DNA of 60,986 nucleotides, filler included, from Stramenopiles sp. TOSAG23-3 (lineage: Eukaryota): the NCBI GenBank assembly GCA_900128585.1. It is 13 parts of 13 records of this genome, joined end to end, with 100 filler letters (N's around TTAATTAATTAA, not from the genome) between each part and the next. Parts side by side here need not be neighbours in the genome. Positions count along the whole stretch, not along the records: positions 18,871 to 23,475 come from LT643765.1; 12 more parts are not named here. The stretch is one strand, 5' to 3'. The translations under genes were made by a program, and so were the position numbers. Numbering within the stretch: the stretch's first letter is position 1; every line of letters starts with the position of its first letter. Shown one piece after another: positions 1-60,986 of this stretch. A model generated the notes under the pieces. The model was not told where the DNA came from, did no database searches, and saw nothing but the letters and a program-made list of their open reading frames with translations.

Positions 1-318
1 TTCTTCTTCTTCTTCTTCTTCTTCTTCTTCTTGCTTGTTGTAGTACTTGTGGTACTATTTATTAAATATTTATTATTAAAATAACCAAGAAGTAGTAGTA
101 GAAGAGAAAGACTAATTATTATATTTTTTAGTTTAAAAAAACGTGTTGCACAAATCTTTCTTATACGTCTTGATGTAGTTAGTAGAGGAAGGAATTCAAA
201 TTTATATACAACAAAAAAAAGAAGGGGAGCGAGTGTTTACACATTTTACATTTTTATTCAATTCAAGGCATTGCGCACTGAAAAGAAAACAAGGTTTAGT
301 TTACGTGGTTTTCTCACG

Positions 319-1650
319 ATGGAGGTGCCTTTTGACGTGGGGGCGTACGTTGGGCGGTATAGTGGCTACACGAAGCTCCGACGGCTGCAATTCATCGCGG
401 ACAAAGATTCGGCCTTGGCGGAGAAAGTGTACAAGCTGATCGTACAAGAGTTGAAAGCAACAAATAGTTTAAATGTTGGTTTGTACCAGTCTGTTGTTGA
501 GAAATCCACCGAACTGGAGATGGACGAAAAGTGGGTCTCCGAAAGCAGGAGTAGCGCCGAAGTACTGCAACAACATTTAGAGGAAGAACTGGAAGGGTAC
601 AAAAAGAATATGATCAAAGAAAGCATTCGCATGGCGAACAACGACTTCGTACAGTTCTACATTCGGTGCGGCGATTTGAAGAACGCCCTGTCGTACTGCT
701 TGAAGAACCGGGACTACTGCACCACGCGCAAGCACGTCCTCGACATGTGTTTGAAGGTAATTAGCATCGCGCTGAACCTGGACAACATTGCCCTTGTGCA
801 AAGCCAAGCTCTGAAGGGGCAGCATATCCCATCGTTGCAAGATGCGGCGAGCGAGGCGCACGAGCGTCAGAAAATCGTTGTGGCGACAGGAATTGCACAT
901 CTAGCGAAAAGGGAGTATGGGGAGGCATGCAGTTGTTTCCTTAATGTGTCGGTGTCGTTCGGGAACTCCTTCTCGTCAGTTGCTGTGGGAGAAGATGTAG
1001 GGACGTATACCATTCTTTGTGGGATAGCCGCTTTCTCCCGCCCTCGATTAAAGTCGGCGTTGCTCGACAGTGACAAAGCGGCCAAACTGATGGACCCGGT
1101 GCCGCATATGAAGCAGATTCTTTCTGACTTTTATGGGGGCAGGTACTCGTCCTGCTTAGCGGCGCTCCGGCAGCACCGCCCAACTTTTATCCTAGACATT
1201 TATCTCAGCGAACACATCGATCATCTGTACGAACAGATTGAGAACAAAATTATGCTACAATACTGCAGCGCCTTTTTATCCATTAAATTGCCCGTTTTAG
1301 CAGATGCATTAGGGTTGTCGGTGGAGGCAGTGACGAAGCAAGCCGTGAGCTTGATAATGAAGGGAAAACTCCAGGCGAAGGTCGACAGTTGTAATCAAGT
1401 TTTGCACGCTCGGCAGAATGATGAGCGGAGTACCATGTACGAGAAAACTGCAGATTCTGGAGAAGCCTTTGTTGCAAATGCCCACAAAACGCTTTTAAGG
1501 ATCAACATGGCAAAGCACAAGTTTGTCCATTCCGGCAGGAGAAACGGGAACAGCAGCGACAAGGCGACGGGGTCCTCCCAGAGGAAAGCACGTTCCCATT
1601 CCCGCATGCCGGAAGTAGATTTGAGGCTGAACACTAAATTGGAAAATTAA
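319..1650 (+). CDS. CSN1: COP9 signalosome complex subunit 1 (RPN7/PCI domains)
   Basis: N-terminal YSGYTKLRRLQFIA, central LEGYKKNMIKESIRM...RDYCT and C-terminal PCI (LQAKVDSCNQVLHAR) match CSN1/GPS1. First ATG at 319; intronless. Confidence 0.9.
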   Translation: MEVPFDVGAYVGRYSGYTKLRRLQFIADKDSALAEKVYKLIVQELKATNSLNVGLYQSVVEKSTELEMDEKWVSESRSSAEVLQQHLEEELEGYKKNMIKESIRMANNDFVQFYIRCGDLKNALSYCLKNRDYCTTRKHVLDMCLKVISIALNLDNIALVQSQALKGQHIPSLQDAASEAHERQKIVVATGIAHLAKREYGEACSCFLNVSVSFGNSFSSVAVGEDVGTYTILCGIAAFSRPRLKSALLDSDKAAKLMDPVPHMKQILSDFYGGRYSSCLAALRQHRPTFILDIYLSEHIDHLYEQIENKIMLQYCSAFLSIKLPVLADALGLSVEAVTKQAVSLIMKGKLQAKVDSCNQVLHARQNDERSTMYEKTADSGEAFVANAHKTLLRINMAKHKFVHSGRRNGNSSDKATGSSQRKARSHSRMPEVDLRLNTKLEN

Positions 1651-1794
1651 ACTCCTAATGAGATGTAAGATGTGTTCTGATGTATGATATGCGTGCGCAC
1701 CATATGTACTCGTATGTGCCAACCAACCTGAAGTGCAAGGTTCTTCAAAGGGATAGCACAAGGGAGAGAGAGTTTGCTTCTCAGTGCTTAATTA

Positions 1795-1915
1795 AATAAA
1801 AAAATTGGCGCTGTTATTTAAAAAGTACATTAATGAAAATTTATCTTCTTCTTATACCGCGAAATATGAATCTCTGGTCCTTTTGCCCATTAAAGGCTTG
1901 ACATCTCTCACTCCA
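1795..1915 (-). repeat. Diverged copy of the dispersed 3'-intergenic element
   Basis: Reverse complement gives tttcgcggtataagaag (motif A-like, ~1864-1848) followed by taaataacagcgccaatttt (motif B-like, ~1820-1799). Lies between convergent CSN1 and LRR genes. Confidence 0.6.
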
Positions 1916-1969
1916 TTAGATTGGGTACGTTCTTGTAAAAATCCATACTGAAACATCGCCTCGAAAGCC

Positions 1970-4108
1970 TCATTTTTTTTTCTGTTGAAACTCACTCTCT
2001 TCCAAATGCATTCGGACGTAATCTTTGGCGCGTTGGGGTATCTTAAACCTCTGAAAGCCCCTTCTCTTCACGCCCCCGCTTTGTTTCGAACGAGGATGTT
2101 CTCTGGTTCTTGGTTGGACGGGTGACCTGGCATTAGGGCCGCGACTATTCGCTACGGAGACATCCGAACTGTCGTCGTACTTACCCTCATACGACGCCGC
2201 GGTCCTGGCCGCTTCCTTGTCAATGCCCGGTACCTTCTTCTGGCCTACGTCCCCATGCCCATCATTAGGGATGGGCGCATCGCCAGTAAGGTGTACTATA
2301 TCCGCGCGGGCATATGCGAGCGCCTGCTGAAGACCTTCAGAAGATTTGTGAGGTGGCAAGGACACCGCCTCTGTTGACGTTTTAAAAACCGAGTCTGGCG
2401 GGGACTTACTTGCGCAACCGTCACTTAACATTGCGGAATGGCTCCTTTGAACCGCAGTCATCTTCTCTCGGCATTGCTTCAGCATCTCATCAACATCATC
2501 GAGGGGTTTCAAATCAAAATTAACACGCGCTTGAGTGCTAGTCTGGCGCATTTTGTACCCCGTAGAGACCTTTTGGGCACCCGTTGATTCCGGGCTGGGA
2601 TCGCTGTCGTTTCCAGCGAACAATTTTTCAGCCAGTGATCGAGAAAACGAATTATTGCTCCTCGAAACGTTGGACGTCCCCAGCCCGGCTTCTCCGCGCA
2701 AACTTTGGTCCGAAAACACACTACTGGGAACGACACCATCGCCTGCTTCGTCCGCCATTCCAGAGGAGGTTTGCCCAGAATCAGTGCCCTCTTCCCCACT
2801 GTTTCCGTCTCGTCTTCTGGCCGAACCTCGACGACTCTTCGCGCTCCCCAATTGTTTCCTCTGTTTGCTTCGGCGATTCTTATCGCTACGTTGCACAACC
2901 ACAGTTTCATTTTCCTTGTTTACTTCTTCCACCGAATCGCTACCGCTTCTCTTTACAGTTTTGCCGGACCCTTTACCACGAGTCTTGCTTGCTTTCTTCG
3001 CACCACCTGGTTTGGTAATGCCATACATATCTAGCTTAAAGCCATTTTCCAGACCAGATCGGTTTACACTCGTCCCATTGAACAGTGACAACGATCGGAT
3101 TGCTGTGCATACTTTGTCACCCATTCCCACAACCTGTGTCAGTGGGTTCCCTGACACAGATAGAACAAACAAGTTTTCGATAGTGGCCAAATTCAACAAG
3201 TCATCAACATCACTGAGCCGATTGTCTGTGACATCGACGACGTCGACATGCCTATACTTTTTTAAAATTGGACTTACTTGCGTAAAACGGTTTCCGGCCG
3301 CATAGAACTCATTCAGGGAGTCCAAGCGGGGGAGGTTGTCCCACTCCGAAAGGCGATTACGGTCGACTCTCAGAATGCTCAAATTCATCTTGTTCCCAAG
3401 TTTTCCTAGCTCCTTCAACGAGACAAGCTTGTTTGACCCCAAATCTAATTCTTCTAACAGCGGCAATTCACCAATGCACTTGCTTAAAGCTTTCAAATTG
3501 TTTTCCCTCAGAATGAGGTGTTTCAACGATCCTCCCAGAACCTCTAGGCCTCGAAGAGACGATAGATCGTTCCCACCTAGGTCCAGCGTTTCTAACTGTC
3601 GACAAGACGCAAGTTTGGATATGCCAGGTGTTAAGCTGGTCATCATGTTTGTACTCATTCGCAGCTCTCGGAGCTTTCGCAATACGTGCAGCCCGTACGG
3701 GAACTCTACCAGGTTGTTCCCATTGAGGTACAACATTTCCAAATTTTGGCAGTTTTCAAACACGTAATCCCCCTCAAGTTCTGGCCCTAAGCAGTTGTTG
3801 TGAAGTCGAAGCTCTCGCAGCTGCTTCAACTCGTCTATTCGGTTAAGGCGAGACAACTGGTTGAAAGAAAGGTCCAAAGTGCGGACCTTGGACGCTCTCT
3901 TCCCAAAGCTATCAATTTCAGAAATGTTACAGTTTGAGATTTCAAGTGTGTACTCGTCACACCGTTTGCGAGAGAGTTCAAGCGCCTTCTCCGATATACC
4001 CGTAACGGATGAATTCACTTTTATGCCGACGCCATTTATTAAGCTATGCACTAGCTCAGACGTCAAGACTACCCTCCCAGCGTCACGCTTTTCTCGCTTC
4101 AAGTCCAT
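1970..4108 (-). CDS. Leucine-rich repeat protein (SDS22-like LRRs) with a low-complexity C-terminus
   Basis: About 11 LxxLxLxxNxL repeats in residues ~50-345, then a disordered Ser/Lys/Arg-rich tail; 712-aa ORF. Confidence 0.85.
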   Translation of the reverse strand: MDLKREKRDAGRVVLTSELVHSLINGVGIKVNSSVTGISEKALELSRKRCDEYTLEISNCNISEIDSFGKRASKVRTLDLSFNQLSRLNRIDELKQLRELRLHNNCLGPELEGDYVFENCQNLEMLYLNGNNLVEFPYGLHVLRKLRELRMSTNMMTSLTPGISKLASCRQLETLDLGGNDLSSLRGLEVLGGSLKHLILRENNLKALSKCIGELPLLEELDLGSNKLVSLKELGKLGNKMNLSILRVDRNRLSEWDNLPRLDSLNEFYAAGNRFTQVSPILKKYRHVDVVDVTDNRLSDVDDLLNLATIENLFVLSVSGNPLTQVVGMGDKVCTAIRSLSLFNGTSVNRSGLENGFKLDMYGITKPGGAKKASKTRGKGSGKTVKRSGSDSVEEVNKENETVVVQRSDKNRRSKQRKQLGSAKSRRGSARRRDGNSGEEGTDSGQTSSGMADEAGDGVVPSSVFSDQSLRGEAGLGTSNVSRSNNSFSRSLAEKLFAGNDSDPSPESTGAQKVSTGYKMRQTSTQARVNFDLKPLDDVDEMLKQCREKMTAVQRSHSAMLSDGCASKSPPDSVFKTSTEAVSLPPHKSSEGLQQALAYARADIVHLTGDAPIPNDGHGDVGQKKVPGIDKEAARTAASYEGKYDDSSDVSVANSRGPNARSPVQPRTREHPRSKQSGGVKRRGFQRFKIPQRAKDYVRMHLEESEFQQKKK

Positions 4109-4622
4109 TTCCTCCTCCAGCCCTTGGTGCCAAAACGGTTCGGATTGTATAACGTGAAATACACCCCGCTGTAAAAAACAAAACCCACCACGCTAATTCA
4201 AACGTGCGTTCACGTTCCCGAGTTAAACAATGAGCATATCGATTAAACTTATATGTATAGTGAAAAGAAAACTTAGATAGGATCTTCTTGTTTTCTTTTC
4301 TTTTGAAAAAAGAAGTTGTGAGTATTTTTTTGTTGTGTTTATTATTTATTTTATTATTTGTTTGAAAAAGAAACGGCGGCCGTCGTGTCGTGTCGTCGTC
4401 AGGTGTCATCACATCATTTATCTGAAAGTCGTCCCTGATGTTCCCTGTTGTATACCTCTTAAGTACGTAATTCAAATATTTAATAAATATAAACAGAGCA
4501 CCTATTAACTTGGTATTAAACAAACAATAAAGACGCCATGCTGTTTATATAGTCAATTTATTAATTAGTATAATAAAATATAAAAATAAAATACAGTTAA
4601 TAAATACAAAGTAGTAGTACGG

Positions 4623-4722
4623 NNNNNNNNNNNNNNNNNNNNNNNNNNNNNNNNNNNNNNNNNNNNTTAATTAATTAANNNNNNNNNNNNNNNNNNNNNN
4701 NNNNNNNNNNNNNNNNNNNNNN
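4623..4722. other. Artificial contig linker. Also at 9343-9442, 14060-14159, 18771-18870, 23476-23575, 28178-28277, 32875-32974, 37565-37664, 42252-42351, 46938-47037, 51621-51720 and 56304-56403
   Basis: Identical 100-bp N44-TTAATTAATTAA-N44 spacer carrying stops in all six frames; the flanking contigs decrease in length. Confidence 0.98.
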
Positions 4723-5141
4723 GAATAATGCTCGAAATGATCATCGTCGTCGGACCGCTTCTTTGTTATTTTTCTTTCTTCCTTCTTCTTCCTTCTTCTT
4801 CCTTCTTCTTCCTTCTTCTTCCTTCTTCTTCCTTTTTTTTAATAAAATACAAAAGCAGTTGCGTTGTGTTACCCTCTTCATTCTTCTTCTTCTTGTGTCC
4901 CTGTTGTTCTTCCTTTTCCTTCTTTTTTTTTTATTATCATCATCAATAATATTATCGATCTTCTTCTTGCACTCTCTTCTTTACGACGGGGGCTTCTTGT
5001 TGAAACTCTACCTGAAAAGAAACGAGTTCATACGGGAGATTGTTCTACACGAGACAGCCGACGAAAGAGCAAGTATTTTTGTTTCGAATTCTGCATCGCA
5101 ACGAAACAGTTAGCCCACTTCTATTTACCACACGGCCCTAA

Positions 5142-7301
5142 ATGACGAAAGTGTTGCCTTCGGATGAAAAGGAAGGCCGGAGTGTGGCAGTGCGTCCTAG
5201 AACGAAGAAGGCTCGGAAGTCGCTCGTCTTGGACAGCCTTGACAAGGCCCAGGTCGCTGCGCTGGATACAAAACAATTAGAAAGCATAAAGAGCGTCGAC
5301 AAAATGCTGACTGCGCCTGAAATCTTGGACGAGAGCGCAAAAGGTCGGCGTCGAAGTATCGACGAAGCGTTTGGCCTTAAACGGCCGGTCAAGCGTCGCA
5401 GCTCATGCGCCCTGTCCATTTTGAGCGTGCTGAATCATAGATTTACGGGTATTTTTCTTTGCTTGACGACCATTTTGGCGCTATTTGCGTACGACCTGAA
5501 CAATGCTGTACTGCCCAAAGAGTGCGATTTCCCCGTGTTAGTAATAATATGCACATGCTTTACCATATTCGCGTTCGAGGTGGTGCTTTCCAGCTATGTG
5601 AACGTGGGCTACGCCGGCAGTTTTTTCTGGGTGCTTGACGTTGTCGGCACCCTAAGCATGATTCCGGACATTCTTCAGATCGTAGACGGTATGGGCACGG
5701 ACAGCGTCGACACAAACCTGGAAGTTACAAAGGCGGGGAAAGCGGGGCGAATAGCAAGGTCTGCCGGGTCTCTCAGAATTACGAGGTACGCCAGAATCTT
5801 TCGAATCGTCCGCCTCGTAAGAGTCGTTCGTTTGCTGAGAATAATCTCGAAGAGTGCAGGTCTGGACGGGGCAGAGCCGAATGACGCAGAGCACCACCGC
5901 TCCTTGGACGAGGCGCCGCGGCAGCGGCCTAGTAAAATTGGGAGGCTCTTGTCGGAAATGATAACCAAACGAATAATTGTTCTGGTCATTCTTCTGATCA
6001 GCGTGCTTCCACAGCTGGAACAAGAGGCCGGGGCCGGCCACGTGCAACCCTCCACGGTCCTGCGAGCTTTGGAGTTCACGTACAACACGTCCAGCTTTCA
6101 CAAGGCCGTGAGCGACATTCTCGTGAACGACCACACGATCGTGTACGCCCGGGTGAGGGGCGTGTTGTTCAAGGACGACGCGCACGCGCTCCAGCGACTG
6201 CGAGAAACGGAGAAATCCGTCACGTGCATCCCTGAAAACTGTTTAGATAATAATTTGCTGAGCGAACAGAACACGGTCATAGTGACGTCGTTGCTCGCTC
6301 AGATTCAGCTGCAGGCGTGGTTGCAAATGGCACTGTGCGTTTTCATAATACTCGTCTTTGGCACGGGAAGCTTTATCATTACCAGAGACGTCCATAAACT
6401 GATCGTTGTACCCATCGAAAGGATGACGAACGTGATCCGAAAACTCGCCAGCACCGTCTGCATACTATCCTTGGACGCCGACGTCGTGGACGACGACGTA
6501 TACGAGACCCAACTCCTTGAGAATGTTGTCCAGAAGATGGCGGGAATGTTCGACGTCGAGCCGGTGCAGACCCACTCCGTGCGGTCGGCCTCAAAAATGA
6601 GCCGCATGTTTCTGGGCACAAAACAGACCGAGATCGTCACGACCACGGGCACGTACATGGTAACCGTCGACGAAAAGTTTGCCCGGGGGACCGCCCACCG
6701 CCCTGGCAATTTCACCTCCGCCAGCAAAATGGAAATTGCGGCGGGTCCGCGCGGCGACAAGCTGTCTGGGTCTTTGCTTCGGACGTACACGTCTGGATCC
6801 CGGCCGGCAAAGAGTGGCGCTGTCACGCGGCAGTCCATCTCGTCCCAGAGCGTCTTGGCTTTGACAACGCAGCACGAAGAGCTTTCGTCCGTGATCAGCA
6901 TCATGGAGGACCCAGGCGCGTCGCAGCATTTAAAGCTCTATATGGCAAAAAGCTTGATGCTGGAGAATTTTCTTTTCTACACTGACGTGCAAAAATTTCG
7001 GGAGAGCACGACCAAGCAAGCCCGCCGTATATACAACATGTACATATCCAACAAAGCAATGAACCAGGTGAACGTAAGCGCGAGCCTCCGGTCGGAAGTG
7101 GACAGGGTCGTGGACAGTTCTGAAATGCCGACGAGCATATTCAATGCGTGCCAGGACGAAATTCTACGGTTGATGGAATTGAACTCGTACTACAAATTTC
7201 TGGCAAGCTCTCACTGCGACGATTACTTGAAGAAGAAGTCCAGTAAACGCCAGGTCTTGGCCGTGGAAGACGGCACCGCCACCCAGAACGGGCAGACGTA
7301 G
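5142..7301 (+). CDS. Six-TM voltage-sensor-like membrane protein with a C-terminal RGS domain
   Basis: Hydrophobic S1-S3, an S4-like RITRYARIFRIVRLVRVVRLLR, two more TMs, a HAMP-like LIVVPIERM linker, and RGS-like LENFLFYTDVQKF...ARRIYNMYI...NQVNVS...IFNACQDEILRLMELNSYYKFL. Confidence 0.75.
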   Translation: MTKVLPSDEKEGRSVAVRPRTKKARKSLVLDSLDKAQVAALDTKQLESIKSVDKMLTAPEILDESAKGRRRSIDEAFGLKRPVKRRSSCALSILSVLNHRFTGIFLCLTTILALFAYDLNNAVLPKECDFPVLVIICTCFTIFAFEVVLSSYVNVGYAGSFFWVLDVVGTLSMIPDILQIVDGMGTDSVDTNLEVTKAGKAGRIARSAGSLRITRYARIFRIVRLVRVVRLLRIISKSAGLDGAEPNDAEHHRSLDEAPRQRPSKIGRLLSEMITKRIIVLVILLISVLPQLEQEAGAGHVQPSTVLRALEFTYNTSSFHKAVSDILVNDHTIVYARVRGVLFKDDAHALQRLRETEKSVTCIPENCLDNNLLSEQNTVIVTSLLAQIQLQAWLQMALCVFIILVFGTGSFIITRDVHKLIVVPIERMTNVIRKLASTVCILSLDADVVDDDVYETQLLENVVQKMAGMFDVEPVQTHSVRSASKMSRMFLGTKQTEIVTTTGTYMVTVDEKFARGTAHRPGNFTSASKMEIAAGPRGDKLSGSLLRTYTSGSRPAKSGAVTRQSISSQSVLALTTQHEELSSVISIMEDPGASQHLKLYMAKSLMLENFLFYTDVQKFRESTTKQARRIYNMYISNKAMNQVNVSASLRSEVDRVVDSSEMPTSIFNACQDEILRLMELNSYYKFLASSHCDDYLKKKSSKRQVLAVEDGTATQNGQT

Positions 7302-7465
7302 CAGTAGTATTGAATTAATTTCAGTTGGCAGGCGCTTGGTTGGGTGCGGGTTTAAACTTTACTTTTTGCTATAAAAATAAAAAAGCTTCTGTGTATGCGC
7401 GTGTTAAACGTAAATGTTACGTGCTGCCTACTTCTGCGGTTCCCCACGCGCCACCCCCTTCTTTG

Positions 7466-8701
7466 TTATGGCACCGCGACGAACCCGCCCGTGTTCATGT
7501 TCCGCCGGCATCGGTCGTGAGAGTATATACAACCGCCCATCGCAACGTAGCACCCAGGGTCGAGCACGCCCACGGCGCCGAGCGCGGTGCCGATGTTAAA
7601 CGACGCGTCGGAGTTCTGAAATTTGTGCGGGCGCATGGCCGCCGTGAGGATGATGGTTTTGTGTGCCAGTTTCGTCTGCCGGGCAAGGTAGGTCGCCGTT
7701 GCTAAAATGGTGTCGGAACCGTGCGTAATTACAATTTTGTTCGTTGCAATTTGGACGGTCAGCTTCAACAGAGTGTCCAGGTCACTCCTGGTGATCTCCG
7801 TGGAATCTTTCCGGCAGCATTCGTAGTGCTCCACCTGAAACCCCAGAGGAACGTGCGCGACGGTCTTCAGCACCTCTTTGGATGCCGCCTCACCGATCTC
7901 GAACGCGTACCCATTCGATATGGCCGGGTAATCTTTGTCAATGGTGCCCCCCATCTGTACAAACGCCACGCGCGGCTTTGGCAGGGGTCTGCTGCTGCGG
8001 GGAGTGTCCACGGTCGATTCAACGCGGGGTGTGTGTGACCCCACGGCGGTCTTTGGCTCGTCCCGTTTGTTCGCATGCAGCGCGAGCTTGGCAAGGCCTT
8101 CGCCAAGTGTTGCGGAAACCAACATTTTCAGGACCGAATCCTCCGATGCCTGGCGCCGGGCGTTCGCCCGCGCCGCGAAGGCGTTAACCTCTTTCGCCGC
8201 CGCGTCCACCGTGAGCTTGTGCCGGTGGTGCAGCCAAAGGGCGCAGCACGTCCCTGTTCGGCCCTGGCCGGCACTGCAGTGGACCACGATACGCTCGTTG
8301 GCCGTTTCGGCGGCCGTCAGCGCGTCTAGCACTCGCTTCCGGGCGTCCTTCGAGTAAATGTCCGCCACGGTCTCCACCACCGCGTCGCCCCCAAAATGTC
8401 GCCGGTACTGCTTCAGCAACGGCTCCTTGTAAAACGTGAGCTCCGACCTCGTCAGCAAGCACAGGACCCTCTTGATTCCTTTCGTTTTCATGTGTTCGAC
8501 CCAGTGCTCAACCGCATTCTCTTCGATCGGCGGTCCCCTTGGCGTCGTCAACAGCCCCTCACGAGGGTGTACATGACCAGGGCGCGCCGCGGCCCACACA
8601 ACATCATCCCGCGACGACACTTTCGAAAGGTTGTACTTTGCGTTCGACGGTGGCGGCTTCCTTTCGACCCCACGGGCAGTACTGTCCCGGGAAAACTCCA
8701 T
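7466..8701 (-). CDS. Fusion of a dual-specificity/tyrosine phosphatase with an L-asparaginase N-terminal-type domain
   Basis: P-loop VVHCSAGQGRTG (CX5R); C-terminal half has MGGTIDKDY, ITHGSDT and TAAMRP...SDASFNIG. Confidence 0.8.
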   Translation of the reverse strand: MEFSRDSTARGVERKPPPSNAKYNLSKVSSRDDVVWAAARPGHVHPREGLLTTPRGPPIEENAVEHWVEHMKTKGIKRVLCLLTRSELTFYKEPLLKQYRRHFGGDAVVETVADIYSKDARKRVLDALTAAETANERIVVHCSAGQGRTGTCCALWLHHRHKLTVDAAAKEVNAFAARANARRQASEDSVLKMLVSATLGEGLAKLALHANKRDEPKTAVGSHTPRVESTVDTPRSSRPLPKPRVAFVQMGGTIDKDYPAISNGYAFEIGEAASKEVLKTVAHVPLGFQVEHYECCRKDSTEITRSDLDTLLKLTVQIATNKIVITHGSDTILATATYLARQTKLAHKTIILTAAMRPHKFQNSDASFNIGTALGAVGVLDPGCYVAMGGCIYSHDRCRRNMNTGGFVAVP

Positions 8702-9444
8702 TATCGAACAACAATTTCAAACGGCTCCAACTTTAAAATACCAACAGTGAAGGATAGACGACTGTCTCCCTTTCTCTCTGTTTCTGCGTGTGTGTGTGGA
8801 CATTTCCCATCATGTCCATTTGTTTTTTGTATGTCGATGATGATGAATTTTTTTATTATACCGAGTTGGTAATACCAAAGGTACTACTAAAAACTAAAAT
8901 ATAAAAAATAATAAGAAGTCGTCCTTCCTTCTCTCTCGCTCCTTCTTCCTCTTCCTCCGGCACCACCACCAACAATCTCATAATAAAATTAATAAATTAT
9001 AATATTACTACATTATCACAGCAAGAAGAAGGGAATCATTTTTGAAATTGAAAGAGTAAAAATACCTATGATGCATGGTAGTAGTACCTGTAAGTTGTCG
9101 GGAGGAGGAGGAGGAGGATAGGAGGAGGCAAACTAACGATCATCATCAAAAAAAAAATGATTTAAAAAAATATCTTACTTTATTGATAATTGAAGAATTG
9201 CTTTTGGATTTTAAAATAAAGAATAAATTAATGAACGAATGGAAACCAAGCGAGGGCATACCTATTCTTCCATGCTTTAACTTATTTTTTACTTCTCGGT
9301 TAACGCCCTTTTTTGTTTGACCCCCCCCCCCCCCCCCCCCCCNNNNNNNNNNNNNNNNNNNNNNNNNNNNNNNNNNNNNNNNNNNNTTAATTAATTAANN
9401 NNNNNNNNNNNNNNNNNNNNNNNNNNNNNNNNNNNNNNNNNNCC

Positions 9445-9822
9445 ACGCGCGCCCGGGATGCCCTCCAAGGCAGTGAGATCAATGGCAGGCGCGTCACTGT
9501 CAACTATGCCAAAGAAAAACTGGGTCCGAATGCGGTAGGCCCATCGGCAAGCCTGAATTCCAGGATCGGCTCCCGAGGCGGGGGGCAGCGGGGTGGTGGG
9601 CAGCGGTTCGGGGGGGGTGGCTATTCCAAACCAACCGGCGGGTATGGCGCTCCTACAGGCTATGGTGGTGGCGCTTCTGCAGGTTATGGGGGTGCTTCTA
9701 CTGGATATGGTGGTACTTCCACTGGCTACGGGGGTGGAGGAAACGCAACGTATGGGGGAAATACGTACACTCAGCCGTCGACTGGCAGTACAGGGTACGA
9801 CCCAGCAGCACCAGTGCAGTAG
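9445..9822 (+). CDS. 3' fragment of a glycine-rich RNA-binding (RRM) protein, truncated by the contig edge
   Basis: Absent from the ORF track. Manual translation gives ARDALQGSEINGRRVTVNYAKEK (RRM end), then RGG and GYGG repeats; TAG at 9820-9822. Confidence 0.75.
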   Translation, partial: TRARDALQGSEINGRRVTVNYAKEKLGPNAVGPSASLNSRIGSRGGGQRGGGQRFGGGGYSKPTGGYGAPTGYGGGASAGYGGASTGYGGTSTGYGGGGNATYGGNTYTQPSTGSTGYDPAAPVQ

Positions 9823-10351
9823 TGTGCGCGTCAAGAACGGGCGTTTTTTGCGTTAGTAGTTCGTACGTGGTGTGTTCGTACTGATGAATGACCAGAGAGG
9901 CTAACGCAGACACACAAGTAACGGCGCAAATGTTCGCATACCTGACCGCCTATAAGCTGTTTTAAAATGCAGCGCCCAACAACTAAAGATGGAGAGACCC
10001 CCTGCCTGGACAGCGCACGCGTGCACGAGACACTACAGCTGTGTATGCTGTCACTAAAATGCATGTTCGTGAGGGAAAGACTTCCACTTTTCTAGGAACA
10101 TTCCCTCGGAAGACAAGGCCGAAACAATGAACTAATTACGAATGCGCATATCTAGTACGTGCCTCCAGTTGCAAGCAACTCTTCAAATATGTAACAGAGC
10201 TACCCGATTCGAACCGAGTCAAACATATCCCGCATACGTCTTTGATCATCAGCTACGCCCCCCCTGCAGTCTATAGGTGCCAATTGAAACGTCCGATGTT
10301 CTTGCCTCGAAAAACACAAAACCCGAAGAACCCACAGCCAATATCTCCGCC

Positions 10352-10860
10352 ATGTTTGCACGGTGCCGAGCAATCAGTTCTCGGTTTCGCTCCACTATTC
10401 GGCCTCTGCGAGTAAACGCCCGGCGGAAAGGAGTGATTGTGAATACACACCCGGTTGGACTTGGAACGAAAACATTCGCAGACTCCAGACGTCCAAAAAG
10501 CTATTTTGGTGATCGCGAAAGGGCTCTTGAAGATCTCTGGTTTTCTGAAAAAGAGCATGAAATGTTTAAAAACATGATGGAGAAGATGAAAAGACAGCGG
10601 TCCGCACTGTACGGAGAACACGGCAAGACCAAGGCCCGTGAAAACCTCATTGCGATTTTTGAAGAACACAAGGTCGAGCTCACTCCAAGTACGTTTCAGC
10701 TGATAGATGCGAAGTCTATTGGCGTTTTTGGTAGTTACGTGCGCCCACAACTTAAGCACAACTGCTTTGCCCCCTGTGCCACGCAGAACTTGCAGAGGAT
10801 CTCCGCGAGTGGAGGGTAACATTTGAGTCACGAGATGACGCACTTCATGGTGATAATTAG
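10352..10860 (+). CDS. Putative mitochondrial ATPase-inhibitor (IF1)-like protein; predicted intron 10689-10786
   Basis: Arg-rich, acid-free presequence MFARCRAISSRFRSTIRPLR and motif FGDRERALEDLWFSEKEHE. GTACGT...GCAG splicing gives the ending VELTPKLAEDLREWRVTF...DN*. Confidence 0.5.
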
Positions 10861-11361
10861 CAACGTCTACGTAAACACAGTTTGTGCAAGGAGTAAAAAG
10901 CAAATTCACTGGACTGATCCCACCGTCGCGGCCTAGACCTCATACATAACCAACACAGTGGTCGGTGCATCGATTTGGCCCTAATTGAAATGTATCTTAT
11001 TCTGAAAACGAGTGGACGTTGTCAAATAAAGAGCGAATTGCGTATTATTCATTGCAAACAATGTACTACACACGTGTTGACTTCTACTCGAAGAGCATTG
11101 TCTTAGTTGTTAGATGGGCCTCTAGATCCGATTATGAATGACTCCCAAGCGTTGAGCTGTTGATGGGATTGACTCGGAGCGAAAAAATATTTCAGGCAGA
11201 AAACTGTGAATCTGAACGCTGAAGCTGGCCGGGCGTGTGTGGGGCTGTTTAAGGTGCGTCCGGGGGCGCTGAATCTGCGTGCTTAGCGCGTATATCGCAT
11301 AATCTCGTTGATAGGATCCGACTGACAGCTGTGCGTTTCGCGCGACCATAGGTTTATCTCC

Positions 11362-14059
11362 ATGTCGGACCCGGGAAGTGCCACAGCCGCCACGGCGGGG
11401 GGGCCCAATGGTGAGATTGCAGATTGCGGCTTGAACGCGGCATCCTTGACAGCCATGCTGACAAAATCGCGCCAATGCGCAGATAAAGAAGCGCAAAGTG
11501 TGACGAAATCCTCCGCATCTGGCTCTGATCCTGGAGGGTCCGGTGGAAAGGCTGCCAACAAGTCCAGCCCCCCTCTATCCGATGCCAAAGCGGACGCCAG
11601 CGGTGCCGACGCCATTAAAACAGAGAATGGCGGCAATGCCGAGGCTTCTGAGTCTAATGAAGCCGCTGCTGGCAATGGTGTCAGTGCTGGTAATGAGACA
11701 GGTGCCAAGACAAATGGCGCTAAGGCAGCGAAATCTGGTGATTCGGTCAAGGCGGCTGATGCCAAGGCCGATGTCGAGGGCAAGGCCGATATCAAAGCTA
11801 CAGCGGAAGGCCTGGGTACCCAACCTAAGGATCTCAAGACCAAACCTGGACAAGAGACCGCCTCCGCGACTGAGAGTGTAGCAGACAAGACTGATTCAAA
11901 GACTGAAAATGTCACGGATTCAAAGGCGAAAAATGTCAAAAACGCAACGGTCACGGGTCCTAAGACCAAGGAAAAGTCCGACAAATCAGATGCAGTGGTG
12001 AAAAAAACCAAACGCGAAAAAGGCCGCACGGCAAGCAACCCGCTCCTTGCTGTGGTCATGCCGCCTGGTGAGGTCTCTCAAGCGGAGAAAAAACCACGTC
12101 GTAAGAAGAAGACCAAGTCTATGGGCAGTCGTTTGGCTGGAATTATGGACAAAATGAAAATTGGCGCTGCCAGCAATGCTCCTGTTCCGCGTCCGGGGCG
12201 GAGGAAGTTGAGAAAAAAAGGCAGTTCTGGAAAACTCAAGCTCCCTGTTGGCCTTATGGGTTTGATTGGTGGTGGGGCTAAAGATGACACACCTGGCAAG
12301 GCGCCTGGCAATGCGGCTGATGCTGTGAAAAAGAGAAAGAAAAAACCTCTATTCAAACGGACTGGAACAGCGCCATCCATGCTCCGAATGCTGCAAAGCG
12401 CGCCTGATATGCCATCCAAGGCTGGGAACGCCGCGGGTGGAAAGTTCAAGAAAGGTCCTCCTGGGTTCAGCGCCACTGTTGGAGGACGTATTCCAGGCGT
12501 TGCCACATTAGGCAGTGCTAAAGCAGGCTCTCAATCAAGCACAATGCCAATGCGCGCTACATCAGGAGTTTTGCCATTGCGCAAGGGTCGTGGTGTTCGC
12601 AGTGGTGTTCGCAAAGCCCCGAAGGGTTTGGCAGGTCTCATAGGCAAAGGACGAGGCGGCATCAAAGGTAAAGTCCCCTTGGGTTTGGCATCTCTCATTG
12701 GAGGCGAAAGGCGGCCTGGTGTGAAAAAGACCAGGACATCAGGTGACCAGAACGGCTCTGAACAAACACCTCAAACGACTGCTGATGGCAAAACAGACAC
12801 GACCGAACAGCCTAAAGAGCAACCTCTGAAAAACACGGAAGAAGCGATGGAGAAACAGGATCTTGTTCATCTTACTCTCTCAAGACCAAAGGGCAAAACT
12901 AGAAGATCAAAGTCAAAACCGCGAAGGGTACGTGTTTGCGCGCCAAAAATCATGAGCCGATTTTTTCTTTTCTTTTTCGTGTGGGCTCATTTATCGGTTG
13001 TTTTTTGTGCTGTTTTTGATTTTTTTTTGGTGGATTTTGGGACGTTTGTGTTTTGCAATTGCAGGCCAGGCTTGATGTGGTCCGCCGCGCGAAGCATGCA
13101 CTAGCGCGCTGTTCTTCCATGTTTTTCCATGTTCTTCCACCCGCATTTGTCTGATCCGCATTTGTCTAACCCATTCTCTTGTCATCCACACGCAATACAC
13201 ACGCAACAGCGTAAACGAACAAAACGACGGTTCAAGAGCTCTCCCGAAAACGACCTGATTCAATTTGTGAAACCGATTCTTGATGAGCAGCATGCGCAGT
13301 GGCTCTACCGTCTGGCAGATGCAATCGATGGAGTCGGCAGCGAATCTGCCGCGGATTCCGATGCAGTTCAGGACGCGAAACGTCCTGTCGCCATGGGCAG
13401 TTCTAAAGCTGCAGATGTGTCTCTTGTGACGCCTCTCACTGGGCAATCAGATGAACAATCAGATGATGCAGAGAAACGGAAATCTGATGAGAAGGCTGAT
13501 GTTTCAAATGATAAAAGGGATGCTAAATCAGCTGATGATGGTGCGAACCCCAACGATGATACCAATGGTATGAGAAACAAAGAGATTGAGACCAAGACAG
13601 ACAAGACACCTAAAACGGCACAGACTGATGAAACACAGACTGATTCAAGTGACAAAGCTCCTGCTGACAAGGTCGAATCTGCTAACAAGGCACCTACCAA
13701 GGCACCAGAGAAGCCTGTGGGGACAGATTCTCCATCAAAACAAGAGAAAACAAGCGAGAACAGGTCCATTCGCATTCGCAAAAACGCCGCATTCCATGCA
13801 AAATCCATTTCAAAGCCCACAGTCCCAGTGGCACGATTTCAATCCCGAAGATCCCGCAAATTCCGAAAACCAACACCTCCACAACCCTATCCTCCACAAC
13901 CCCATTCTCCATTGCCCCATCCTGTGCCCCGTCCTGTGCCCCATCCTGCGCGGCGTAAACCCCCAAGACCCCCAAGACCAACAAAACCCAAACCCTTTTC
14001 AATTTCAAAACATACCCGCAAACCCCGAAAAATTAAACCACACCCTTCCCAACATCCTG
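11362..14059 (+). CDS. Low-complexity Ala/Lys/Gly-rich disordered protein with a CPI-like motif; exon structure unresolved, runs off the contig
   Basis: Two same-frame ORFs (11362-13104, 13129-14059) of similar composition, separated by a T-rich intron-like stretch with a GTACGT donor at 12928. Confidence 0.5.
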
Positions 14060-14159
14060 NNNNNNNNNNNNNNNNNNNNNNNNNNNNNNNNNNNNNNNNN
14101 NNNTTAATTAATTAANNNNNNNNNNNNNNNNNNNNNNNNNNNNNNNNNNNNNNNNNNNN

Positions 14160-15787
14160 AAGAGATGAAGCGCCGGTTGAAAACCCTCCAAGTAGTCCAA
14201 TCGGAGGCGGCCATTGCTGCCGGTTTGGCGGGACAAAGTTCGACGGGGCGGCTGGCAAAAAACAACGCGAACGGCCTAGAGGCTATTTTGGAGCGGTTTT
14301 ATGACTATGCGCACGTGCAGAAGTACGCCCTTGTCATTTTCATGGCAATCGTTGTCCCTCTGTCCCACGGCGCATCGTTCGCCATAACGACGGAGCGAGA
14401 CGGGTTCACAGGGGTCTCGTGGGGCCTGCTCACGGTGTTCTTTTTCTGCATCTGCGCCCAAGGATACTTTTATTTCAGCTACGCAGAAAGCCGAATGTTG
14501 TTCAAGGACGCTAATCTTCCCGAAACGCTGCAAGAGGCGAAGCACATTGGGCTAGAAACGGAAGAGCTCCGGCTGCTTTCCATCGCCCACGCGTCGAAGT
14601 TTGGCACGTGGATTGTCTCCGGGAAAGACCGGCACTGGAAAGAGCGGTACGGCAGTGTCGTACTAGATTACCTGTACATGCGGCCAGAACAGCGAGAGTT
14701 TCGACCGTACTTGTACGGAATCTACAACATGTGGCGCATGTTTCTGTACTCCATCGTTATCGGGGCGCTTCCACTCGTGGACGCCAACGGTGCAACGCAA
14801 GCGTGGGCCGCGTTGCTGTTGCAATTGTTTCACACCTGCGTGCTCGCCATCCTGCGGCCATACAACGATCGCAATTCGAATGGCATGGCAATTTTCTCCA
14901 ACTCCTTGATGATCCTTGTTGTTTTTTTCTCGTTTTGCATTCCGTCTACCGAAACCGTCAAAGGGGAGTCCATATTTGGTAGTTCCCCTCCGTTAAGCCG
15001 TTACAGCGCAGAGTTTGCCATGTGCATATGCACCATGCTCGCGGTGGCCCCAATCATCGGAAGCGAGATTCCAGGAATGTGCCGAGAAATCGGTGGAATC
15101 ATGGAGTGCGTTTTCAATAGCATAATGACCCGGGTGCGGCGCATGAAATGGTGCCGGCGGCACGCGGCCGTTTACGCCATCGGAAAATCCGACGATGGCG
15201 CGGAGAAGAAGAAAGCAGACGAACTGAGGAAGAAACAGAAACTGCTGGAAAAGCAAAAGAAGAAAGAGGCGCAAAAGAAGAAGCTCGAAGAAGCCAGAAA
15301 AGCTGCCGCCAAAAGCAAAAAGACAGGAGGGAAAAAGGAAGAGATCGCAATCGTCCTGGAGGAGGAAGAGTCGTCCGAAGACGAAGACGCGGAGGACCCC
15401 GAAGACGAGATTCAGCGGTTGAAAGCGGAGTTGGCCTCAGAAGGGTTCGAGTACGGGGGCGCAAACTTTTCTGAAGAAGATTTGGCCGCTCACGCCACGA
15501 CTGCCTCGCGAAAAGCCGTGCTGCAATGGGTTCGAAAAGAAATGGAACCCTTGGGCAAAAAAACGTACCGGGCAGGTGGGGTCACAAAAAAACAAGAGAA
15601 AAAAGACTTGGAAATAAAACAGGAGCTGAAAGATAAAAAGGCCCAAGTGGCGCAGAAAAAAGAATTGGAAATGATGGAATACAAAGAAGAAATGGAACGA
15701 CGACAAAACATGAAGGTATCCATGCACCTTGCTTCAAATCGGGGAATCGATGATAGGCAAATGGATTCGTACGATGCCCTTCGATAG
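14160..15787 (+). CDS. 3' part of a multi-pass membrane protein (TRP-like/GPCR-like C-terminal TM module), 5'-truncated
   Basis: Several TM helices with RYGSVVLDY and LRPYNDRNSNGMAIFSN, followed by a charged coiled-coil tail; open at the contig edge. Confidence 0.6.
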
Positions 15788-16128
15788 AAGAAGATACCAA
15801 GTAGTAGTAAGGCAATCAAAACAATATCAATAAAATTATTATACATAGGGATTGTATTTATACAAGTACAATATTTATGTAGTATACTAATATTTTTTGC
15901 CACCAAATCCTCCTTTCTTTTTTTATTTGGGGCCGCCTCCTATAAACAAACACAAAAACCCTGATGAATTCGATGAACAATGTTTGTACGACTTTACATT
16001 TTCGTTCAAAGAAATGAAACGAACATTCCAACGAAGCGCAAACCTGTGCATTTTATTACCTATCCAGTTCGTTTCACACTCTATCGTCGTTTTTTTGTTG
16101 CTATAAAGTCGTTTTCGAGTGCCTTGCA

Positions 16129-17481
16129 ATGAGAGGTCCAAAGGTTCGAAATGGTGGTGCCGGCGGGACTGCTGGCCCTTCGTTGTTTTCTGGTGGGCCG
16201 ATCAAAGCCGTGGAAAGGCTCTTGTTTGACTGGGAGCACTTCACTACACTGGCGGCTCTTTTGTTGATTGGCGAAACGCTTCTTTGCGGGTTGATTATTC
16301 ACAAAATTCCATACACCGAAATCGATTGGAGAGCGTACATGCAGGAAGTCGAGGGCCCGTTCGTTCGGGGCGACTGGAACTACACCAATTTACGGGGAGA
16401 CACTGGCCCGCTTGTGTACCCTGCAGGTTTTGTATACTTGTACGAGGGTTTGCGACGGGTCGTGAACTGGGACCCAGTTACAGAGCTGATAAGCGACTCC
16501 CAGGCGAACGCTGCGATTCAAAAAGGGCAATGGATCTTCATGGGGATCTACTTGCTTGGCCAAGCCCTGGTGCTTGCCATTTACGCAACCGCCCGGCCAA
16601 AGCGTGTCCCGCCGTACGTTGGAATTTTGCTGTGCCTTTCAAAACGAGTCCACTCCATCTTTGTGCTTCGCCTGTTCAACGATGGTGTTGCCATGGTGCT
16701 TTTTTACGCCGCCCTTCTTCTCTTTTTGAAGCATCGCTGGACGATTGGGTGCGTTTTCTTCAGCCTTGCGGTCAGCGTAAAGATGAACGTGCTCCTGTTT
16801 GCCCCTGCCCTGTTCCTGCTTCTCGTCCGCCACGGCGGGCTGTTCAGTGCCCTTTGCAAGATTGCCGTGTGCGCGGTGATCCAGGTTGCCCTGGGCATGC
16901 CCTTCATGATGACCGATTTCTGGGCGTACATGAATGGTTCGTTTGAATTCGGCCGTGTCTTCAAGTACAAATGGACGGTGAACTGGAAATTTTTGCCCGA
17001 AGATATTTTTGTATCGAAACCATTGGCCTTGGGGCTCCTGGCACTGCACTTGTCGACGCTATGGTTCTTTGCAAACCGACGGTGGATCAATGACCGGGAC
17101 GACGGCAAGCAGGGGCTGTTTGGGGTGTTGCTATGCTCGCAAAACAAGGCTCTGGGGAAACGGTTGAGGGGAGAGTACATTGTCAACACGATGTTGGTGT
17201 GTAACTTTGTCGGCGTCGTCTTTTGCAGATCGTTGCATTACCAGTTCTACTGCTGGTACTGGCACGCCCTGCCGTTCTTGTTGTGGCAAAATGCGGGCCT
17301 TCCCGTGGCCGTCAAGCTGCTGATCGTTGGAGGGCTCGAATGGACCTGGGGTTACAATTTTCCTGCAACCCCAGTGTCCTCCGCGGTGCTCCACGTCTCC
17401 CACGCCGTGCTTCTCATCGCGCTGTGGAAGGCCCCGCTTGTATACGCCGCCACGGGCGAAAGCCAGAAGAAACGCCAATGA
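16129..17481 (+). CDS. ALG3: Dol-P-Man:Man5GlcNAc2-PP-Dol alpha-1,3-mannosyltransferase
   Basis: IPYTEIDWRAYMQEV, GDTGPLVYPAGF, SKRVHSIFVLRLFND, FKYKWTVNWKF, RSLHYQFY; C-terminal KKxx ER-retrieval signal (KKRQ). Confidence 0.95.
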   Translation: MRGPKVRNGGAGGTAGPSLFSGGPIKAVERLLFDWEHFTTLAALLLIGETLLCGLIIHKIPYTEIDWRAYMQEVEGPFVRGDWNYTNLRGDTGPLVYPAGFVYLYEGLRRVVNWDPVTELISDSQANAAIQKGQWIFMGIYLLGQALVLAIYATARPKRVPPYVGILLCLSKRVHSIFVLRLFNDGVAMVLFYAALLLFLKHRWTIGCVFFSLAVSVKMNVLLFAPALFLLLVRHGGLFSALCKIAVCAVIQVALGMPFMMTDFWAYMNGSFEFGRVFKYKWTVNWKFLPEDIFVSKPLALGLLALHLSTLWFFANRRWINDRDDGKQGLFGVLLCSQNKALGKRLRGEYIVNTMLVCNFVGVVFCRSLHYQFYCWYWHALPFLLWQNAGLPVAVKLLIVGGLEWTWGYNFPATPVSSAVLHVSHAVLLIALWKAPLVYAATGESQKKRQ

Positions 17482-17544
17482 TGCCGAGCGAGTACAATAC
17501 GCATTTTAAGTATATAATATCGTATGATACGTAAACTTAACAAT

Positions 17545-17745
17545 GGTGTATCGATTAGTAAAACGAAAAGGGCAAAGATTAATAAGTTTTCGCAGTACAT
17601 GAAGGGAGATGCAAACCTCCAATGTTTCAATGTAGAGTTCAGTTCGTTCGCAGTACATTAATTTTAATTTTACTTAAATAACAGCCAATTTTCTTGCTTT
17701 ATAATTTTGTGGTTTTAAAGAAATAACAGCCAATTTTCTTGAGTT
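17545..17745 (+). repeat. Copy of the dispersed 3'-intergenic element
   Basis: ttcgcagtacat at 17589 and 17647; aaataacagccaattttcttg at ~17676 and ~17721. Lies between convergent ALG3 and RRP40. Confidence 0.8.
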
Positions 17746-17899
17746 GAAAATTGTCCTTCTTTAGAAACAACATGGTGCCATCCGTTTATACGATTGCAGA
17801 GAACACATCATGATATACGACGATTAAAGGTCAAGTGCTGATAACAGTGGGAATGCGTCGTCGGCCTTGCCAAAGCACGGCCCCTCCGCCCGCCCCTCC

Positions 17900-18688
17900 T
17901 CATCTTTGTGCCAATTGGTCGTTCAGGGCTTCCACCATCGCAGGGACTTTTTTCTTCGACAAAAATTCGCTGTTTAAAATAGCATTGTAAATCAAAACCG
18001 TTTGGTCTTGTTGTTCGGCACGGACCCAAAAACGACCGTTCAATCCAACCGCAATTTCAAATGGTATTCGAGAGGCCAAATGGGACAGGACGACACTGTT
18101 CTCGTCCAACAAATTCCTTGCCAAGTTCAAGCTGCAGTGGCCCGACATTCCGCCGTCCAATTTACCGAACTGGGACTCCCCCGTTGTCCAATCCTTTCGC
18201 GCCCCATTTTCCACCATGCACGAAAGCTCCGGCTCGATATGAATACTCGCTTTTGACACCCTTGCGTAAATCAAAGTGCCCTCTGGAAGGTCGGGGTGGT
18301 TCCGTTTCGATGCCCCGTCGAACGCCAGCAACGGCAGTATTGCTGGGCAGCGTCCACGAACGTTAACAAAATACCCGGACTGGCCTATTCGCGATTCTAT
18401 GATTCCAACAACGGGGTCGTCGACCTTCGGTTGGTACCGTTTCTCGTGCGTTTCCACCCAAAACTTTCCTGGCGCCTCGAAGCAAAGGGTTCCAGGTTTC
18501 ACGACCCGAACGGTTTCATCCACGGCTCGCAGCCCATCCCCTACTACAACTACACGGCTCGCATGCTGCCGTACCGTCTCCGTGATATTGTCGCCAGAAA
18601 ACACAGTGCACGGTTTAAAGGCGGCTTGCTGTTCTACTTGAGACAGGAGCGAGTTCGTTAACTCCTCTGCGGACGGCCCCGTCGACAT
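17900..18688 (-). CDS. RRP40: Exosome complex component RRP40 (EXOSC3)
   Basis: KRYQPKVDDPVVGII, LAFDGASKRNHPDL, EPELSC, FEIAVGLNGRFWV. Confidence 0.93.
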   Translation of the reverse strand: MSTGPSAEELTNSLLSQVEQQAAFKPCTVFSGDNITETVRQHASRVVVVGDGLRAVDETVRVVKPGTLCFEAPGKFWVETHEKRYQPKVDDPVVGIIESRIGQSGYFVNVRGRCPAILPLLAFDGASKRNHPDLPEGTLIYARVSKASIHIEPELSCMVENGARKDWTTGESQFGKLDGGMSGHCSLNLARNLLDENSVVLSHLASRIPFEIAVGLNGRFWVRAEQQDQTVLIYNAILNSEFLSKKKVPAMVEALNDQLAQR

Positions 18689-18870
18689 TTGTACAAAGTG
18701 CTATTCCAACGAACAACAAGAAGAGCAAGAGAACAAACACGAACCAGAACAAGAATAGTTGTATCCACTANNNNNNNNNNNNNNNNNNNNNNNNNNNNNN
18801 NNNNNNNNNNNNNNTTAATTAATTAANNNNNNNNNNNNNNNNNNNNNNNNNNNNNNNNNNNNNNNNNNNN

Positions 18871-19355
18871 GTCAGGTTCCTGAGGTGGCAGTGCGTAGTC
18901 CGCGTCATCAGGGGGAGCTGGGGGAACGTTTTCGTGACCAGCTGGGGCGGCTCCTTGTTGTACGCCACGCTGAAGGTGACGTTCAGCGCGGCCGCGTACC
19001 AGACCCCCCGTTCCCTGCACTCGGACGGGAACAGGCGCGCGTCCGCGCAGGGCCCCGTCCGCGTCGGGTACCCAACGTTGACGCTGCTGACCCCTACCCT
19101 AACGATAGGCCCCGTCCCGTCGTCCGCCTGGACGATGGTCTCCGGAATGTCCCGTATGGCGGCCTTCAGCCCGTTCCCAAGGAAAAAGTTGAAGGAGTCG
19201 ACGTGGGGCTGCACGATGTGGCGCAAGTTCTTCAACACCTCGGTCTTGGCGGCTGGTATGGCGGAGTGGGAGAACGACGGCGCGGTTTTCCGATGGGTGG
19301 AAAAGTAGCTCTTTCGTTTGCCCCCGTCGACGTCCATCGCACTCCCTCCCGGCAT
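18871..19355 (-). CDS. RPA2: RNA polymerase I second-largest subunit, 5' fragment truncated by the contig edge
   Basis: PHVDSFNFFLGNGLKAAIRDI, LFPSECRERG..Y, LPLMTRTTHCHL match the RPA2/POLR1B N-terminus. Confidence 0.85.
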
Positions 19356-20227
19356 GTTCTTTTTTTTATTGGTTTAAACTATTATTCGCTGCCCCCTTAC
19401 TTTTCTTCTTCTTCTGTACAGTATGTCTTATTTGTAAACAGTCCTCGTATAACGATAGCCCGTATCCCCGCACAAACACACTCGGAAAGAATGAACCACA
19501 CAAAACGACAAACAACAGAACAAAAATCCTACTTAAAAAACGTTGTGTTGCGTTGTGGTTTTATGATGATGGGGAATATACGAAAGAGAAGAAGCGAACG
19601 GAGACGATCGTGTTTCCCCGTTTGCTCTGTTTTGATATAGGTGCCGGTAGCGTATCGTTTCGTAATTAATTCCAAAGTCCAAATTCCAAGGCTTGGCTTC
19701 GGCGTTTTTTTGTTGGTTAACGGAGGTCCTTTTAAATGGTATGGTATGTCCCTGTATTAAAAAAGTATCCTATGAAAACTTATTCTTCCTTTTATTAAGG
19801 CTTTTTTGTATAATAATAAAACAAAAGTGTCTGTTGTAATGGTATTGTATGTATATATATGGATGAATATTAAATTACGTATTTCTATGAATAATAATAT
19901 GATAGTATAAAACACAATTTTAATAAAAACCAATTTATATATTTTTATAACTACACAAAGTGAACTTTTATTATATTGAACATTCCTTAAAACAGAAGGG
20001 AGTCTTAAATTAGCGAAAGTGATAAGTTTATTATTTTATTATAGGAATAGCATTGTATTTGATAGAATACAATTTAACATGTAATTAGTATTGAATTGTG
20101 TCGTTTGTGGCTGGAAGAAATCTTTTGATAAAATAAAAGATAAAAAAAGGAACGAAAGGAACGAAAGAAGAGAAGAGAAGAGAAAAGGAGAGAGAATAGG
20201 ATTTATAATTTATAATTGATTTACTAC

Positions 20228-20405
20228 TTCCTTCTTCTTTCTTTCTTTCTTTCTTTCTTCTTTTAATTCTTCTTCTTCTTCTTTCTTTCTTCTTTTAATT
20301 TTTCTTCTTCTTCTTTCTTTCTTCTTTTAATTCTTCTTCTTTCTTTCTTCTTCATTTAATTCTTCTTCTTTCTTTCTTCTTCATATAATTCTTCTTCTTT
20401 CTTCT
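20228..20405 (+). repeat. (TTC)n/(TTTC)n compound microsatellite. Similar tracts at 1-31, 4776-4832, 52100-52140 and 58355-58605
   Basis: Directly visible pyrimidine-rich simple repeats. Confidence 0.9.
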
Positions 20406-20640
20406 GAATGTGTTATTATTGTCCTATTGAAGGAAGAAAAAAGAAGTAAGTCAAGAATATAATTAAATTAATTTAGGAACTATATTAATTCCTTAAGAAT
20501 ATAACTACAACATCGACAGAACGAAGGGATTATCAATGAAAGAAAGAATAACTGTGTCTATATTAAATAACATTAAGAAGAACACAATGAAGGAGGGCGA
20601 AATAGTACATCATAACTCACACTGTGTGGGTGTTAACTAT

Positions 20641-20935
20641 TATTTAACATAAACACAATGAAGGAAATATGATTGGATTAAAGTCTATGCTGTATCCATA
20701 TTAATAATTATTTAATATAAACACAATGAAGAAAGTATGATTGGATTAAAGTCTATGCTGTATCAATATTACTAATTATTTAATATAAACACAATGAAGG
20801 AAGTATGATTGGATTAAAGTCTATGCTGTATTAATATTAATAATTATTTAATATAAACACAATGAAGGAATTATGATTGGATTAAAGTCTATGCTGTATC
20901 TATATTAATAATTATTTAATATAAACACAATGATG
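20641..20935 (+). repeat. 68-bp tandem repeat, about 4.3 copies
   Basis: Unit tatttaatataaacacaatgaaggaagtatgattggattaaagtctatgctgtatcaatattaataat starts at 20641, 20709, 20777, 20845 and 20913, with few substitutions. Confidence 0.92.
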
Positions 20936-21288
20936 GAATGATGGAGGAATAGATAAAAACTGTGAATTATTTCTTCTGTTTAAAAAGGGGGGCATTTGCA
21001 TTTGCATTAAACTGCATTTGCATTTGCCTTTCTTTTGCTTCTATCTTCTATCCCATTCCGGGAGGATTTATTATAAATTAATAATAATAATTAGAAACAA
21101 TTTGTCTAATGTCGTACCAACGAGTGAAACCATCAATTCCCATTCGATCGACCCATTGAAAAGGTAACATCGTCTCTTTCTTTCCTAACCTTCTCCCCGT
21201 TGCCAACCACAGATCTTTCCCGTGGGTCAACCTCGAAACATTGCCACACCCCGCCTGGTTCGAAGCACGCTGCAGGGTGAGGGAAAAC

Positions 21289-23109
21289 ATGTTCAGTCGG
21301 TCGGGGAAGAGGACCGGGGCGTCCTTCACGGTCCAAGTCGTCTGCGCGGCCGTCCTAGTTTTTTCATCCCGGTCGACCACCAGCCTTAAGCTCCGCGGCA
21401 GGATCCCGCTGTCCCCTCCCGCGAACAACCCGCTCGACCCCCAGTTTTTCAATTCGGACAGCCAGGCAGGGCTTGGGTTGAAGACCCGCCAACAGATGGC
21501 CCCGAGCGGGGAGTTCATCGTCGACACGAACGCGGAGGTCGGGTTGAACAACGCGTTCGACAACCCCATAAAGAACGCAGGATTTTTGAACGACTACCTG
21601 TCGATGACGAAGAAAGAGATCGCATCCGCGAAGAGCGCAAACATCGACCCAAAACTGGGGGCCGCCCTGTACGTAAAGACGGGCATTACGAAGCAGAAGC
21701 CCATGGGGATCAGTGCGGAAGAGCTCGGAAGCTTAGACTCGATGCAGGTGGCGCAGATGACGTCCCAGCACATGAACACGGAAGAGTGGAAAAGCGTCAA
21801 CGAACAGATAGAAGACCGACCGCCCGCGTTCCACGCACCCCCCGGCGACCCGGACTGGGGGTCCCTGAACAAGCCCATCTCGCCCGCGGCGAAGCGTGGG
21901 TTTCCCGACGGCACGGACGCGCACGGCGGGGCCCTCGGGGACGAGGGCGGCATGCGTGCCGGGGGGGGGGGGGGCAGGGGGTCCTCCGGCGGTTCGGCGA
22001 ACTATGACTCGAGCTACACCCCCGTCACCGGCGGGGCCGCGTGCACCCCGCCCCCATCGGGGTTTTTGCCGGGCCGGGGGTCCAATGCCCTGTTCAAACA
22101 GCTCGAAGTGCACGAAGGGAACATCGACCACGTCTACAGGGACAGCCGGGGGCTGCTCACGTTTGGGATTGGGCACTTGATCACTAGCAGCGACCCGGAG
22201 TACGGGAAGCCGGTGGGCCACCCCGTCGACGCAACGCGCATACGAACGGTCTTCAAGTACGACGCAAACAAACACTTGCAAGAAGCGAAAAGCCTGTACT
22301 CGAACTTTGCGCAGTTGCCGGAGGAGGTCCAGCTGATCGTTACGGACATGGCGTTCAACATGGGCTGCGCGGGGGGAAAGGGCCTCGCCGCGTTCAAAAA
22401 CATGAAGCGGGCAGTGTTGGCAAAGAACTACGTCGCGGCCGCAAGCGAGATGCAGAATTCCAGGTGGTGCGGGCAAGTAGGGAGACGGTGTAGTAATTTG
22501 GTCGGGAGAATGCGGGCGTTGGGAAACTGCGGGGACGGCGCGGCCCAGCAATCGTCCAGCAGTAGCAGCAGCAGCAGCAGCAGCAGCCGGAGGGCCTCCT
22601 CGTCCTCCAGCTCCGTCCAGCCGTCGCAGGCGCCCGCAGGAGGTGGGTGCCCAGGTGGCAACATTTGGACCAAGGTTAAAAACCATCGGGAAATCAGGCT
22701 CAACAATTACCACCCGAGCGGGGTCCAAGACCAAGCCTTCCCGAACTTGCAGGTCGGCGAAGCGGCAAAGGGCAACCGGGCGCACCTTTCGAATTACGGG
22801 AACGCCCCAGGCGGGTCCACCTGCTTGCTTCCCAAGCTGGGGAACTTTTTGCTCTCCCTCGCAGACAATTACGGGGGGGTCACCATAAACTCCATTGCGG
22901 GGGCCAGCCACAGCAGGAACTCCAAGCACTACAGGGGAATCGCGATCGACGTCGGGAAATTGAAAGGCAAGACCTTGAACAACTATGCAATGGCAAAGCT
23001 TGTCGTCGACACGTGCCACAAGATGGGAGGTTACGCCTGCTCCAACCCAGGTGGCAGGAAGCTTGCCGGCTGCCCTGGGCATAGTACATGGGTGCATTGC
23101 AGTTTTTAA
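21289..23109 (+). CDS. Predicted secreted bifunctional peptidoglycan hydrolase: GH24 phage-type lysozyme plus M15-like Zn peptidase
   Basis: Hydrophobic N-terminal segment; HEGNIDHVYRDSRGLLTFGIGHL (E-x8-D-x5-T), MAFNMG, AASEMQNSRWCGQVGRR; poly-Ser linker; SHSRNSKHYRGIAIDV...GHSTWVHCSF. Confidence 0.85.
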   Translation: MFSRSGKRTGASFTVQVVCAAVLVFSSRSTTSLKLRGRIPLSPPANNPLDPQFFNSDSQAGLGLKTRQQMAPSGEFIVDTNAEVGLNNAFDNPIKNAGFLNDYLSMTKKEIASAKSANIDPKLGAALYVKTGITKQKPMGISAEELGSLDSMQVAQMTSQHMNTEEWKSVNEQIEDRPPAFHAPPGDPDWGSLNKPISPAAKRGFPDGTDAHGGALGDEGGMRAGGGGGRGSSGGSANYDSSYTPVTGGAACTPPPSGFLPGRGSNALFKQLEVHEGNIDHVYRDSRGLLTFGIGHLITSSDPEYGKPVGHPVDATRIRTVFKYDANKHLQEAKSLYSNFAQLPEEVQLIVTDMAFNMGCAGGKGLAAFKNMKRAVLAKNYVAAASEMQNSRWCGQVGRRCSNLVGRMRALGNCGDGAAQQSSSSSSSSSSSSRRASSSSSSVQPSQAPAGGGCPGGNIWTKVKNHREIRLNNYHPSGVQDQAFPNLQVGEAAKGNRAHLSNYGNAPGGSTCLLPKLGNFLLSLADNYGGVTINSIAGASHSRNSKHYRGIAIDVGKLKGKTLNNYAMAKLVVDTCHKMGGYACSNPGGRKLAGCPGHSTWVHCSF

Positions 23110-24022
23110 CAGGCTTTGAAGAGAAAGATGTTTTGTAAATATTTTAGGATGGTAGCCGCACATATTAAATTCTGTCATGTGTTTGGTATGAAAGAACCTT
23201 GTTCTCTTCCGATCCTTCATCCTGCCCCCTCACCCCCTTTCTTCTTTCAATCTCTCCCACCGAACCCCACTTTCCTCGTTGACAAAAGGAACAGATCGAT
23301 GGTGCGAAATGAGACAAATGCCAGAAGGATCATTTTAAATAGGGAAGAATAATACATTAGAATACGATATTAGTACATATGGTTTCTTCATCGTTACTTC
23401 ATTATGAACCTCTTCCTCTTTCTTCTTCTTTTCTTCATTATGAACCTCTTCTTCTTCTTTACTTCATTATGAACCNNNNNNNNNNNNNNNNNNNNNNNNN
23501 NNNNNNNNNNNNNNNNNNNTTAATTAATTAANNNNNNNNNNNNNNNNNNNNNNNNNNNNNNNNNNNNNNNNNNNNAAGATGATCGATGATGATATCATCA
23601 TCGATCGGGGAGGCTATAATACTAGTCGTCTATTATTATTCAAGGCTGGGCTGTGGGCTGTTGTTGTTGTTGTTTATTAATTGTGATTTATTATAATAAA
23701 ATAATAATAATAAATTTTAATAATAATAATTTTTTTAATATTATTATTTAAAAAAAATAAAAGTAGTGGTTAGTTCGAAGAAGAATGAAAATGAATGAAT
23801 GAACAATAATTAAATTAAAAATATGAAATGAATTTGGTTTATATCTACAATCAATTGTTCTTCTCGCGCGAGTCTGTATAAGTCATTTTCCCCAACTTTT
23901 GATTGGTTTTTATTTGAGTCAAAATCAGTTTTGGGTGTTTGTATTATTCATCGATCTTTCAGTCGTGTTGTGTCTGTGTGTTTGGCAGAAGAGACCGTTT
24001 GCGTGCCGTACTGAACTGACAA

Positions 24023-24580
24023 ATGGAGTCGAAATACTCTTCGAAGTACGACGAAGGGAACAACGGCGAGTCTGTTCCCGAATCAGCAGCCGTGGGGGAA
24101 ATATGCGTGAGCAATGACCCAAAGGCGAGGAATATAGCAGATGGTTTCACGATTAAGTCTATGAACATGAGAGACGCTGGTACGGGGGATTTGATGTGGC
24201 AAAGCGAGGAGTGGACGGAGGGCCTGTTTAAAGAAGAATTGGTTGCAAGGGTTCCGCCTGAAATTCTCAGCTGCAGCGCCGTGGCGCGGGAGATCATATT
24301 TTCCTCCGAGGAGGAGATGGAACATTTTCGGCTGGAGCAGCGAGTGTTCTTCCAAGGCGTGTGCATGGAGGAATGGTTTTTTGATTTTGGCTTTGTGATC
24401 CCAGGCTCTACAAACTCGTGGCAGTCCACCATCGAGGCAGCAGGAGAAGGGGCCATGCTACCCGCACATTTGTTGAACGGAAACGTGACGATTGAAACGT
24501 CCTTTTATGACGGAAATTTGTTTGTAAGTAAGAGCTTGGTGCGCGTGTACTACGACGGGGACGTACCAGGCCGGAGGTAG
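24023..24580 (+). CDS. PDE6D: Prenyl-binding protein PDE-delta (GMP_PDE_delta family)
   Basis: MNMRDAGTG, ARVPPEILSCSAVAREIIFSS, EEWFFDFGFVIPGSTNSWQS, LNGNVTIETSFYDG. Confidence 0.93.
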   Translation: MESKYSSKYDEGNNGESVPESAAVGEICVSNDPKARNIADGFTIKSMNMRDAGTGDLMWQSEEWTEGLFKEELVARVPPEILSCSAVAREIIFSSEEEMEHFRLEQRVFFQGVCMEEWFFDFGFVIPGSTNSWQSTIEAAGEGAMLPAHLLNGNVTIETSFYDGNLFVSKSLVRVYYDGDVPGRR

Positions 24581-24926
24581 GCTGCGAAGATGACGACATC
24601 ACAGGATCACAGGCCCACGCGCGTGCCACTCGAACAACGATAAATCGTGGTCCGAGAAAGTCCCTGTAGTAGATGTAGGGTGCAAAATTGTTGCGTCACC
24701 AAAAATATTTTTATAACTTTTTACTGTGTAAGAATCTAATAGTTTCTAAAAATGTGCGTGTTACGAGAAGTTCGTGTGGTTAAAGAATCTTACAAAAATT
24801 CTTATTATAATGAATCAGGTTAAAGAACATATCGCATCGCATGAAAGAGTATTTTTATGCAAAATCCAACACTTCAAATATCGTAACAGCAGATATTTTG
24901 TTTTTATAAATTCCAAACTTCTAAAC

Positions 24927-25757
24927 TCATGCCGTTGCTTCACTAGGTGCCTGCGACCCCCCTGCAATGACGGTTCCCGGCAAAGTTTTGTTAGGTTCAC
25001 TAGAAATTAACTGCATTTCGTTGAGTGGGTATACTCGGCAAAAAATACGATACTTTAGCATAGTCACTGGAACAGGACCGTACTGTCGGGAGTCCGTAGA
25101 ATTCAACGGGTTGTCCCCTTGTAACCACACGTGGCCTTTGGGGATCTCGTGCGTCTCGTATCGGAACCCTCCATGGTCGGTCATGGGCACCTTCACCGTG
25201 TCTCCCTCGACTGCCCGGATGCGCTTGCAGACGGATTTTTTTGGGTCCGTAGGGGACGCTGCAACCACGACGTCACCCGCATGAAATCCCGTAAACCTAG
25301 GGGTGAGCGCGTCGCTCAGAACTATGTCGCCTGCACGATTGAATGTCGGGAGCATGGAGGGACCAATCACCAGCGTTACGTTCAGGACGTAATTCGCCCA
25401 CACGTGCATGATCGACCCGACGACGACGATGCCGCCGAGAAAATGTAGTGTTTCCTTGTTGTCCGTCGCAGAACGTTTTAAAAAGGCAAAAAAGTCAAAC
25501 AAGTTATCTTTCTGCCGTTGGCCACTGCCATCACCGGCTTCCTTCCCTCCCTCCCTCCCAGCCTTCCTCCCACGACCCCGTCCACCGCTACTCTTTCCAC
25601 TACTAAAAAGCCGTCTTCTGGTGAGACCACTGAGACGACTACTTCCATTTTGAACGAAACTAAACGGCAGCGGGCTTTTGTATTTAAAATTCAAAGATGC
25701 CAGCGGAGAGCGCTTACCAAAACGCAAAGGCAAGAACCGCGCGAATAATTTATCCAT
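24927..25757 (-). CDS. IMP1: Mitochondrial inner membrane protease subunit 1 (peptidase S26)
   Basis: GPSMLPT, GDVVVAASPTDPKKSVCKRI, IPKGHVWLQGDNPLNSTDSRQYGPVP; Arg-rich presequence from the ATG at 25757. Confidence 0.88.
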   Translation of the reverse strand: MDKLFARFLPLRFGKRSPLASLNFKYKSPLPFSFVQNGSSRLSGLTRRRLFSSGKSSGGRGRGRKAGREGGKEAGDGSGQRQKDNLFDFFAFLKRSATDNKETLHFLGGIVVVGSIMHVWANYVLNVTLVIGPSMLPTFNRAGDIVLSDALTPRFTGFHAGDVVVAASPTDPKKSVCKRIRAVEGDTVKVPMTDHGGFRYETHEIPKGHVWLQGDNPLNSTDSRQYGPVPVTMLKYRIFCRVYPLNEMQLISSEPNKTLPGTVIAGGSQAPSEATA

Positions 25758-26321
25758 GCGTGAAGCGACAAAGAAGACAGACAGAGAATTCAGGGCACGC
25801 CCACGTCCGTCCAACACACACCGCAACAAAAGAAAAACAACTCTTCTCTCAGACCTGAAAAAACAAAAACCGTCACACCCTTACTGTCGCACCTCTAAAT
25901 TAAAACAATTGGCCGAAACGGTTTAGAAAAAGAACACGCGCGTTTCCTTTGTAGGAAAAACCTTTTGCAACGGAGCTACATTCATTCAACGCGCACGCAT
26001 TCAAGTTGGTCGAGAGAGGACGAGACGGCCGGCGGCGGCGGAGGGAGAAGAAGAAAGAAGAAGAAGGAAGAAGAAGAAAAAAAAAGGAGGAAAAATTATA
26101 CAAAGGAATACTACCGTACCAACAAAAACCAGAAAAAAAACAGGTTTCAGTAGTATTATAACGTACCCTACGAGGGGTATTATATCTCCTGTATTTACCA
26201 CCTGTTTTTTTTACTTTTTTTCATTTATTAAGAGACTATATTTTATTATAGGTTTGCATTCCTTCAATAATAATTTAAAAACACAGACACAAGAAGGAAA
26301 AGCAAAATAATGGCTGTTATC

Positions 26322-28177
26322 TCAAAAATAGTTTCGTTTCATTTGTTTGACTTTGAGCTTGCTTGGTTTTCCGTACCGCCCAGTGCTTTTTAACGAAGCC
26401 GTGTATGCAATTTTTTCTGGCACCCCTGCCAATTTCAGGGAATCGTAAATTTGGGGGGCATCTTCCGGATTCGCGTGTGCACCAATGGTCCGTATAAGTA
26501 TATCGTACGTTCCTGCTGAGGGCTTTACACCATCGCTTAGCATGGCCTTGAAGGCAATGGCCGCTCGTCTCCAATCTCCCCCCAAGGAACAGCTGCAAAA
26601 GACGATATGGTAGAGGCGGCGGTCCCCTTTCACATTGACCCGTTTCATTTCTTCGACCATGCGAATCGCGCGAGTTCCTTGCGGCGGCAAAGCATTCTTG
26701 CAACTCAAAAATATATACTTGAAAACCTCCTTATCCGGGACAAGGTGGCACCCAATGAACGCCGCATAGATGTAAAACGCCTCCTGCCATGCTCCGGCGT
26801 TCCCGCACAAAAGCAAATTCTTCATGAAATACGTCTTTAATTTCGGTCGGTCATGCCCCTCCCGCGACATTCGGTTGGCAACCATCAAATCGTACTGCAT
26901 CAGGGAGGGACGGTACACGACCCCCCTCCACCCGTTCGGTTCGAGGATTTGCGTGTCTTCCAAAATGCCACTGTCCTGCAACCGCTTCCTTGCGCGGTTT
27001 AAACGGGACAAGATCTCCTTGCGTTCTGCGTTGAACTTTTTGCTCTTTCCTTTGAAATCGTTTGATGCGCTCGCTAGCGCATCTCCTGTTCGCTGGATTT
27101 CACTTTCCAACAGTTCCTTTACGGCCTTGTACTTCTCATCGTACGGGGTGCATATCGCAATCGCTCGTGCAGTGAACCCCGCCAGGCTGTTCCTCACTTC
27201 TTTTGGGTTTCTTAAATTGACAGACTTCTTGAAGTCGCGACAGTCACGCCACAACTGCTGCACTAGGGCCGGGTCCGGAATATTGTCTTTCAAATGCCTT
27301 TGCAGACGCACGACAACATTCACGGCCCGTTTTCGCCACGCCGTGCGCTCCGTGTACCCACCCTCTGCAATATCGACCTGCGCCTGCTCCAACTCCCGCA
27401 ACCACTTAGGCCGGTTTTTCCTGTATATTTCTTTTGCCGCATCGAGGTCTATCTTAGAGGTGTACTTGACGGTTTCCAAGTTCGTCCTAGCTGCGTCAAT
27501 GTCCCGCTTGCTCTCCTCGACCAGGGCCTCGTACCGCATCGGCATCAGCTCTGCATCGGACTTTGCTATTTCTATGTTTACTAATTGGTCTATGTTCCTT
27601 TGGCTTTGGGTTTGGAGGCCTTCGAGCCACGATTCCATCTTCTTTTCCGCCAGGGCAACCGAATGCTGAATATCGCGTGTGGCTCTCTGCAACTTTTCTG
27701 CCGGTATTTGAGCCTCGAGGCCGAGAAGCGACCTTTTGACAAGTTTCTGACTGCTGGAGAGGATGTTTTCCACGGCACGCTTCCTCTCAGGGGTGTACAC
27801 GGTCACGGGCACCGTGCCGTCTTGCTCCAAGGTGGTGCTCAATCCCATATCATCCGTTTCTGGGTCTAGCCATTGCTCGTCAACGTCTTCTACAAACACA
27901 ATAGAGGAGGAAGTCATCATGCTTTCAAACTCTTTCTCCCGTTGCGCTTTTATGACTGCTACCTGGCCCTGAAAAATTTGGGCTTTGCGGGAGCGCTCGT
28001 CTTCGCTGGTCATCTCCGCCCTTTCCGAGGCAATAAACCTTTCGAAAGCTTCGGCGTCTGCGAACTGTTTCTTTCTCAGCTCCGCCTCTTCGTTCCACTG
28101 TTTTCTTTCTGCTATAGTCAGGTTGTTAGGATCTTCATACCGCTGCAACCACTCTGGTTTGTTCATCATATCCCGCT
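26322..28177 (-). CDS. Coiled-coil protein with C-terminal pentatricopeptide (PPR) repeats, probably 5'-truncated
   Basis: Three to four PPR-like units (e.g. YHIVFCSCSLGGDWRRAAIAFKAMLSDGVKPSAGTYDILI); frame is open to the contig edge. Confidence 0.7.
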
Positions 28178-28931
28178 NNNNNNNNNNNNNNNNNNNNNNN
28201 NNNNNNNNNNNNNNNNNNNNNTTAATTAATTAANNNNNNNNNNNNNNNNNNNNNNNNNNNNNNNNNNNNNNNNNNNNCACAGCAGCATAGACACAGTACT
28301 GTTACAACCAACTCCGCTCGCTGAGAGAAAGAAGAAAGTTAGGAAACAGAAAGATTAAGTCTAAAAAAAATGAAGAAAGAAAGAAAATTAAAAACAACTA
28401 ATCCATCCTCCTTTTGAAGAAAAAAAAACCAAAGAAAACAGCAAAATCATTTTTCTCCTATTTACATAGTAATAACATTGTCAGAATCTCGATTCATAAT
28501 TTAAAGCTGTTATAAATAATCTGTAAAAGACAAAAACATCATCCTTTTTTTCTATCTCTTCTTCCCAGAAATCATGTCATTCTTCTGTTATTTATTCCAC
28601 ATTATTGATAATTTAAATAGGGCAGATTTAATTCGGATCACAGCATGGCCGTAGCGTACGATTCGTACACAATATTATATAAATAATAAACAACAAATAA
28701 CAACAACAACAAAAACAGAATGAACAACAACTGGGATTTGGACTTTAGAATGATTATTTGTGTTTTGCATGTGCCAGCAGTGCAAGTGCAACCATCCCAT
28801 TAATTGTCTTCTTCTTTCAGAGAGATACAAATTGAAATGTTGATTCAAAGTGTTCGATAGGGTTGAAACACCAAAGGTTGTCTTGCCTGGATATTTTTGC
28901 AGTTGCCATATCCAACACTCGCTTCAAAAGC

Positions 28932-31900
28932 ATGTGGCAAGAGTTGAACGCAGTGTCCGAAAATGCCGCGGCGCAAGCTGAGAGCGCTCGGGAGCAGCAC
29001 GAGTTTGACGCAATAGTAGAGCAAGTGTGCTTGGATTACGACACACACAGCGGGCGAAGACCTACCAAATTTGAAATTAATACGTTGTTTAGAAAGCGCC
29101 CCGATGGTAATGAAGTGAAGGCATCCGCATTAAATAAAGCTGTGGCGTTAGCTGTCATAGCATCTTTGCGCATTCGAAAACATTTGCAACCTTCGGGAAA
29201 AGTGGAAGCAGTGTCCATACCAGACGTAGTATACACCCAGGCCGCCGACCACGCGAAATTAGATAGACGATTGAACAAACTTGAAAAGCGCTGGCTCGAG
29301 TATTGGATAAATTCATGCGATAGCGCTGTTTCAGCAGTAATTAAGATTCAGAACCAAAGGCGCAAGCAGGTGGCGGTGCGGAGAGTGCAGGACCGCCGTG
29401 AGCAAAAAACGGCCGCCACCAAACTGCAGGCAATTGAACGGGGCCGTTCAGCACGGAAGACAGCACGTGAGCAAGAAGAGGCCGCCCTGACAATAGAAAA
29501 TGCGGTTAGAAAGAGAAAAGCAAAGCAACTCGCAGAAGTCAAACGGAAGGAAAAGGAGGAGAAGGATGCCGCTATGATTAAAATTCAGCGACAGGCTCGG
29601 AGAAAATTGGCCGAAAAGGAGGTGGAGAAGGTGAGAGAAGAAAAGGTTTTGGACAGGACAACGTGGAAAAAAGAAGATGCCCAAAGCCATTTAGAAGAGT
29701 TGAAGCAAGTGAAAATGGCTGTAGCAGGGCTTCAAAAAGCCGTTGAAAGCGTGCAAACACACGCCGTAAACGAATTAAAAAAGACGGTAGAAGGAATGAA
29801 CGAGTTGCGGTCAACCATCGATGGGGGGCATTCGGAGCTGCCCCGGTACATGCGAACGACCCACACCAAGAATATGAAGCGGGACTCCAAGGGAGGAAAA
29901 AGACGCATTCCCAAGGAAGCCAAGCCGACCCCTCACAAGGATCCGTTAGTCTTCGGACCACCGCGCCCTCTTCCCAAAAGGTCAAAAAAAAAGAAAAAAG
30001 GAAACAAACAGCGGAATCGTCGAAAGGGCAGAGGCCGAAATTCACCTTACCTTCGCGGACCAAGGCCCCAGCACCGTTACCGCGGGTTTGCTGAGTCGGA
30101 TGGGTACGAAAATTACGTGAAAGTAGCGTACGACTTGCACGGTCACCGAATTGCCGTCCCTACTGGCATGAATGAGGCACAGTTCACCATGAGCCTTGGC
30201 CCAACAATAAAAGGGCGCCCGCACTACGGTGTATCTGAACCGATTCCTCCCTCACCAGAATTTTTACAGGGCATGGAAGGCAAAGGGAACCCCCCGTGGC
30301 GTTCCCCAGGCGCCAGCGTCCGACCATCCCCCCCCACAAAGGCCAGGCCCTCTGGGGTGAAAGCGTCGCCACCCGTCCATAGAGGAGGAAGGGCAAATGC
30401 CGCAAGCATGATGCCTCAAAATCATACCAGCGCACGCATGGTAGCGGGACTGATGGGCTCTGACCCAGGAATTCAGGCACGGCAAGGTTGGTCGCTCCCA
30501 AGGGGGAGGCAGCTAGACGCAATTTCCGATGGAAGAAAATCCATAGAGTTTGACCATAAAGCGGGAGTATCACCCCATTTATCCAGTTGGATCGACTACC
30601 GTCTCCAGAGACAACGCCGTGAAGCCGCCGTCCAGAAACGAAAAGAATCGTTGTACGGCTGGGCTTTGAACAAACGAAAAGCGATGAACGGGGAGTTGAA
30701 TGAGTTTGATGGGAGTGGCTTCGATGAGAGTTCCTTGCTGATGGACAGTGCCCAAGACTCGTTTAATATGGACAACTCTTTCGGTAATTTTGATATAGAC
30801 GGTATGGATAGCACTTTGGAGCTGGACGGGTTCGAGGGGAACATGCATCCTCACATCCGGAAAGAGTTTGAGCACGAAGCGAATTTGATGGACAGGCTGC
30901 GGCGCCACGATGACGGTAGCGATGGGGTGCTTTCTCCGCACCGTGACCTGAGCGCAAGGAGGCCGCGACCGCACTTTGGAGGCGAAATGCACAATGTCGT
31001 GGAGAGCGATGTTGAGCAGCGCCATGGCACAGCGTTTCGGCACGAAAAGAAGCCGCGAGAGCACCAAAAGAGCAGGCAAGAAATGGAGCTGATGGCGATG
31101 AAACGGCAATCGAAAATGAGGGGTCTTCTTGGTAAAGGCATGCGAGGTGCACAGACCCAGAAACACAACGATGAGATTCGCAGACGGGAACAAGCCCATG
31201 CCGAACAATTGGCCGAAATGAAGAGGGAAATGGCTGCCATGAAGGGTCAGCAAATGCTAGGAAGTTTTGCGTCCAAAGTTCGAAAATCGAACGTGCAATC
31301 ACAGCGAGAACTAGAGCTTGAGGCTGAACTCAAGCGGCATCAGCAAACTGCAGCAATGCAAAAGCAAAGTGCAATGGCCAATAGGTTAAAACTCTCCATG
31401 AAGAAGGGAAACGCTGAGAAGGAAAGCGATTTTCTGAAGCAGCAGCACGAGGCAGAACAAGAGCGTTTGCGTAGAGAACACGAGATGGAATTGGAAAGAA
31501 TGAAACGAGAGCTAGAATCCCATAAATCTAACGCCCAGAAAAGCAGCATGGCGAAAATGATGCTGTCGGCGTCAAGCAGAGCCAACCAAGAGGAGAGCAA
31601 ACGAAGAATTGCGGAGGAAATGGCGGCTATGCAAGCGCAACAGGAAGAAGCCCACAGGAGAGAACTGGAAGAGTTGCAGCTGCAGATGCAGAGGGACAAG
31701 GAAATGCACGAACACAATCTTGTTTTGGCACAAGCTGAAGTACAGAATGTAAAGAGTAAGTTGTCCGTGGCCGAACAAGAGGCGGAATCCTTCAAACAAG
31801 ATGAGGCAAAGCAAAAGGCAGAACTGGACGATATGCACAGAGCAGAAAGAGAGCACATGGCAAAGTTGCACGAAGACGAACTAAATAAAGCCAAAGCGGA

Positions 31901-32661
31901 CATGGCGCGGAAAAAGTTTGGGAGACTTGGGAAAGCCAAAACAAATCTTATCAAGCTGAAAAAACAGCACGAGGAGGAATTGAATCAGATGAAGGATAAA
32001 CATTCCGAAGACGCGGAAGATTTACACCTATCTTTGACGGCCGACAAACTGCTAGTGGATCATGCTTTAAAGGAAGAGAAAGAAATGGCGGAGTACGATG
32101 CCACGTTTAATGCTGCTTTTCCCGAGGGGGAGGCGTCGCTACACGAGACGACGGGCGATGCCCACGATGACTTTGCCGCCGTCTTGGCCGATCTTGGGCA
32201 CCATGACTTAATGGGCGACGGGGAGTTTGACGCTGTCGACCAGTCGACCGACGCGCCAATGGAACACCATGAATTCGAGGGCTTACTTGCCCAATTGGAA
32301 AGCGCGCATGGAGAGACTGGCGGTGAAATTGTTGATCATGATAGTGAGTTACATGGGCTAATGGGGGACTTTGGCGATATGGATGGCGAACCCGATCAAA
32401 GCCAGCACATGGAAGACTTTTTGAACAGTTTTGGAGAATTCTTCGTCAATCGTGACAGGCACAGATTATACAGATTCAGCGGCTCCTTCCTTTAGTGGTT
32501 ATGATGAATTTGGCGGCTTGGACAATAATCGCAGTGCCCACGAAGAAATGCTTCGGCATCACGAGCGCTCAAGACAGCATGAGAACCACTTGTCGAACCA
32601 GGCCCACGAAGTTAACAAGACTATCGCCGCACTGCAAGCGGCGAGTGCTGCCATGGACTAA
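28932..32661 (+). CDS. Large IQ-motif and coiled-coil protein with an apparent 1-nt frameshift near 32430
   Basis: Tandem IQ-like motifs (AATKLQAIERGRSARK, AMIKIQRQARRKLA) and a long E/K/Q coiled coil. The main ORF stops at 32495, but protein-like sequence continues in frame 32431-32661. Confidence 0.7.
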
Positions 32662-33369
32662 GCGATCACTGCGCGCGTGTAAAGGATAAATTTTTGACTT
32701 TTGTTTGTGGGTTAATGGCTGTGCGTGCGTGTAAAATCATTCTCTTATTACGAGAAAAATTTGGCTGTTATTTTTTATAGTAATTAAAATTAAAGAAAAA
32801 AGAAGGTGTCAGTTCAAGAACAATGTCTCCTCCTATTACGGATCCTCCCCAAGTTCTGGTCGAGATTCCAATTGNNNNNNNNNNNNNNNNNNNNNNNNNN
32901 NNNNNNNNNNNNNNNNNNTTAATTAATTAANNNNNNNNNNNNNNNNNNNNNNNNNNNNNNNNNNNNNNNNNNNNAGAAGAAGAAGAAGAAACCTTCCCTA
33001 TATTAATATTTCCAAAATATTCATATGCTGTGTTTACATTAAATATAAACGTGACCAATAAATAATATTTTTTGTGGATAAAAAATAATAATAATAATAA
33101 AAAAATTTAAATGTTGTTGTTCTTTCTTTCTCTTGTAAAACATACGTCGAATTTTGGACGTAAGAAGAAAGGAAGGAAGGAAGACATTAGGAGGCGTTTA
33201 GACAATAAATTGAATTCATACGGACAGGTTGGTTTATACGTTTGTGCTTTTTAGTGGCTTACCACACACACGCAAGAAAGAAAGAAAGAACCGAATACGA
33301 CGTATCGTGAGAGTGGTGCCGCCGTGCCTGCCGTGTTTTGTTAAGAAGGAGAGCGAGGGAGACAAAATT

Positions 33370-35145
33370 ATGAGAAGTTATAGTACCATAGAAGATTCCC
33401 CGAGCACTGGGTTTCGGTACAACGCAAGGCCTGGTTATGGCTCGACAGAGAGTTCCTACAACGATGATTCGGAGGCCCTGTCGTCGTACCGATCTAATTC
33501 TGCACCCAGCGACGTCGGTGGCATTTTTGTCTTGCGGCCGAAAGTTTGGCGGTACTGGTTGGCCGGCGTCCTGTCGTATGCGTTCGCCATTTGCCTGGAA
33601 AACGTTATAATTTTTCCCTCGCTTTGGCCGCGGTTGAAAACTTTCTGTGGGCCGGACTACAGCTCCGCTGAGCTGCAGTACTACCTTGGGGCAATTTTGG
33701 GCGCTTTTAGTGCAGGGCGGGCGGTGTCCGCCGTGGTGCTGAATTTAAGGGAGCATACCCAAACGAGCATGAGGATTGCAGGCTTTGTGTGTTTCCTGGT
33801 GTCTATTTCATCTTCCGTGCTTTACACGTTCGCGTGGAGCCCGATGGTTCTTATTGTGAGCCGGTCATTGGCAGGGCTGGGAGCTGGGGCGTTGACGCTT
33901 TTGATGAGCACCTTGGTCGCTGCAACGTCGGAAGAAAACCGGACCAGCTCCATCGCAAACTTTTTCATTGCGGCAGCAGTCGGGGAAATTGTTGGTCCCG
34001 TCATCGCGTTTTTGACCGTATCGCTGCAGTTCCAAGTCGGGTCCTTCACGTTCAATAGCTACAACTCTGTTGGTGTGTGGACTTTCATCGTTTTCATTTT
34101 GACGTTTCCCTGGGCCTTCCGTGGGTTTGTAGCCCCAAACCGCGTGGGAAACAAAGGCGCAGCCGCGGGCGACGGCGACGACGACGACGAATGGGGGGGG
34201 TCGCCAGAGAGAAAAGGTCGGGCTGAGGACGGTGGTGCGGAGGAGGGGCAGGGAACTGCCAGCTGCACGTCCCCCATGTTCTCGTTTGACATGGGCATCA
34301 TCTTGCTGATGGCGCTGGTCAACAATGCGGCGGTCTCCACGTGGGAAACGCTCATTGTTCCCATCGGGGACAGCAATTTTGGCTGGGACGTAGAGATCAA
34401 CAGCATTGTGTTCATAATTTCTGGCTGTTTGCTCTTTTTCAGCAACATTGTCCTGGTGAAGCTTGCGGCGTACGCCAAGTTGGATGACAATACGGGGGTC
34501 CTGTTCAGCATAATCTTCGCGTGCGGCGGTGCGCTGCTGCTTTACTACGATTCGACCTCTATCGTGGTGTTTGCGTGTGGCAACATTGCCTACCCCATTG
34601 GAATATTTTGCCTTTTGACGTTTTTATCCAGCATGTACACGAAAGCGATCGTGGCACGGCCAAACTTTTTCATCGGCCTCCTTCGCGCGTCCAGCGCTGG
34701 GATACGGGTCGTCGGGAACGGGTTGGCGGCCAAGAGCCTGACCCAGCACGTGCACAAGCAAATTTGCGACAGCGACACCAATGGGGTTGGTGGGAACGTA
34801 AATGGCACGAGAGGGGTGGACCTTTTTCAGGGTTCATCTTTCTCGACCGTGGAAGATGACAAAAGCCCCCAAGTCCTGTTGTTGGTGTTTCCGCTCATCA
34901 TGCTAGCCCTGGAAATCGTTCGGATGGTGGCACGGTCGCCGCGATGCTGCGCCTCTCATGAGCGCGAGGCCCTCGCTGAGCAGCTGCTGGAACGAGAGGA
35001 GGAGGACGACGAATTCTTGGATGGAGAGAGAAACGGCAGCATCGATTTTGCGTTAGCCCCGATGGACCAGCACGAAGCTGCCGGCCGGGAGTCTTTTGAA
35101 AAAAGACGAAAGAACATTGCAAAGTTTAACTCGGGTCGTCGATGA
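33370..35145 (+). CDS. Major facilitator superfamily transporter (MFSD8-like)
   Basis: About 12 TM segments in two bundles with a hydrophilic loop; IIFPSLWPRL, SRSLAGLGAG, VGEIVGP. Confidence 0.85.
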   Translation: MRSYSTIEDSPSTGFRYNARPGYGSTESSYNDDSEALSSYRSNSAPSDVGGIFVLRPKVWRYWLAGVLSYAFAICLENVIIFPSLWPRLKTFCGPDYSSAELQYYLGAILGAFSAGRAVSAVVLNLREHTQTSMRIAGFVCFLVSISSSVLYTFAWSPMVLIVSRSLAGLGAGALTLLMSTLVAATSEENRTSSIANFFIAAAVGEIVGPVIAFLTVSLQFQVGSFTFNSYNSVGVWTFIVFILTFPWAFRGFVAPNRVGNKGAAAGDGDDDDEWGGSPERKGRAEDGGAEEGQGTASCTSPMFSFDMGIILLMALVNNAAVSTWETLIVPIGDSNFGWDVEINSIVFIISGCLLFFSNIVLVKLAAYAKLDDNTGVLFSIIFACGGALLLYYDSTSIVVFACGNIAYPIGIFCLLTFLSSMYTKAIVARPNFFIGLLRASSAGIRVVGNGLAAKSLTQHVHKQICDSDTNGVGGNVNGTRGVDLFQGSSFSTVEDDKSPQVLLLVFPLIMLALEIVRMVARSPRCCASHEREALAEQLLEREEEDDEFLDGERNGSIDFALAPMDQHEAAGRESFEKRRKNIAKFNSGRR

Positions 35146-35449
35146 GCGGTTTAAATTGATTAGAAGTGTGAGACGATTGCTGAAAACGGCTGAGGGCTGA
35201 AGGCTTTTTTTGAAGAGGGACGTTAAATTTTAGCGGCGACAACATGTGGCTTTTAAATTTTAAAGACGTCTAAAGTCTGTACGAAGGTAAATCAGAAAAA
35301 CTTTAATAAAAGCTTTTTGTTTGATTGATATTGATAAAAGTAAAGTTCCTTCTCGTCTTATAATTTATATATTTTGGTTAACGACCCGCAAACCCACCTT
35401 ACCGATTCGGATCATGCATGGAGTACAGATGAGAATGATAATCGGTAGT

Positions 35450-35895
35450 CAAGACTAAAAGTGACAAGAGGGTATATTGATAACTTAGTAAAATCTCAGT
35501 GGAGCAGAGATAAGTTTGCAGTATATTTTGAAGGAACGTAAACGTTTAAAACGATGGATAAAAGGGGCAGATTCCCTTTCGCAGTATGTGCGATAAATTT
35601 TAATTACTTCTCGTATCATATTGAATAACAGCCAAATGTTTTGTTTTTAAATCAAGACTAAGTGACAAGGGTATCATAAAAAAAACAAATTATATAGTAG
35701 GGTATCATATGTATATTGATTACTAAAATCACAATTAGTAGAGATCATTTCGCAGTACATGAAGGAATGTAAACATCTAATGGACAAATGCTGAGTAAAT
35801 TCATTTTCGCGGTATATGAGGAAGCTAAATTTTAATTAACAGCCAATTTTCTTGTTTTTAAAATACAGAATAAATAACACAGTCAATTTTTTGTA
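35450..35895 (+). repeat. Two tandem diverged copies of the dispersed 3'-intergenic element
   Basis: aagacta(aa)agtgacaag at ~35451 and ~35654; motif A at ~35516, 35578, 35749 and 35806; motif B at ~35624 and ~35837. Confidence 0.75.
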
Positions 35896-36096
35896 TGCAT
35901 ACTTTGTACTTTTTAAAATACAAAATTGCTTTGTTCTGAACTCCCTGTTCTTAAATTAGGTTTACTGCAAAATAACTTAGTAACTTAACATTTTTTTCCG
36001 ATTTAGCGCCATCATCACACAAGCATTTGCTGGATTGCGAAAAGTCGTGTCTCATGACAACGTGATGGGAAGGAACTAGTTGAAATTCGATCAAAC

Positions 36097-36606
36097 TTAA
36101 CGTTCAATCTCCATGGCTTTTGGTGCGCCGTAAGCTTGACCAACAGTCACTTCCTGCTCATGGCTGTATTCTGGGTCGATGTCAGCCAAAGTCTTGCAGC
36201 ACGCCACTTTGCATGCTTTATTGTACGCGCAGGTTAGTCCAAGGTAGTTGACAATGCACGGAACTTCTTCTGTGCATGGGAATGCGACTCGGCTGTCGCA
36301 GAAAAAGCACTGGCTTTGAAGCTTTGCGCAAGTCTTTGGCTTTGCGCAGTAGCACTCGGATTCCAAGAAGATGCACCAGCGGTCTTCCTTTGCGGATGGC
36401 TTGCATGCCATGGATCGTCCACCGAGGCAAAGCAAGTCACCTTCTGAGTTGCACCCCCAGCAGTTCTTCATGTCGCAGTACAAAGACGTCAGACCGCAGC
36501 AGCATCCGCTAATAACACGAAGGTCGCCAATGTCGATGGCATCAGCGTCACGCTGGCCTTTGACGGTCTCTTGCTCGACCACTACAGTTACTTCACCAGT
36601 TGCCAT
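36097..36606 (-). CDS. Small cysteine-rich protein of unknown function
   Basis: 169-aa ORF with coding-like GC content, 20 Cys and no signal peptide. Confidence 0.75.
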   Translation of the reverse strand: MATGEVTVVVEQETVKGQRDADAIDIGDLRVISGCCCGLTSLYCDMKNCWGCNSEGDLLCLGGRSMACKPSAKEDRWCIFLESECYCAKPKTCAKLQSQCFFCDSRVAFPCTEEVPCIVNYLGLTCAYNKACKVACCKTLADIDPEYSHEQEVTVGQAYGAPKAMEIER

Positions 36607-38482
36607 GTTTGATTTGTGTGTATGTGTGTGTGTTTAAAGTATTGGATAGGATGTTCCGTTTGTAGGTTTTGTTATCTTCTTCAGTATTTCTACTTTGCAA
36701 TTGGAATCCTTTCCGTTCTTATTACGTTTCAATCCATTCAATCCTCTTAAAGTGGAACGGAATGTTCCTTGCGACATGTTCCGCCGGAATGAAACGATCC
36801 AAATGAACAATTAACATCGACATAGTATATAACAAAGGAATCTTGGATGGAAGGAGCAAATAAGAAATAAGTTGGAGGGGTCTATTTGTTATAGTAAGGA
36901 TATATATGTATATTTCATGTGATAATAATTTAATAATATTATCGTATGATTGTAATCAATTGAAGGATCTCTCAAAAATAAATAGTACCTTAAATGGATA
37001 AACATTCGTTGGTTTAAAATTTTATGACCAGAGAATTCTATTAAGAATGTAACTTCCATAATTAATATATCTGTCTTTCCCTTGTTGTACACTCTTTTGA
37101 TTTATTATTTGACAATTTGTTCATCAACTATTCTAATTTCAGTATTTAATGTAAACATTTGATATTTGACTGGTGGATCGGATCGTTCTCAATAATTTAA
37201 TTCTTTCATTTTGTTTTGTTTCTTCTTTGTTATTTACCTGTTAGGAAAAGAAGAAAGAGCTTTTCATTTTAATTAAAAAAACTATGAAAATTTCATTAAA
37301 ATTTCATTAAATTTTTTTTTTTTTTTTAAAAAAGAAAAAAACTATATTTTTATTCATATTTTATTAACAGGTACACAGCTTTGTACAATTCATATTACAT
37401 ATGTATACTATCAATACTAATTGTATACTATATACTTTAGTATATAAATAAGATGAAAAATATGAATGAGTTATAAGATGAGTTCTCAAAATTCTTACGA
37501 ATTTAAACAGTATTACTATAGATCCAATAGAGGAGATTAAAAAATAGAATTAATTTAAAGAGGANNNNNNNNNNNNNNNNNNNNNNNNNNNNNNNNNNNN
37601 NNNNNNNNTTAATTAATTAANNNNNNNNNNNNNNNNNNNNNNNNNNNNNNNNNNNNNNNNNNNNAGCTTTTCAACACTGTGGTAATTTGTAAGATGTATT
37701 TAAATAAATTAATATAGAAATAATGTATAATTGTATATATGTATAAAAAAGTTCAAAATAAATAAAAAAGTAGTTCAAAAAAATCAATACAAGCACACAA
37801 CCCAGTTAATACAAATATCAATACAGCAAGTGTTTAGACCAATTTAATGGATTTAAACTGGGTCCTAATGGTATGATGCTTTAAGACAAAACGCAACGCA
37901 TATAAGCCTAACCTACCTGCCGACTAACTATAATATATATTTCCAGCCCTCTTCAATATACTCCTAACTCATAATACTATAGAATTTAAGAGGGAATCAA
38001 GTTGGTTAAAGTAGTACTGTAGTAGCAGTAAGAAACAAATAGGAAATAAGAAGAATAATGATGATGAGAAATATTTTTTTTTTTAAATTAAAAAAAAAAC
38101 AGAACAGAAAAACAAACCACCAACGACATCAACACAGCATTTACATCGTCGTCGTCATCATCTTCATTTTTTTTTTACTTTTTCTTTCTTCTTTTCTTCT
38201 CCCAAGTCATTCCATTTCCATTTCATAGCGAACAAGTATTTTAAAATAGATTCATCACGGTGCTTCAATAAGAAGGATCGTTGTATAGTTAAAGCATAAG
38301 AGTTTCCCTCGTTGCCAGTCCTAACTCTGAAACTGAAATAGGAAGACACGGCTGAACCGGCTGAGCTTGAAAATACAGGGAACACACTTTGCAGGTGCAC
38401 TCGCCACAACTATTGCTCGTAGAATACAGAAGACAATAGCCTTGCAGACGACGTCTTTGTAGCAACCGGCTCATCAGGTAAT

Positions 38483-41400
38483 ATGTTTTCTCCCCAATCA
38501 AATTCTGCTCCTGCATTTACCGGAACCGGAGGTGGAGAGCGCAAGCAGGACCGTGCCGATATGCGTGAGAAGTGGATAATCGGCGTTATTTATGATTATT
38601 TTCGGGGGACGGTGAAAGTCGACAAGTTGAACAAGTATTTGTCCAGCGACGACTGCTTGTCCACCGTTCGCGACTTCATGGACGTCCCCGACGAGCGCTT
38701 CGTCTGCCTAAAGGAGTCAGGGACAGCGGTGCAAATTGCACGGAAGCCCCCGAACAATGTCAAAGGGCGAATTTTGTATTTGTTGAAACCCAAGTCGCAG
38801 GCCTTGCCGGGCCGCGACTTCGAGCGGCTGGTGCTCGTCGGGGACTTGACGGCGGACAGTCTTCTCCACTTGAACGAAGTGGCACAGTACGTGTACATGC
38901 CCCTTCTCTCCAACCCTAACAACCAGCGGGCGTGGAGTGAGCTAGTATCAAAGGACATCATGGACAACCTCCACACGTTTTTAGCAAATATTCAAATTGA
39001 GATTGGGCGCACAAAGGGGCAAACCATTTTGCCGTTGCCCTCCGACGAGGACCTGGACGAAAAGCCGATAACGACGAACAAGGAACGCATCCATGTCTTG
39101 GAGGGGTGCTTGATCACGTGGACAAAGCAGATAAAGAAAGTGCTGCGCCGCGACCCAGAAGATATGCTGAAGCAAAGTGCCAACCCCGGCCCGCTTGCAG
39201 AACTTGATTTTTGGAAAGCGAAAAGCGCCGATTTAGACTCGATATTCGAGCAGCTCCAGGGGTTGAAAGTCAGGAAATTGTTAAAATTTTTAGACGGGGC
39301 AAAGAGCACGTACAACATGCCTTTCGCCAAATTGTGCAAGGAAGTGTTCCAGGCGCGGACAGAGGCCAACGACAACTTGTTGTTCCTTAAGCCGCTGAGG
39401 CCATGGTTCGAGCAAAACCGCGACGTGGACTTTAGCAATTTACCATCTGTATTTCGCCCGATTATGCACTTGATCCTTCTGGTATGGAAGAATTCGCGCT
39501 TCTACAACACGCCGTCGCGCTTGGTTGTCCTGATGCGCGAAATATGCAATTCCCTGATCGCAAAAGCCACGGCCTACATCAACGGGGAGATGGTGTTTGA
39601 AATGATCGAGAATGAAGAGGCAAACCGAGCGGTTTCGATGCTGAAAACCACGTTGCGAGTGTGTGGGAATTTCAAAAGCGCTTACTTTGATTACAAGGCC
39701 AAGGCAAACAGCGAATGCCCCACCAACCCGTGGAGAATTCAAAACAATGCCCTGTTCGTTCGCTTGGACAGTTTTCTGGAACGGTGCCACGATACCCTAG
39801 ACTTGACCCAAACCATTGTTCAGTTCTTCAAGCTCGGAAAACTTGAAGTGGGCGGAACGAAGGGGAAAACGTTGACAACGAGCGTTCAGCAAATCTTCAC
39901 GGACTTCGAAAAAGCAGTTCAGGCCTTTAAAGCGGTGCAGTACGACATAATGGACGTCGACGCAAAGAACTTCGACGACGACTTTTATGAATTTCGTGTC
40001 CGGATTAAAGAGCTTGAGAGAAGGCTAGCGTCCGTGCTCAGCCAAGGCTTTGACGACTGCGTCACAGTAATCGGAAAGTTCAAATTGCTGGACAGCTTCG
40101 AAGGGCTACTGAATCGCCCGATTCTTGCAGACGAGCTGGAGAAAAAACATTCCACCCTGATCGGCTCGTACAATGACGACTTGCGGGAGATGCAGCAGCT
40201 GTTCATTGATGCCAAAGACGCGCCCCCAATCCCGAGCAACATGCCGAAGATATCTGGGGCCTTGCAATGGTGTCGTGGGCTCCTGGAGAGAATAAAGCTT
40301 CCAATGGAAAAGCTGAAGGACCTCGATCGTTCGGTTTTGGACAGGGAGGAAGCGAAAGAGGTCGTGAAAACTTACACGTCCCTGGTCGCCAGCCTTGGAG
40401 AATACGAACATTTGAAAATAGAGCAGTGGGGAGAAGAAATAGAGCAGTCGTCTCAAGCTAAGTTGAAATTGCCGTTGCTCCGGCGAAAAGACGGGTCCCA
40501 CGAGCTGGTGGTCAACTTTGACCCAAAGCTAGTGGAGCTTCTTCGGGAAGTGAAGTATTTTCTGCTGTTGGGGTTGAGTGTACCAAGCAGTGCCCTGAAC
40601 ATTTACAAAAAGGCAGAAATATTTCGGCGACAGACTGGGAACTTGGAGCTCATCGTAAACATGTACAACAACGTGCTGACTAGTTTGCTCCCCGTAGAGG
40701 CCCCACTGATGAAAGGAGATTTAGACAAGATAGACAAAGCATTACAACAAGGAGTCAAGAATATTAATTGGAAAAGCCACGGGATTGATTACTTTCTCAC
40801 GGAATGTATGGGCAGCGCAAAGAACCTGGATGGCATGCTATCTGTCATGAAGACGAGTCTGAAGCGTGTCGACGAGCTGACAGAAGAGTGGCAATCAGAG
40901 CCGCTCTTCCAGCGCCGTCACAAGCCCATTTCAACGGAAGAAAACGAACAAGCGTTCAAGCAGGGCTTGAAAACCAGGTGCAACTTAATCTCGTCGGGTG
41001 GCAAAGAAATCCACAAACTGCTGAAGAACATGAACAAAAAGTTGCGAGTAAGCCCAGGACTTCCCGATTGGAAATCATACCAAGACTTCATTAATAACGT
41101 GATTATAGCGGGCCTGAGCAAGGTTGTCGAAGCTTCTTTGGGCTATTTGAACCAGCAATTGGACGCGGAGGTGATAAAGGCCGAAGACAAGTTACCTATT
41201 CTCGAAATTGAAATGGAGCTTTACGGTAAAGACGTCGTTTTTGTTCCCGCGGTAGGACCTGGACAGGATGGCAACCTAGGCCAGGGGGGTGGCATCCGAA
41301 GCATAGTAGGCGGCTGGATCGAGGGATTCTTGGCCATCACCCGCTTGTTTAAACGCTTCGACTCTGTCGACGGTACGTTTGGAAAAGAGCTTCTCGATAA

Positions 41401-42251
41401 CCCCTACATTCAAATTCTTATTGGTACCATAAACGAGAATCTTTTGAAGAATGAAGCCAGCTGCGAAGATTATAGAAAGGTGTATGTTGAGTTTGAATAT
41501 TTATGGTGCACCGATTTGAGCAAGTATTTCAAGGCGTTTTTAGAGGACGCCTGGTTGGAAAACAGAGACGATGAAGGGAATGTTGTTGGGAAGCGTCGAT
41601 TAAATCTCGACAAGTTTGACGAAGAGATAAAGCGATTCAGAGTTGTCCAGCAAGACATTGGCGCCTTGGCTAGCTCCACCGACATCGATTTTCTCCGCGT
41701 TAATTCGCAACCTATTCAACAAGCGATGTCAACATGGGTAACGAAGTGGGTGTACATGTTCACTTCTTATTTACAGGACCATTTGACGGAAAAGCTTGCG
41801 GGCATAAAAGCTTTCATGGACCGTATATACGATGGTTTAATAGAACCAATACGATCGGACAACCAGGACAGCTTGATGGCCGCCATGACCCACATAAGGG
41901 ATGTGCGGAAAGCCATGACGGACACACAAGAGTCGTTTGGGCCCATGCGCGAGTGCATGGCATTGATGAAACGGCACGGCATCGACATGTCAACCGTGAT
42001 AATAGGAGACGAAGAATTAGGCGATGAAATTAATGCCGTAGAATTGTTGGAAGCGCTTCCCATGCTGTGGGACAAAACGGTTAACTTGGCGTTTAAGAAG
42101 AAGGAAGAGATTCAACCAATTCAGAATTCAATGGCAGAAAGCATCTCGAAAGATGTAGCAAATTTTGCCAACAAAGTCAATCGGTTCCGGATGAATTTCA
42201 GGACTAACGCCCCATTTTCATATACCGGCCCGAGTTCAGAAGCATACAAAA
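38483..42251 (+). CDS. Axonemal (outer-arm-type) dynein heavy chain, N-terminal tail, 3'-truncated
   Basis: DHC_N1 motifs GRTKGQTILPLP, IHVLEGCLITWTKQIK, PGPLAELDFWK, FYNTPSRLVVLMREICN, KLEVGGTKGK, VNFDPKLVELLREVKY. Confidence 0.93.
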
Positions 42252-42561
42252 NNNNNNNNNNNNNNNNNNNNNNNNNNNNNNNNNNNNNNNNNNNNTTAAT
42301 TAATTAANNNNNNNNNNNNNNNNNNNNNNNNNNNNNNNNNNNNNNNNNNNNAAAGTGTCATGATGAGATATGGAAGAAACGGTGGTGAAGATGAGTTAGA
42401 GATAGACCGTGTGTGCGCTTCGTACCATAGGTATTTTTGAATTTGTTATACGAGCTAATTCATCGCAGAGGAAGAGTTAACGTTTAAATAAAAGAAAGAA
42501 GCAGACTTTCAGGCATTTATTCAAGGACAAATTGTTCAATTCCAAAACGACAAAAACAACA

Positions 42562-45033
42562 ATGTACGTAGTCAAACGTGACGGTAGAAAAGAACCCGTG
42601 CAGTTCGATAAGATCACTGCGCGGATTGAAAAACTTTGCTACGGCTTGGACGAGAACTTCATCGAGCCAATCTTGATTGCACAAAAAGTAGTGAAAGAGG
42701 TGTACAATGGAGTCACCACCTCCGAACTTGATGAACTTGCAGCGGAGACGGCCGCATACAAGTCGACCCAGCACCCGGACTTTTCGAAGTTGGCTGCCCG
42801 CATCAGCATGTCTAACTTGCACAAAAGCACCAGCGACAGCTTCATGGGGACCGTCGAAAAGTTGCACAAGTACGTTCACCCACGAACGGGTCTGAGCGCA
42901 CCGCTCGTATCTGATGAAGTGTACAACATCATCAAGGCGAACATCACGGAACTTGAGGCCACAATCGACTACAAGCGCGACTTCGGGTACGACTACTTCG
43001 GGTTCAAAACCTTGGAGAGGGCCTACCTTTTGAAGATCAACGGCCAGATCGTCGAGCGCCCGCAGCACATGCTCATGCGCGTTTCCATCGGTATCCACAA
43101 AGCGGACATCGAGCGAGCGATCGAGACCTACAACTTGATGAGCAACATGTACTTCACTCACGCCACGCCGACCCTCTTCAACGCCGGGACCCCACGCCCG
43201 CAGCTCGCCTCGTGCTTCTTGCTGACCATGAAGGACGACAGCATCGAAGGGATCTACGACACCTTGAAGTCCTGCGCCTGCATCAGCAAGTACGCCGGGG
43301 GCATCGGTCTATCCATCCACGGCATTCGCTCCCAAGGCAGCTACATTCGGGGCACCAACGGTTCCAGCAACGGCATCATCCCCATGCTGCGCGTCTTCAA
43401 CGACACCGCACGGTACGTCGACCAAGGCGGAGGCAAGCGCAAGGGCTCGTTCGCCATGTACCTTGAGCCGTGGCACGCGGACGTTTTTGAGTTCTTGGAT
43501 TTGAAGAAAAACCACGGTGACGAGAACGCCCGCGCCCGCGACCTGTTCTACGCGATGTGGATCCCAGACCTTTTCATGAAGCGCGTACAGTCCGACGGGC
43601 AGTGGACCTTGTTCTGTCCCAACGTGGCCCGTAACCTGCACGAAACCTGGGGCGAGGAGTTCGAAACCTTGTACGCCAAGTACGAGGCAGAGGGCAAAGG
43701 GTTCAAGACCATCCGCGCCCAGGAATTGTGGTTCAAAATCCTTGAAAGTCAAGTAGAAACCGGAACACCGTACATGCTCTACAAGGACTCTTGCAACCGC
43801 AAAAGCAACCAGCAAAACTTGGGAACTATTAAATCGAGTAACTTGTGCACGGAGATCATCCAGTACACTGCCCCGGACGAGATTGCCGTTTGCAACTTGG
43901 CGTCCATCTGCTTGCCAAAGTTCGTGGACACCAGCGGCGACAAGCCAGTGTACAACCACAAGGCACTGTTCGATGTTGTTAAAACCGTGACCGTCAACTT
44001 GAACCGTGTCATCGACGTCAACTACTACCCAGTGGAGGAGGCTCGCTACTCCAATATGCGCCACCGCCCAATTGGGCTGGGCGTCCAAGGGCTTGCCGAC
44101 GCGTTCATTTTGATGCGCTTTCCATTCGAAAGCGAAGAGGCCCGACAATTGAACAAGGAGATATTCGAAACCATGTACTTCGCCGCGATGACCGCGTCTT
44201 GCGAGGAGGCCGAACGCTTCGGACACTACGAGACCTACCCAGGCTGTCCAGTCTCCAAAGGCATCTTCCAACCGGACATGTGGAACGTTACCCCAACGGA
44301 CCGATGGGACTGGGCGGAACTTCGCGCCAATGTCGCCAAGCACGGCGTACGCAACTCGTTGCTCGTCGCGCCAATGCCGACGGCCTCGACCTCACAAATT
44401 ATGGGAAACAACGAATGCTTCGAACCATACACGACCAACATGTACAACAGACGTGTGCTTGCAGGAGAGTTTACGTGCGTCAACAAGCACTTGTTGCGTG
44501 ACTTGATCGCGTTGAACATCTGGACCCCAAGCGTGCGCAACCAGATCATTGCCGATGGAGGATCTGTTCAAAACGTTAAGGGCCTTCCCAAGCAGTACAA
44601 AGATCTGTACAAGACCGTCTGGGAAATCAGCCAAAAGACTATCCTTACCATGGCCGCAGACCGTGGTGCATTCATCGACCAAAGTCAAAGTTTGAACGTG
44701 CACATCGCCGCCCCCTCCACCGGAAAGTTGACCTCAATGCACTTTTACGCCTGGAAGAAGGGTCTTAAAACCGGTATGTACTACTTGCGCACTCGTCCCA
44801 AGGCCGATGCCATCCAGTTCACTGTTGACCAAACGCAATTGGCTGAAACTCGCAAGACCACCACCGCAGACAAAGAGAACCAGTCCCAAGAGAGCAAACG
44901 GGCCGCTATGTTGGGCGCCTGGAACAAAGTTGATACCACGAAAAACATGACCTTCAAGAAGGCTGACCGTGCGAAGAATGCCGCCGCAGCAGAAGAGGAA
45001 GACTCCGAAATTTGCTTGTCGTGCGGAAGTTAA
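42562..45033 (+). CDS. RRM1: Ribonucleoside-diphosphate reductase large subunit (class Ia)
   Basis: ATP-cone [58 protein letters not shown]-terminal CLSCGS. Confidence 0.98.
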
Positions 45034-45558
45034 GCGGCGTCCAAGTGGTCATGCTGGGTTGCAACAAAAACTGAAGCCAGCATTGCAACAATGGCTCGCC
45101 GCCTTCGGCGGTGGGCCATCAAACAAGGCGCCAGCGTCTTTACTGACAAGATCCTCTCGTGTGGTGTTAAACGCCCTTACACAGAGTATTTTCTTTCTTA
45201 TTGCACGCCGCATGATTGTGTTGCGTACGAAGCGTAAATGGAAGCAAAAAAACAAACAAAATGTAGAGCCCGAGCGCCGAGAGCCCAATTTTGTTTTGTC
45301 TTTTATCGTAAAAAGAAAAAGAGAGAAGTAAATTAAAATACTTTCTACCGCCTCTATGTACAAAAACAATTCTACAGATTACCTCGTAACACAATATACT
45401 TTACACACGCACGTTCATAAAATGCCCTCGACTGGCGCCCTGGCTTCTTTTCCAATCCAACAGAAAATGTGTTGTTTGCGTCGGTCGTATTAAAAAATTG
45501 CATTCGTGTAAACCTGCCAGCTTCAGCAACGAGTTGTTTTAGCGTGAACCCCTGTGTA

Positions 45559-46467
45559 CTAGCCTATCACGGTACAGAGCTGCCTGCTCAACGCCAAAAG
45601 CTTTCCAGACCTGTCGAACACTTCCCCGTTTGTGGAAGACAGCCCATTTTGCAAGTATTCATTAAAAAAACGCACTTGGACCACACCGTCTGCAGTTGTC
45701 GGTCTAGAGTAAAAATGTACGGTCAGCTCGATTGTTGGGACCCATCTAGTTTCGACTGAATTCAACAGGGCGGGGGGGAAGCAGTCCGTAAAAAGAGCAA
45801 CCGCCCGCAGAGAGGTTGGGCAGCCGTCTACTAAAGACCCGTAGCCTTCCAGGAGTGGCTCGCCACCCGATTTTCCGCGCGCAAATTTTTTTAAAAATGG
45901 TGCGTTTTGAGGCACATGAAGTGCAATACGTTGTGGTAATGTGCCAAAAGAATTTGCCCGTTCGCAGAGGTTCACAGGACACTCGCTGAGCGGCGGCAAA
46001 TCCAACGGATCGCGCGCTTTCACAAACGATGGCCCACTCTGTGAGTCCAAATCCCCAAATGTAGCCAGCAAAGATATTCTTTGTACACCAGATTGATTGA
46101 GAGACGCACGCACTGTCGAATACGATCTCCCCCGTTTGATCACCTCCACTGGGATATCTACGTTTTCGCCGGGCTTCGATTTTCCAAGGAAATGCGCGGT
46201 TAAGGTGAGCGGGTCTCGATGTGTGGTCTCCACCAGAGCATCTCGCATCGCGTTTATACCCATTGCAATCAGCATCCCACCGTTCGGAGCGTCCCCGATG
46301 CTCCACTGATCACTTAACGGGTTGACCGATTGGTAGATACCGGAAGCCCCAGTAGTTCTCACAGCAGTGTCATTTTCAAACTGGAATGTGCTGGAAAAAC
46401 GCCTCCTACGATGCGGGCAACCAACGGTTCGAGCCAGGGGCCTCGCAACAACCCACCTGCAGTGCAT
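45559..46467 (-). CDS. Double-hotdog acyl-CoA thioesterase family protein, possibly mitochondrial
   Basis: WSIGDAPNGG, VEVIKRGRSYST, DCFPPA...WVPTIELTVHF, GEVFDRSGKLLALSRQL; Arg-rich N-terminus. Confidence 0.8.
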   Translation of the reverse strand: MHCRWVVARPLARTVGCPHRRRRFSSTFQFENDTAVRTTGASGIYQSVNPLSDQWSIGDAPNGGMLIAMGINAMRDALVETTHRDPLTLTAHFLGKSKPGENVDIPVEVIKRGRSYSTVRASLNQSGVQRISLLATFGDLDSQSGPSFVKARDPLDLPPLSECPVNLCERANSFGTLPQRIALHVPQNAPFLKKFARGKSGGEPLLEGYGSLVDGCPTSLRAVALFTDCFPPALLNSVETRWVPTIELTVHFYSRPTTADGVVQVRFFNEYLQNGLSSTNGEVFDRSGKLLALSRQLCTVIG

Positions 46468-46752
46468 AACTATTCTCAATGCAAATTTTGAACGATTCGT
46501 GTATTTTCCAAAGCTAGCAATTTTTCTACTAAGATGTTTAGTGGGACAACGTAGGTACCGGTCACAAACCGCATAAGATATTTGTACTTTTCACAACAAT
46601 CGGTGTGTGGAGGAAAGTTGGAAAAAAAATAGGAAATATAAGTACAGCAACACACCATTAGGATGATTTTTAACTAATACATAGAAATAGCATAGTAGAA
46701 GTGTTTTTTTATTATTTCACAAAAAATGGTTTCGATTAGTTTCACTATACCA

Positions 46753-46849
46753 ATTTATATAGGTAAATATTACAAGTACGATATTAAAAAAGTTTTTGAT
46801 AAATAATAAAATTCCATGTTTTGTACTTGTAATATTTACCTATATAAAT
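46753..46849. repeat. Perfect 27-bp inverted repeat with a 43-nt spacer
   Basis: atttatataggtaaatattacaagtac (46753-46779) and gtacttgtaatatttacctatataaat (46823-46849). Confidence 0.9.
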
Positions 46850-47091
46850 GCGTAGAGTGCTCAGTTACAAAAAGCTAGTAAACACCCCAAATATGTGACT
46901 ACTACTACTATTAATACCTCCTCTTCTACTTCTTCGANNNNNNNNNNNNNNNNNNNNNNNNNNNNNNNNNNNNNNNNNNNNTTAATTAATTAANNNNNNN
47001 NNNNNNNNNNNNNNNNNNNNNNNNNNNNNNNNNNNNNAATATATTACTTATAAATAACAGCCAATTTTTTGATTTTTAAATATCTGGTTGA

Positions 47092-50000
47092 TCAGAGAAA
47101 TGCCACACCAGTTTTTATCTGCCTTTCAGTGTTATCTCCCCTTCCCATCTCAGATTCCCATTTGCCGAGTTCAACGTCTTCACCACTCCCTGGACGCTGG
47201 GCAGACGGCTTTGCGGCTACTGACGGGGCAGTTGTTGCTGCCGCCGTTGCAGGTGTTGTAGATGGTACGGACGTTTCGTTTTTTTCAGCCATTGCGACGG
47301 CATGCCCAGAAGACATCTCGACTTCTTTCGGCTGCCCGACTTTCTCTAAATCGACATGCGCTCTTGGTTTAACGGGGCACATTCCAAAGCGAAAGGCCAT
47401 TGCGCCAAGGAAGCCTAGTACGATGATCGAAATAAGGATGGCAATTAAAGGATCGAAACCGCCTTTATCCTCTTTGTCACCCGCCTTTACAGCAGTAGGT
47501 GCGCTTGTAGTCGTCGGTGTTGCCACCCCAGAGCCAGAGCCAGAACCAGAAACGTTCTTTTCATACATAACGAACATCACAGGGTCGTATGAGTAAGAAG
47601 AAGTTTGCTCCCCCAGGATTGCATAGTCTTCCGTTGTCACTTGTGTTTGAGACGCAAGCGTGCCGCTAGTGCCCTCTACTCCCCATCCCGTCTCTGCGTC
47701 CTCTTCCATTTCAGCAAGTGTGGTTGAGTCGACGTCGTTGGCAGTGGTGATCTCTAATCTACGCCTGTGCCGTTGCTCTGTGCGCAATAACCGCCGTCGT
47801 GAAACATCACAGGTGGAATCGCAACATGCCCAGTTCAACGAGTACAAATTGTTTTTTGCACACGTGCATTCTTGGAACCATCCCAACGACTTTGCTTTCC
47901 CCCACGTCAAGCGTTTGTCATTGTACAACTGAACCGGGTCTCCCAGCTTTGCAAAAGTGTCGTACTGTAAAATTGCAATCTCTTCCACGCGACCTAGAAT
48001 GCTGTAGTACTTCTTGATAAACCCGCGTAGTTTTTTGTGTGACTTTCTCTCCAAAACACGCCCCGTTCGGCCCCACACCGCCCAAACGTCTCCCCCGAGC
48101 GACAGTTTATCCTCCGTGCACGACGACGATGCCATTTTGCTTACATGTCCAACTGGAATTTTTTGCTCCAGCTCCAGCAGCCACGCTAATGTCGCAGTAT
48201 GATCATTTCCGGCAAGGCCGTAATCAAACTGGTCTGCAGCGTGCCCAACCAGCATTGTAAGCAATTTGGCAAATGCGCCAGCCTTCATGTCTGCTAGGGC
48301 AAAGTTTGTACGTGTCGATAGGGAGTAGTCACCACATTCGTTCCATGCCAGTTGCACCGCAGTGCTTTCATAGCCTTTGGCTGTCCCAATTCCCACACCG
48401 TAAGCAGTCTTGTAACAAGGTAAAATGGATGATTTTAGCGCTATGCGGGTACCAGCAGCATTGCACCCTGGCGCAACAGCGTCGATTTCACTCAATATAA
48501 ACGCAAGCGGGCCCGTGCTTGTGCTAGCTTCGCACTTGTATACAGTGGCAATCGCAGTAAGGTACTTTTCGTAAGTCTTTACGTACAAGGACGCGTGGGG
48601 CTTGAAAATCTCAAATGCCCTTTCAATCAATCGATCATCTGTGATTGTTGTCAAGCTGATGTGAGCAAACAGCAAATCCCATGCTTCAATATTATGCGGG
48701 TTCCCTTCTAATGCGCTCAATAAAATAGACGCGACGTGGTTAATATAGGCAAACCCTTCGTTTGTGTATACATTTCTAAACAAAAGCATTGCTAGTCGTA
48801 CATCGAGATAACTGTCTAAACCAACATTCATAGCCTGCGCTACTGCTTCCGCATAGTCAACTTGGGCAGCCATATTCTTGCGGGTTCCTGGAACATCATC
48901 GGTTGGAATAGAATTTTCAAATGTGGTATCAAAGGAGCCATAAATCCTAGAAACAAAATTAGTGTTAGAACGAGATAAGAGGAAGAGCTTACAAAAATGT
49001 TAAACTTACCATGCAAATTTTTGCATTTCCCATTTTCCTGCCAAATTGCGTTGATAATTTATTCCAGCTGCATGCCGGGGCTGCCCAACCATGGCCGAAG
49101 GTGCCCCGCGACATGCCAGATTACCAATTATGATGTACGCCAATCGACCACACATGCCCCCATCTTCAGGAATTCGCGAAATTGCTTCCGGGTGCCACTC
49201 CGATTCTTTGCAAACAACCTTGGTCTTGGTGTAAGCGATGTTGTAAAAGCCCCATGTCGAATCGATTGCTTTCGTTGGCCGGCCTTGATCTGTGAAATTT
49301 GTACTGTCTGCGGTTGCGTCATACCTGCTCCATACCCAATCGCACTCCCTGGTAGGAAAGTGACTTGTTGCCAGCAATACCAGAAGTGGCCACGGCGAAT
49401 CTTTCAAAGGGTAAACAACGGACGCGTTTGATTTCAATTTTTCAAGCAAATAATGCAATGCGCCAACTGGGGCAGGATTTGGTTCTCTGTACAGGGGCAT
49501 TTCAGTCTGGCCTTTGCCGTTCACTAAATTGGCAAACGTGCATTTCCGCAGCAATTCTTCTCCTTCTCGAATTTGGCTGACCAAAGAAGACGTTGAATTC
49601 GTGATTGACTTAAAATTTCTGTACTTAAACGCAAACGCTAGCATGATATCAGCGATCTCGCTTGTATCGTGCTCTGATGCCAGGAAGTTTCGCAAATACC
49701 GCAAGTGTTTCAGCACGTTTGGGTGGGTAGGAAACCCAAGGCTGTACAGTGACTTGCGAAGCGAAACATCTTGTGCAGTTGTGCCCGTGTTGCTCTGAGG
49801 GACAGAATTAACCCAACTCCAAAAAGGGTCATTTTCATCAAATGTGCTCGTTTGCCGAGCCAACGCCTCGTTCGCATTTAGGATCTTGTTCGCCAGCGCT
49901 GAGCTCCAAGAGCCCGTTGCGCCCGCATTTTTGACCGCCTCGATCCATGCGGGTTGGGGGTACGACTTGATAAAACCACGCCGTAAGAGCAAGTGGTGGG

Positions 50001-51620
50001 TATTGCTTCTTATCAAAGGGGACCACTGCAATAGATTCGGGTTTACTAGGCTGCACTCACCACCGCTGGCATAGCCAGAGAACGTAACGGCGGGGCACCC
50101 AGTGGTGCCTTTGCATGCAGCTACACACCCTGCAGAAGTGGCGGTAAATGCGTTCATTACTGCCGATGTTGTGCGGTACTCTAAAAGAATAAAATCTGAT
50201 GCGGGGTCAATGACTGGTAAGTTCGGAGACTTTGTCCAGTTCTGTCGAGGCAGAGCGTATGAAGGTGGAGTCGGCTCGGTGAAAGTACACGTTTCCGCTT
50301 CCTTCGGTTTTGAAGACTCGTCACATCGGTCGTAGCACGACTCGCAGCTAATACCGTCGCCTGTCAGTGAATTTACGCAACTGCAGGAAACGGTCCGTAC
50401 TTTTACGCCACCTGTTTTGGGCAAGATCGCTTTTGTACAGCTTCCCCAGCTGCCAACGCTCCATCCCGTTGATTGCGAATTTGTGGCATTAGGATAACAT
50501 CTGGTCTTCACGACGCATCTGCTATCTGCATCGGCTTTCTCGTAGCCATCCAGACAAGTGCACTTTTCACCATAGCTCCACGGCGAACCTTGGTTGTATA
50601 TTTTTTCGCAACGGCCGTACCCGCAGGTCTCCCCATTGCTCAAGACGTTTGAGCACTTGGCACACAGCTTCTGAGAGTTGCACGATTGAATCGTCAAGGG
50701 TCGGTTGTAGGCGCATTCGGATGCTTTTGCGGCAGTCCCGTTTGTCCAAGCACACAAATTTTTGCGCGATTGAGTTGGCAGAACTTTCGTCTTAGTGTCC
50801 TTAATGCAATCCGCAGAGCATTTACCGAAAGGCAAAGAGATCCATTCCTTGTACTCGTCATGGGGCTGCTCATAGCATTCGTATTCTCTGTTCGCGTTGG
50901 GTGTGGGGTCTGCCACAAAGCAGCAATGGTAAAACTCACAAGCTCGCCTGCGAATATCAACCGATATCGAATTTCGGCGATTGTCGGAGGCATACAACGA
51001 ACATGCCCTTCTACCAACATCTTTCCGGCACTGCAAGTCGCAATGAAACATATTGCAGTATTGGCTGGAGGGGAGCTTGGGTGCCCAAGAGCAATAGGAA
51101 TCGTCTACTTGTTTGCTGAGGACGGGAGAAGAAAGGGGTGCACAAAACACTGTTCTATTTTGTACCCCAGTGCCGCACGCTTTGTTACATGAGCTCCAAG
51201 GAGTGCCGACCCATTTGAAGGCATCTAAACGCAAGAATATATCTTTCGGGACGTTGAGTGGTTGAAAAGAGAAGAGGTCGGCAGCATTTGCCGGATGTTC
51301 GTATTCGACCGGTGTGAAAACAGCCTTCCCGTACGTTGTCTCTTTCGGATGGTACGCCTTAACGGGACGCCCATATGGCGTTGCAGATTCCGTGCAAGTT
51401 CCTGAATGCATACGGCACACAGACCCGCCATCTCTAGACTCTGCTGCCATGCAGCTCCCTGTATTGGAACAGAGGGACAAACAAGCAGCAGCATCGGCAA
51501 CGTTGGAGTCTGTGAAGGACCCATCGCATTCAATGTTTTTGCAGGTACGTTTAAAGCCGGAGTTGGTTGGATCTGTCATTGTCACGGCTGCGCATAACAG
51601 TCTTAATTCACCCGTCCATA
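47092..51620 (-). CDS. Large type I membrane protein with PAN/apple-like, TSP1 and EGF-like modules and a transglutaminase-like segment; 5'-truncated; intron 48947-49009
   Basis: WSSCNKACGTGVQNRTVFC-type TSP1 repeats, an EGF-like Cys cluster, and a TM helix PLIAILISIIVLGFLGAMAF. A 63-nt GTAAGT...CTAAC...CTAG intron joins ORFs 49006-51585 and 47092-48873 in frame (FAW-IYGSF). Confidence 0.8.
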
Positions 51621-52733
51621 NNNNNNNNNNNNNNNNNNNNNNNNNNNNNNNNNNNNNNNNNNNNTTAATTAATTAANNNNNNNNNNNNNNNNNNNNNNNN
51701 NNNNNNNNNNNNNNNNNNNNAACAAACACGAACCAATGAATGAGTGACCGATAAATTTCTAAAGAAGATGTTAGTATCACAATCAATTTAATAGTTTTTA
51801 GTCAAAGTCAAGGACTGCTGATTCGAACTCATCAATTTGCACCGTTGAACTTCTCCTTTAAAAAATCTATTGATAGTGTTGTTTTCGGCGACCGCGGTGG
51901 TATTTTTGACTCCACCACCGGTAGGGTAGGTATAATAAAAGTGGAAGAAGAAGAGAAGGAATAATAAAAGCTTCTTATTTTATTTTATTATTCTATATTT
52001 AAATATATACGACTACTACTAATAATAATAACGATGTACATAATAAGAAAAAATAAAAATTAGAAAGAAGAACGGTACTTTTATTTTATTTTATTTCCTT
52101 TCCCTTCCTTCCTTCCTTCCTTCCTTCCTTCCTTCCTTCTTCAGTTCAGTCCCCTCCGTCCTCCGTCCTCCGTCCTCCTCCCTCCGTCGTACCCCTATGA
52201 TAAATAAAATGTATTACAAGGGTACGGTATGAATACCCACCTGTACGAAAGGCCATTGAAATAAGAAGTATAGCTAATAGGTATATAAGTACGAGGAGGA
52301 AGTAATAAAGATTTCCTTTTTTTCAACTAACTGTAACACCCATTGTCACATATACGAGGGCATCCTCGTATTGCATAGACTACCGGTACATTATAATACC
52401 TGTAGTACCGCATTGGCATATAGAAGATAGTACCAAAATAAGAATAAGAATAAGAATATAGGAGGAAAAGGGGATAATAATAAAATATGGTAGTAGGGGT
52501 CGTCCTCCTAAAAATAAAATAAAATAAAAAGAAAGAAAGAATTAATTAATTAATAGATTTATATATAGACGAGACAACGAAAACTAATTTGGATTGATTC
52601 AACCCTTTTATCTCTTTTGTGTGTGTACGCACTCTTACTTTCTGTCTCTGTCCCACGCGCACACCCTTTTTCATACCGATTGATTCCCGCTCGTTGCGTT
52701 ACACTTTCTTTCCCTCCTCGGCGTTTCTCCACC

Positions 52734-54257
52734 ATGCACGCAAGCACCACCGCGCACCGGGACCTTGCGAAAATAGTGCAGTCCAACAAGTACAACAAGA
52801 AGTGTGCGGACTGCAACAAAAGCAACCCGACGTGGGCTTCCACGAATTTGGGGTGCTTCATGTGTCTAGAGTGCAGCGGCATACACCGCGCCATCGGCGT
52901 TCACATCACTAAAATCAAGTCCATCACTTTGGACAAGTGGCACCCGCACGAGGTGGAGTTTATGCGCAGTATGGGAAACTACAAGCACAACGCGCTGTGG
53001 GCTGCCTTCTTGGACGCGGGGATCGGTATTAGACCGACCTCTTCGATGCGGGAACGGGACACCTTTATACGGCTAAAGTACGAGCGAAAAAAATGGTGGT
53101 CCCAGGTGCCGTTGCCCAAGAACAAACAGCCGGAAGAGGACGACGTCCCCGCCGAGCAGCAGGAGCAGTTCCTGACCGCCGCCCAGCGGGCCAAAGTGAG
53201 GCGGGAACGCGCCGCGAAGGAAGCGGAGGCGCGCAAGAAGGCGGATCAGGAGGCGGCGGAACGTGCCCGGGAGGAGGCTTTGGAACAGAAGAAAAAGGAC
53301 GATGACAATGCCGCTCGAGAGTTGCAGAGGAAGAAAGAAATGGAAGAGCGGCTCGCGCACCGAGCCAAGATTAAGGCTGCGGAGGCGGAAGCCCGCGCGG
53401 CGCGAAAGTCGCGCAGGGCGCGCCGGCGCAGCAAGGGAGATTCCGCGGCCGCGGCCGCGGCCGCGGGCGGGGGCGACCTTTTTGAAGGGCTGTCCAGTGC
53501 TGGGACGGGGGGAGGCGGAGACAGCGGCGCCGGCGGAGAGGCCGACCTGTTCGCCGGCTTGAGTGGCCCGTTGTCGTCGGTCCCGCAGGACACGTCCGAC
53601 GACTTGCTAGGGTTCCCGGCACAGACGGCTGCCCCAGAGTCGGCCGAAGGCGAGCTGGCGCAGCAGTCGGGGTTTTCGTTTCTGGCGGCGCCGCCGCCCT
53701 CGGAGGGTCCACCGCTGGAGCCCGCCCCATCGATCCCCAGCAGTGCTGCGTCTGGGTTCTCTTTTCTGAATGCAGTGCCGCCCGCTGCGAATACCCCACC
53801 CCCGACTATGAAACCGCCGGCAGCGACCAAGGTGGAAGACCCGTTTGCTGGGTTGAACGTCAAGGATGCGGGCCTGGTTTCAAACGATGCCCCAGAAATT
53901 ATGCCTGCGGAGGCGGTGCCTCAGGCAAGCATTGCACCGACCGCTATGGCACCGTCGCACAGTCCTGCATATCCGCCCGCCGATGTGGCTGGGAATGCGG
54001 CTTCGCCAGGCTCTGGCAACCTTGAAGAGCGGGTCGCTGCCATGGAAACAACCTTGGGCGGGGTCCAGTCCACTTTTCAATGGTACGTAGAAGCGCTAAA
54101 TGCATTTCATGTCGCCAAGGCAAACCTGGTGCAGGTCGAAGGTGGCCTTCGGGACGTGGTAACCAGTGATCCGCAATTGCAGGAGCGTATACAGTACTTG
54201 AAAGAGCAAGTGCAGGCAACGCATGGCTTTTTAGAGCAAAATAAAGTGACGCTCTGA
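52734..54257 (+). CDS. ArfGAP (SMAP/AGD5-like)
   Basis: CADC-x16-CLEC zinc finger, SGIHRAIGVHITKIKSITLDKW, FIRLKYERKKW; tail with DLF, DLL and DPF adaptor-binding-like motifs. Confidence 0.92.
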   Translation: MHASTTAHRDLAKIVQSNKYNKKCADCNKSNPTWASTNLGCFMCLECSGIHRAIGVHITKIKSITLDKWHPHEVEFMRSMGNYKHNALWAAFLDAGIGIRPTSSMRERDTFIRLKYERKKWWSQVPLPKNKQPEEDDVPAEQQEQFLTAAQRAKVRRERAAKEAEARKKADQEAAERAREEALEQKKKDDDNAARELQRKKEMEERLAHRAKIKAAEAEARAARKSRRARRRSKGDSAAAAAAAGGGDLFEGLSSAGTGGGGDSGAGGEADLFAGLSGPLSSVPQDTSDDLLGFPAQTAAPESAEGELAQQSGFSFLAAPPPSEGPPLEPAPSIPSSAASGFSFLNAVPPAANTPPPTMKPPAATKVEDPFAGLNVKDAGLVSNDAPEIMPAEAVPQASIAPTAMAPSHSPAYPPADVAGNAASPGSGNLEERVAAMETTLGGVQSTFQWYVEALNAFHVAKANLVQVEGGLRDVVTSDPQLQERIQYLKEQVQATHGFLEQNKVTL

Positions 54258-54340
54258 CGAGAATTTGAACGCTCGTTCTTAAACGTGTTCGATAAACGTG
54301 CACCGACACGAGAGAGACACAATTTTTATATCATAATTAC

Positions 54341-54433
54341 TTAAATAACAGCCAATTTTCTTGTTTTTAATTATCATTAAGGATTTAAAGAAACTTTAAG
54401 TCTTTAAAAACAAGAAAATTGGCTGTTATTTAA
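54341..54433. repeat. Perfect 30-bp inverted repeat made of motif B of the dispersed element
   Basis: ttaaataacagccaattttcttgtttttaa (54341-54370) and ttaaaaacaagaaaattggctgttatttaa (54404-54433). Confidence 0.92.
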
Positions 54434-54513
54434 AGTAATATAAAGTCTTTCAAAGGTTTTTACACCAAAACAATTACGTGCGTATATCAAACTCTTCCCG
54501 TGCATCTCACTTC

Positions 54514-55827
54514 TCAACTCTTCTTCTTTGCCGCTGCGTTCTGATCCTTCACCATCCCCTTCGCCCATGGCGGAGTAGGCAGCGAGCCAAATGGCGTTTC
54601 TACTGCTCCCTTTTTCTTCATTTTTCGCTTGTCTCGGCCCCGCAACTTATTGTCTAAACTCTCTTTTTCTACTGCGTCCGTCCACTCCAGGAACCCTACA
54701 ACCTTTGACCGTGCAATTGTCAACTGACCGCTTGGGAAGGAAAGGCCCGGAACGCACTGTAATTTACTGGCCTCCACTTCATCCAACATTCCAAGCTTCC
54801 ACCTCCTCACTACTTTTGATGTTACAACTTCTAACTCGTACAGATATCGCAGCAGCACCATGGTTTTCTGCGAATCGTACACCTCTTCCTGCGTCACGAG
54901 CCGTCTCTCGACGTATGCCATGAGAAGAATTTCCGCGTCCGCCGCCAAATGATGGTTCCGTATAAACAATTTTTGCAACATAATCGGGAACAGTCGCTCC
55001 AACGTATCGAATGATTCCGTGTGCAGTATAATCTCAAACCAAAACCGAAAACGTTGGATTCCCTCTACACTATATTCACTTATCACGTGATTCGCCTTTT
55101 TAAAGAACTGGCGTCGCTGCTTCGGCCCTTTCTTTACGAAAGTCAAGATGTACTGGCTGAAATTTGTATGGTTGTTCTTAGAGAGCGCGACGTACGCTGC
55201 GTGGCAGCGCTCGACGCTGTCCCGGTGCAGGAGCTTGTACTTTAGCTGCCGTGCCCTTTTTATCCGCTTCTGCTCCTTGGCATTTGCGGTCTCGAATCGG
55301 TTGATGTTCGACTTCATGTTGTAAATGTTACGCTTCATCCACTTGTCGTTGTTCTGGCGCTCCCACGTCATCTGCCGTGCATTTTTGTAACCCTGCTGCA
55401 GCCCGAGAACCTCTGCGCCCTTCGGGAAAGGGCTCTTTGTCTTCTTCTTCTTGCCGCTGCGTATCGACCTACCGTTTCTATTTGGGGATGGGCTGGTAAA
55501 GTAACCGGCGTTGGATGGCTTTGATGGTGTCCTGATAGAGCCCTCTTTTTGTCTCTCCTCCTTCAGAGTCTGCGACAGCGTCGGTATCGGGGCCGCGAGC
55601 GTCTTTAGGCGCGCCCCACTGTCGGCGGGGGCCTCCGTGTCCTGTATAATCTTTACCAAACCCCCCCCCTCGTCTGATCCTAAACTCGTCGACGTGTATT
55701 TTGCCTGTGCATCATACGCGTGATCTTCAGCAGGGCGGCCAGAGGCTTCATTTTCGTAGTGTCTTACCATTTCTTCCAAACCTGCCATGTCCATTGGCGA
55801 CGACGTGGATAGCCCACCGTCTTCCAT
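54514..55827 (-). CDS. Hypothetical protein with a C-terminal W2-like (eIF5/eIF4G/eIF2B-epsilon-type) domain
   Basis: 437-aa ORF; LLRYLYELEVVTSKVVRRW...VGFLEWTDAVEKES resembles the two aromatic/acidic boxes of W2. Confidence 0.55.
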   Translation of the reverse strand: MEDGGLSTSSPMDMAGLEEMVRHYENEASGRPAEDHAYDAQAKYTSTSLGSDEGGGLVKIIQDTEAPADSGARLKTLAAPIPTLSQTLKEERQKEGSIRTPSKPSNAGYFTSPSPNRNGRSIRSGKKKKTKSPFPKGAEVLGLQQGYKNARQMTWERQNNDKWMKRNIYNMKSNINRFETANAKEQKRIKRARQLKYKLLHRDSVERCHAAYVALSKNNHTNFSQYILTFVKKGPKQRRQFFKKANHVISEYSVEGIQRFRFWFEIILHTESFDTLERLFPIMLQKLFIRNHHLAADAEILLMAYVERRLVTQEEVYDSQKTMVLLRYLYELEVVTSKVVRRWKLGMLDEVEASKLQCVPGLSFPSGQLTIARSKVVGFLEWTDAVEKESLDNKLRGRDKRKMKKKGAVETPFGSLPTPPWAKGMVKDQNAAAKKKS

Positions 55828-56923
55828 AACCGTGGCGTCGGAGGAGGAGAGTGGAAAGAGGCCTGCAAACCTTTACGAACCCAAAAAGCGCAAACAAACG
55901 AATATATACAATCTTTACTTACACATACAACACGAAGGAAACCCTTAAAAATTTTAAAACTTGGAAGATACATTGTATAATAATAGTAAATTCCAACTTC
56001 TTCTAAATAAATAGCTTATAATTGTGTACAATTTGAACACATGGTTTTTATTTCAATAATAAAATAATAATGTTTTTACAACTACTCCACAGATGTGTCC
56101 TATTCTATTTCCTTGTAATTTTGTTTTCTCCCTAACGGTTCTTGGTTTCTTCTTCTTGGTTCTTTTTTTTTCTTATTATTATTCTTCTTCTTCTTTCTAC
56201 TAAATTTGATTCTTCTAATAGTCTAGTAATAGTAGAGCTTTTCTTCAATAAAATTAGTTCCTTTCTTTCTTTCATTCCTTTTTTTTTATTATTCGCCATT
56301 TTTNNNNNNNNNNNNNNNNNNNNNNNNNNNNNNNNNNNNNNNNNNNNTTAATTAATTAANNNNNNNNNNNNNNNNNNNNNNNNNNNNNNNNNNNNNNNNN
56401 NNNTTGGCTGAAGCCATCGAGGATCCTTTCGGGCCCTAGCTTATTATACCAATAAACTCAAACGTCTTGTGATCATTATAAACTATTTAAATAGCAAAGA
56501 AAAAAGAAACTCAGCACAGCCACAGTATGATAGAATACATTAAACCAGGTTAATAAGGAAGAGCTGCAATCATCCATCCATCGATCAGTTTCAGAAATTT
56601 TTTTAAAAAAAGAAGAAAAAGAAAAAGGGAAAAATAAAATTTTAGAGATAATATATTTAATGCTGTGTTTATATTATAATATATAAATAGCTTATATAAT
56701 TATACTTTAAAAAAAGATGATTAATTTTTTAAACAAAAAAAAGTACGAAATGAATGTTGTCTTACAATAATACGATAGTAGGTAGAATAAGAGCGACGAA
56801 GAAGATGTTCGCTTCTCTCACACATGTATTATAACTAACTAAATCATCTCATAAAAAATTAGTTAGAGACTTGACTAAAGATATATATATTTTTTATATT
56901 AATTATCAACTAATATAAGTCGT

Positions 56924-58060
56924 CTAAACAAGTGCAAGGAATCTTCTCAAGGTGTGTAAGTCCACGTAACAATTCGCACTACAGGACCATTGACATACAA
57001 TTTTCGGGCGTTCCCATGCGCTTAGATCCGTAAAGGCTTCCTTTTTATCGCAAATATATATGAGAATCGTGGTTGTGGATAAAAGCATGCAGGTGCCCTT
57101 TGGTAGAAAACGAAGGCGTTTTAGTCCTTTCCGTGGCAGAATCCTGTATTTTCTTGTCGTGTCCTGGCTGGCTGTGGTTGCTTCCCCGAAAGCATACTCG
57201 TACCGCGCGACAGCACCGCTTTTTTGAGATACATCTTTAAAAAAACCCTTTCCTTGGTTTATAAAAAGACGAACGTTCGTCGTGTTCAAAGTGTCTACAG
57301 GCGCTTCTGGGTGGTCACATTCTTTGTCTAACCAAGGCAGCCACTCTGTCGTCAGCAGATCAAGCATCCCGTCATGGTCCACATCAGCGGCAGCGATACT
57401 AAAGCCCGCCGTCATCTTGTTGTTCTTCTTTAAATTGGCCAGTCCGCGGGGCACAGCTTCCTCCGTAAAATGCCCAAACCCATTGTTAACGAACAAAAGA
57501 AATCGCAACTCGCCGACTGTTGAAACGTAAATGTCCAAGTCTCCGTCATTATCGATGTCTACGAATAGGCAACCGTTTGAATGAACTCGCTTCGTGAACG
57601 ATTTAATGTTTGCTTTTTCGGATATATCTTGAAACCGAGTGCCATTGATGTTGTCGTGACTGCTGCGGTACAAAATGTCGTACCCATTCATTCGCGCGTA
57701 ATAGATATCATCGATCCCGTCGCCGTCTGCGTCTCCGACACATGCACCGCCTGTGAGCCGCTCCACTTGGCAGAATCCACCCCGGTCCCATCGATGGAGC
57801 GTATTGTCGAACATTGGAAAAATGCAATTTGGGCTTGTCTGTACTTGGCATTGCTTTCCTCGGAGCCCTACCTCTTTTCCGACGTCGGTAAAAAAAACCG
57901 TCCTGACATTTGCAGCATTCTGGTTCGACGGGGACCCATCGCCTTGCCTCGGGCGTATCAAGCATGCCGATGGCTTGTTGAATCCGTTTACATAACAGAT
58001 GGACTGTGAGAAGAGGTAAAGTGCTAAAGGTAAGAAACCTGCTCCCAGGAAACGCTTCAT
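56924..58060 (-). CDS. Secreted FG-GAP/VCBS-repeat protein (CRTAC1-like), C-terminus doubtful
   Basis: Signal-peptide-like MKRFLGAGFLPLALYLF; GDADGDGIDDIY, VDIDNDGDLDIYV, ADVDHDGMLDLL, FTEEAVPRGL. Confidence 0.7.
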   Translation of the reverse strand: MKRFLGAGFLPLALYLFSQSICYVNGFNKPSACLIRPRQGDGSPSNQNAANVRTVFFTDVGKEVGLRGKQCQVQTSPNCIFPMFDNTLHRWDRGGFCQVERLTGGACVGDADGDGIDDIYYARMNGYDILYRSSHDNINGTRFQDISEKANIKSFTKRVHSNGCLFVDIDNDGDLDIYVSTVGELRFLLFVNNGFGHFTEEAVPRGLANLKKNNKMTAGFSIAAADVDHDGMLDLLTTEWLPWLDKECDHPEAPVDTLNTTNVRLFINQGKGFFKDVSQKSGAVARYEYAFGEATTASQDTTRKYRILPRKGLKRLRFLPKGTCMLLSTTTILIYICDKKEAFTDLSAWERPKIVCQWSCSANCYVDLHTLRRFLALV

Positions 58061-59152
58061 GCCCGTATTGTGCCAACAGATTGTGCACACACTCCCACTG
58101 TTTACTATTGGTGATGCTTGCGGGTGCCCTAGTTCTTCCTCTGCAACATTTTCATCTCTCAATAATTTAGTTCATCAAAATGGTTCTAATTTTATCTTTC
58201 TTAACAACAGCTATCGTAATGTAAATAATCACATGTCGTCTTAAAGAAAGAAACCGAATACGCGCGTCGTTACAACAATTCTCGCTCCTCACTTAAATTA
58301 TTTTTTCTTTTTTTTCTTCTTTATTACATCATATTAATAATAATTATTCCCACTTCTTTCTTCTTCTTCTTCTATCTTCTTCTTCTTCTTCTTCTGCTTC
58401 TTCTTCTTTCTTTTCTTCTTCTTCTTCTTTCTATTCTTCTTCCTTCTTCTCTTTCTTCTTCTTCTTTCTTCTTTCTTCTTCTTCTTTCTTCTTTCTTCTT
58501 CTTCTTCTTTCTTCTTCTTTCTTCTTCTTCTTCTTTCTTCTTTCTTCTTCTTCTTCTTTCTTTTCTTCTTTCTTCTTCTTCTTCTTTCTATTCTTCTTCC
58601 TTCTTTAAATGTAATTTTATACTATATAATAGTTGCTGTGACGAGTGACGACCGTGAAATAAAAATTACAAAATTATACAAAAAAATTACAAAATTACAA
58701 AATTATTAATTAGGTATGATCCTTCCTCGTAGACTAGATCTACATATTTATATTATTAATACAAGAACCACCACCACCAACTGCAACACTTGGTTGAGCT
58801 TTTCGTATTATAAAATAGCTATTTAATACATTCATATTAGTCTGCCAGCTTCAAGTACATGGTATTTATATTATTAATTATGTGATGATGATGAAATATT
58901 ATTTGGGTATATAGCTTATAATAATAATAAAATATTAATTCGCCATTTCCATTATCTTCTGGTTTCGGCCCTTGTAAATACGTTGCAAAGATTTGAGATT
59001 TGCTTCTGTAAGAGAATGTGCGTGGATTCGTTAAACGTTGAATGTGTTTTTTGTTCTATAGAGAGAAGTAACTGCTTTGTGGGTTCGTTTCGTTCGGTCA
59101 AGTTGTCGGTGGATAAGTACTCGTCGCAACTGCTGTGGGTTGCGAGGGGGGG

Positions 59153-59830
59153 ATGCAAAAGAAAAGCGTGGCCGTTGACCCACTCGACGAACAACGAATA
59201 TGCGGTAGTGACAGCCTGCATCAGTTAATTCATGACTTTGATGAGAGGAGAAAGGTAGATGCCGAAATAAATAATAGCGATTGGCGCTTAGGTGACGACA
59301 ATCATATGGATGGTCACTATTTAGGAAGTCGAGAGTTGCACGAAAAACTCCAAACACACCGAGAAGACGTCAAACTCCTTGGGGAGACTGACGGCTACAA
59401 CGTGCACTACCACCCGGAACTCCATGCTAGTTGGACATTTGGCGTGTATGGTGTTGGTAGCGAAGCACTCTGCCGAACGCATAACGAGCGACAGACGAAG
59501 CTGTTGAAATCGGGCGACGTCCGCTACAACAGACAAAAATGGAGAGAAGTGCAGAAAAGTGGGAAAATAGCAATTGGGGGTCGAACGTTGCCTGCTTTTT
59601 CCCCCATCAGGAAACGGCCGCGACCATGCGCCTTTTCAGAATCGTTTGTTATCCGTGATCGGCCTTCTGAACACGGCTACGAATTAACATGGGACGACCG
59701 TCATAAGACTGAGATAAGCAGCAGTGAAATTGAGTCGCGCCTAGCACGCCTAAACGTATCACCGGTTAAGAAAAATAGGAATTGGAGGTACAACGAGTCG
59801 TATTTTAGGAAGCAGTACGGTTTGTATTAA
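59153..59830 (+). CDS. Hypothetical protein
   Basis: About 225-aa ORF with coding-like composition between AT-rich flanks; no recognised motif. Confidence 0.6.
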   Translation: MQKKSVAVDPLDEQRICGSDSLHQLIHDFDERRKVDAEINNSDWRLGDDNHMDGHYLGSRELHEKLQTHREDVKLLGETDGYNVHYHPELHASWTFGVYGVGSEALCRTHNERQTKLLKSGDVRYNRQKWREVQKSGKIAIGGRTLPAFSPIRKRPRPCAFSESFVIRDRPSEHGYELTWDDRHKTEISSSEIESRLARLNVSPVKKNRNWRYNESYFRKQYGLY

Positions 59831-59914
59831 AAAGCATTTAAACAATTGTCAATTCCGATCGCATGAAGATAACAGTGTAGGCTAATTGACAGGAGAAAAT
59901 GGAGTAAGAAAACC

Positions 59915-60115
59915 ACAGGAGCAGAGGTAAATTCGCAGTACATGAAGGAAGTAAACGTTTACTGGGCGTAAAGAGCAGAAATAAATTCGCGGTACAGGAA
60001 GATATTTTTTTTTTTAAATACACTTTTCATTTTAATGACATAACCCAGCCAGTTATTTTGTTAAAACAAATTAACAAGATAACATTAGCCAATTTTTTGT
60101 TTTTAATTTAAAAAT
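59915..60115 (+). repeat. Copy of the dispersed 3'-intergenic element
   Basis: ggagcagaggtaaattcgcagtacatgaaggaagtaaac (~59918-59956), a second ttcgcggtac at 59986, and a degenerate motif B at ~60086. Lies between convergent genes. Confidence 0.75.
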
Positions 60116-60307
60116 ACAATAGTGTTTTTTAATAATTCCTGCTATGTTTTTTTTTTAAAACTATATCCCTGCTATGTTTTTATACTCGTAATTCTTAAGC
60201 TCTGGAAAGAGAAATTGACATTTATTAGATCAACGTGCCCAGCGGCCCTCGTCTCAACCGGGCCTGGTTCAAAAGGAAAGCACCACCTTCTCTCCCTCCA
60301 ATTTTTT

Positions 60308-60986
60308 TTAATAAAAATCGCGGTCCACGTCGTTCTGCCATCCCTCGTCCATCCTGTCAGATTCTGGGACACTCTTTGCCAGCCCAGAAGCGTCGTCGAC
60401 GTACTTTGTGATAGGCTGCACTTTGTCAAAAAACCTCTCCGTCATTACAAGGTCGTCGTCATCGTCTTCCATTGCATCAAACGAGCGCGATGTGGACTTT
60501 GAAATGGTCCCAGACCATAAGGTTCTTCCGGTATTCAGTACCTCTTTTTCGAAGAGGGACTTTCTTGGACCAATGTTCTTATTCTTGATCCTCACTCCAA
60601 GTTCTCCCCCAATGGTTGCCCTTACGCTACCAGACAGTTTGCCTTTCAAAGTCCCGGACGCGTCGGGATTGCCACCCCAAGGGTACGACGCTGATGCAGA
60701 CGCAGAACCTTCGAAGGTCACGGTAGTTACGGGCTCAATGGACCCTCGGGCAACGTTGTTGATGTCCAGCTCGATCTTCGCACCCAAGGAGACCTCCGCT
60801 TTCACGCTTGCGTCCGCGTTGACAGTTGGGGTAAATGCAGAAAAACTTGGAGTAAACTGCCCAATGCGCTTGAACACTCCGTCCTCGTACTCTACCCCGC
60901 CTACGACCTTAATGCTCCCTGTCATGCCGGCAGTGGCGGTCGCTGAACCTTGGAACTGGGCGCTGTACCCTGCCGTGACCGGCGCG
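60308..60986 (-). CDS. 3' fragment of a hypothetical beta-strand-rich protein
   Basis: Frame is open to the window edge; alternating hydrophobic and small-residue pattern; no recognised family. Confidence 0.6.
   Translation of the reverse strand, partial: APVTAGYSAQFQGSATATAGMTGSIKVVGGVEYEDGVFKRIGQFTPSFSAFTPTVNADASVKAEVSLGAKIELDINNVARGSIEPVTTVTFEGSASASASYPWGGNPDASGTLKGKLSGSVRATIGGELGVRIKNKNIGPRKSLFEKEVLNTGRTLWSGTISKSTSRSFDAMEDDDDDLVMTERFFDKVQPITKYVDDASGLAKSVPESDRMDEGWQNDVDRDFY

Follow-up and report, generated by a model that had tools for sequence, protein, structure and literature searches.

To our knowledge, few proteins use an S4 voltage sensor for anything other than the gating of a pore, and membrane potential and G-protein signalling have so far been linked only via channels and second messengers. 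The non-pore users of S4 that are named in the available text of two reviews are the voltage-sensing phosphatases, Hv1, TMEM266, the sperm Na+/H+ exchanger and the channel-cyclases, and the term 'RGS' is absent from that same text (PMC10651576, PMC13095418). In zoospores of Phytophthora parasitica two pore-less VSD-cyclases have been reported, PPTG_13136 and PPTG_13761, and in the accessible portion of the report the authors present them as a new family, bimodal and shared by stramenopiles and alveolates, that is found on a flagellum; 'RGS' has 0 occurrences there (Sci Rep 2025, PMC12223298). The channel/adenylyl-cyclase fusions of Paramecium, Tetrahymena and Plasmodium likewise hold an S4-type sensor and an enzyme in one protein and are, as far as the available description goes, equipped with a K+ channel pore (Weber et al. 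2004). On the side of G-protein signalling, plant AtRGS1 and the 7TM-RGS of Naegleria (PMC9283941) have an RGS domain tethered to a multi-pass membrane sensor, and such tethering is stated to place the GAP beside membrane-bound G-alpha (PMC3971589, available text).

Here we analyse a stramenopile gene in which a single polypeptide joins a voltage sensor, a receptor-like pair of transmembrane helices with an ectodomain and a linker, and an RGS domain. Its product resembles Ci-VSP and the VSP family in that a pore-less S1-S4 sensor and a cytoplasmic signalling enzyme form one protein. It differs from Ci-VSP in that the enzyme there sits directly on S4, whereas here two transmembrane helices, an ectodomain and a helical linker intervene, and in that the output there is a PTEN-like phosphatase and here an RGS domain (14% identity in the structural alignment). 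By domain content the nearest described kin, judged from the part of the report that is accessible, are the Phytophthora VSD-cyclases, which also combine an Ion_trans-type sensor with a signalling enzyme; their output is a cyclase instead of RGS, and the kinship is deduced from shared Pfam architecture rather than from an alignment. The 7TM-RGS proteins have a GPCR-like seven-helix part where the present protein has a voltage sensor and a two-helix module. We tentatively read the gene as encoding a pore-less, voltage-regulated membrane RGS protein, and give this reading somewhat less than even confidence. No description of a sensor-RGS protein was found in the literature that was searched; Anantharaman et al. 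2011 (PMC3396428) or figures S6/S7 of PMC3971589 could already show it.

The gene, its context and its relatives

The window, i.e. the whole stretch of DNA that was analysed (60,986 nucleotides), is a chain of joined contigs of ~4.6 kb, and the true context of the gene is therefore only its own piece, at positions 4723-9342. Besides the gene itself, no second member of the family occurs within the window. The features of the gene are the following (residue numbers refer to the 719-aa protein):

5142-7301, + strand: whole open reading frame, 719 aa plus stop, single exon, open for 719 codons
5142-5396, + strand: N-terminal region, residues 1-85, cytoplasmic, mostly disordered, basic (pLDDT 35-55)
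5397-5861, + strand: voltage-sensor domain S1-S4, residues 86-240 (Pfam Ion_trans, VIA-align, model), with S1 at 100-122, S2 at 126-153, S3 at 161-183 and S4 at 194-240
5568-5639, + strand: putative charge-transfer centre, F143 and E146 (S2) and D166 (S3) (conservation)
5775-5840, + strand: S4 charge run, Arg 212, 215, 218, 221, 224, 227, 230 and 233
5862-5933, + strand: S4-TM5 linker, residues 241-264, cytoplasmic, disordered (pLDDT <50 for 240-260)
5934-6017, + strand: TM5 helix, residues 265-292, hydrophobic core 274-292 (hydrophobicity, model)
6018-6293, + strand: ectodomain between TM5 and TM6, residues 293-384, ~90 aa, small alpha/beta fold (model)
6294-6551, + strand: TM6 (core 396-414), continued by a long cytoplasmic helix, and a second helix at 455-470; PF26726 region
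6552-6842, + strand: low-confidence linker before the RGS domain, residues 471-567 (pLDDT 38-57)
6843-7268, + strand: RGS domain, residues 568-709 (Pfam match 584-690, nt 6891-7211)

Six hydrophobic helices are present in the protein, and AF2 modelling gave a pLDDT of 72.1 for the whole protein and of 82.8 for its membrane part (pTM 0.79). Two relatives recur below: P0002, which is 99% identical, and the 717-aa P0003, which aligns end to end at 59% identity and 94% coverage. Their existence bears on the idea that separate sensor and RGS genes were fused through mis-assembly of short contigs. The gene does lie on a ~4.6-kb piece in a joined window and no RNA contig spans both of its halves, but the frame is uninterrupted throughout and the same architecture recurs in P0002 and P0003, on other contigs whose lengths reach 11.7 kb and 25.6 kb, respectively, as well as in dozens of clusters at 50% identity, which makes such an artefact extremely improbable. 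At the level of RNA, Logan contigs of marine metatranscriptome runs cover 5874-6146, 6243-6479, 6583-6634 and 7032-7406 (>=99% alike to the gene, except for the 6583-6634 piece at 95-99%); none of these contigs extends from the membrane part into the RGS part, and a single transcript is therefore neither shown nor refuted. The runs contain small fractions of the stretch, and gaps in coverage are uninformative at such depth.

The gene is one of a large family of protist genes whose products share a membrane module and have either an RGS domain or a class III cyclase attached to it. A family search yielded 1974 matches at E<=1e-3, of which 673 pass E<=1e-10, and all three parts occur together in 44 of the 154 stored proteins. 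The initial annotation had proposed a search for the architecture across protist proteomes, and among relatives the architecture is not unique to the window: an RGS domain was found in 55 of 141 scanned relatives, next to a cyclase in 25 of the 141. The suggestion made at the time that RGS stands here as the output instead of a cyclase is borne out as well, since relatives with the same membrane module have a cyclase in the place of the RGS domain and the cyclase-bearing relatives recovered in the search share the whole of that module with the gene. When 113 membrane modules were placed in a tree, one supported branch (starred, 96) separated 62 rows without RGS; a single change suffices for RGS versus cyclase on this tree, with the two forms on opposite sides of the branch. 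The commonest phylum in the nearest Atlas cluster is Chlorophyta, although only 4 of the members there have a known phylum. Dynein, G protein and RGS were not found in the accessible text of the Bathycoccus genome paper.

The voltage-sensor domain and the absence of a pore

The S1-S4 segment is a channel-type voltage-sensor domain with conserved counter-charges. Pfam Ion_trans (PF00520) matches residues 100-238 with 24.5 bits, just below the cut-off of 25.0, and the match spans only profile positions 2-121 of 241, i.e. the S1-S4 half; relatives P0026 (43.0) and P0038 (40.0) score above the cut-off. The sensor was modelled with a pLDDT of 86-96 over residues 81-180, and its best structural match in VIA-align is the isolated sensor of Ci-VSP (4g7v_S; Z 11.9, rmsd 3.4, 129 of 136 aligned), which again leads the search with a second model (Z 11.4), although these sensor values of 11-12 fall in the range below ~13 that the tool warns is common for helical bundles. 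The first 30 rows of the wide VIA search are all voltage-sensor-bearing proteins, as are the first 36 with the second model, and by this method (Z under ~13) the segment is a four-helix transmembrane bundle with the fold of solved sensors. Foldseek returned nothing at E<=1e-3 for the membrane model (best 0.25), and a comparison of the family profile with the PDB gave RGS-type chains only and no solved channel at E<=1e-3. The Foldseek list for the membrane model consists nearly entirely of voltage-gated channels.

The S4 charge ladder is unusually long, with eight Arg at every third position. The helix with Arg at every third position that had been noticed around 5775-5840 corresponds to R212-R233 at precisely these nucleotides, and the same register holds upstream of the run at K197, K200, R203 and R206. 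R or K is retained at the positions of the run in 33 to 57 rows of 58 relatives, R221 being R or K in 54 of the 58. Two acidic motifs had also been pointed out in S2 and S3, and these were placed at residues 143-146 (FAFE) and 163-166 (WVLD). In the 58-sequence alignment F143 is kept in 48 rows, E146 in 56 (46 E and 10 D) and D166 in all 58. We assign the charge-transfer roles of F143, E146 and D166 by analogy to Shaker F290, E293 and D316, which we take to be their counterparts. Because D166, F143, E146 and R221 are conserved in this way, the sensor pattern is not due to chance.

The protein as a whole is pore-less, and only S1-S4 is channel-like. A GYG-type filter had already been noted as missing, and indeed neither G[YFL]G nor T.G[YF]G occurs anywhere in the 719-aa protein; the S5, P-loop with filter and S6 that characterise a voltage-gated cation channel were not found. 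Of the voltage-sensor-like module of six helices that had been proposed, the sensor part S1-S4 therefore stands, whereas TM5 and TM6, with a folded ectodomain between them, are not channel-like. It is, nevertheless, conceivable that an ion channel is formed in another manner, i.e. that conduction takes place via the sensor (as in Hv1 or as an omega current) or via a TM5/TM6 oligomer, with RGS as a tethered regulator. There is precedent in Hv1, a sensor-only protein that conducts protons according to the available text of both reviews (PMC10651576, PMC13095418). Moreover, the outer half of the sensor is lined by three acidic residues that most of the 58 relatives share, namely D118 (kept in 50), D129 (48) and D176 (53). 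Proton channels, with their short S4, are not known to have a continuous eight-Arg ladder such as the present one; in addition the P-loop and filter motif are lacking, the Ion_trans match ends at S4, and VIA alignments that reach into channel pores have an rmsd of 6-19 A, without superposition of TM5/TM6 on S5/S6. We consider a channel function very unlikely. A homodimer prediction for residues 85-475 (score 0.21, mark 0.32) gives no evidence either way.

The likeness to the channel-cyclase module of ciliates and apicomplexans that the initial annotation had drawn upon did not hold, as the pore is absent and Ion_trans covers S1-S4 only. The 719-aa protein has no Pfam match to Guanylate_cyc, and a fusion of the ciliate/apicomplexan type was discarded for lack of both the K+ pore and the cyclase domain. 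Its module, being pore-less, is therefore not that of the ciliate K-channel/cyclase fusion.

The RGS domain

An RGS-like domain had been suspected at the C-terminus around 6885-7225, which agrees with the Pfam RGS match (PF00615) to residues 584-690 (nt 6891-7211) at 58.9 bits. The Pfam pair of Ion_trans plus RGS that was to be expected is thus recovered in one half (58.9 versus a cut-off of 23.9 for RGS) and narrowly missed in the other (Ion_trans). That the region adopts an RGS fold was upheld at the level of structure, where Foldseek retrieved RGS18, RGS1 and RGS4 at prob 1.00 (TM ~0.5 on target) for a domain modelled with a pLDDT of 88-94. The domain matches RGS10 at 9.8e-11, and the family profile is far nearer to the R4 protein RGS4 (5.7e-24) than to the RGS-like domains of SNX13 (3.7e-13), axin (5.5e-11) and GRK (~1e-4).

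Alignment to 1agr_E equates RGS4 E87, N88 and N128 with E608, N609 and N644 here. In the RGS4-Gi structure these three RGS4 residues contact the G-alpha switch regions. Among 37 RGS-type relatives, E608 is E in 33, N609 is N in 25 and S in 9, and N644 is N in 28; RGS4 D163 and R167 are replaced by N681 and K685, at positions that vary across the family. By its sequence the domain is of the canonical R4-like kind, with the residues through which RGS4 contacts G-alpha retained. Across eukaryotes the presence of RGS mainly coincides with that of heterotrimeric G-protein subunits, in so far as the accessible text of PMC3971589 describes it.

Alternatively, the RGS domain might not act on heterotrimeric G-alpha at all and might serve as a scaffold or bind another partner, in which case voltage would be sensed and the output would take another route. 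Some RGS domains have lost GAP activity (PMC3971589, available text), D163 and R167 of RGS4 are not kept, and the Chlorophyta lead, weak as it is, would point to a group in which sequenced genomes were reported to lack G-protein elements and RGS, according to the available text of a 2013 review on green algae (PMC3718340). Against this stand the match of E608, N609 and N644 to RGS4 contacts and their retention in most of the 37 relatives, as well as the distance of the family profile from axin, SNX and GRK, and we regard a target other than G-alpha as distinctly unlikely.

The receptor-like second module and its possible coupling to the sensor

TM5, the ectodomain, TM6 and a conserved helical linker constitute a receptor-like second module. 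The two further transmembrane helices that the initial annotation had listed appear as hydrophobic peaks at residues 274-292 and 396-414, and P290 in TM5 is retained in 57 of 58 relatives. In the model the ectodomain consists of two helices and four strands (pLDDT ~87-94) without a pore loop, and the family consensus indicates that it is conserved across RGS and cyclase forms. It gave nothing against Pfam at E<=10, and neither VIA list holds a row that is specific to residues 293-384; as it was folded only within larger models, it can therefore not be said to have no known fold. The TM6 region comprises helices at 385-443 and 455-470, in which the segment LIVVPIERM...YETQLLENVVQKM of the initial annotation was traced to residues 420-428 and 454-466, respectively, and P424 is invariant (58/58). 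In the Atlas, residues 262-480 score 0.96 to a cluster that has PF26726 (Pfam 38.1 'Helical_RasGEFs') in 85% of its members, and PF26726 is also the precomputed annotation on P0002 and P0003. This family is named after RasGEF-bearing proteins, whereas a RasGEF domain occurs in none of the 141 relatives scanned.

The S4-TM5 linker is disordered here and ~230 aa long in relative P0005, and coupling via a classical S4-S5 linker is therefore unlikely; with a linker that is disordered and of variable length, the coupling path is guesswork. The same properties could be taken to mean that the protein is a ligand-gated receptor-RGS, in which the sensing is really done by the ectodomain and the TM6 linker, in the manner of bacterial two-TM sensors or plant 7TM-RGS1, and S1-S4 only anchors the protein, targets it (e.g. 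to the flagellum) or modulates it. The ectodomain is confidently folded and conserved, and the TM6 helix with its invariant proline contains a Pro...Glu motif that we take to resemble HAMP linkers. Yet Pfam HAMP (PF00672) was not matched by residues 396-480 alone at E<=10, nor by the whole protein at E<=1, and neither VIA nor Pfam links the ectodomain to a known ligand-binding family. In protists, RGS proteins with a TM anchor are widespread (PMC3971589, available text). A full S4 ladder with counter-charges that has been selected across 58 diverged relatives would be needless for a mere anchor. We regard this reading, with a ligand as the actual stimulus and S1-S4 as accessory, as unlikely. 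The folded ectodomain by itself does suggest that ligand rather than voltage could be the main input.

If the protein is a voltage-regulated RGS protein, as we tentatively favour, a change in membrane potential would move S4, and this movement might be passed on to TM5/TM6, against which the sensor would pack, and then travel along the TM6 helix beyond the invariant proline. The signal would then alter the access of the RGS domain to membrane-bound G-alpha-GTP, so that the rate of G-protein shut-off would become voltage-dependent, and the ectodomain may supply a second, ligand input. The most specific form of this scheme, a voltage-gated GAP in which S4 sets the rate at which G-alpha is switched off while the ectodomain binds a ligand, i.e. 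a coincidence detector of electrical and chemical signals, is possible, yet we hold it to be doubtful. Were it to apply, these proteins would represent a new class of non-channel voltage-sensor enzymes, widespread in marine protists and sister to the voltage-regulated cyclases.

A large and conserved family ending in RGS would provide a direct link between membrane potential and heterotrimeric G-protein signalling, and could be a source of voltage-controlled tools for the latter. One sensor module has been reused with at least two outputs, namely RGS and cyclase, and the family therefore offers a natural system for the question of how S4 movement is transmitted to a cytoplasmic enzyme. As its members are frequent among sequences from marine protists, the family may bear on the steering of plankton and its response to stimuli. 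Outside the three main parts, the N-terminal region is conserved in P0003 from about residue 20 onward, and within the linker at 471-567 a beta hairpin is predicted at residues 493-510, the sequence of which is likewise conserved in P0003.

Composition and setting of the open reading frame

An S4-like helix with arginine at every third position, FAFE and WVLD motifs, two further membrane helices followed by LIVVPIERM and YETQLLENVVQKM, and a C-terminal RGS-like domain had been proposed for a single protein in the initial annotation, and each of these elements was recovered in its place:

5142-7301, plus strand: single open frame of 719 codons, by frame reading
5775-5840, plus strand: S4 run of eight arginines (residues 212, 215, 218, 221, 224, 227, 230 and 233)
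Residues 143-146: FAFE
Residues 163-166: WVLD
Residues 274-292 and 396-414: hydrophobic peaks of TM5 and TM6, by hydrophobic-helix profile

The arginine run shares its register with K197, K200, R203 and R206 upstream. A Pfam scan of the 719-aa protein yielded RGS at residues 584-690 (58.9 bits, cut-off 23.9) and Ion_trans at residues 100-238, the latter covering only profile positions 2-121 of 241, i.e. the S1-S4 half, and scoring marginally below its cut-off (24.5 versus 25.0 bits), which is a weak point for the assignment of a sensor.

In the window, 44-N runs occur as 12 pairs spaced about 4.7 kb from one another (4623-4722, 9343-9442, 14060-14159 and nine more), of which the first, in the stretch 4400-5200, encloses the 12 bases ttaattaattaa, and, from 4622 over 4620 to 4617 bases and onward, the pieces between the pairs become slowly shorter. 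The arrangement resembles a series of contigs sorted by length and joined via a spacer with stops in all frames; neighbours across spacers are therefore not real, and the true context of the gene is 4723-9342 only. The piece carries, besides the gene, the first of the following frames:

7466-8701, minus strand: convergent ORF of 411 aa, dual-specificity/tyrosine-phosphatase-like at residues ~59-173, asparaginase N-terminal domain at 244-401
38483-42307, plus strand: dynein heavy chain ORF, N-terminal region 1 only (Pfam, 608.7 bits)
21241-23109, plus strand: 622-aa ORF with a phage-lysozyme domain (28.2 bits) on a eukaryote-like piece

The combination in the convergent ORF is unusual. The dynein frame ends at a spacer and is therefore cut by the contig end rather than truly short. 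A long CTT/pyrimidine microsatellite (4760-4835) lies on the piece of the gene, some 300 bases ahead of its start codon. Sequencing runs containing the gene's stretch are marine; in one contig from metatranscriptome run X1, a match of 52 bases (6583-6634) gives way after 6634 to 125 unlike, T-rich letters, perhaps because the contig is chimeric, is a variant or marks an alternative end.

Voltage sensor and membrane module

AlphaFold2 models were built for the whole protein (58-sequence alignment, mean pLDDT 72.1) and for residues 85-475 (61 sequences, mean pLDDT 82.8, pTM 0.79). In both, S1 (100-122), S2 (126-153), S3 (161-183) and a long S4 (194-240) form a four-helix bundle. Residues 240-260 follow as a disordered linker leading to TM5 (265-292), and a small ectodomain of alpha/beta fold spans 293-384 at pLDDT about 87-94. 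TM6 is a single helix (385-443) and is succeeded by a second helix (455-470). Beyond this, the whole-protein model has a hairpin (493-510) within a stretch of low confidence, and then a C-terminal domain that is all helical (568-709) at pLDDT 88-94. From the helix count, with S1 starting in the cytoplasm, the RGS domain would be cytoplasmic and the 293-384 domain outside.

In a search of 48,161 solved chains, independent of Foldseek, the N-terminal bundle matched best the isolated sensor of the voltage-sensing phosphatase Ci-VSP (4g7v_S; rmsd 3.4, 129 of 136 residues aligned) at Z 11.9, and the second model matched Ci-VSP at Z 11.4, values of 11-12 being, as the search tool warns, common for helical bundles. 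The best 30 matches listed for the former were all sensor-bearing channels, transporters or enzymes, and so were the best 36 listed for the latter all sensor-bearing. A single-sequence search retrieved Kv1.2 (E 0.004, residues 131-237); at E<=1e-3, the family profile returned zero channels among solved structures and Foldseek with the membrane model zero matches. Among 58 relatives, F143 is found in 48, E146 as E/D in 56 and D166 in all, the outer acidic D118, D129 and D176 in 50, 48 and 53, respectively, and the basic ladder of S4 is conserved (e.g. R221 as R/K in 54), the pattern expected of a functional sensor. Model and alignment together identify the bundle as a predicted voltage-sensor domain.

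The initial annotation went wrong in the kind of module: Ion_trans ends after S4, the TM5-TM6 loop is modelled as a folded domain rather than a re-entrant loop, and the absence of a GYG-type filter, already noted there, holds for the whole 719-aa protein (zero G[YFL]G or T.G[YF]G motifs). Structural alignments that reach into channel pore helices do so at rmsd 6-19 A. The protein is thus predicted to be without a pore, and a sensor that conducts is quite improbable. Residues 262-480 would correspond instead to the Pfam 38.1 family PF26726 ('Helical_RasGEFs'), with an Atlas score of 0.96 to a cluster of this family and a precomputed annotation on the 99% identical P0002. P424 of the TM6 helix is invariant (58/58). 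A motif in this helix is, in our view, reminiscent of a HAMP linker; Pfam HAMP gave no match even at E<=10.

The RGS domain and a possible mode of action

In the case of the C-terminal domain, phmmer matched RGS10 (9.8e-11), the family profile matched RGS4 (5.7e-24) and, far more weakly, SNX13 (3.7e-13), axin (5.5e-11) and GRKs (~1e-4), and Foldseek returned RGS folds with probability 1.00. Alignment to RGS4 complexed with Gi-alpha (1agr_E) places E87, N88 and N128 at E608, N609 and N644, and D163 and R167 at N681 and K685; we take these five RGS4 residues to be contacts of G-alpha. Of 37 RGS-type relatives, 33 have the E of position 608, 25 the N of 609 (S in a further 9) and 28 the N of 644. 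Fold and sequence thus point to a canonical RGS domain of the G-alpha type, and an RGS domain without action on G-alpha, with which the replacements at N681 and K685 would agree, is unlikely. Selection, as the alignments show, appears to act on both the sensor charges and the RGS contact residues.

A single chain therefore joins a sensor lacking a pore to a two-TM module of receptor-like character and to an RGS domain of the G-alpha type, and we tentatively favour a voltage-regulated membrane RGS protein. Voltage would move S4, the motion would be passed to TM5/TM6 via intramembrane packing and run along the TM6 helix into the linker, and the access of RGS to membrane G-alpha-GTP would be altered, making G-protein shut-off voltage dependent. 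A classical S4-S5 lever is poorly matched by the S4-TM5 linker, which is disordered in this protein and measures ~230 aa in the relative P0005. The ectodomain would suit a receptor-RGS driven by ligand, with the sensor, despite its conserved charges, as a modulator; this we consider rather unlikely.

A family with exchanged outputs

Among 1.84 billion representatives, a complete HMMER search yielded 1974 proteins at E<=1e-3 (673 at E<=1e-10). Searching with three query parts, sensor, TM5-TM6/helical part and RGS were found jointly in 44 of 154 stored proteins, and P0049, P0050, P0071 and P0153 are four further relatives with a Pfam RGS match. This is a family, not a single case, and an artefact of assembly is scarcely credible. 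Of the 150 matches listed, 141 were scanned with Pfam (nine fragments of <=196 aa left out): RGS occurs on 55 (one below cut-off), Guanylate_cyc on 25, an added N-terminal GAF and/or PDE domain on a few and RasGEF on none. The source names read 'hypothetical protein', except for one NCBI record auto-named after RGS16.

The proposal that RGS stands here in place of a cyclase proved right. An IQ-TREE quick search over 361 columns, with rows picked by coverage from the 154 stored proteins and the near-identical P0002 omitted, produced an unrooted tree of 113 membrane modules, which gives no order for the two outputs. In this tree, one branch with support 96 parts 62 rows from the remaining 51, such that a single change between RGS and cyclase suffices. 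The 62 include no RGS (20 cyclase, 33 other, 9 truncated; three of the 'other' were later found to be cyclases, the tree being kept as first built), and the 51 comprise 39 RGS, 11 truncated and P0153, RGS by the later scan. Class III cyclases function as dimers, and the cyclase kin, perhaps also the 719-aa protein, may therefore be dimers.

In the 2025 zoospore membrane proteome of Phytophthora parasitica, proteins joining Ion_trans to a cyclase are presented as a new bimodal stramenopile and alveolate family with a location on a flagellum (PMC12223298); the output there is a cyclase, whereas it is RGS in the 719-aa protein, and 'RGS' is absent from the accessible text of that paper and of two voltage-sensor protein reviews (PMC10651576, PMC13095418). 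According to a eukaryote-wide survey, TM domains are frequent fusion partners of RGS, whose presence mostly goes along with that of G-protein subunits (PMC3971589); the survey's main text, supplementary architecture figures apart, does not mention Ion_trans. No description of a sensor-RGS protein was found in the literature searched by text, and such a protein is a widespread, apparently undescribed variant among the non-channel voltage-sensor enzymes.

Several relatives carry further domains. The cyclase-type P0055, P0111 and P0146 (also P0070 and P0154) bear a phosphodiesterase N-terminal to the sensor, with GAF too in two, which combines cyclic-nucleotide synthesis and breakdown within one sensor protein. 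P0123 (1741 aa) has an intein-splicing-domain match at residues 779-909 (26.3 bits, below the cut-off of 35.8), and P0073, a predicted protein in which CDC73 N- and C-terminal domains stand ahead of the voltage sensor, probably represents two merged gene models.

What the first reader, a model, noticed from the sequence alone, without database searches (positions are those of the whole stretch)
17545..17745. Unannotated dispersed non-coding element found only downstream of stop codons, on 8 of 13 unlinked contigs
Seen: motif B, TAAATAACAGCCAATTTTCTTGTTTTTAA (full, partial or degenerate), at ~1799-1820(-), 17676 and 17721(+), 26305-26321(-), 32755-32775(-), 35624 and 35837(+), 47051(+), 54342(+) and 54404(-), and ~60086(+). 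On four contigs it is preceded in the same order by motif A, TTCGC(A/G)GTA(C/T)ATGAAGGAA..TAAAC, usually doubled about 55-60 nt apart (1864-, 17589/17647, 35516/35578/35749/35806, 59932/59986). Every copy lies on the 3' side of a gene, mostly between convergent pairs. I saw none in the much longer 5' intergenic regions. Orientation relative to the gene varies. Inference: this is a high-copy ~200-bp element with conserved boxes and diverged linkers. It could be a non-autonomous transposon or SINE targeted to termination zones, or a protein-bound terminator, insulator or origin analogous to bacterial REP elements.
Basis: partly seen in the sequence, partly recalled or inferred. Interest (0 to 1): 0.75.

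Follow-up and report, generated by a model that had tools for sequence, protein, structure and literature searches.

The report
Retrotransposon tail stubs behind genes
The repeat is the tail end of a copy-and-paste jumping gene (a LINE retrotransposon) of a marine protist, whose many cut-short copies sit just behind genes and stay out of the DNA just in front of them, likely because the element inserts there by preference; it is an ordinary kind of element, and likely not a signal for ending transcripts.

Summary
Motif B has 1,182 exact copies in this 28.4-Mb genome (reversed control 0). In a 1-Mb sample, 102 copies lie within 400 nt behind stop codons and 0 within 400 nt before start codons. 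Motifs A and B are the 3' UTR of a non-LTR retrotransposon: the locus 17540-17705 is 81% identical to the end of a longer copy whose ORF carries a CCHC knuckle and a restriction-like endonuclease motif. A metagenome contig holds a 1,748-aa open frame (RT, CCHC, endonuclease) ending in motif B, and 83-98% identical pieces lie in this genome. Copies share the 3' end, are cut at varying points on the 5' side, and 14 of 119 keep a target-site duplication of 10 nt or more (control 1.1%). That is the signature of target-primed reverse transcription. Orientation is mixed, so it is not a strand-specific termination signal. It resembles CRE elements but lacks their single target site and poly(A) end. 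Open: whether the gene-end bias comes from targeting (about 55%) or from selection. The scan found this element before on other pieces of this genome; those notes agree.

The parts
17540..17705 (+). 5'-truncated retrotransposon 3' UTR, about 165 bp: motif A at 17589 and 17647, motif B at 17675-17703
   Evidence: 137 of 169 columns identical (81%) to the last 160 nt of the long copy L154
17720..17742 (+). second, minimal stub: motif B only
   Evidence: 21 of 21 identical to the 3' end of L214
16129..17481 (+). flanking host gene, ALG3 mannosyltransferase; its stop codon is about 60 nt before the element
   Evidence: Pfam PF05208, E 1e-130
17900..18688 (-). flanking host gene, exosome subunit RRP40, convergent with ALG3
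   Evidence: Pfam PF21262 and PF15985; homologues
1788..1899 (-). truncated tail with one motif A and a degenerate B, between convergent genes
   Evidence: 76-78% identity to long copies L136, L132
26306..26325 (-). degenerate B stub at the stop codon of a minus-strand gene (weak)
   Evidence: 2 mismatches to the 14-mer core; no BLAST hit to the tail library
32755..32874 (-). truncated tail of a second subfamily (no motif A, same B end); runs to the contig end
   Evidence: 86% identity over 126 columns to L325
35400..35652 (+). truncated tail, about 250 bp, including the last codons of the element's ORF
   Evidence: 71-75% identity to L154, L132, L136
35711..35862 (+). second truncated tail in tandem, A-A-B
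   Evidence: 73-82% identity to L154, L136, L132
47041..47083 (+). B stub just behind the stop codon of a minus-strand gene
   Evidence: 87-93% identity to library tails
54334..54373 (+). B stub between convergent genes
   Evidence: 97% over 37 nt to the L214 end
54403..54444 (-). B stub facing the previous one; an 8-nt direct repeat flanks it (within chance range on its own)
59879..60002 (+). truncated tail with two motif A copies
   Evidence: 76-78% identity to L136, L132, L154
60086..60109 (+). partial B stub
   Evidence: 23 of 23 identical to L132

Best explanation
Motifs A and B are the 3' untranslated end of a non-LTR retrotransposon with a reverse transcriptase and a predicted restriction-like endonuclease, and the scattered copies are 5'-truncated insertions, likely made by target-primed reverse transcription and likely steered to the DNA just behind genes. 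Shown: the shared 3' end, the falling copy number towards the 5' end, the ORF, the duplications, the position bias. Inferred: (1) the protein binds the last 30-40 nt of its RNA (motif B, shared by at least three subfamilies and echoed in a sister family); (2) it nicks AT-rich DNA, often at a T-run followed by A, and the A-rich 3' end of the nicked strand pairs with the U-rich RNA end to prime cDNA synthesis; (3) synthesis mostly stops early, leaving stubs of 25-250 bp between short duplications; (4) the gene-end bias comes mainly from insertion preference (about 55%), reinforced by insertion beside older copies, with selection against promoter insertions adding to it. The confidence given is for the identity and copying mechanism.
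For: Locus to long copy: 81% over 169 columns; in L154 the ORF's last codons end at position 1488 of 1649, motif A at 1535 and 1590, B at 1621. Long copies extend over 1.3 kb upstream into coding sequence. L214, a metagenome contig, has a 1,748-aa frame open at its 5' end, a stop at 5249 and motif B at 5340. 20 matches in this genome cover parts of L214 nt 418-3200 at 83-98%, the best 98% over 790 nt across the RT motifs. RT: nearest Atlas clusters carry RVT_1 (score 0.94-0.95); a sister-family piece in this genome, L208, hits RVT_1 at the cut-off (29.6 bits); profile comparison with 17 relatives gives probability 100% for the RT region (driven by the two full-length relatives P0075 and P0076) and 68%, E 5e-5, for the endonuclease end; the profile of those 17 relatives finds R2 proteins first in the PDB (E 3e-40). 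Truncation: matches of the 1-Mb sample to L214 fall from 84 at the 3' end to 17, 12, 7 and 1 in successive 100-nt bins upstream; 36 of 119 copies extend 30 nt or less upstream of the core, 16 of 119 more than 250 nt. Duplications at the 5' junction: 10 nt or more in 14 of 119 (11.8%) against 1.1% in shuffled pairs; 12 nt or more in 6 of 119 against 0.16% (8 of 127 hits dropped for short flanks). Bias: 102 hits in 81.0 kb behind stops, 0 in 119.5 kb before starts, 17 in 115.9 kb of other non-coding DNA. An unrelated 479-bp repeat is less restricted: 7 convergent, 9 tandem, 2 divergent of 18 classifiable loci (30 examined), against 21, 2, 0 of 23 (55 examined) for this element (Fisher p 5e-4).
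Against: No full-length copy is assembled in this genome; the RT-to-B link is complete only in L214, whose subfamily lacks motif A, while A-bearing copies are linked only as far as the CCHC and endonuclease region. The L214 ORF has no RVT_1 hit at E 0.1 and no sequence match in the PDB. 101 of 119 copies show no duplication of 9 nt or more. No empty allele was seen at this locus in 8 runs laid (contigs only). The control repeat is itself 3'-biased (29 of 44 called sides), so part of the bias is general. Gene calls come from my own ORF model and ignore introns and short genes.
Confidence: 0.9

Rival explanations
1. Same retrotransposon, but it inserts at AT-rich sites anywhere and the gene-end bias is produced by selection alone, which removes insertions in ORFs and promoters in a large marine population.
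For: The unrelated 479-bp repeat also leans to 3' sides (29 of 44 sides; nearest gene end 3' in 20 of 26). Most copies are old: 73-84% identity to the query among the 40 best-scored candidates, the self-match aside. The duplicated targets show only a loose T-run/A preference.
Against: Divergent gaps are long (median 1,068 nt), contain about 350 TTTTAA sites in the sample (3.44 per kb over 101.9 kb), and tolerate microsatellites of over 300 bp and the 479-bp repeat, yet hold 0 stubs, many of which are under 50 bp. The element is more restricted than the control (p 5e-4).
Confidence: 0.35
2. The stubs have been co-opted as 3' UTR or termination elements, as SIDER retroposon relics were in Leishmania, and motif B is kept by selection for a host function.
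For: Motif B is far better preserved (1,182 exact 20-mers) than the body. B occurs in contigs of RNA libraries, one 2,686 nt long from an oligo-dT library (strand and DNA carry-over cannot be told). The insertion at this locus is also present in other runs.
Against: Mixed orientation, both orientations in 13 of 19 multi-copy convergent gaps, and 73 of 106 convergent gaps empty. B's constancy is expected if every insertion starts there and all subfamilies share it. RNA contigs covering ALG3 stop at 17435-17522, before the element begins at 17540, where DNA contigs go on (a weak hint).
Confidence: 0.07
3. A self-contained short element: a SINE, MITE or REP-like protein-binding site with conserved boxes.
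For: Most copies are short and non-coding; some pairs face outward like terminal inverted repeats.
Against: No fixed 5' end; direct continuity into the ORF; pair orientation varies; no Rfam match at E 1 in 17480-17900. One subfamily (L325 type) was not followed to an ORF and could be non-autonomous.
Confidence: 0.03

Closest known systems
CRE-clade non-LTR retrotransposons (CRE1/2, SLACS, CZAR; related MoTeR, FoTeR, Cnl1)
   Same: Single ORF with RT followed by a CCHC knuckle and a restriction-like endonuclease; duplications of varying length; many truncated copies (PMC12278014, PMC12857005, passages read). The RT and post-RT motifs look CRE-like (recalled, not from a call).
   Different: Trypanosomatid CRE elements insert at one site in spliced-leader genes and generally end in poly(A) (PMC12278014); MoTeR and FoTeR target telomeres. 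This element is dispersed in over a thousand places, ends in a T-rich tract, and has much longer spacers in the endonuclease and a long low-complexity C-terminal tail.
Non-site-specific R2-group elements (EhLINE1/EhRLE of Entamoeba, HERO, YURE)
   Same: Restriction-like endonuclease with dispersed insertion (PMC3636483 section 8; PMC1635306 abstract).
   Different: EhLINE1 endonuclease prefers GCATT (PMC1635306 abstract); here the duplicated targets are T-run/A sites. I saw no report of exclusion from 5' regions in what I read.
R2 (R2Bm, R2Tg)
   Same: Domain order and, by inference, target-primed reverse transcription; best PDB matches of the relatives' profile.
   Different: R2 inserts at one 28S rDNA site.
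Leishmania SIDER1/2
   Same: Short retroposon relics abundant at gene 3' ends (search listing only; 3' UTR location from titles and recall).
   Different: SIDERs derive from the APE-type ingi clade (PMC12278014) and have shown roles in mRNA decay; no function is shown here.

Membership tests
R2-group (RLE) non-LTR retrotransposons | Single ORF with a non-LTR reverse transcriptase | tested here: met
   1,748-aa frame in L214; (L208). Pfam RVT_1 does not hit the L214 ORF itself.
R2-group (RLE) non-LTR retrotransposons | CCHC knuckle followed by an RHN/D-like motif, downstream of RT | tested here: met
   C-X8-H-X3-C-X9-HN, invariant in 7 of 7 aligned sequences; fits the consensus quoted in PMC12857005 except for a longer first spacer and R replaced in most rows.
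R2-group (RLE) non-LTR retrotransposons | PD-(D/E)xK endonuclease after the knuckle | tested here: met
   By sequence: AD, DV and E..K..KY-like motifs in order with enlarged spacers; profile match probability 68%, E 5e-5. Activity untested.
R2-group (RLE) non-LTR retrotransposons | Endonuclease fold | tested here: inconclusive
   Model mean pLDDT 48; too weak for the fold searches.
R2-group (RLE) non-LTR retrotransposons | Fixed 3' end, 5' truncation, variable target-site duplications | tested here: met
CRE clade in the strict sense | RT groups with CRE1/SLACS/CZAR in a tree | not testable with these tools
   No named CRE sequence was returned; 20 relatives looked up were unnamed or 'hypothetical' but for one Closterium and one Porphyridium record.
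CRE clade in the strict sense | Insertion at one site of a repeated target (spliced leader or telomere) | tested here: not met
   Dispersed copies with unrelated duplicated targets.
CRE clade in the strict sense | Poly(A) 3' end | tested here: not met
   Copies end in CTTG and a T-run, then at most two weakly favoured A columns (59%, 51%).
SINE or MITE | Fixed 5' end without coding sequence, or terminal inverted repeats | tested here: not met
Strand-specific termination or poly(A) signal | Sense orientation behind most genes | tested here: not met
   35 sense, 59 antisense of 94; absent from 73 of 106 convergent gaps.

The most novel reading that the evidence does not exclude
A CRE-like retrotransposon that has given up a fixed target sequence and instead recognises the zone where RNA polymerase II terminates (through chromatin, R-loops or a 3'-end processing factor), priming on a U-rich RNA end. 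It would be a LINE with a new safe-harbour strategy for a gene-dense genome, parallel to the tRNA-gene and promoter targeting known from Ty and Tf elements.
Probability: 0.3. Interest if true: 0.65.

Novelty: new variant of a known kind. Interest (0 to 1): 0.3.

Why it matters
As it stands, it removes a false lead: a motif that looks like a 3'-end signal is retrotransposon debris, and standard Pfam searches miss the parent's RT. If the 102-to-0 bias reflects active targeting, it would show an endonuclease LINE reading transcription-end context instead of a DNA sequence, which bears on how mobile elements persist in compact genomes and on steering R2-type gene-insertion tools. Targeting is not shown.

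Tried and rejected
A Pfam RVT_1 search of the genome gave 8 matches, all Gypsy-like or DIRS-like by their ORFs and none ending in motif B; it missed this family's RT. phmmer of the L214 ORF against the PDB: 0 matches. Structure model of the endonuclease region was poor (pLDDT 48); Foldseek gave nothing at E 0.001 (R2Tg at rank 8, E 2.5) and VIA-align a best Z of 4.1. Rfam on 17480-17900: 0 matches. A first duplication test over 600 nt of upstream sequence was noisy (10 nt or more: 33% against 10%) and was replaced by the junction-anchored test. Laying 8 runs on this locus showed no joint that skips the element; contigs cannot show absence. MITE, Helitron, piggyBac and hammerhead/Penelope readings were considered by eye and dropped once the ORF link appeared; no family search was run for them. 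The 479-bp control repeat was first taken for a MITE but its ends are not inverted repeats; its class is unknown. Paper searches listed no paper on this family or on an RLE element restricted to gene 3' ends; the library lacks most subscription journals, and Repbase and Dfam could not be searched.

Full report
Setting. The window is 13 contigs of about 4.6 kb joined by spacers, from a 28.4-Mb assembly in 7,088 contigs. Genes are long and mostly unbroken eukaryotic ORFs. The best named relatives of RRP40 are oomycetes at 38-44% identity and the holders are marine runs, so the host is inferred to be an uncultured marine stramenopile.

Observation. Genome-wide there are 1,182 exact copies of a B 20-mer (control 0) and 846 of an A 12-mer (control 5). 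I took the first 10 kb of contigs C1-C100 (1.0 of 28.4 Mb, chosen by number) and called 409 genes with a hexamer ORF model. A 14-nt B core with at most one mismatch gave 127 hits: 76 convergent, 18 tandem, 0 divergent, 26 at stretch ends on a 3' side, 5 at stretch ends on a 5' side, 2 in called ORFs. By gap: 33 of 106, 16 of 112, 0 of 90 (p 1e-10). In tandem gaps the copies lie nearer the stop in 13 of 16 (p 0.02). By distance: 102 hits in 81.0 kb within 400 nt behind a stop, 0 in 119.5 kb within 400 nt before a start, 17 in 115.9 kb elsewhere; the other 8 are in ORFs or overlapping zones; median distance 175 nt to a stop and 1,512 nt to a start. GC content does not differ.

Anatomy. Aligned copies have a sharp 3' end (CTTG and a T-run) and no common 5' end. 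Upstream they fall into at least three subfamilies that converge on the same last 35-40 nt. Searching with a 358-nt tail gave 432 candidates, 40 scored, 73-84% identical apart from the self-match. Several continue more than 1.3 kb upstream into coding sequence. In L154 this codes a CCHC knuckle and endonuclease-like motifs; the ORF's last codons end about 45 nt before the first motif A. The finding's own locus, 17540-17705, matches the last 160 nt of L154 at 81%. So A-A-B is a 3' UTR, and the doubling of A is a feature of that UTR.

The parent. Longer relatives exist in public metagenomes. L214 holds a frame of 1,748 aa, open at its 5' end, with RT motifs, a post-RT GGMG motif, the knuckle and the endonuclease, then about 115 nt ending in motif B. 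Its subfamily lacks motif A. This genome has 20 matches to L214 nt 1-3200 at 83-98%, mostly short contigs or contig ends, as expected for a collapsed repeat; no full copy is assembled. The RT is divergent: RVT_1 misses it but hits the sister piece L208 at the cut-off. Its nearest full-length relatives among 1.84 billion representatives have the RT-CCHC-endonuclease layout; 17 of them, picked by length from the 150 listed, were aligned. That profile matches this family over the RT (probability 100%) and the endonuclease end (68%, E 5e-5), and finds R2 proteins first in the PDB. A sister family at about 54% protein identity ends in a related tail containing AATAGCCAAT (L222, L223), which fits B being the RNA recognition site (inference).

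Mechanism. Copy number falls steeply from the 3' end (84, 17, 12, 7, 1 per 100-nt bin). At the 5' junction, 14 of 119 copies have a direct repeat of 10-17 nt that recurs right after the tail, against 1.1% of shuffled pairs. Many of these repeats begin with a T-run followed by A, overlapping the T-rich end of the element, which suggests priming by pairing of an A-rich DNA end with a U-rich RNA end (inference). Most copies (101 of 119) show no repeat of 9 nt or more, and junctions often contain extra bases; age and imprecise joining would explain this but were not tested. Copies cluster: variance 2.0 against mean 0.72 per convergent gap, both orientations in 13 of 19 multi-copy gaps, and some duplicated targets lie inside older tails.

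Why behind genes. Divergent gaps offer AT-rich sites and tolerate long microsatellites and another repeat, yet hold no stub. A 479-bp unrelated repeat was in 7 convergent, 9 tandem and 2 divergent gaps (18 classifiable of 30 loci); tails of this element were in 21, 2 and 0 (23 of 55) (p 5e-4). This favours an insertion preference, but the control is one family of unknown class and is itself 3'-biased, so selection contributes. I put targeting as main cause at about 55%, selection alone at about 35%.

Against a host signal. Orientation to the nearest gene end is 59 antisense to 35 sense (hits are not independent) and most convergent gaps lack B. RNA-library contigs over ALG3 stop before the element while DNA contigs run into it, a weak hint only; other RNA-library contigs do contain B, so some copies may lie in transcripts. 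No empty allele was seen at this locus.

Comparison. R2-group elements are defined by one ORF with RT followed by a PD-(D/E)XK-like endonuclease, and some are not site-specific (PMC3636483: passages and section 8 read). CRE elements of trypanosomatids insert in spliced-leader genes and generally end in poly(A) (PMC12278014: passages). The endonuclease consensus comes from PMC12857005 (passages). EhLINE1 is dispersed and nicks GCATT (PMC1635306: abstract and outline). PMC5029228 (passages) added nothing on this family. SIDER and Utopia papers were seen as search listings only. No supplements were read. The element is a member of the R2 group and works like a CRE element, but fails the target-site and poly(A) tests for CRE in the strict sense; its place in a tree could not be tested. 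'CRE-like' for the RT motifs rests on recall.

Earlier notes. After my reading was fixed I looked at the scan's earlier findings: 7 of the 8 shown describe this same element on other pieces of the genome and reach the same conclusion. They are not independent evidence.

Verdict. Real, highly significant, and explained: truncated tails of a new, divergent RLE LINE family. The one unusual feature is the near-total restriction to gene ends, whose cause is open.

Noticed in passing
L179:6677-7909 (G000:C2323): A 411-aa open frame right behind a B tail begins with a segment like the end of the endonuclease domain and carries a weak Ulp1/C48 protease hit (E 0.09): possibly a related LINE family with a protease after the endonuclease.
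   Followed up: partly
many copies, e.g. L035:4802, L103:6340, L012:1970: Short insertions and duplications concentrate at one point inside the tail, between the TACTT and AAATAAC parts, about 30 nt from the 3' end; may mark a pause or slip early in reverse transcription.
   Followed up: no
L214:5299-5312: One subfamily's 3' UTR contains a telomere-like GTTAGGATTAGGG just upstream of motif B; relatives MoTeR and FoTeR target telomeres.
   Followed up: no
L137 upstream region; L070:1441-1695: A tail that shares the telomere-like part but ends in a different terminal motif, suggesting a second family or recombination between 3' UTRs.
   Followed up: no
L103:1537-2015 and 131 other candidates: A fixed-length 479-bp dispersed repeat, 79-96% identical between copies, without terminal inverted repeats; class unknown.
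   Followed up: partly
G000:C2763, C2845, C4346; C4033, C3226, C4197, C3182, C2669: Long-ORF Ty3/Gypsy-like elements and DIRS-like elements with overlapping RT and tyrosine-recombinase-like frames (class names by motif recall).
   Followed up: partly
divergent and tandem gaps in C1-C100, e.g. L025:7243-7637: Imperfect GAA/AAAG microsatellites of 250-500 bp are common, many in divergent gaps.
   Followed up: no
window 21241-23109 (+): A 622-aa eukaryotic ORF with a phage-lysozyme domain above the Pfam cut-off (E 3e-6); may serve in digesting bacteria.
   Followed up: no
window 7466-8701 (-): Fusion of a dual-specificity phosphatase domain and an asparaginase N-terminal domain.
   Followed up: no
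window 5142-7301 (+): Ion-transport-like membrane domain (just under the cut-off) fused to an RGS domain.
   Followed up: no
window 4623-4722 and 11 more: The spacers between contigs are artificial: 44 N, a 12-base TTAA repeat, 44 N.
   Followed up: yes

Follow-up and report, generated by a model that had tools for sequence, protein, structure and literature searches.

Small heterotrophic flagellates are the chief consumers of marine bacteria, and the breakdown of prey walls by these organisms is known mostly in the form of gene-family lists. A single gene of the uncultured marine protist Stramenopiles sp. TOSAG23-3 raises the question of whether one lineage has joined two peptidoglycan hydrolase modules in one protein and, if so, from which parts. 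The first-pass annotation read this gene as a eukaryotic fusion of a GH24 lysozyme and an M15/LAS-like peptidase; both domains were verified here, and the eukaryotic assignment is borne out by oligo-dT RNA and by an intron-bearing ortholog. We propose, with a probability of roughly 0.6, that this gene (GH24-LAS) is a nuclear protist gene for a secreted two-module peptidoglycan hydrolase that digests bacterial walls.

Gene, transcript and genomic context

The window analysed here (the whole stretch of 60,986 nt) is a chain of contigs in which neighbours are separated by a spacer of the form N44-TTAATTAATTAA-N44. It contains 24 runs of 44 N, which form 12 pairs that each enclose TTAATTAATTAA, and the successive contigs are ordered by size, shrinking steadily from ~4720 to 4683 bases. 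Since the window consists of joined contigs, only positions 18871–23475 are physically linked to the GH24-LAS gene, and the remaining eukaryotic genes of the window have no physical link to it. The features of this contig are as follows.

18871–23475, no strand: contig bearing the GH24-LAS gene, with spacers at 18771–18870 and 23476–23575 on either side
18871–19355, minus strand: N-terminal fragment of RPA2 (RNA polymerase I subunit), truncated at the contig end (Pfam RNA_pol_Rpb2_1, E 4.3e-12; PDB)
20231–20405, no strand: intergenic CTT-type microsatellite upstream of the gene (Tandem Repeats Finder)
20639–20938, no strand: tandem repeat with a 68-bp unit, 4.4 copies and 94% matches (Tandem Repeats Finder)
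21136–21288, plus strand: 5' untranslated region of the mRNA (starts of the oligo-dT RNA contigs in two studies, at 21136 and 21142)
21289–23109, plus strand: coding sequence, 606 residues and a stop codon, intronless (stop-free translation; RNA contigs collinear with DNA)

The coding sequence is a single intronless frame, as first annotated, and all of the motifs listed for it are present at their positions. In two studies, oligo-dT RNA contigs span the gene at exactly 21136–23140; ATG 21289 is the first ATG within them, with none upstream, and their collinearity with the DNA is broken only at 21545–21592, at the Gly-rich indel site and at the poly-Ser repeat. The RNA contigs do not cover 18871–21135 or 23141–23475, flanks that are covered by DNA runs. 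The gene is present in 20 rows from 14 studies, with six RNA runs among these rows. A tblastn search within the window matched the GH24-LAS gene only to itself.

RPA2 (top PDB matches to Pol I RPA2 at 5e-8 and 1.2e-7) and the CTT microsatellite do lie on the gene's own contig, as had been reported. Elsewhere in the window, further contigs have CTT/TTC arrays resembling the latter (1–32, 4776–4834 and 58353–58605). For the intervening segment 19355–21289, whose read support the first-pass annotation proposed to check, DNA contigs leave 19949–20256 uncovered and no independent DNA contig bridging 19949–20400 was found, so that the linkage of RPA2 to the gene rests on one short assembly. Repeats were skipped in the cover mapping, and the cover gaps therefore prove nothing on linkage either way.

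Support for a eukaryotic origin that is independent of this short contig comes from the poly-A RNA contigs and from the ortholog L002, which is located among eukaryotic genes on a 61,463-bp metagenome contig. L002 carries a 91-nt GTAAGT..AG intron within its GH24 domain, and its neighbours, named by eye, are FGGY-kinase-like and THO2-like genes; pieces of a second ortholog are found on a 57.7-kb contig. Thus, with oligo-dT RNA, the intron and eukaryotic neighbours of L002 and RPA2 on the same contig, the GH24-LAS gene is eukaryotic and expressed.

Organization of the protein

The protein consists of the following segments.

21289–21369, plus strand: probable signal peptide, residues 1–27, with a basic start, a 13-residue hydrophobic core and SSRS (hydropathy)
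21370–22086, plus strand: N-terminal region without family assignment, residues 28–266, with an ortholog-conserved core at residues 68–215
22087–22533, plus strand: GH24 (T4-type) lysozyme domain, residues 267–415 (Pfam PF00959; T4 lysozyme alignment; PHROG)
22114–22116, 22141–22143 and 22159–22161, plus strand: predicted catalytic residues E276, D285 and T291 (T4 lysozyme alignment)
22534–22653, plus strand: poly-Ser/Ala/Gln linker, residues 416–455, encoded by trinucleotide repeats (translation; Tandem Repeats Finder)
22654–23106, plus strand: LAS-fold zinc peptidase-like domain, residues 456–606, with six Cys (alignment, model and structural matches)
22909–22911, 22927–22929, 22948–22950 and 23095–23097, plus strand: H541, H547, D554 and H603 of the C-terminal domain (20-sequence alignment)

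The only hydrophobic segment in the whole protein spans residues ~14–27 (Kyte–Doolittle, 11-residue maximum of 2.75), and the orthologs P0003 and P0008 likewise have a hydrophobic segment at the start; the hydropathy profile suggests that the protein is secreted. Residues 28–266 have no match in Pfam, PHROG or NCBIfam, and their top score in the ESM Atlas (0.81) is at chance level. This region is 74% identical to that of P0003 and 46% identical to that of P0008, and its Gly-rich tail contains an allelic indel at 21970–21981, seen in the RNA contigs and also relative to P0002. Common ancestry with the N-terminal parts of P0218 and P0219, two proteins that also contain LAS, was considered and rejected (BLASTP E of at least 0.13).

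The GH24 domain

Residues 275–407 match the Pfam model PF00959 (Phage_lysozyme) with 28.2 bits (E 2.6e-6), above the gathering cut-off of 22.3. The segment HEGNIDHVYRDSRGLLT corresponds to E276-x8-D285-x5-T291 and is in register with E11/D20/T26 of T4 lysozyme in a phmmer alignment of 142 residues, in agreement with the T4-type spacing originally noted. T4 lysozyme chains in the PDB match the domain with an E of 4e-8, and the PHROG tail-lysozyme and endolysin families match it at 9.5e-17 and 1.2e-14, respectively. The closest match among 50,697 phage records is to a Pelagibacter phage, with 43% identity. On this phage match, a phage derivation of the GH24 domain is plausible. A GH24 tree (FastTree, 136 rows) names no donor because nearly all of its rows carry no taxon label; within it, the query belongs to a five-row clade that has in common an additional cysteine motif, WCGQVGRRC.

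The C-terminal LAS domain

The C-terminal domain contains H547-x6-D554 (HYRGIAID) and a terminal H598-S-T-W-V-H603, and thus has the H-x(3–6)-D plus distal His zinc-ligand pattern of LAS peptidases. H541, H547, D554 and H603 are invariant in all 20 of the relatives aligned, and H598 is retained in most of the rows. The distal H-x-H motif of LAS zinc peptidases is absent from the domain, where W601-V-H603 stands in its place; the Trp is present in 17 of 17 eukaryote-type rows, and the bacterial rows have His. LAS enzymes use the first His of H-x-H in catalysis, and many M15 enzymes act without H-x-H (for example, the VanX-type E-x-x-H). In the accessible text of PMC6027127, H-x-H at the distal ligand is given as a criterion for LAS peptidases.

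Curated libraries do not recognize the domain: it has no match to Pfam, PHROG or NCBIfam models even at E 10 or 1, and the M15 models (PF08291, PF13539, PF02557, PF01427 etc.) give none with Pfam at E up to 10. Peptidase_M15_3 (PF08291) matches 3 of the 20 family members weakly, the best at 1.2e-4 and 22.6 bits, below its cut-off of 23.2, and PF13539 and PF02557 each match one of the 20 at ~0.03. A profile of the 20 relatives gave 24 matches in the PDB, all but one of which are Hedgehog N-domains (best E 2.4e-4), the other being the DD-peptidase 1LBU; the alignment spans the zinc motif.

An AlphaFold model predicted from the domain sequence alone was unusable (pLDDT 39), and the alignment-based model (pLDDT 86.3, pTM 0.84) was used instead. 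In a VIA-align comparison with 48,161 chains, the 11 top rows are all LAS proteins, with Z scores from 7.4 to 4.7: 1LBU DD-peptidase (7.4; r.m.s.d. of 3.5 over 106 residues), ShhN (7.3 and 7.0), VldE (6.6), VanX (6.2), fly Hh (6.0), MepA (6.0), Ply500 (5.9), DacB (5.6), LysB4 (5.5) and VanXYg (4.7). As all of these scores are below 8, the match is supported by the consistency of the family and not by the score alone. Foldseek places Hedgehog N-domains at ranks 1–38 (12–22% identity), followed by M15-type lysins, with no match to the model at E 0.001 or better. The top named ESM Atlas cluster, at 0.93, is 'Peptidase M15 domain-containing protein'. The model thus supports a LAS fold, in which zinc would be bound by the predicted ligands H547, D554 and H603. 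Taken together, these comparisons indicate that the domain is a member of an uncurated LAS family whose nearest relatives are Hedgehog N-domains and the M15A DD-peptidase. The M15/LAS peptidase of the first-pass annotation stands as to fold, H-x6-D and distal His, in a domain that has no H-x-H; in the two HMM searches proposed there, PF00959 exceeds the gathering score and no Peptidase_M15 clan model is hit.

Relatives and history of the fusion

The architecture was surveyed among the best 150 of 3992 matches. GH24 combined with the same type of peptidase occurs there in one cluster (P0020, with cluster-mate P0178) and in the divergent P0076, and GH24 with a VanY-type M15 domain in P0037 (Pfam) and P0065 (by eye). 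The GH24 plus LAS architecture is thus rare among these matches. A phage origin of the GH24–VanY architecture of P0037 finds no backing, as none of the 1736 matching phage records spans 80% of that protein. Word-index searches with the LAS region returned three short and six mid-length proteins and are too insensitive for judging rarity. P0110 (2233 residues, 14 matched stretches) was dropped as a spurious LAS member, being a repetitive surface-type protein without H-x6-D.

The LAS family occurs in predatory and other bacteria (Herpetosiphon, Hyphomicrobiaceae, Akkermansiaceae and others), in the contexts of PG_binding_1 (twice), Amidase_3, GH46 with PG_binding_1, and an Rv2525c-like GH with YkuD. 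A eukaryote-type clade of 17 rows is separated from 33 rows with an SH-aLRT of 98, a label that is based on three labelled rows (two MAST-4 and one Telonema), the window itself and sequence style; its members are fused to GH24 or GH19. The top bacterial matches to the LAS domain have 29–40% identity, and no match to it was found in the 50,697 phage records.

L002 ends with RALGNC and a stop codon after GH24, with the next gene ~220 bases away, and this stop sits where the linker starts in the GH24-LAS protein. Since L002 stops after GH24, the fusion is lineage-specific and the peptidase domain was probably added later. In a sister species, the N-terminal region is 74% and the GH24 domain 91% identical, and the LAS part falls into the 90% cluster, which is consistent with constraint on both modules. 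The relatives P0020, P0006, P0012 and P0018 contain a Cys-rich module, C..G.C....C...G.CNGG.N.CC; by eye, the two domains of the GH24-LAS protein are joined by the poly-Ser linker, with no module of this kind.

Comparison with known systems

In MAST-4 flagellates of the global ocean, GH24 and GH22 are, according to the accessible text, the most expressed glycoside hydrolases (PMC8237690). The GH24 domain resembles the eukaryotic T4-type lysozymes of MAST-4 (PMC8237690), of bivalves (PMC5303276) and of the Cys-rich PF00959 group (PMC7379824), as described in the available parts of these reports, in catalytic family, triad and probably secreted eukaryotic context, and shares with those of MAST-4 the setting of a marine bacterivore. 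The MAST-4 GH24 genes are 622–1465 bp long and the accessible text mentions no peptidase module for them (PMC8237690), whereas the GH24-LAS gene, at 1821 bp, also encodes a private stretch of 240 residues ahead of GH24 and the LAS domain behind it. A close precedent is A0A1Y2FMX2 of Neocallimastix californiae, a GH25 lysozyme with Peptidase_M15_3 that was ascribed to two gene transfers (PMC7379824). As far as the available text describes it, this protein is also eukaryotic, with a signal peptide, a muramidase and an M15-clan zinc peptidase, both modules being of prokaryotic type. It differs in having GH25 rather than GH24, a Pfam-recognized M15_3 domain rather than an uncurated LAS family and Cys-rich repeats ahead of each module; by eye, the GH24-LAS protein has a poly-Ser linker instead of such repeats.

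With LAS peptidases (1LBU, VanX, MepA, Ply500, LysB4 and LysECD7) the C-terminal domain shares the fold and the metal triad of H-x6-D and C-terminal His, and a peptidoglycan context is common to its bacterial relatives. It differs from them in reaching no Pfam M15 threshold, in W-x-H for H-x-H and in its six Cys, for which three disulfides are predicted, and no counterpart could be named for the N-terminal half, conserved with HPSGVxD and RSSYGNAPGGS. The Hedgehog N-domain is the top profile and Foldseek match, in which the stretch SHSxxSxHYxGxAxDI...HxHC resembles HHSEESLHYEGRAVDIT...HIHC, a likeness limited to ~68 profile columns (E 2.4e-4). PF01085 matches neither the C-terminal domain nor its 20 family members. 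The bacterial Hh/DD-peptidases of Roelink (2018) are reported, in the accessible text, to have >50% identity to ShhN (PMC6027127) and are thus much closer to ShhN than the LAS family of the window is. By PF01085, or by >50% identity to ShhN over ~145 residues, the domain falls outside the Hedgehog and Hh/DD-peptidase groups. One could speculate, as a very long shot, that a protist-wide, disulfide-rich, W-x-H, Hedgehog-like LAS clade, present in MAST-4, Telonema and this organism, has been shuffled among secreted wall-degrading enzymes (GH24, GH19 and TSP1-bearing proteins). If eukaryotes had such LAS domains well ahead of animals, the 'Hedge' signalling domain could go back to a peptidoglycan peptidase that phagotrophic protists used for digestion, and the proposed direct bacterium-to-animal transfer would be replaced.

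Functional implications

In this reading, the nuclear gene of this uncultured protist gives rise to a single-gene, polyadenylated, intronless mRNA, and the N-terminal signal peptide would direct the product into the secretory pathway. The GH24 module would cleave the MurNAc-GlcNAc backbone through E276, D285 and T291 in the manner of T4 lysozyme, and the LAS-fold module, with zinc on H547, D554 and H603, may cleave a bond of the peptide stem or cross-link, a putative activity given W-x-H in place of the classic H-x-H. Acting together, the modules would dissolve bacterial walls, either in the food vacuole after ingestion or outside the cell, and the purpose of the protein is probably the breakdown of the walls of eaten bacteria. 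Such an enzyme may have arisen in steps. A GH24 gene akin to those of marine phages would first have settled in a eukaryote, with an N-terminal region of its own and additional cysteines; later, in this lineage only, translation past the former stop codon and through a Ser-rich linker would have added a LAS domain, probably from the eukaryote-type clade that is also present in MAST-4 stramenopiles and Telonema.

It may be instead that only the lysozyme is catalytic and that the LAS module is a zinc-stabilized domain that binds peptide stems and anchors the lysozyme to its substrate. The module may be inactive since Trp replaces the first His of H-x-H throughout the 17-row eukaryote-type clade, with H-x-H kept in the bacterial rows; moreover, Hedgehog N-domains, its nearest solved relatives by profile and Foldseek, are widely held to be non-catalytic, and the pairing of one catalytic with one wall-binding module is common in lysins. 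The metal ligands are, however, invariant, and H541 and mostly H598 are kept as well, a stricter pattern than binding alone needs. The VanX-type enzymes likewise show that H-x-H is dispensable in many M15 enzymes, and bacterial family members adjoin dedicated PG_binding_1 modules, which suggests that LAS is the catalytic part there. We regard an inactive second module as unlikely, though not far-fetched. With the biochemistry unchanged, the enzyme might also be secreted not for feeding but to fend off or outcompete bacteria, or to keep associated ones in check; in the accessible account of bivalves (PMC5303276), phage-type lysozymes that animals took up are interpreted as immune effectors. The labelled relatives are from bacterivorous flagellate lineages (MAST-4 and Telonema), and MAST-4 GH24 is among the most expressed digestive hydrolases in the available text of PMC8237690; both points favour feeding while remaining compatible with defence, a role that we consider quite improbable.

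A more basic objection would be that a phage, bacterial or giant virus gene was mis-assembled to a eukaryotic fragment at the repeats at 19.9–20.9 kb. The contig is only 4.6 kb long, the low-complexity repeats that separate the gene from RPA2 are bridged by no independent DNA contig, and the GC3 of the gene (0.80) is the highest among 21 ORFs measured in the window (others 0.39–0.74), a value that fits high expression and fits a foreign or recent origin too. Against this, the oligo-dT RNA contigs of two studies represent a discrete single-gene transcript; L002 has a spliceosomal intron and cellular eukaryotic neighbours on its 61-kb contig, with other ortholog pieces on the 57.7-kb contig; and the phage records reach at most 43% for GH24 and none for LAS, with 29–40% for bacterial LAS matches. 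The argument against phage contamination made from the outset is thereby strengthened by poly-A RNA and by an intron between eukaryotic genes, and a chimera is largely refuted and scarcely credible. A secreted two-module hydrolase of bacterial walls is the reading that we retain.

Both the eukaryotic combination of a muramidase with an M15 peptidase by gene transfer (PMC7379824) and flagellate GH24 (PMC8237690) are already published, as far as the accessible text of these reports goes, and since these concepts came before, the advance lies in the variant and its detail. In one lineage, an endolysin-like two-module enzyme was assembled from parts, and L002, without the second module, would represent the fusion caught in the act. 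Its transcript is detectable in poly-A libraries of several ocean studies. The LAS-fold family, unrecognized by curated sequence libraries, comprises bacterial members and a separate clade of marine protists, and may offer candidate lysins with disulfide-stabilized modules that a eukaryote can secrete.

Domain organization of the gene for a lysozyme with a putative peptidase module

The gene is an open frame of 606 codons without interruption (21289-23109, + strand), and every motif that the first-pass annotation had read in it was found, among them the T4 triad spacing, H-x6-D and HSTWVH. Its parts are as follows.

Residues ~14-27, + strand: the sole hydrophobic segment of the protein by hydropathy, preceded by a basic start
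Between this segment and the GH24 domain, + strand: N-terminal region of ~240 residues, Gly-rich at its end
Residues 267-415, + strand: GH24 lysozyme domain (Pfam, PDB and PHROG matches)
Residues 416-455, + strand: Ser-rich linker, encoded by a trinucleotide repeat
Final 150 residues, + strand: C-terminal domain with H-x6-D (H547...D554) and a terminal HSTWVH (H598...H603)

The GH24 domain scores 28.2 bits against PF00959 (gathering score 22.3), aligns over 142 residues with T4 lysozyme chains in the PDB (E 4e-8) and matches PHROG tail-lysozyme and endolysin families with E values of 1e-17 to 1e-14. The T4 lysozyme positions E11/D20/T26 correspond to E276/D285/T291. The N-terminal ~240 residues have no match in Pfam, PHROGs or NCBIfam; they may act as a pro-region, in targeting or in binding. 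The Gly-rich stretch holds an allelic length variant (window 21970-21981), with ~12 extra Gly-rich residues in one RNA contig and in the proteins P0002 (617 aa) and P0153 (619 aa). The third-position GC of the gene (0.80) is the highest among 21 ORFs measured (others 0.39-0.74) and is high in all three gene parts (0.74-0.84), which could be read either as expression bias or as a trace of gene origin.

Contig structure and linkage

The window contains 24 runs of exactly 44 N, forming 12 pairs, each around the 12 letters TTAATTAATTAA, which place a stop in all six frames.

Spacer sites, N44-TTAATTAATTAA-N44: 4623-4722, 9343-9442, 14060-14159, 18771-18870, 23476-23575, 28178-28277
Remaining spacer sites: 32875-32974, 37565-37664, 42252-42351, 46938-47037, 51621-51720, 56304-56403

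The pieces between spacers become steadily shorter (~4720 to 4683 bases), and two genes break off at spacers: RPA2 (at 18871, after 161 residues) and a dynein heavy chain (at 42251). The dynein ORF (38483-42251, + strand; DHC_N1, E 1e-182) is cut after ~1256 residues and comprises the N-terminal region only, and the next piece carries a complete class I ribonucleotide reductase large subunit (42532-45033, + strand), which confirms the breaks. The window is thus a pseudo-molecule of contigs ordered by size, gene order across any spacer is meaningless, and the gene's own contig is 18871-23475. The organism does possess a dynein heavy chain gene. Elsewhere in the window, ORF 7466-8701 (- strand) shows an unusual pairing of a dual-specificity phosphatase-like domain (aa 59-173) with an asparaginase N-terminal domain (aa 244-401); its 411-aa protein recurs on metagenome contigs of up to 28 kb.

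The RPA2 gene of RNA polymerase I begins on the gene's contig (Pfam Rpb2_1, E 4.3e-12; best solved relatives in the PDB, Pol I RPA2 of two species), which also has a CTT microsatellite resembling those of other window pieces. The earlier placement of RPA2 and microsatellites beside the gene therefore stands for 18871-23475, but the treatment of the window as a single contig does not, given the 12 spacers; ALG3, RRP40, PDE-delta, type-I signal peptidase, an RGS protein and ArfGAP belong to the same assembly without physical link to the gene. When DNA metagenome contigs were aligned to the gene's contig, no independent one crossed the repeats at 19949-20400, and RPA2 is a putative neighbour of the gene. 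Two further repeats lie upstream, 350-650 bases from the gene: a 68-bp AT-rich tandem repeat (20639-20938; 4.4 copies, 94% matches) and a GCATTT-type short repeat (20990-21030).

Transcripts and eukaryotic residence

Among the sequencing runs listed, 20 contain the gene stretch; they come from 14 marine-sample studies, and six of them are RNA. Four runs were aligned to the gene's contig: two oligo-dT-primed RNA libraries from different studies (contig sets X16 and X19) and two DNA metagenomes. The RNA contigs, which are informative on cover and give neither transcript ends nor levels, cover 21136-23140 only, whereas the DNA metagenomes cover the flanks too. They are collinear with the DNA, with breaks only at 21545-21592 (X19), in the Gly-rich region (an allelic indel in X19; X16 has no cover over 21797-21987) and in the poly-Ser repeat. 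Such cover is consistent with one discrete mRNA from a single gene, polyadenylated and without introns, with 21289 as its first ATG.

Searching JGI metagenome contigs with an N-terminal-region alignment identified two loci, L001 and L002. On a 61,463-bp contig, L002 encodes an ortholog that begins with a signal-like segment and shares the N-terminal region at 46% identity; its GH24 domain reaches 75% identity to that of the window in the best segment and is interrupted by a 91-nt GTAAGT...AG intron one codon before the His preceding the catalytic Glu. Its neighbours, named by eye, are an FGGY-type sugar kinase gene and a THO2-like gene. The kinase is the upstream neighbour at both L001 and L002, whereas the window's gene has RPA2 there, so local gene order is not kept between these lineages. 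The sister-species ortholog pieces P0003, P0004, P0011 and P0155 all lie on one 57,709-bp contig. These three lines of evidence (oligo-dT transcripts, the intron of L002 and the sister-species contig), which are independent of the gene's short contig, make phage or bacterial contamination very unlikely and bear out the eukaryotic assignment made in the first-pass annotation.

Identity and fold of the C-terminal domain

The C-terminal domain has no match in the Pfam, PHROG and NCBIfam sequence libraries. Exhaustive HMMER search of 1.84 billion representatives gave 3992 hits at E 0.001 or better, and among the best 150 were 17 true relatives matching the C-terminal domain alone; an eighteenth such match, P0110, was spurious. 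In a 20-sequence alignment of the domain H541, H547, D554 and H603 are invariant, and the AlphaFold model built from it has a pLDDT of 86.3 and a pTM of 0.84. Comparison of this model with 48,161 representative chains in VIA-align placed LAS-fold proteins in all of the top 11 rows.

VIA-align matches of the C-terminal domain model
Streptomyces DD-peptidase 1LBU (best row): Z 7.4, 106 residues, rmsd 3.5
Sonic hedgehog N-domain: Z 7.3 and 7.0; fly Hedgehog: Z 6.0
VldE: Z 6.6; VanX: Z 6.2; MepA: Z 6.0; DacB: Z 5.6; VanXYg: Z 4.7
Phage lysins Ply500: Z 5.9; LysB4: Z 5.5

Foldseek ranked Hedgehog N-domains 1-38, followed by M15-type lysins, none of them all at E 0.001 or better. The alignment profile matched 24 PDB sequences at E up to 10, 23 of them Hedgehog N-domains (best 2.4e-4, the alignment spanning SHSxxSxHYxGxAxDI...HxHC) and the other 1LBU (0.027). 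In the ESM Atlas the closest cluster that bears a name is 'Peptidase M15 domain-containing protein' (0.93). No single score is overwhelming, but all methods agree on one superfamily and the metal ligands are invariant, and we accept the predicted LAS fold on these grounds. The M15-like zinc peptidase proposed earlier is supported in its predicted fold and ligand residues, though the domain belongs to an uncurated LAS family and to no recognised M15 family.

The LAS family in bacteria and eukaryotes

In named bacterial genomes the LAS domain occurs at 26 loci (29-40% identity), in five Herpetosiphon genomes and a Herpetosiphon plasmid, other Chloroflexota, Hyphomicrobiaceae, Bradyrhizobium, Akkermansiaceae, Vulcanimicrobiota and a Streptomyces. 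It is the C-terminal module, following two PG_binding_1 repeats, Amidase_3, GH46 with PG_binding_1, or an Rv2525c-like glycosidase with an L,D-transpeptidase domain, company that would be expected for a peptidoglycan peptidase. On two IMG/VR contigs it ends a 1100-residue protein; none of 50,697 GenBank phage records contains it. The Herpetosiphon loci with two PG_binding_1 repeats (L006, L008, L010, L012, L017 and L023) lie in genomes and on plasmid pHAU01; this protein, found on chromosome and plasmid of a predatory bacterium, is a candidate for prey lysis from a family not yet curated. In P0134 (367 aa, metagenomic) the domain follows, by eye, an RHS/YD-type core end (…DPxGL-like, 'PYAFSENRVIDCVELEG'), which suggests that it may also serve as the toxin tip of bacterial polymorphic toxins.

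A quick IQ-TREE analysis split a 17-row group from all 33 bacterial and viral rows (SH-aLRT 98). It comprises the window's protein and close relatives, P0005/P0006, two MAST-4 stramenopile proteins, one Telonema subtile protein, the unlabelled P0175 (cluster-mate of a MAST-4-labelled protein), P0020/P0178 and P0137; we infer it to be 'eukaryote-type', most rows carrying no taxon label. Its members have added cysteines in common and W-x-H at the last zinc ligand, where bacteria have H-x-H. Partners of the eukaryote-type domain are GH24 (P0020), GH19 (P0012, P0170) and a TSP1 module (P0013), often with a Cys-rich module, C..G.C....C...G.CNGG.N.CC. P0013/P0172 (1006 aa, on 22-26 kb JGI contigs, with a MAST-4-labelled cluster-mate) carry the domain after the thrombospondin type 1 module, and a TSP1-bearing protein is also encoded in the window's assembly (49006-51585, - strand); this hints at adhesive or prey-binding partners for these enzymes.

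Origin of the fusion

In the L002 ortholog the stop codon comes directly after ...RMRALGNC, with the next gene ~220 bases off on the other strand; the window's protein continues from ...RMRALGNC into GDGAAQQ, the serine repeat and the LAS domain, and the LAS part is also present in the sister species. The ancestral gene would thus have consisted of GH24 preceded by a signal peptide and the N-terminal region; the peptidase module was a later 3' addition in this lineage. Between the window and the sister species the GH24 domain is 91% identical, the LAS part falls within a 90% cluster and the N-terminal region is 74% identical; the better conservation of both folded modules fits selection on both.

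In a FastTree of 136 rows, the GH24 domains from the window, P0002, P0004, L002 and P0007 fall into one clade (local support 95) with a common WCxQ..RC cysteine motif, which 129 of the 136 rows lack. Among phages, lysozymes of Pelagibacter phages come closest (43% identity), and each of the 1390 matching phage records stays under 60%. For the muramidase, which the first-pass annotation inferred to be phage-derived, a source in marine phages is plausible.

Comparison with known systems and function

Across the ocean, MAST-4 flagellates reportedly express GH24, GH22 and GH19 genes more than any other glycoside hydrolases, and their GH24 genes measure 622 to 1465 bp (PMC8237690); bivalves have co-opted phage-type lysozymes (PMC5303276). 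A survey of eukaryotic Cys-rich-repeat proteins lists PF00959 in 26 and describes a Neocallimastix protein with GH25 and Peptidase_M15_3, ascribed to two transfers (PMC7379824). A literature search for GH24 with LAS/M15 fusions in protists returned no description; supplementary tables may list such genes. Beyond the window's species, the best 150 of the 3992 hits contain GH24 with the same LAS type in P0020/P0178 and in the divergent P0076, and GH24 with a VanY-type M15 in P0037 (Pfam) and P0065 (by eye). The main lines of the proposed eukaryotic fusion of GH24 with a zinc peptidase are supported. Roelink described bacterial proteins >50% identical to ShhN and made the case for a Hh/DD-peptidase family (PMC6027127); the window's LAS family is far more distant from ShhN than the proteins described there. 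On the boldest reading, which we consider very unlikely, protists possess an ancient clade of Hedgehog-like peptidases, adapted to eukaryotes, that bears on how the Hedge domain arose.

Catalytic activity of the LAS module is uncertain. The change to W-x-H and the relatedness to Hedgehog N-domains would both suit a module that has lost catalysis and binds the peptide stem only, the main alternative, though one we consider unlikely. Defence instead of digestion is less probable again, and the same evidence fits feeding equally here; contamination or a chimera is nearly excluded. The reading we prefer, with a probability of about 0.6, is that the protein is a secreted or food-vacuole enzyme in which GH24 would cut the glycan strand and the LAS module a peptide bond, so that the two modules may open the wall in the manner of multi-domain endolysins.
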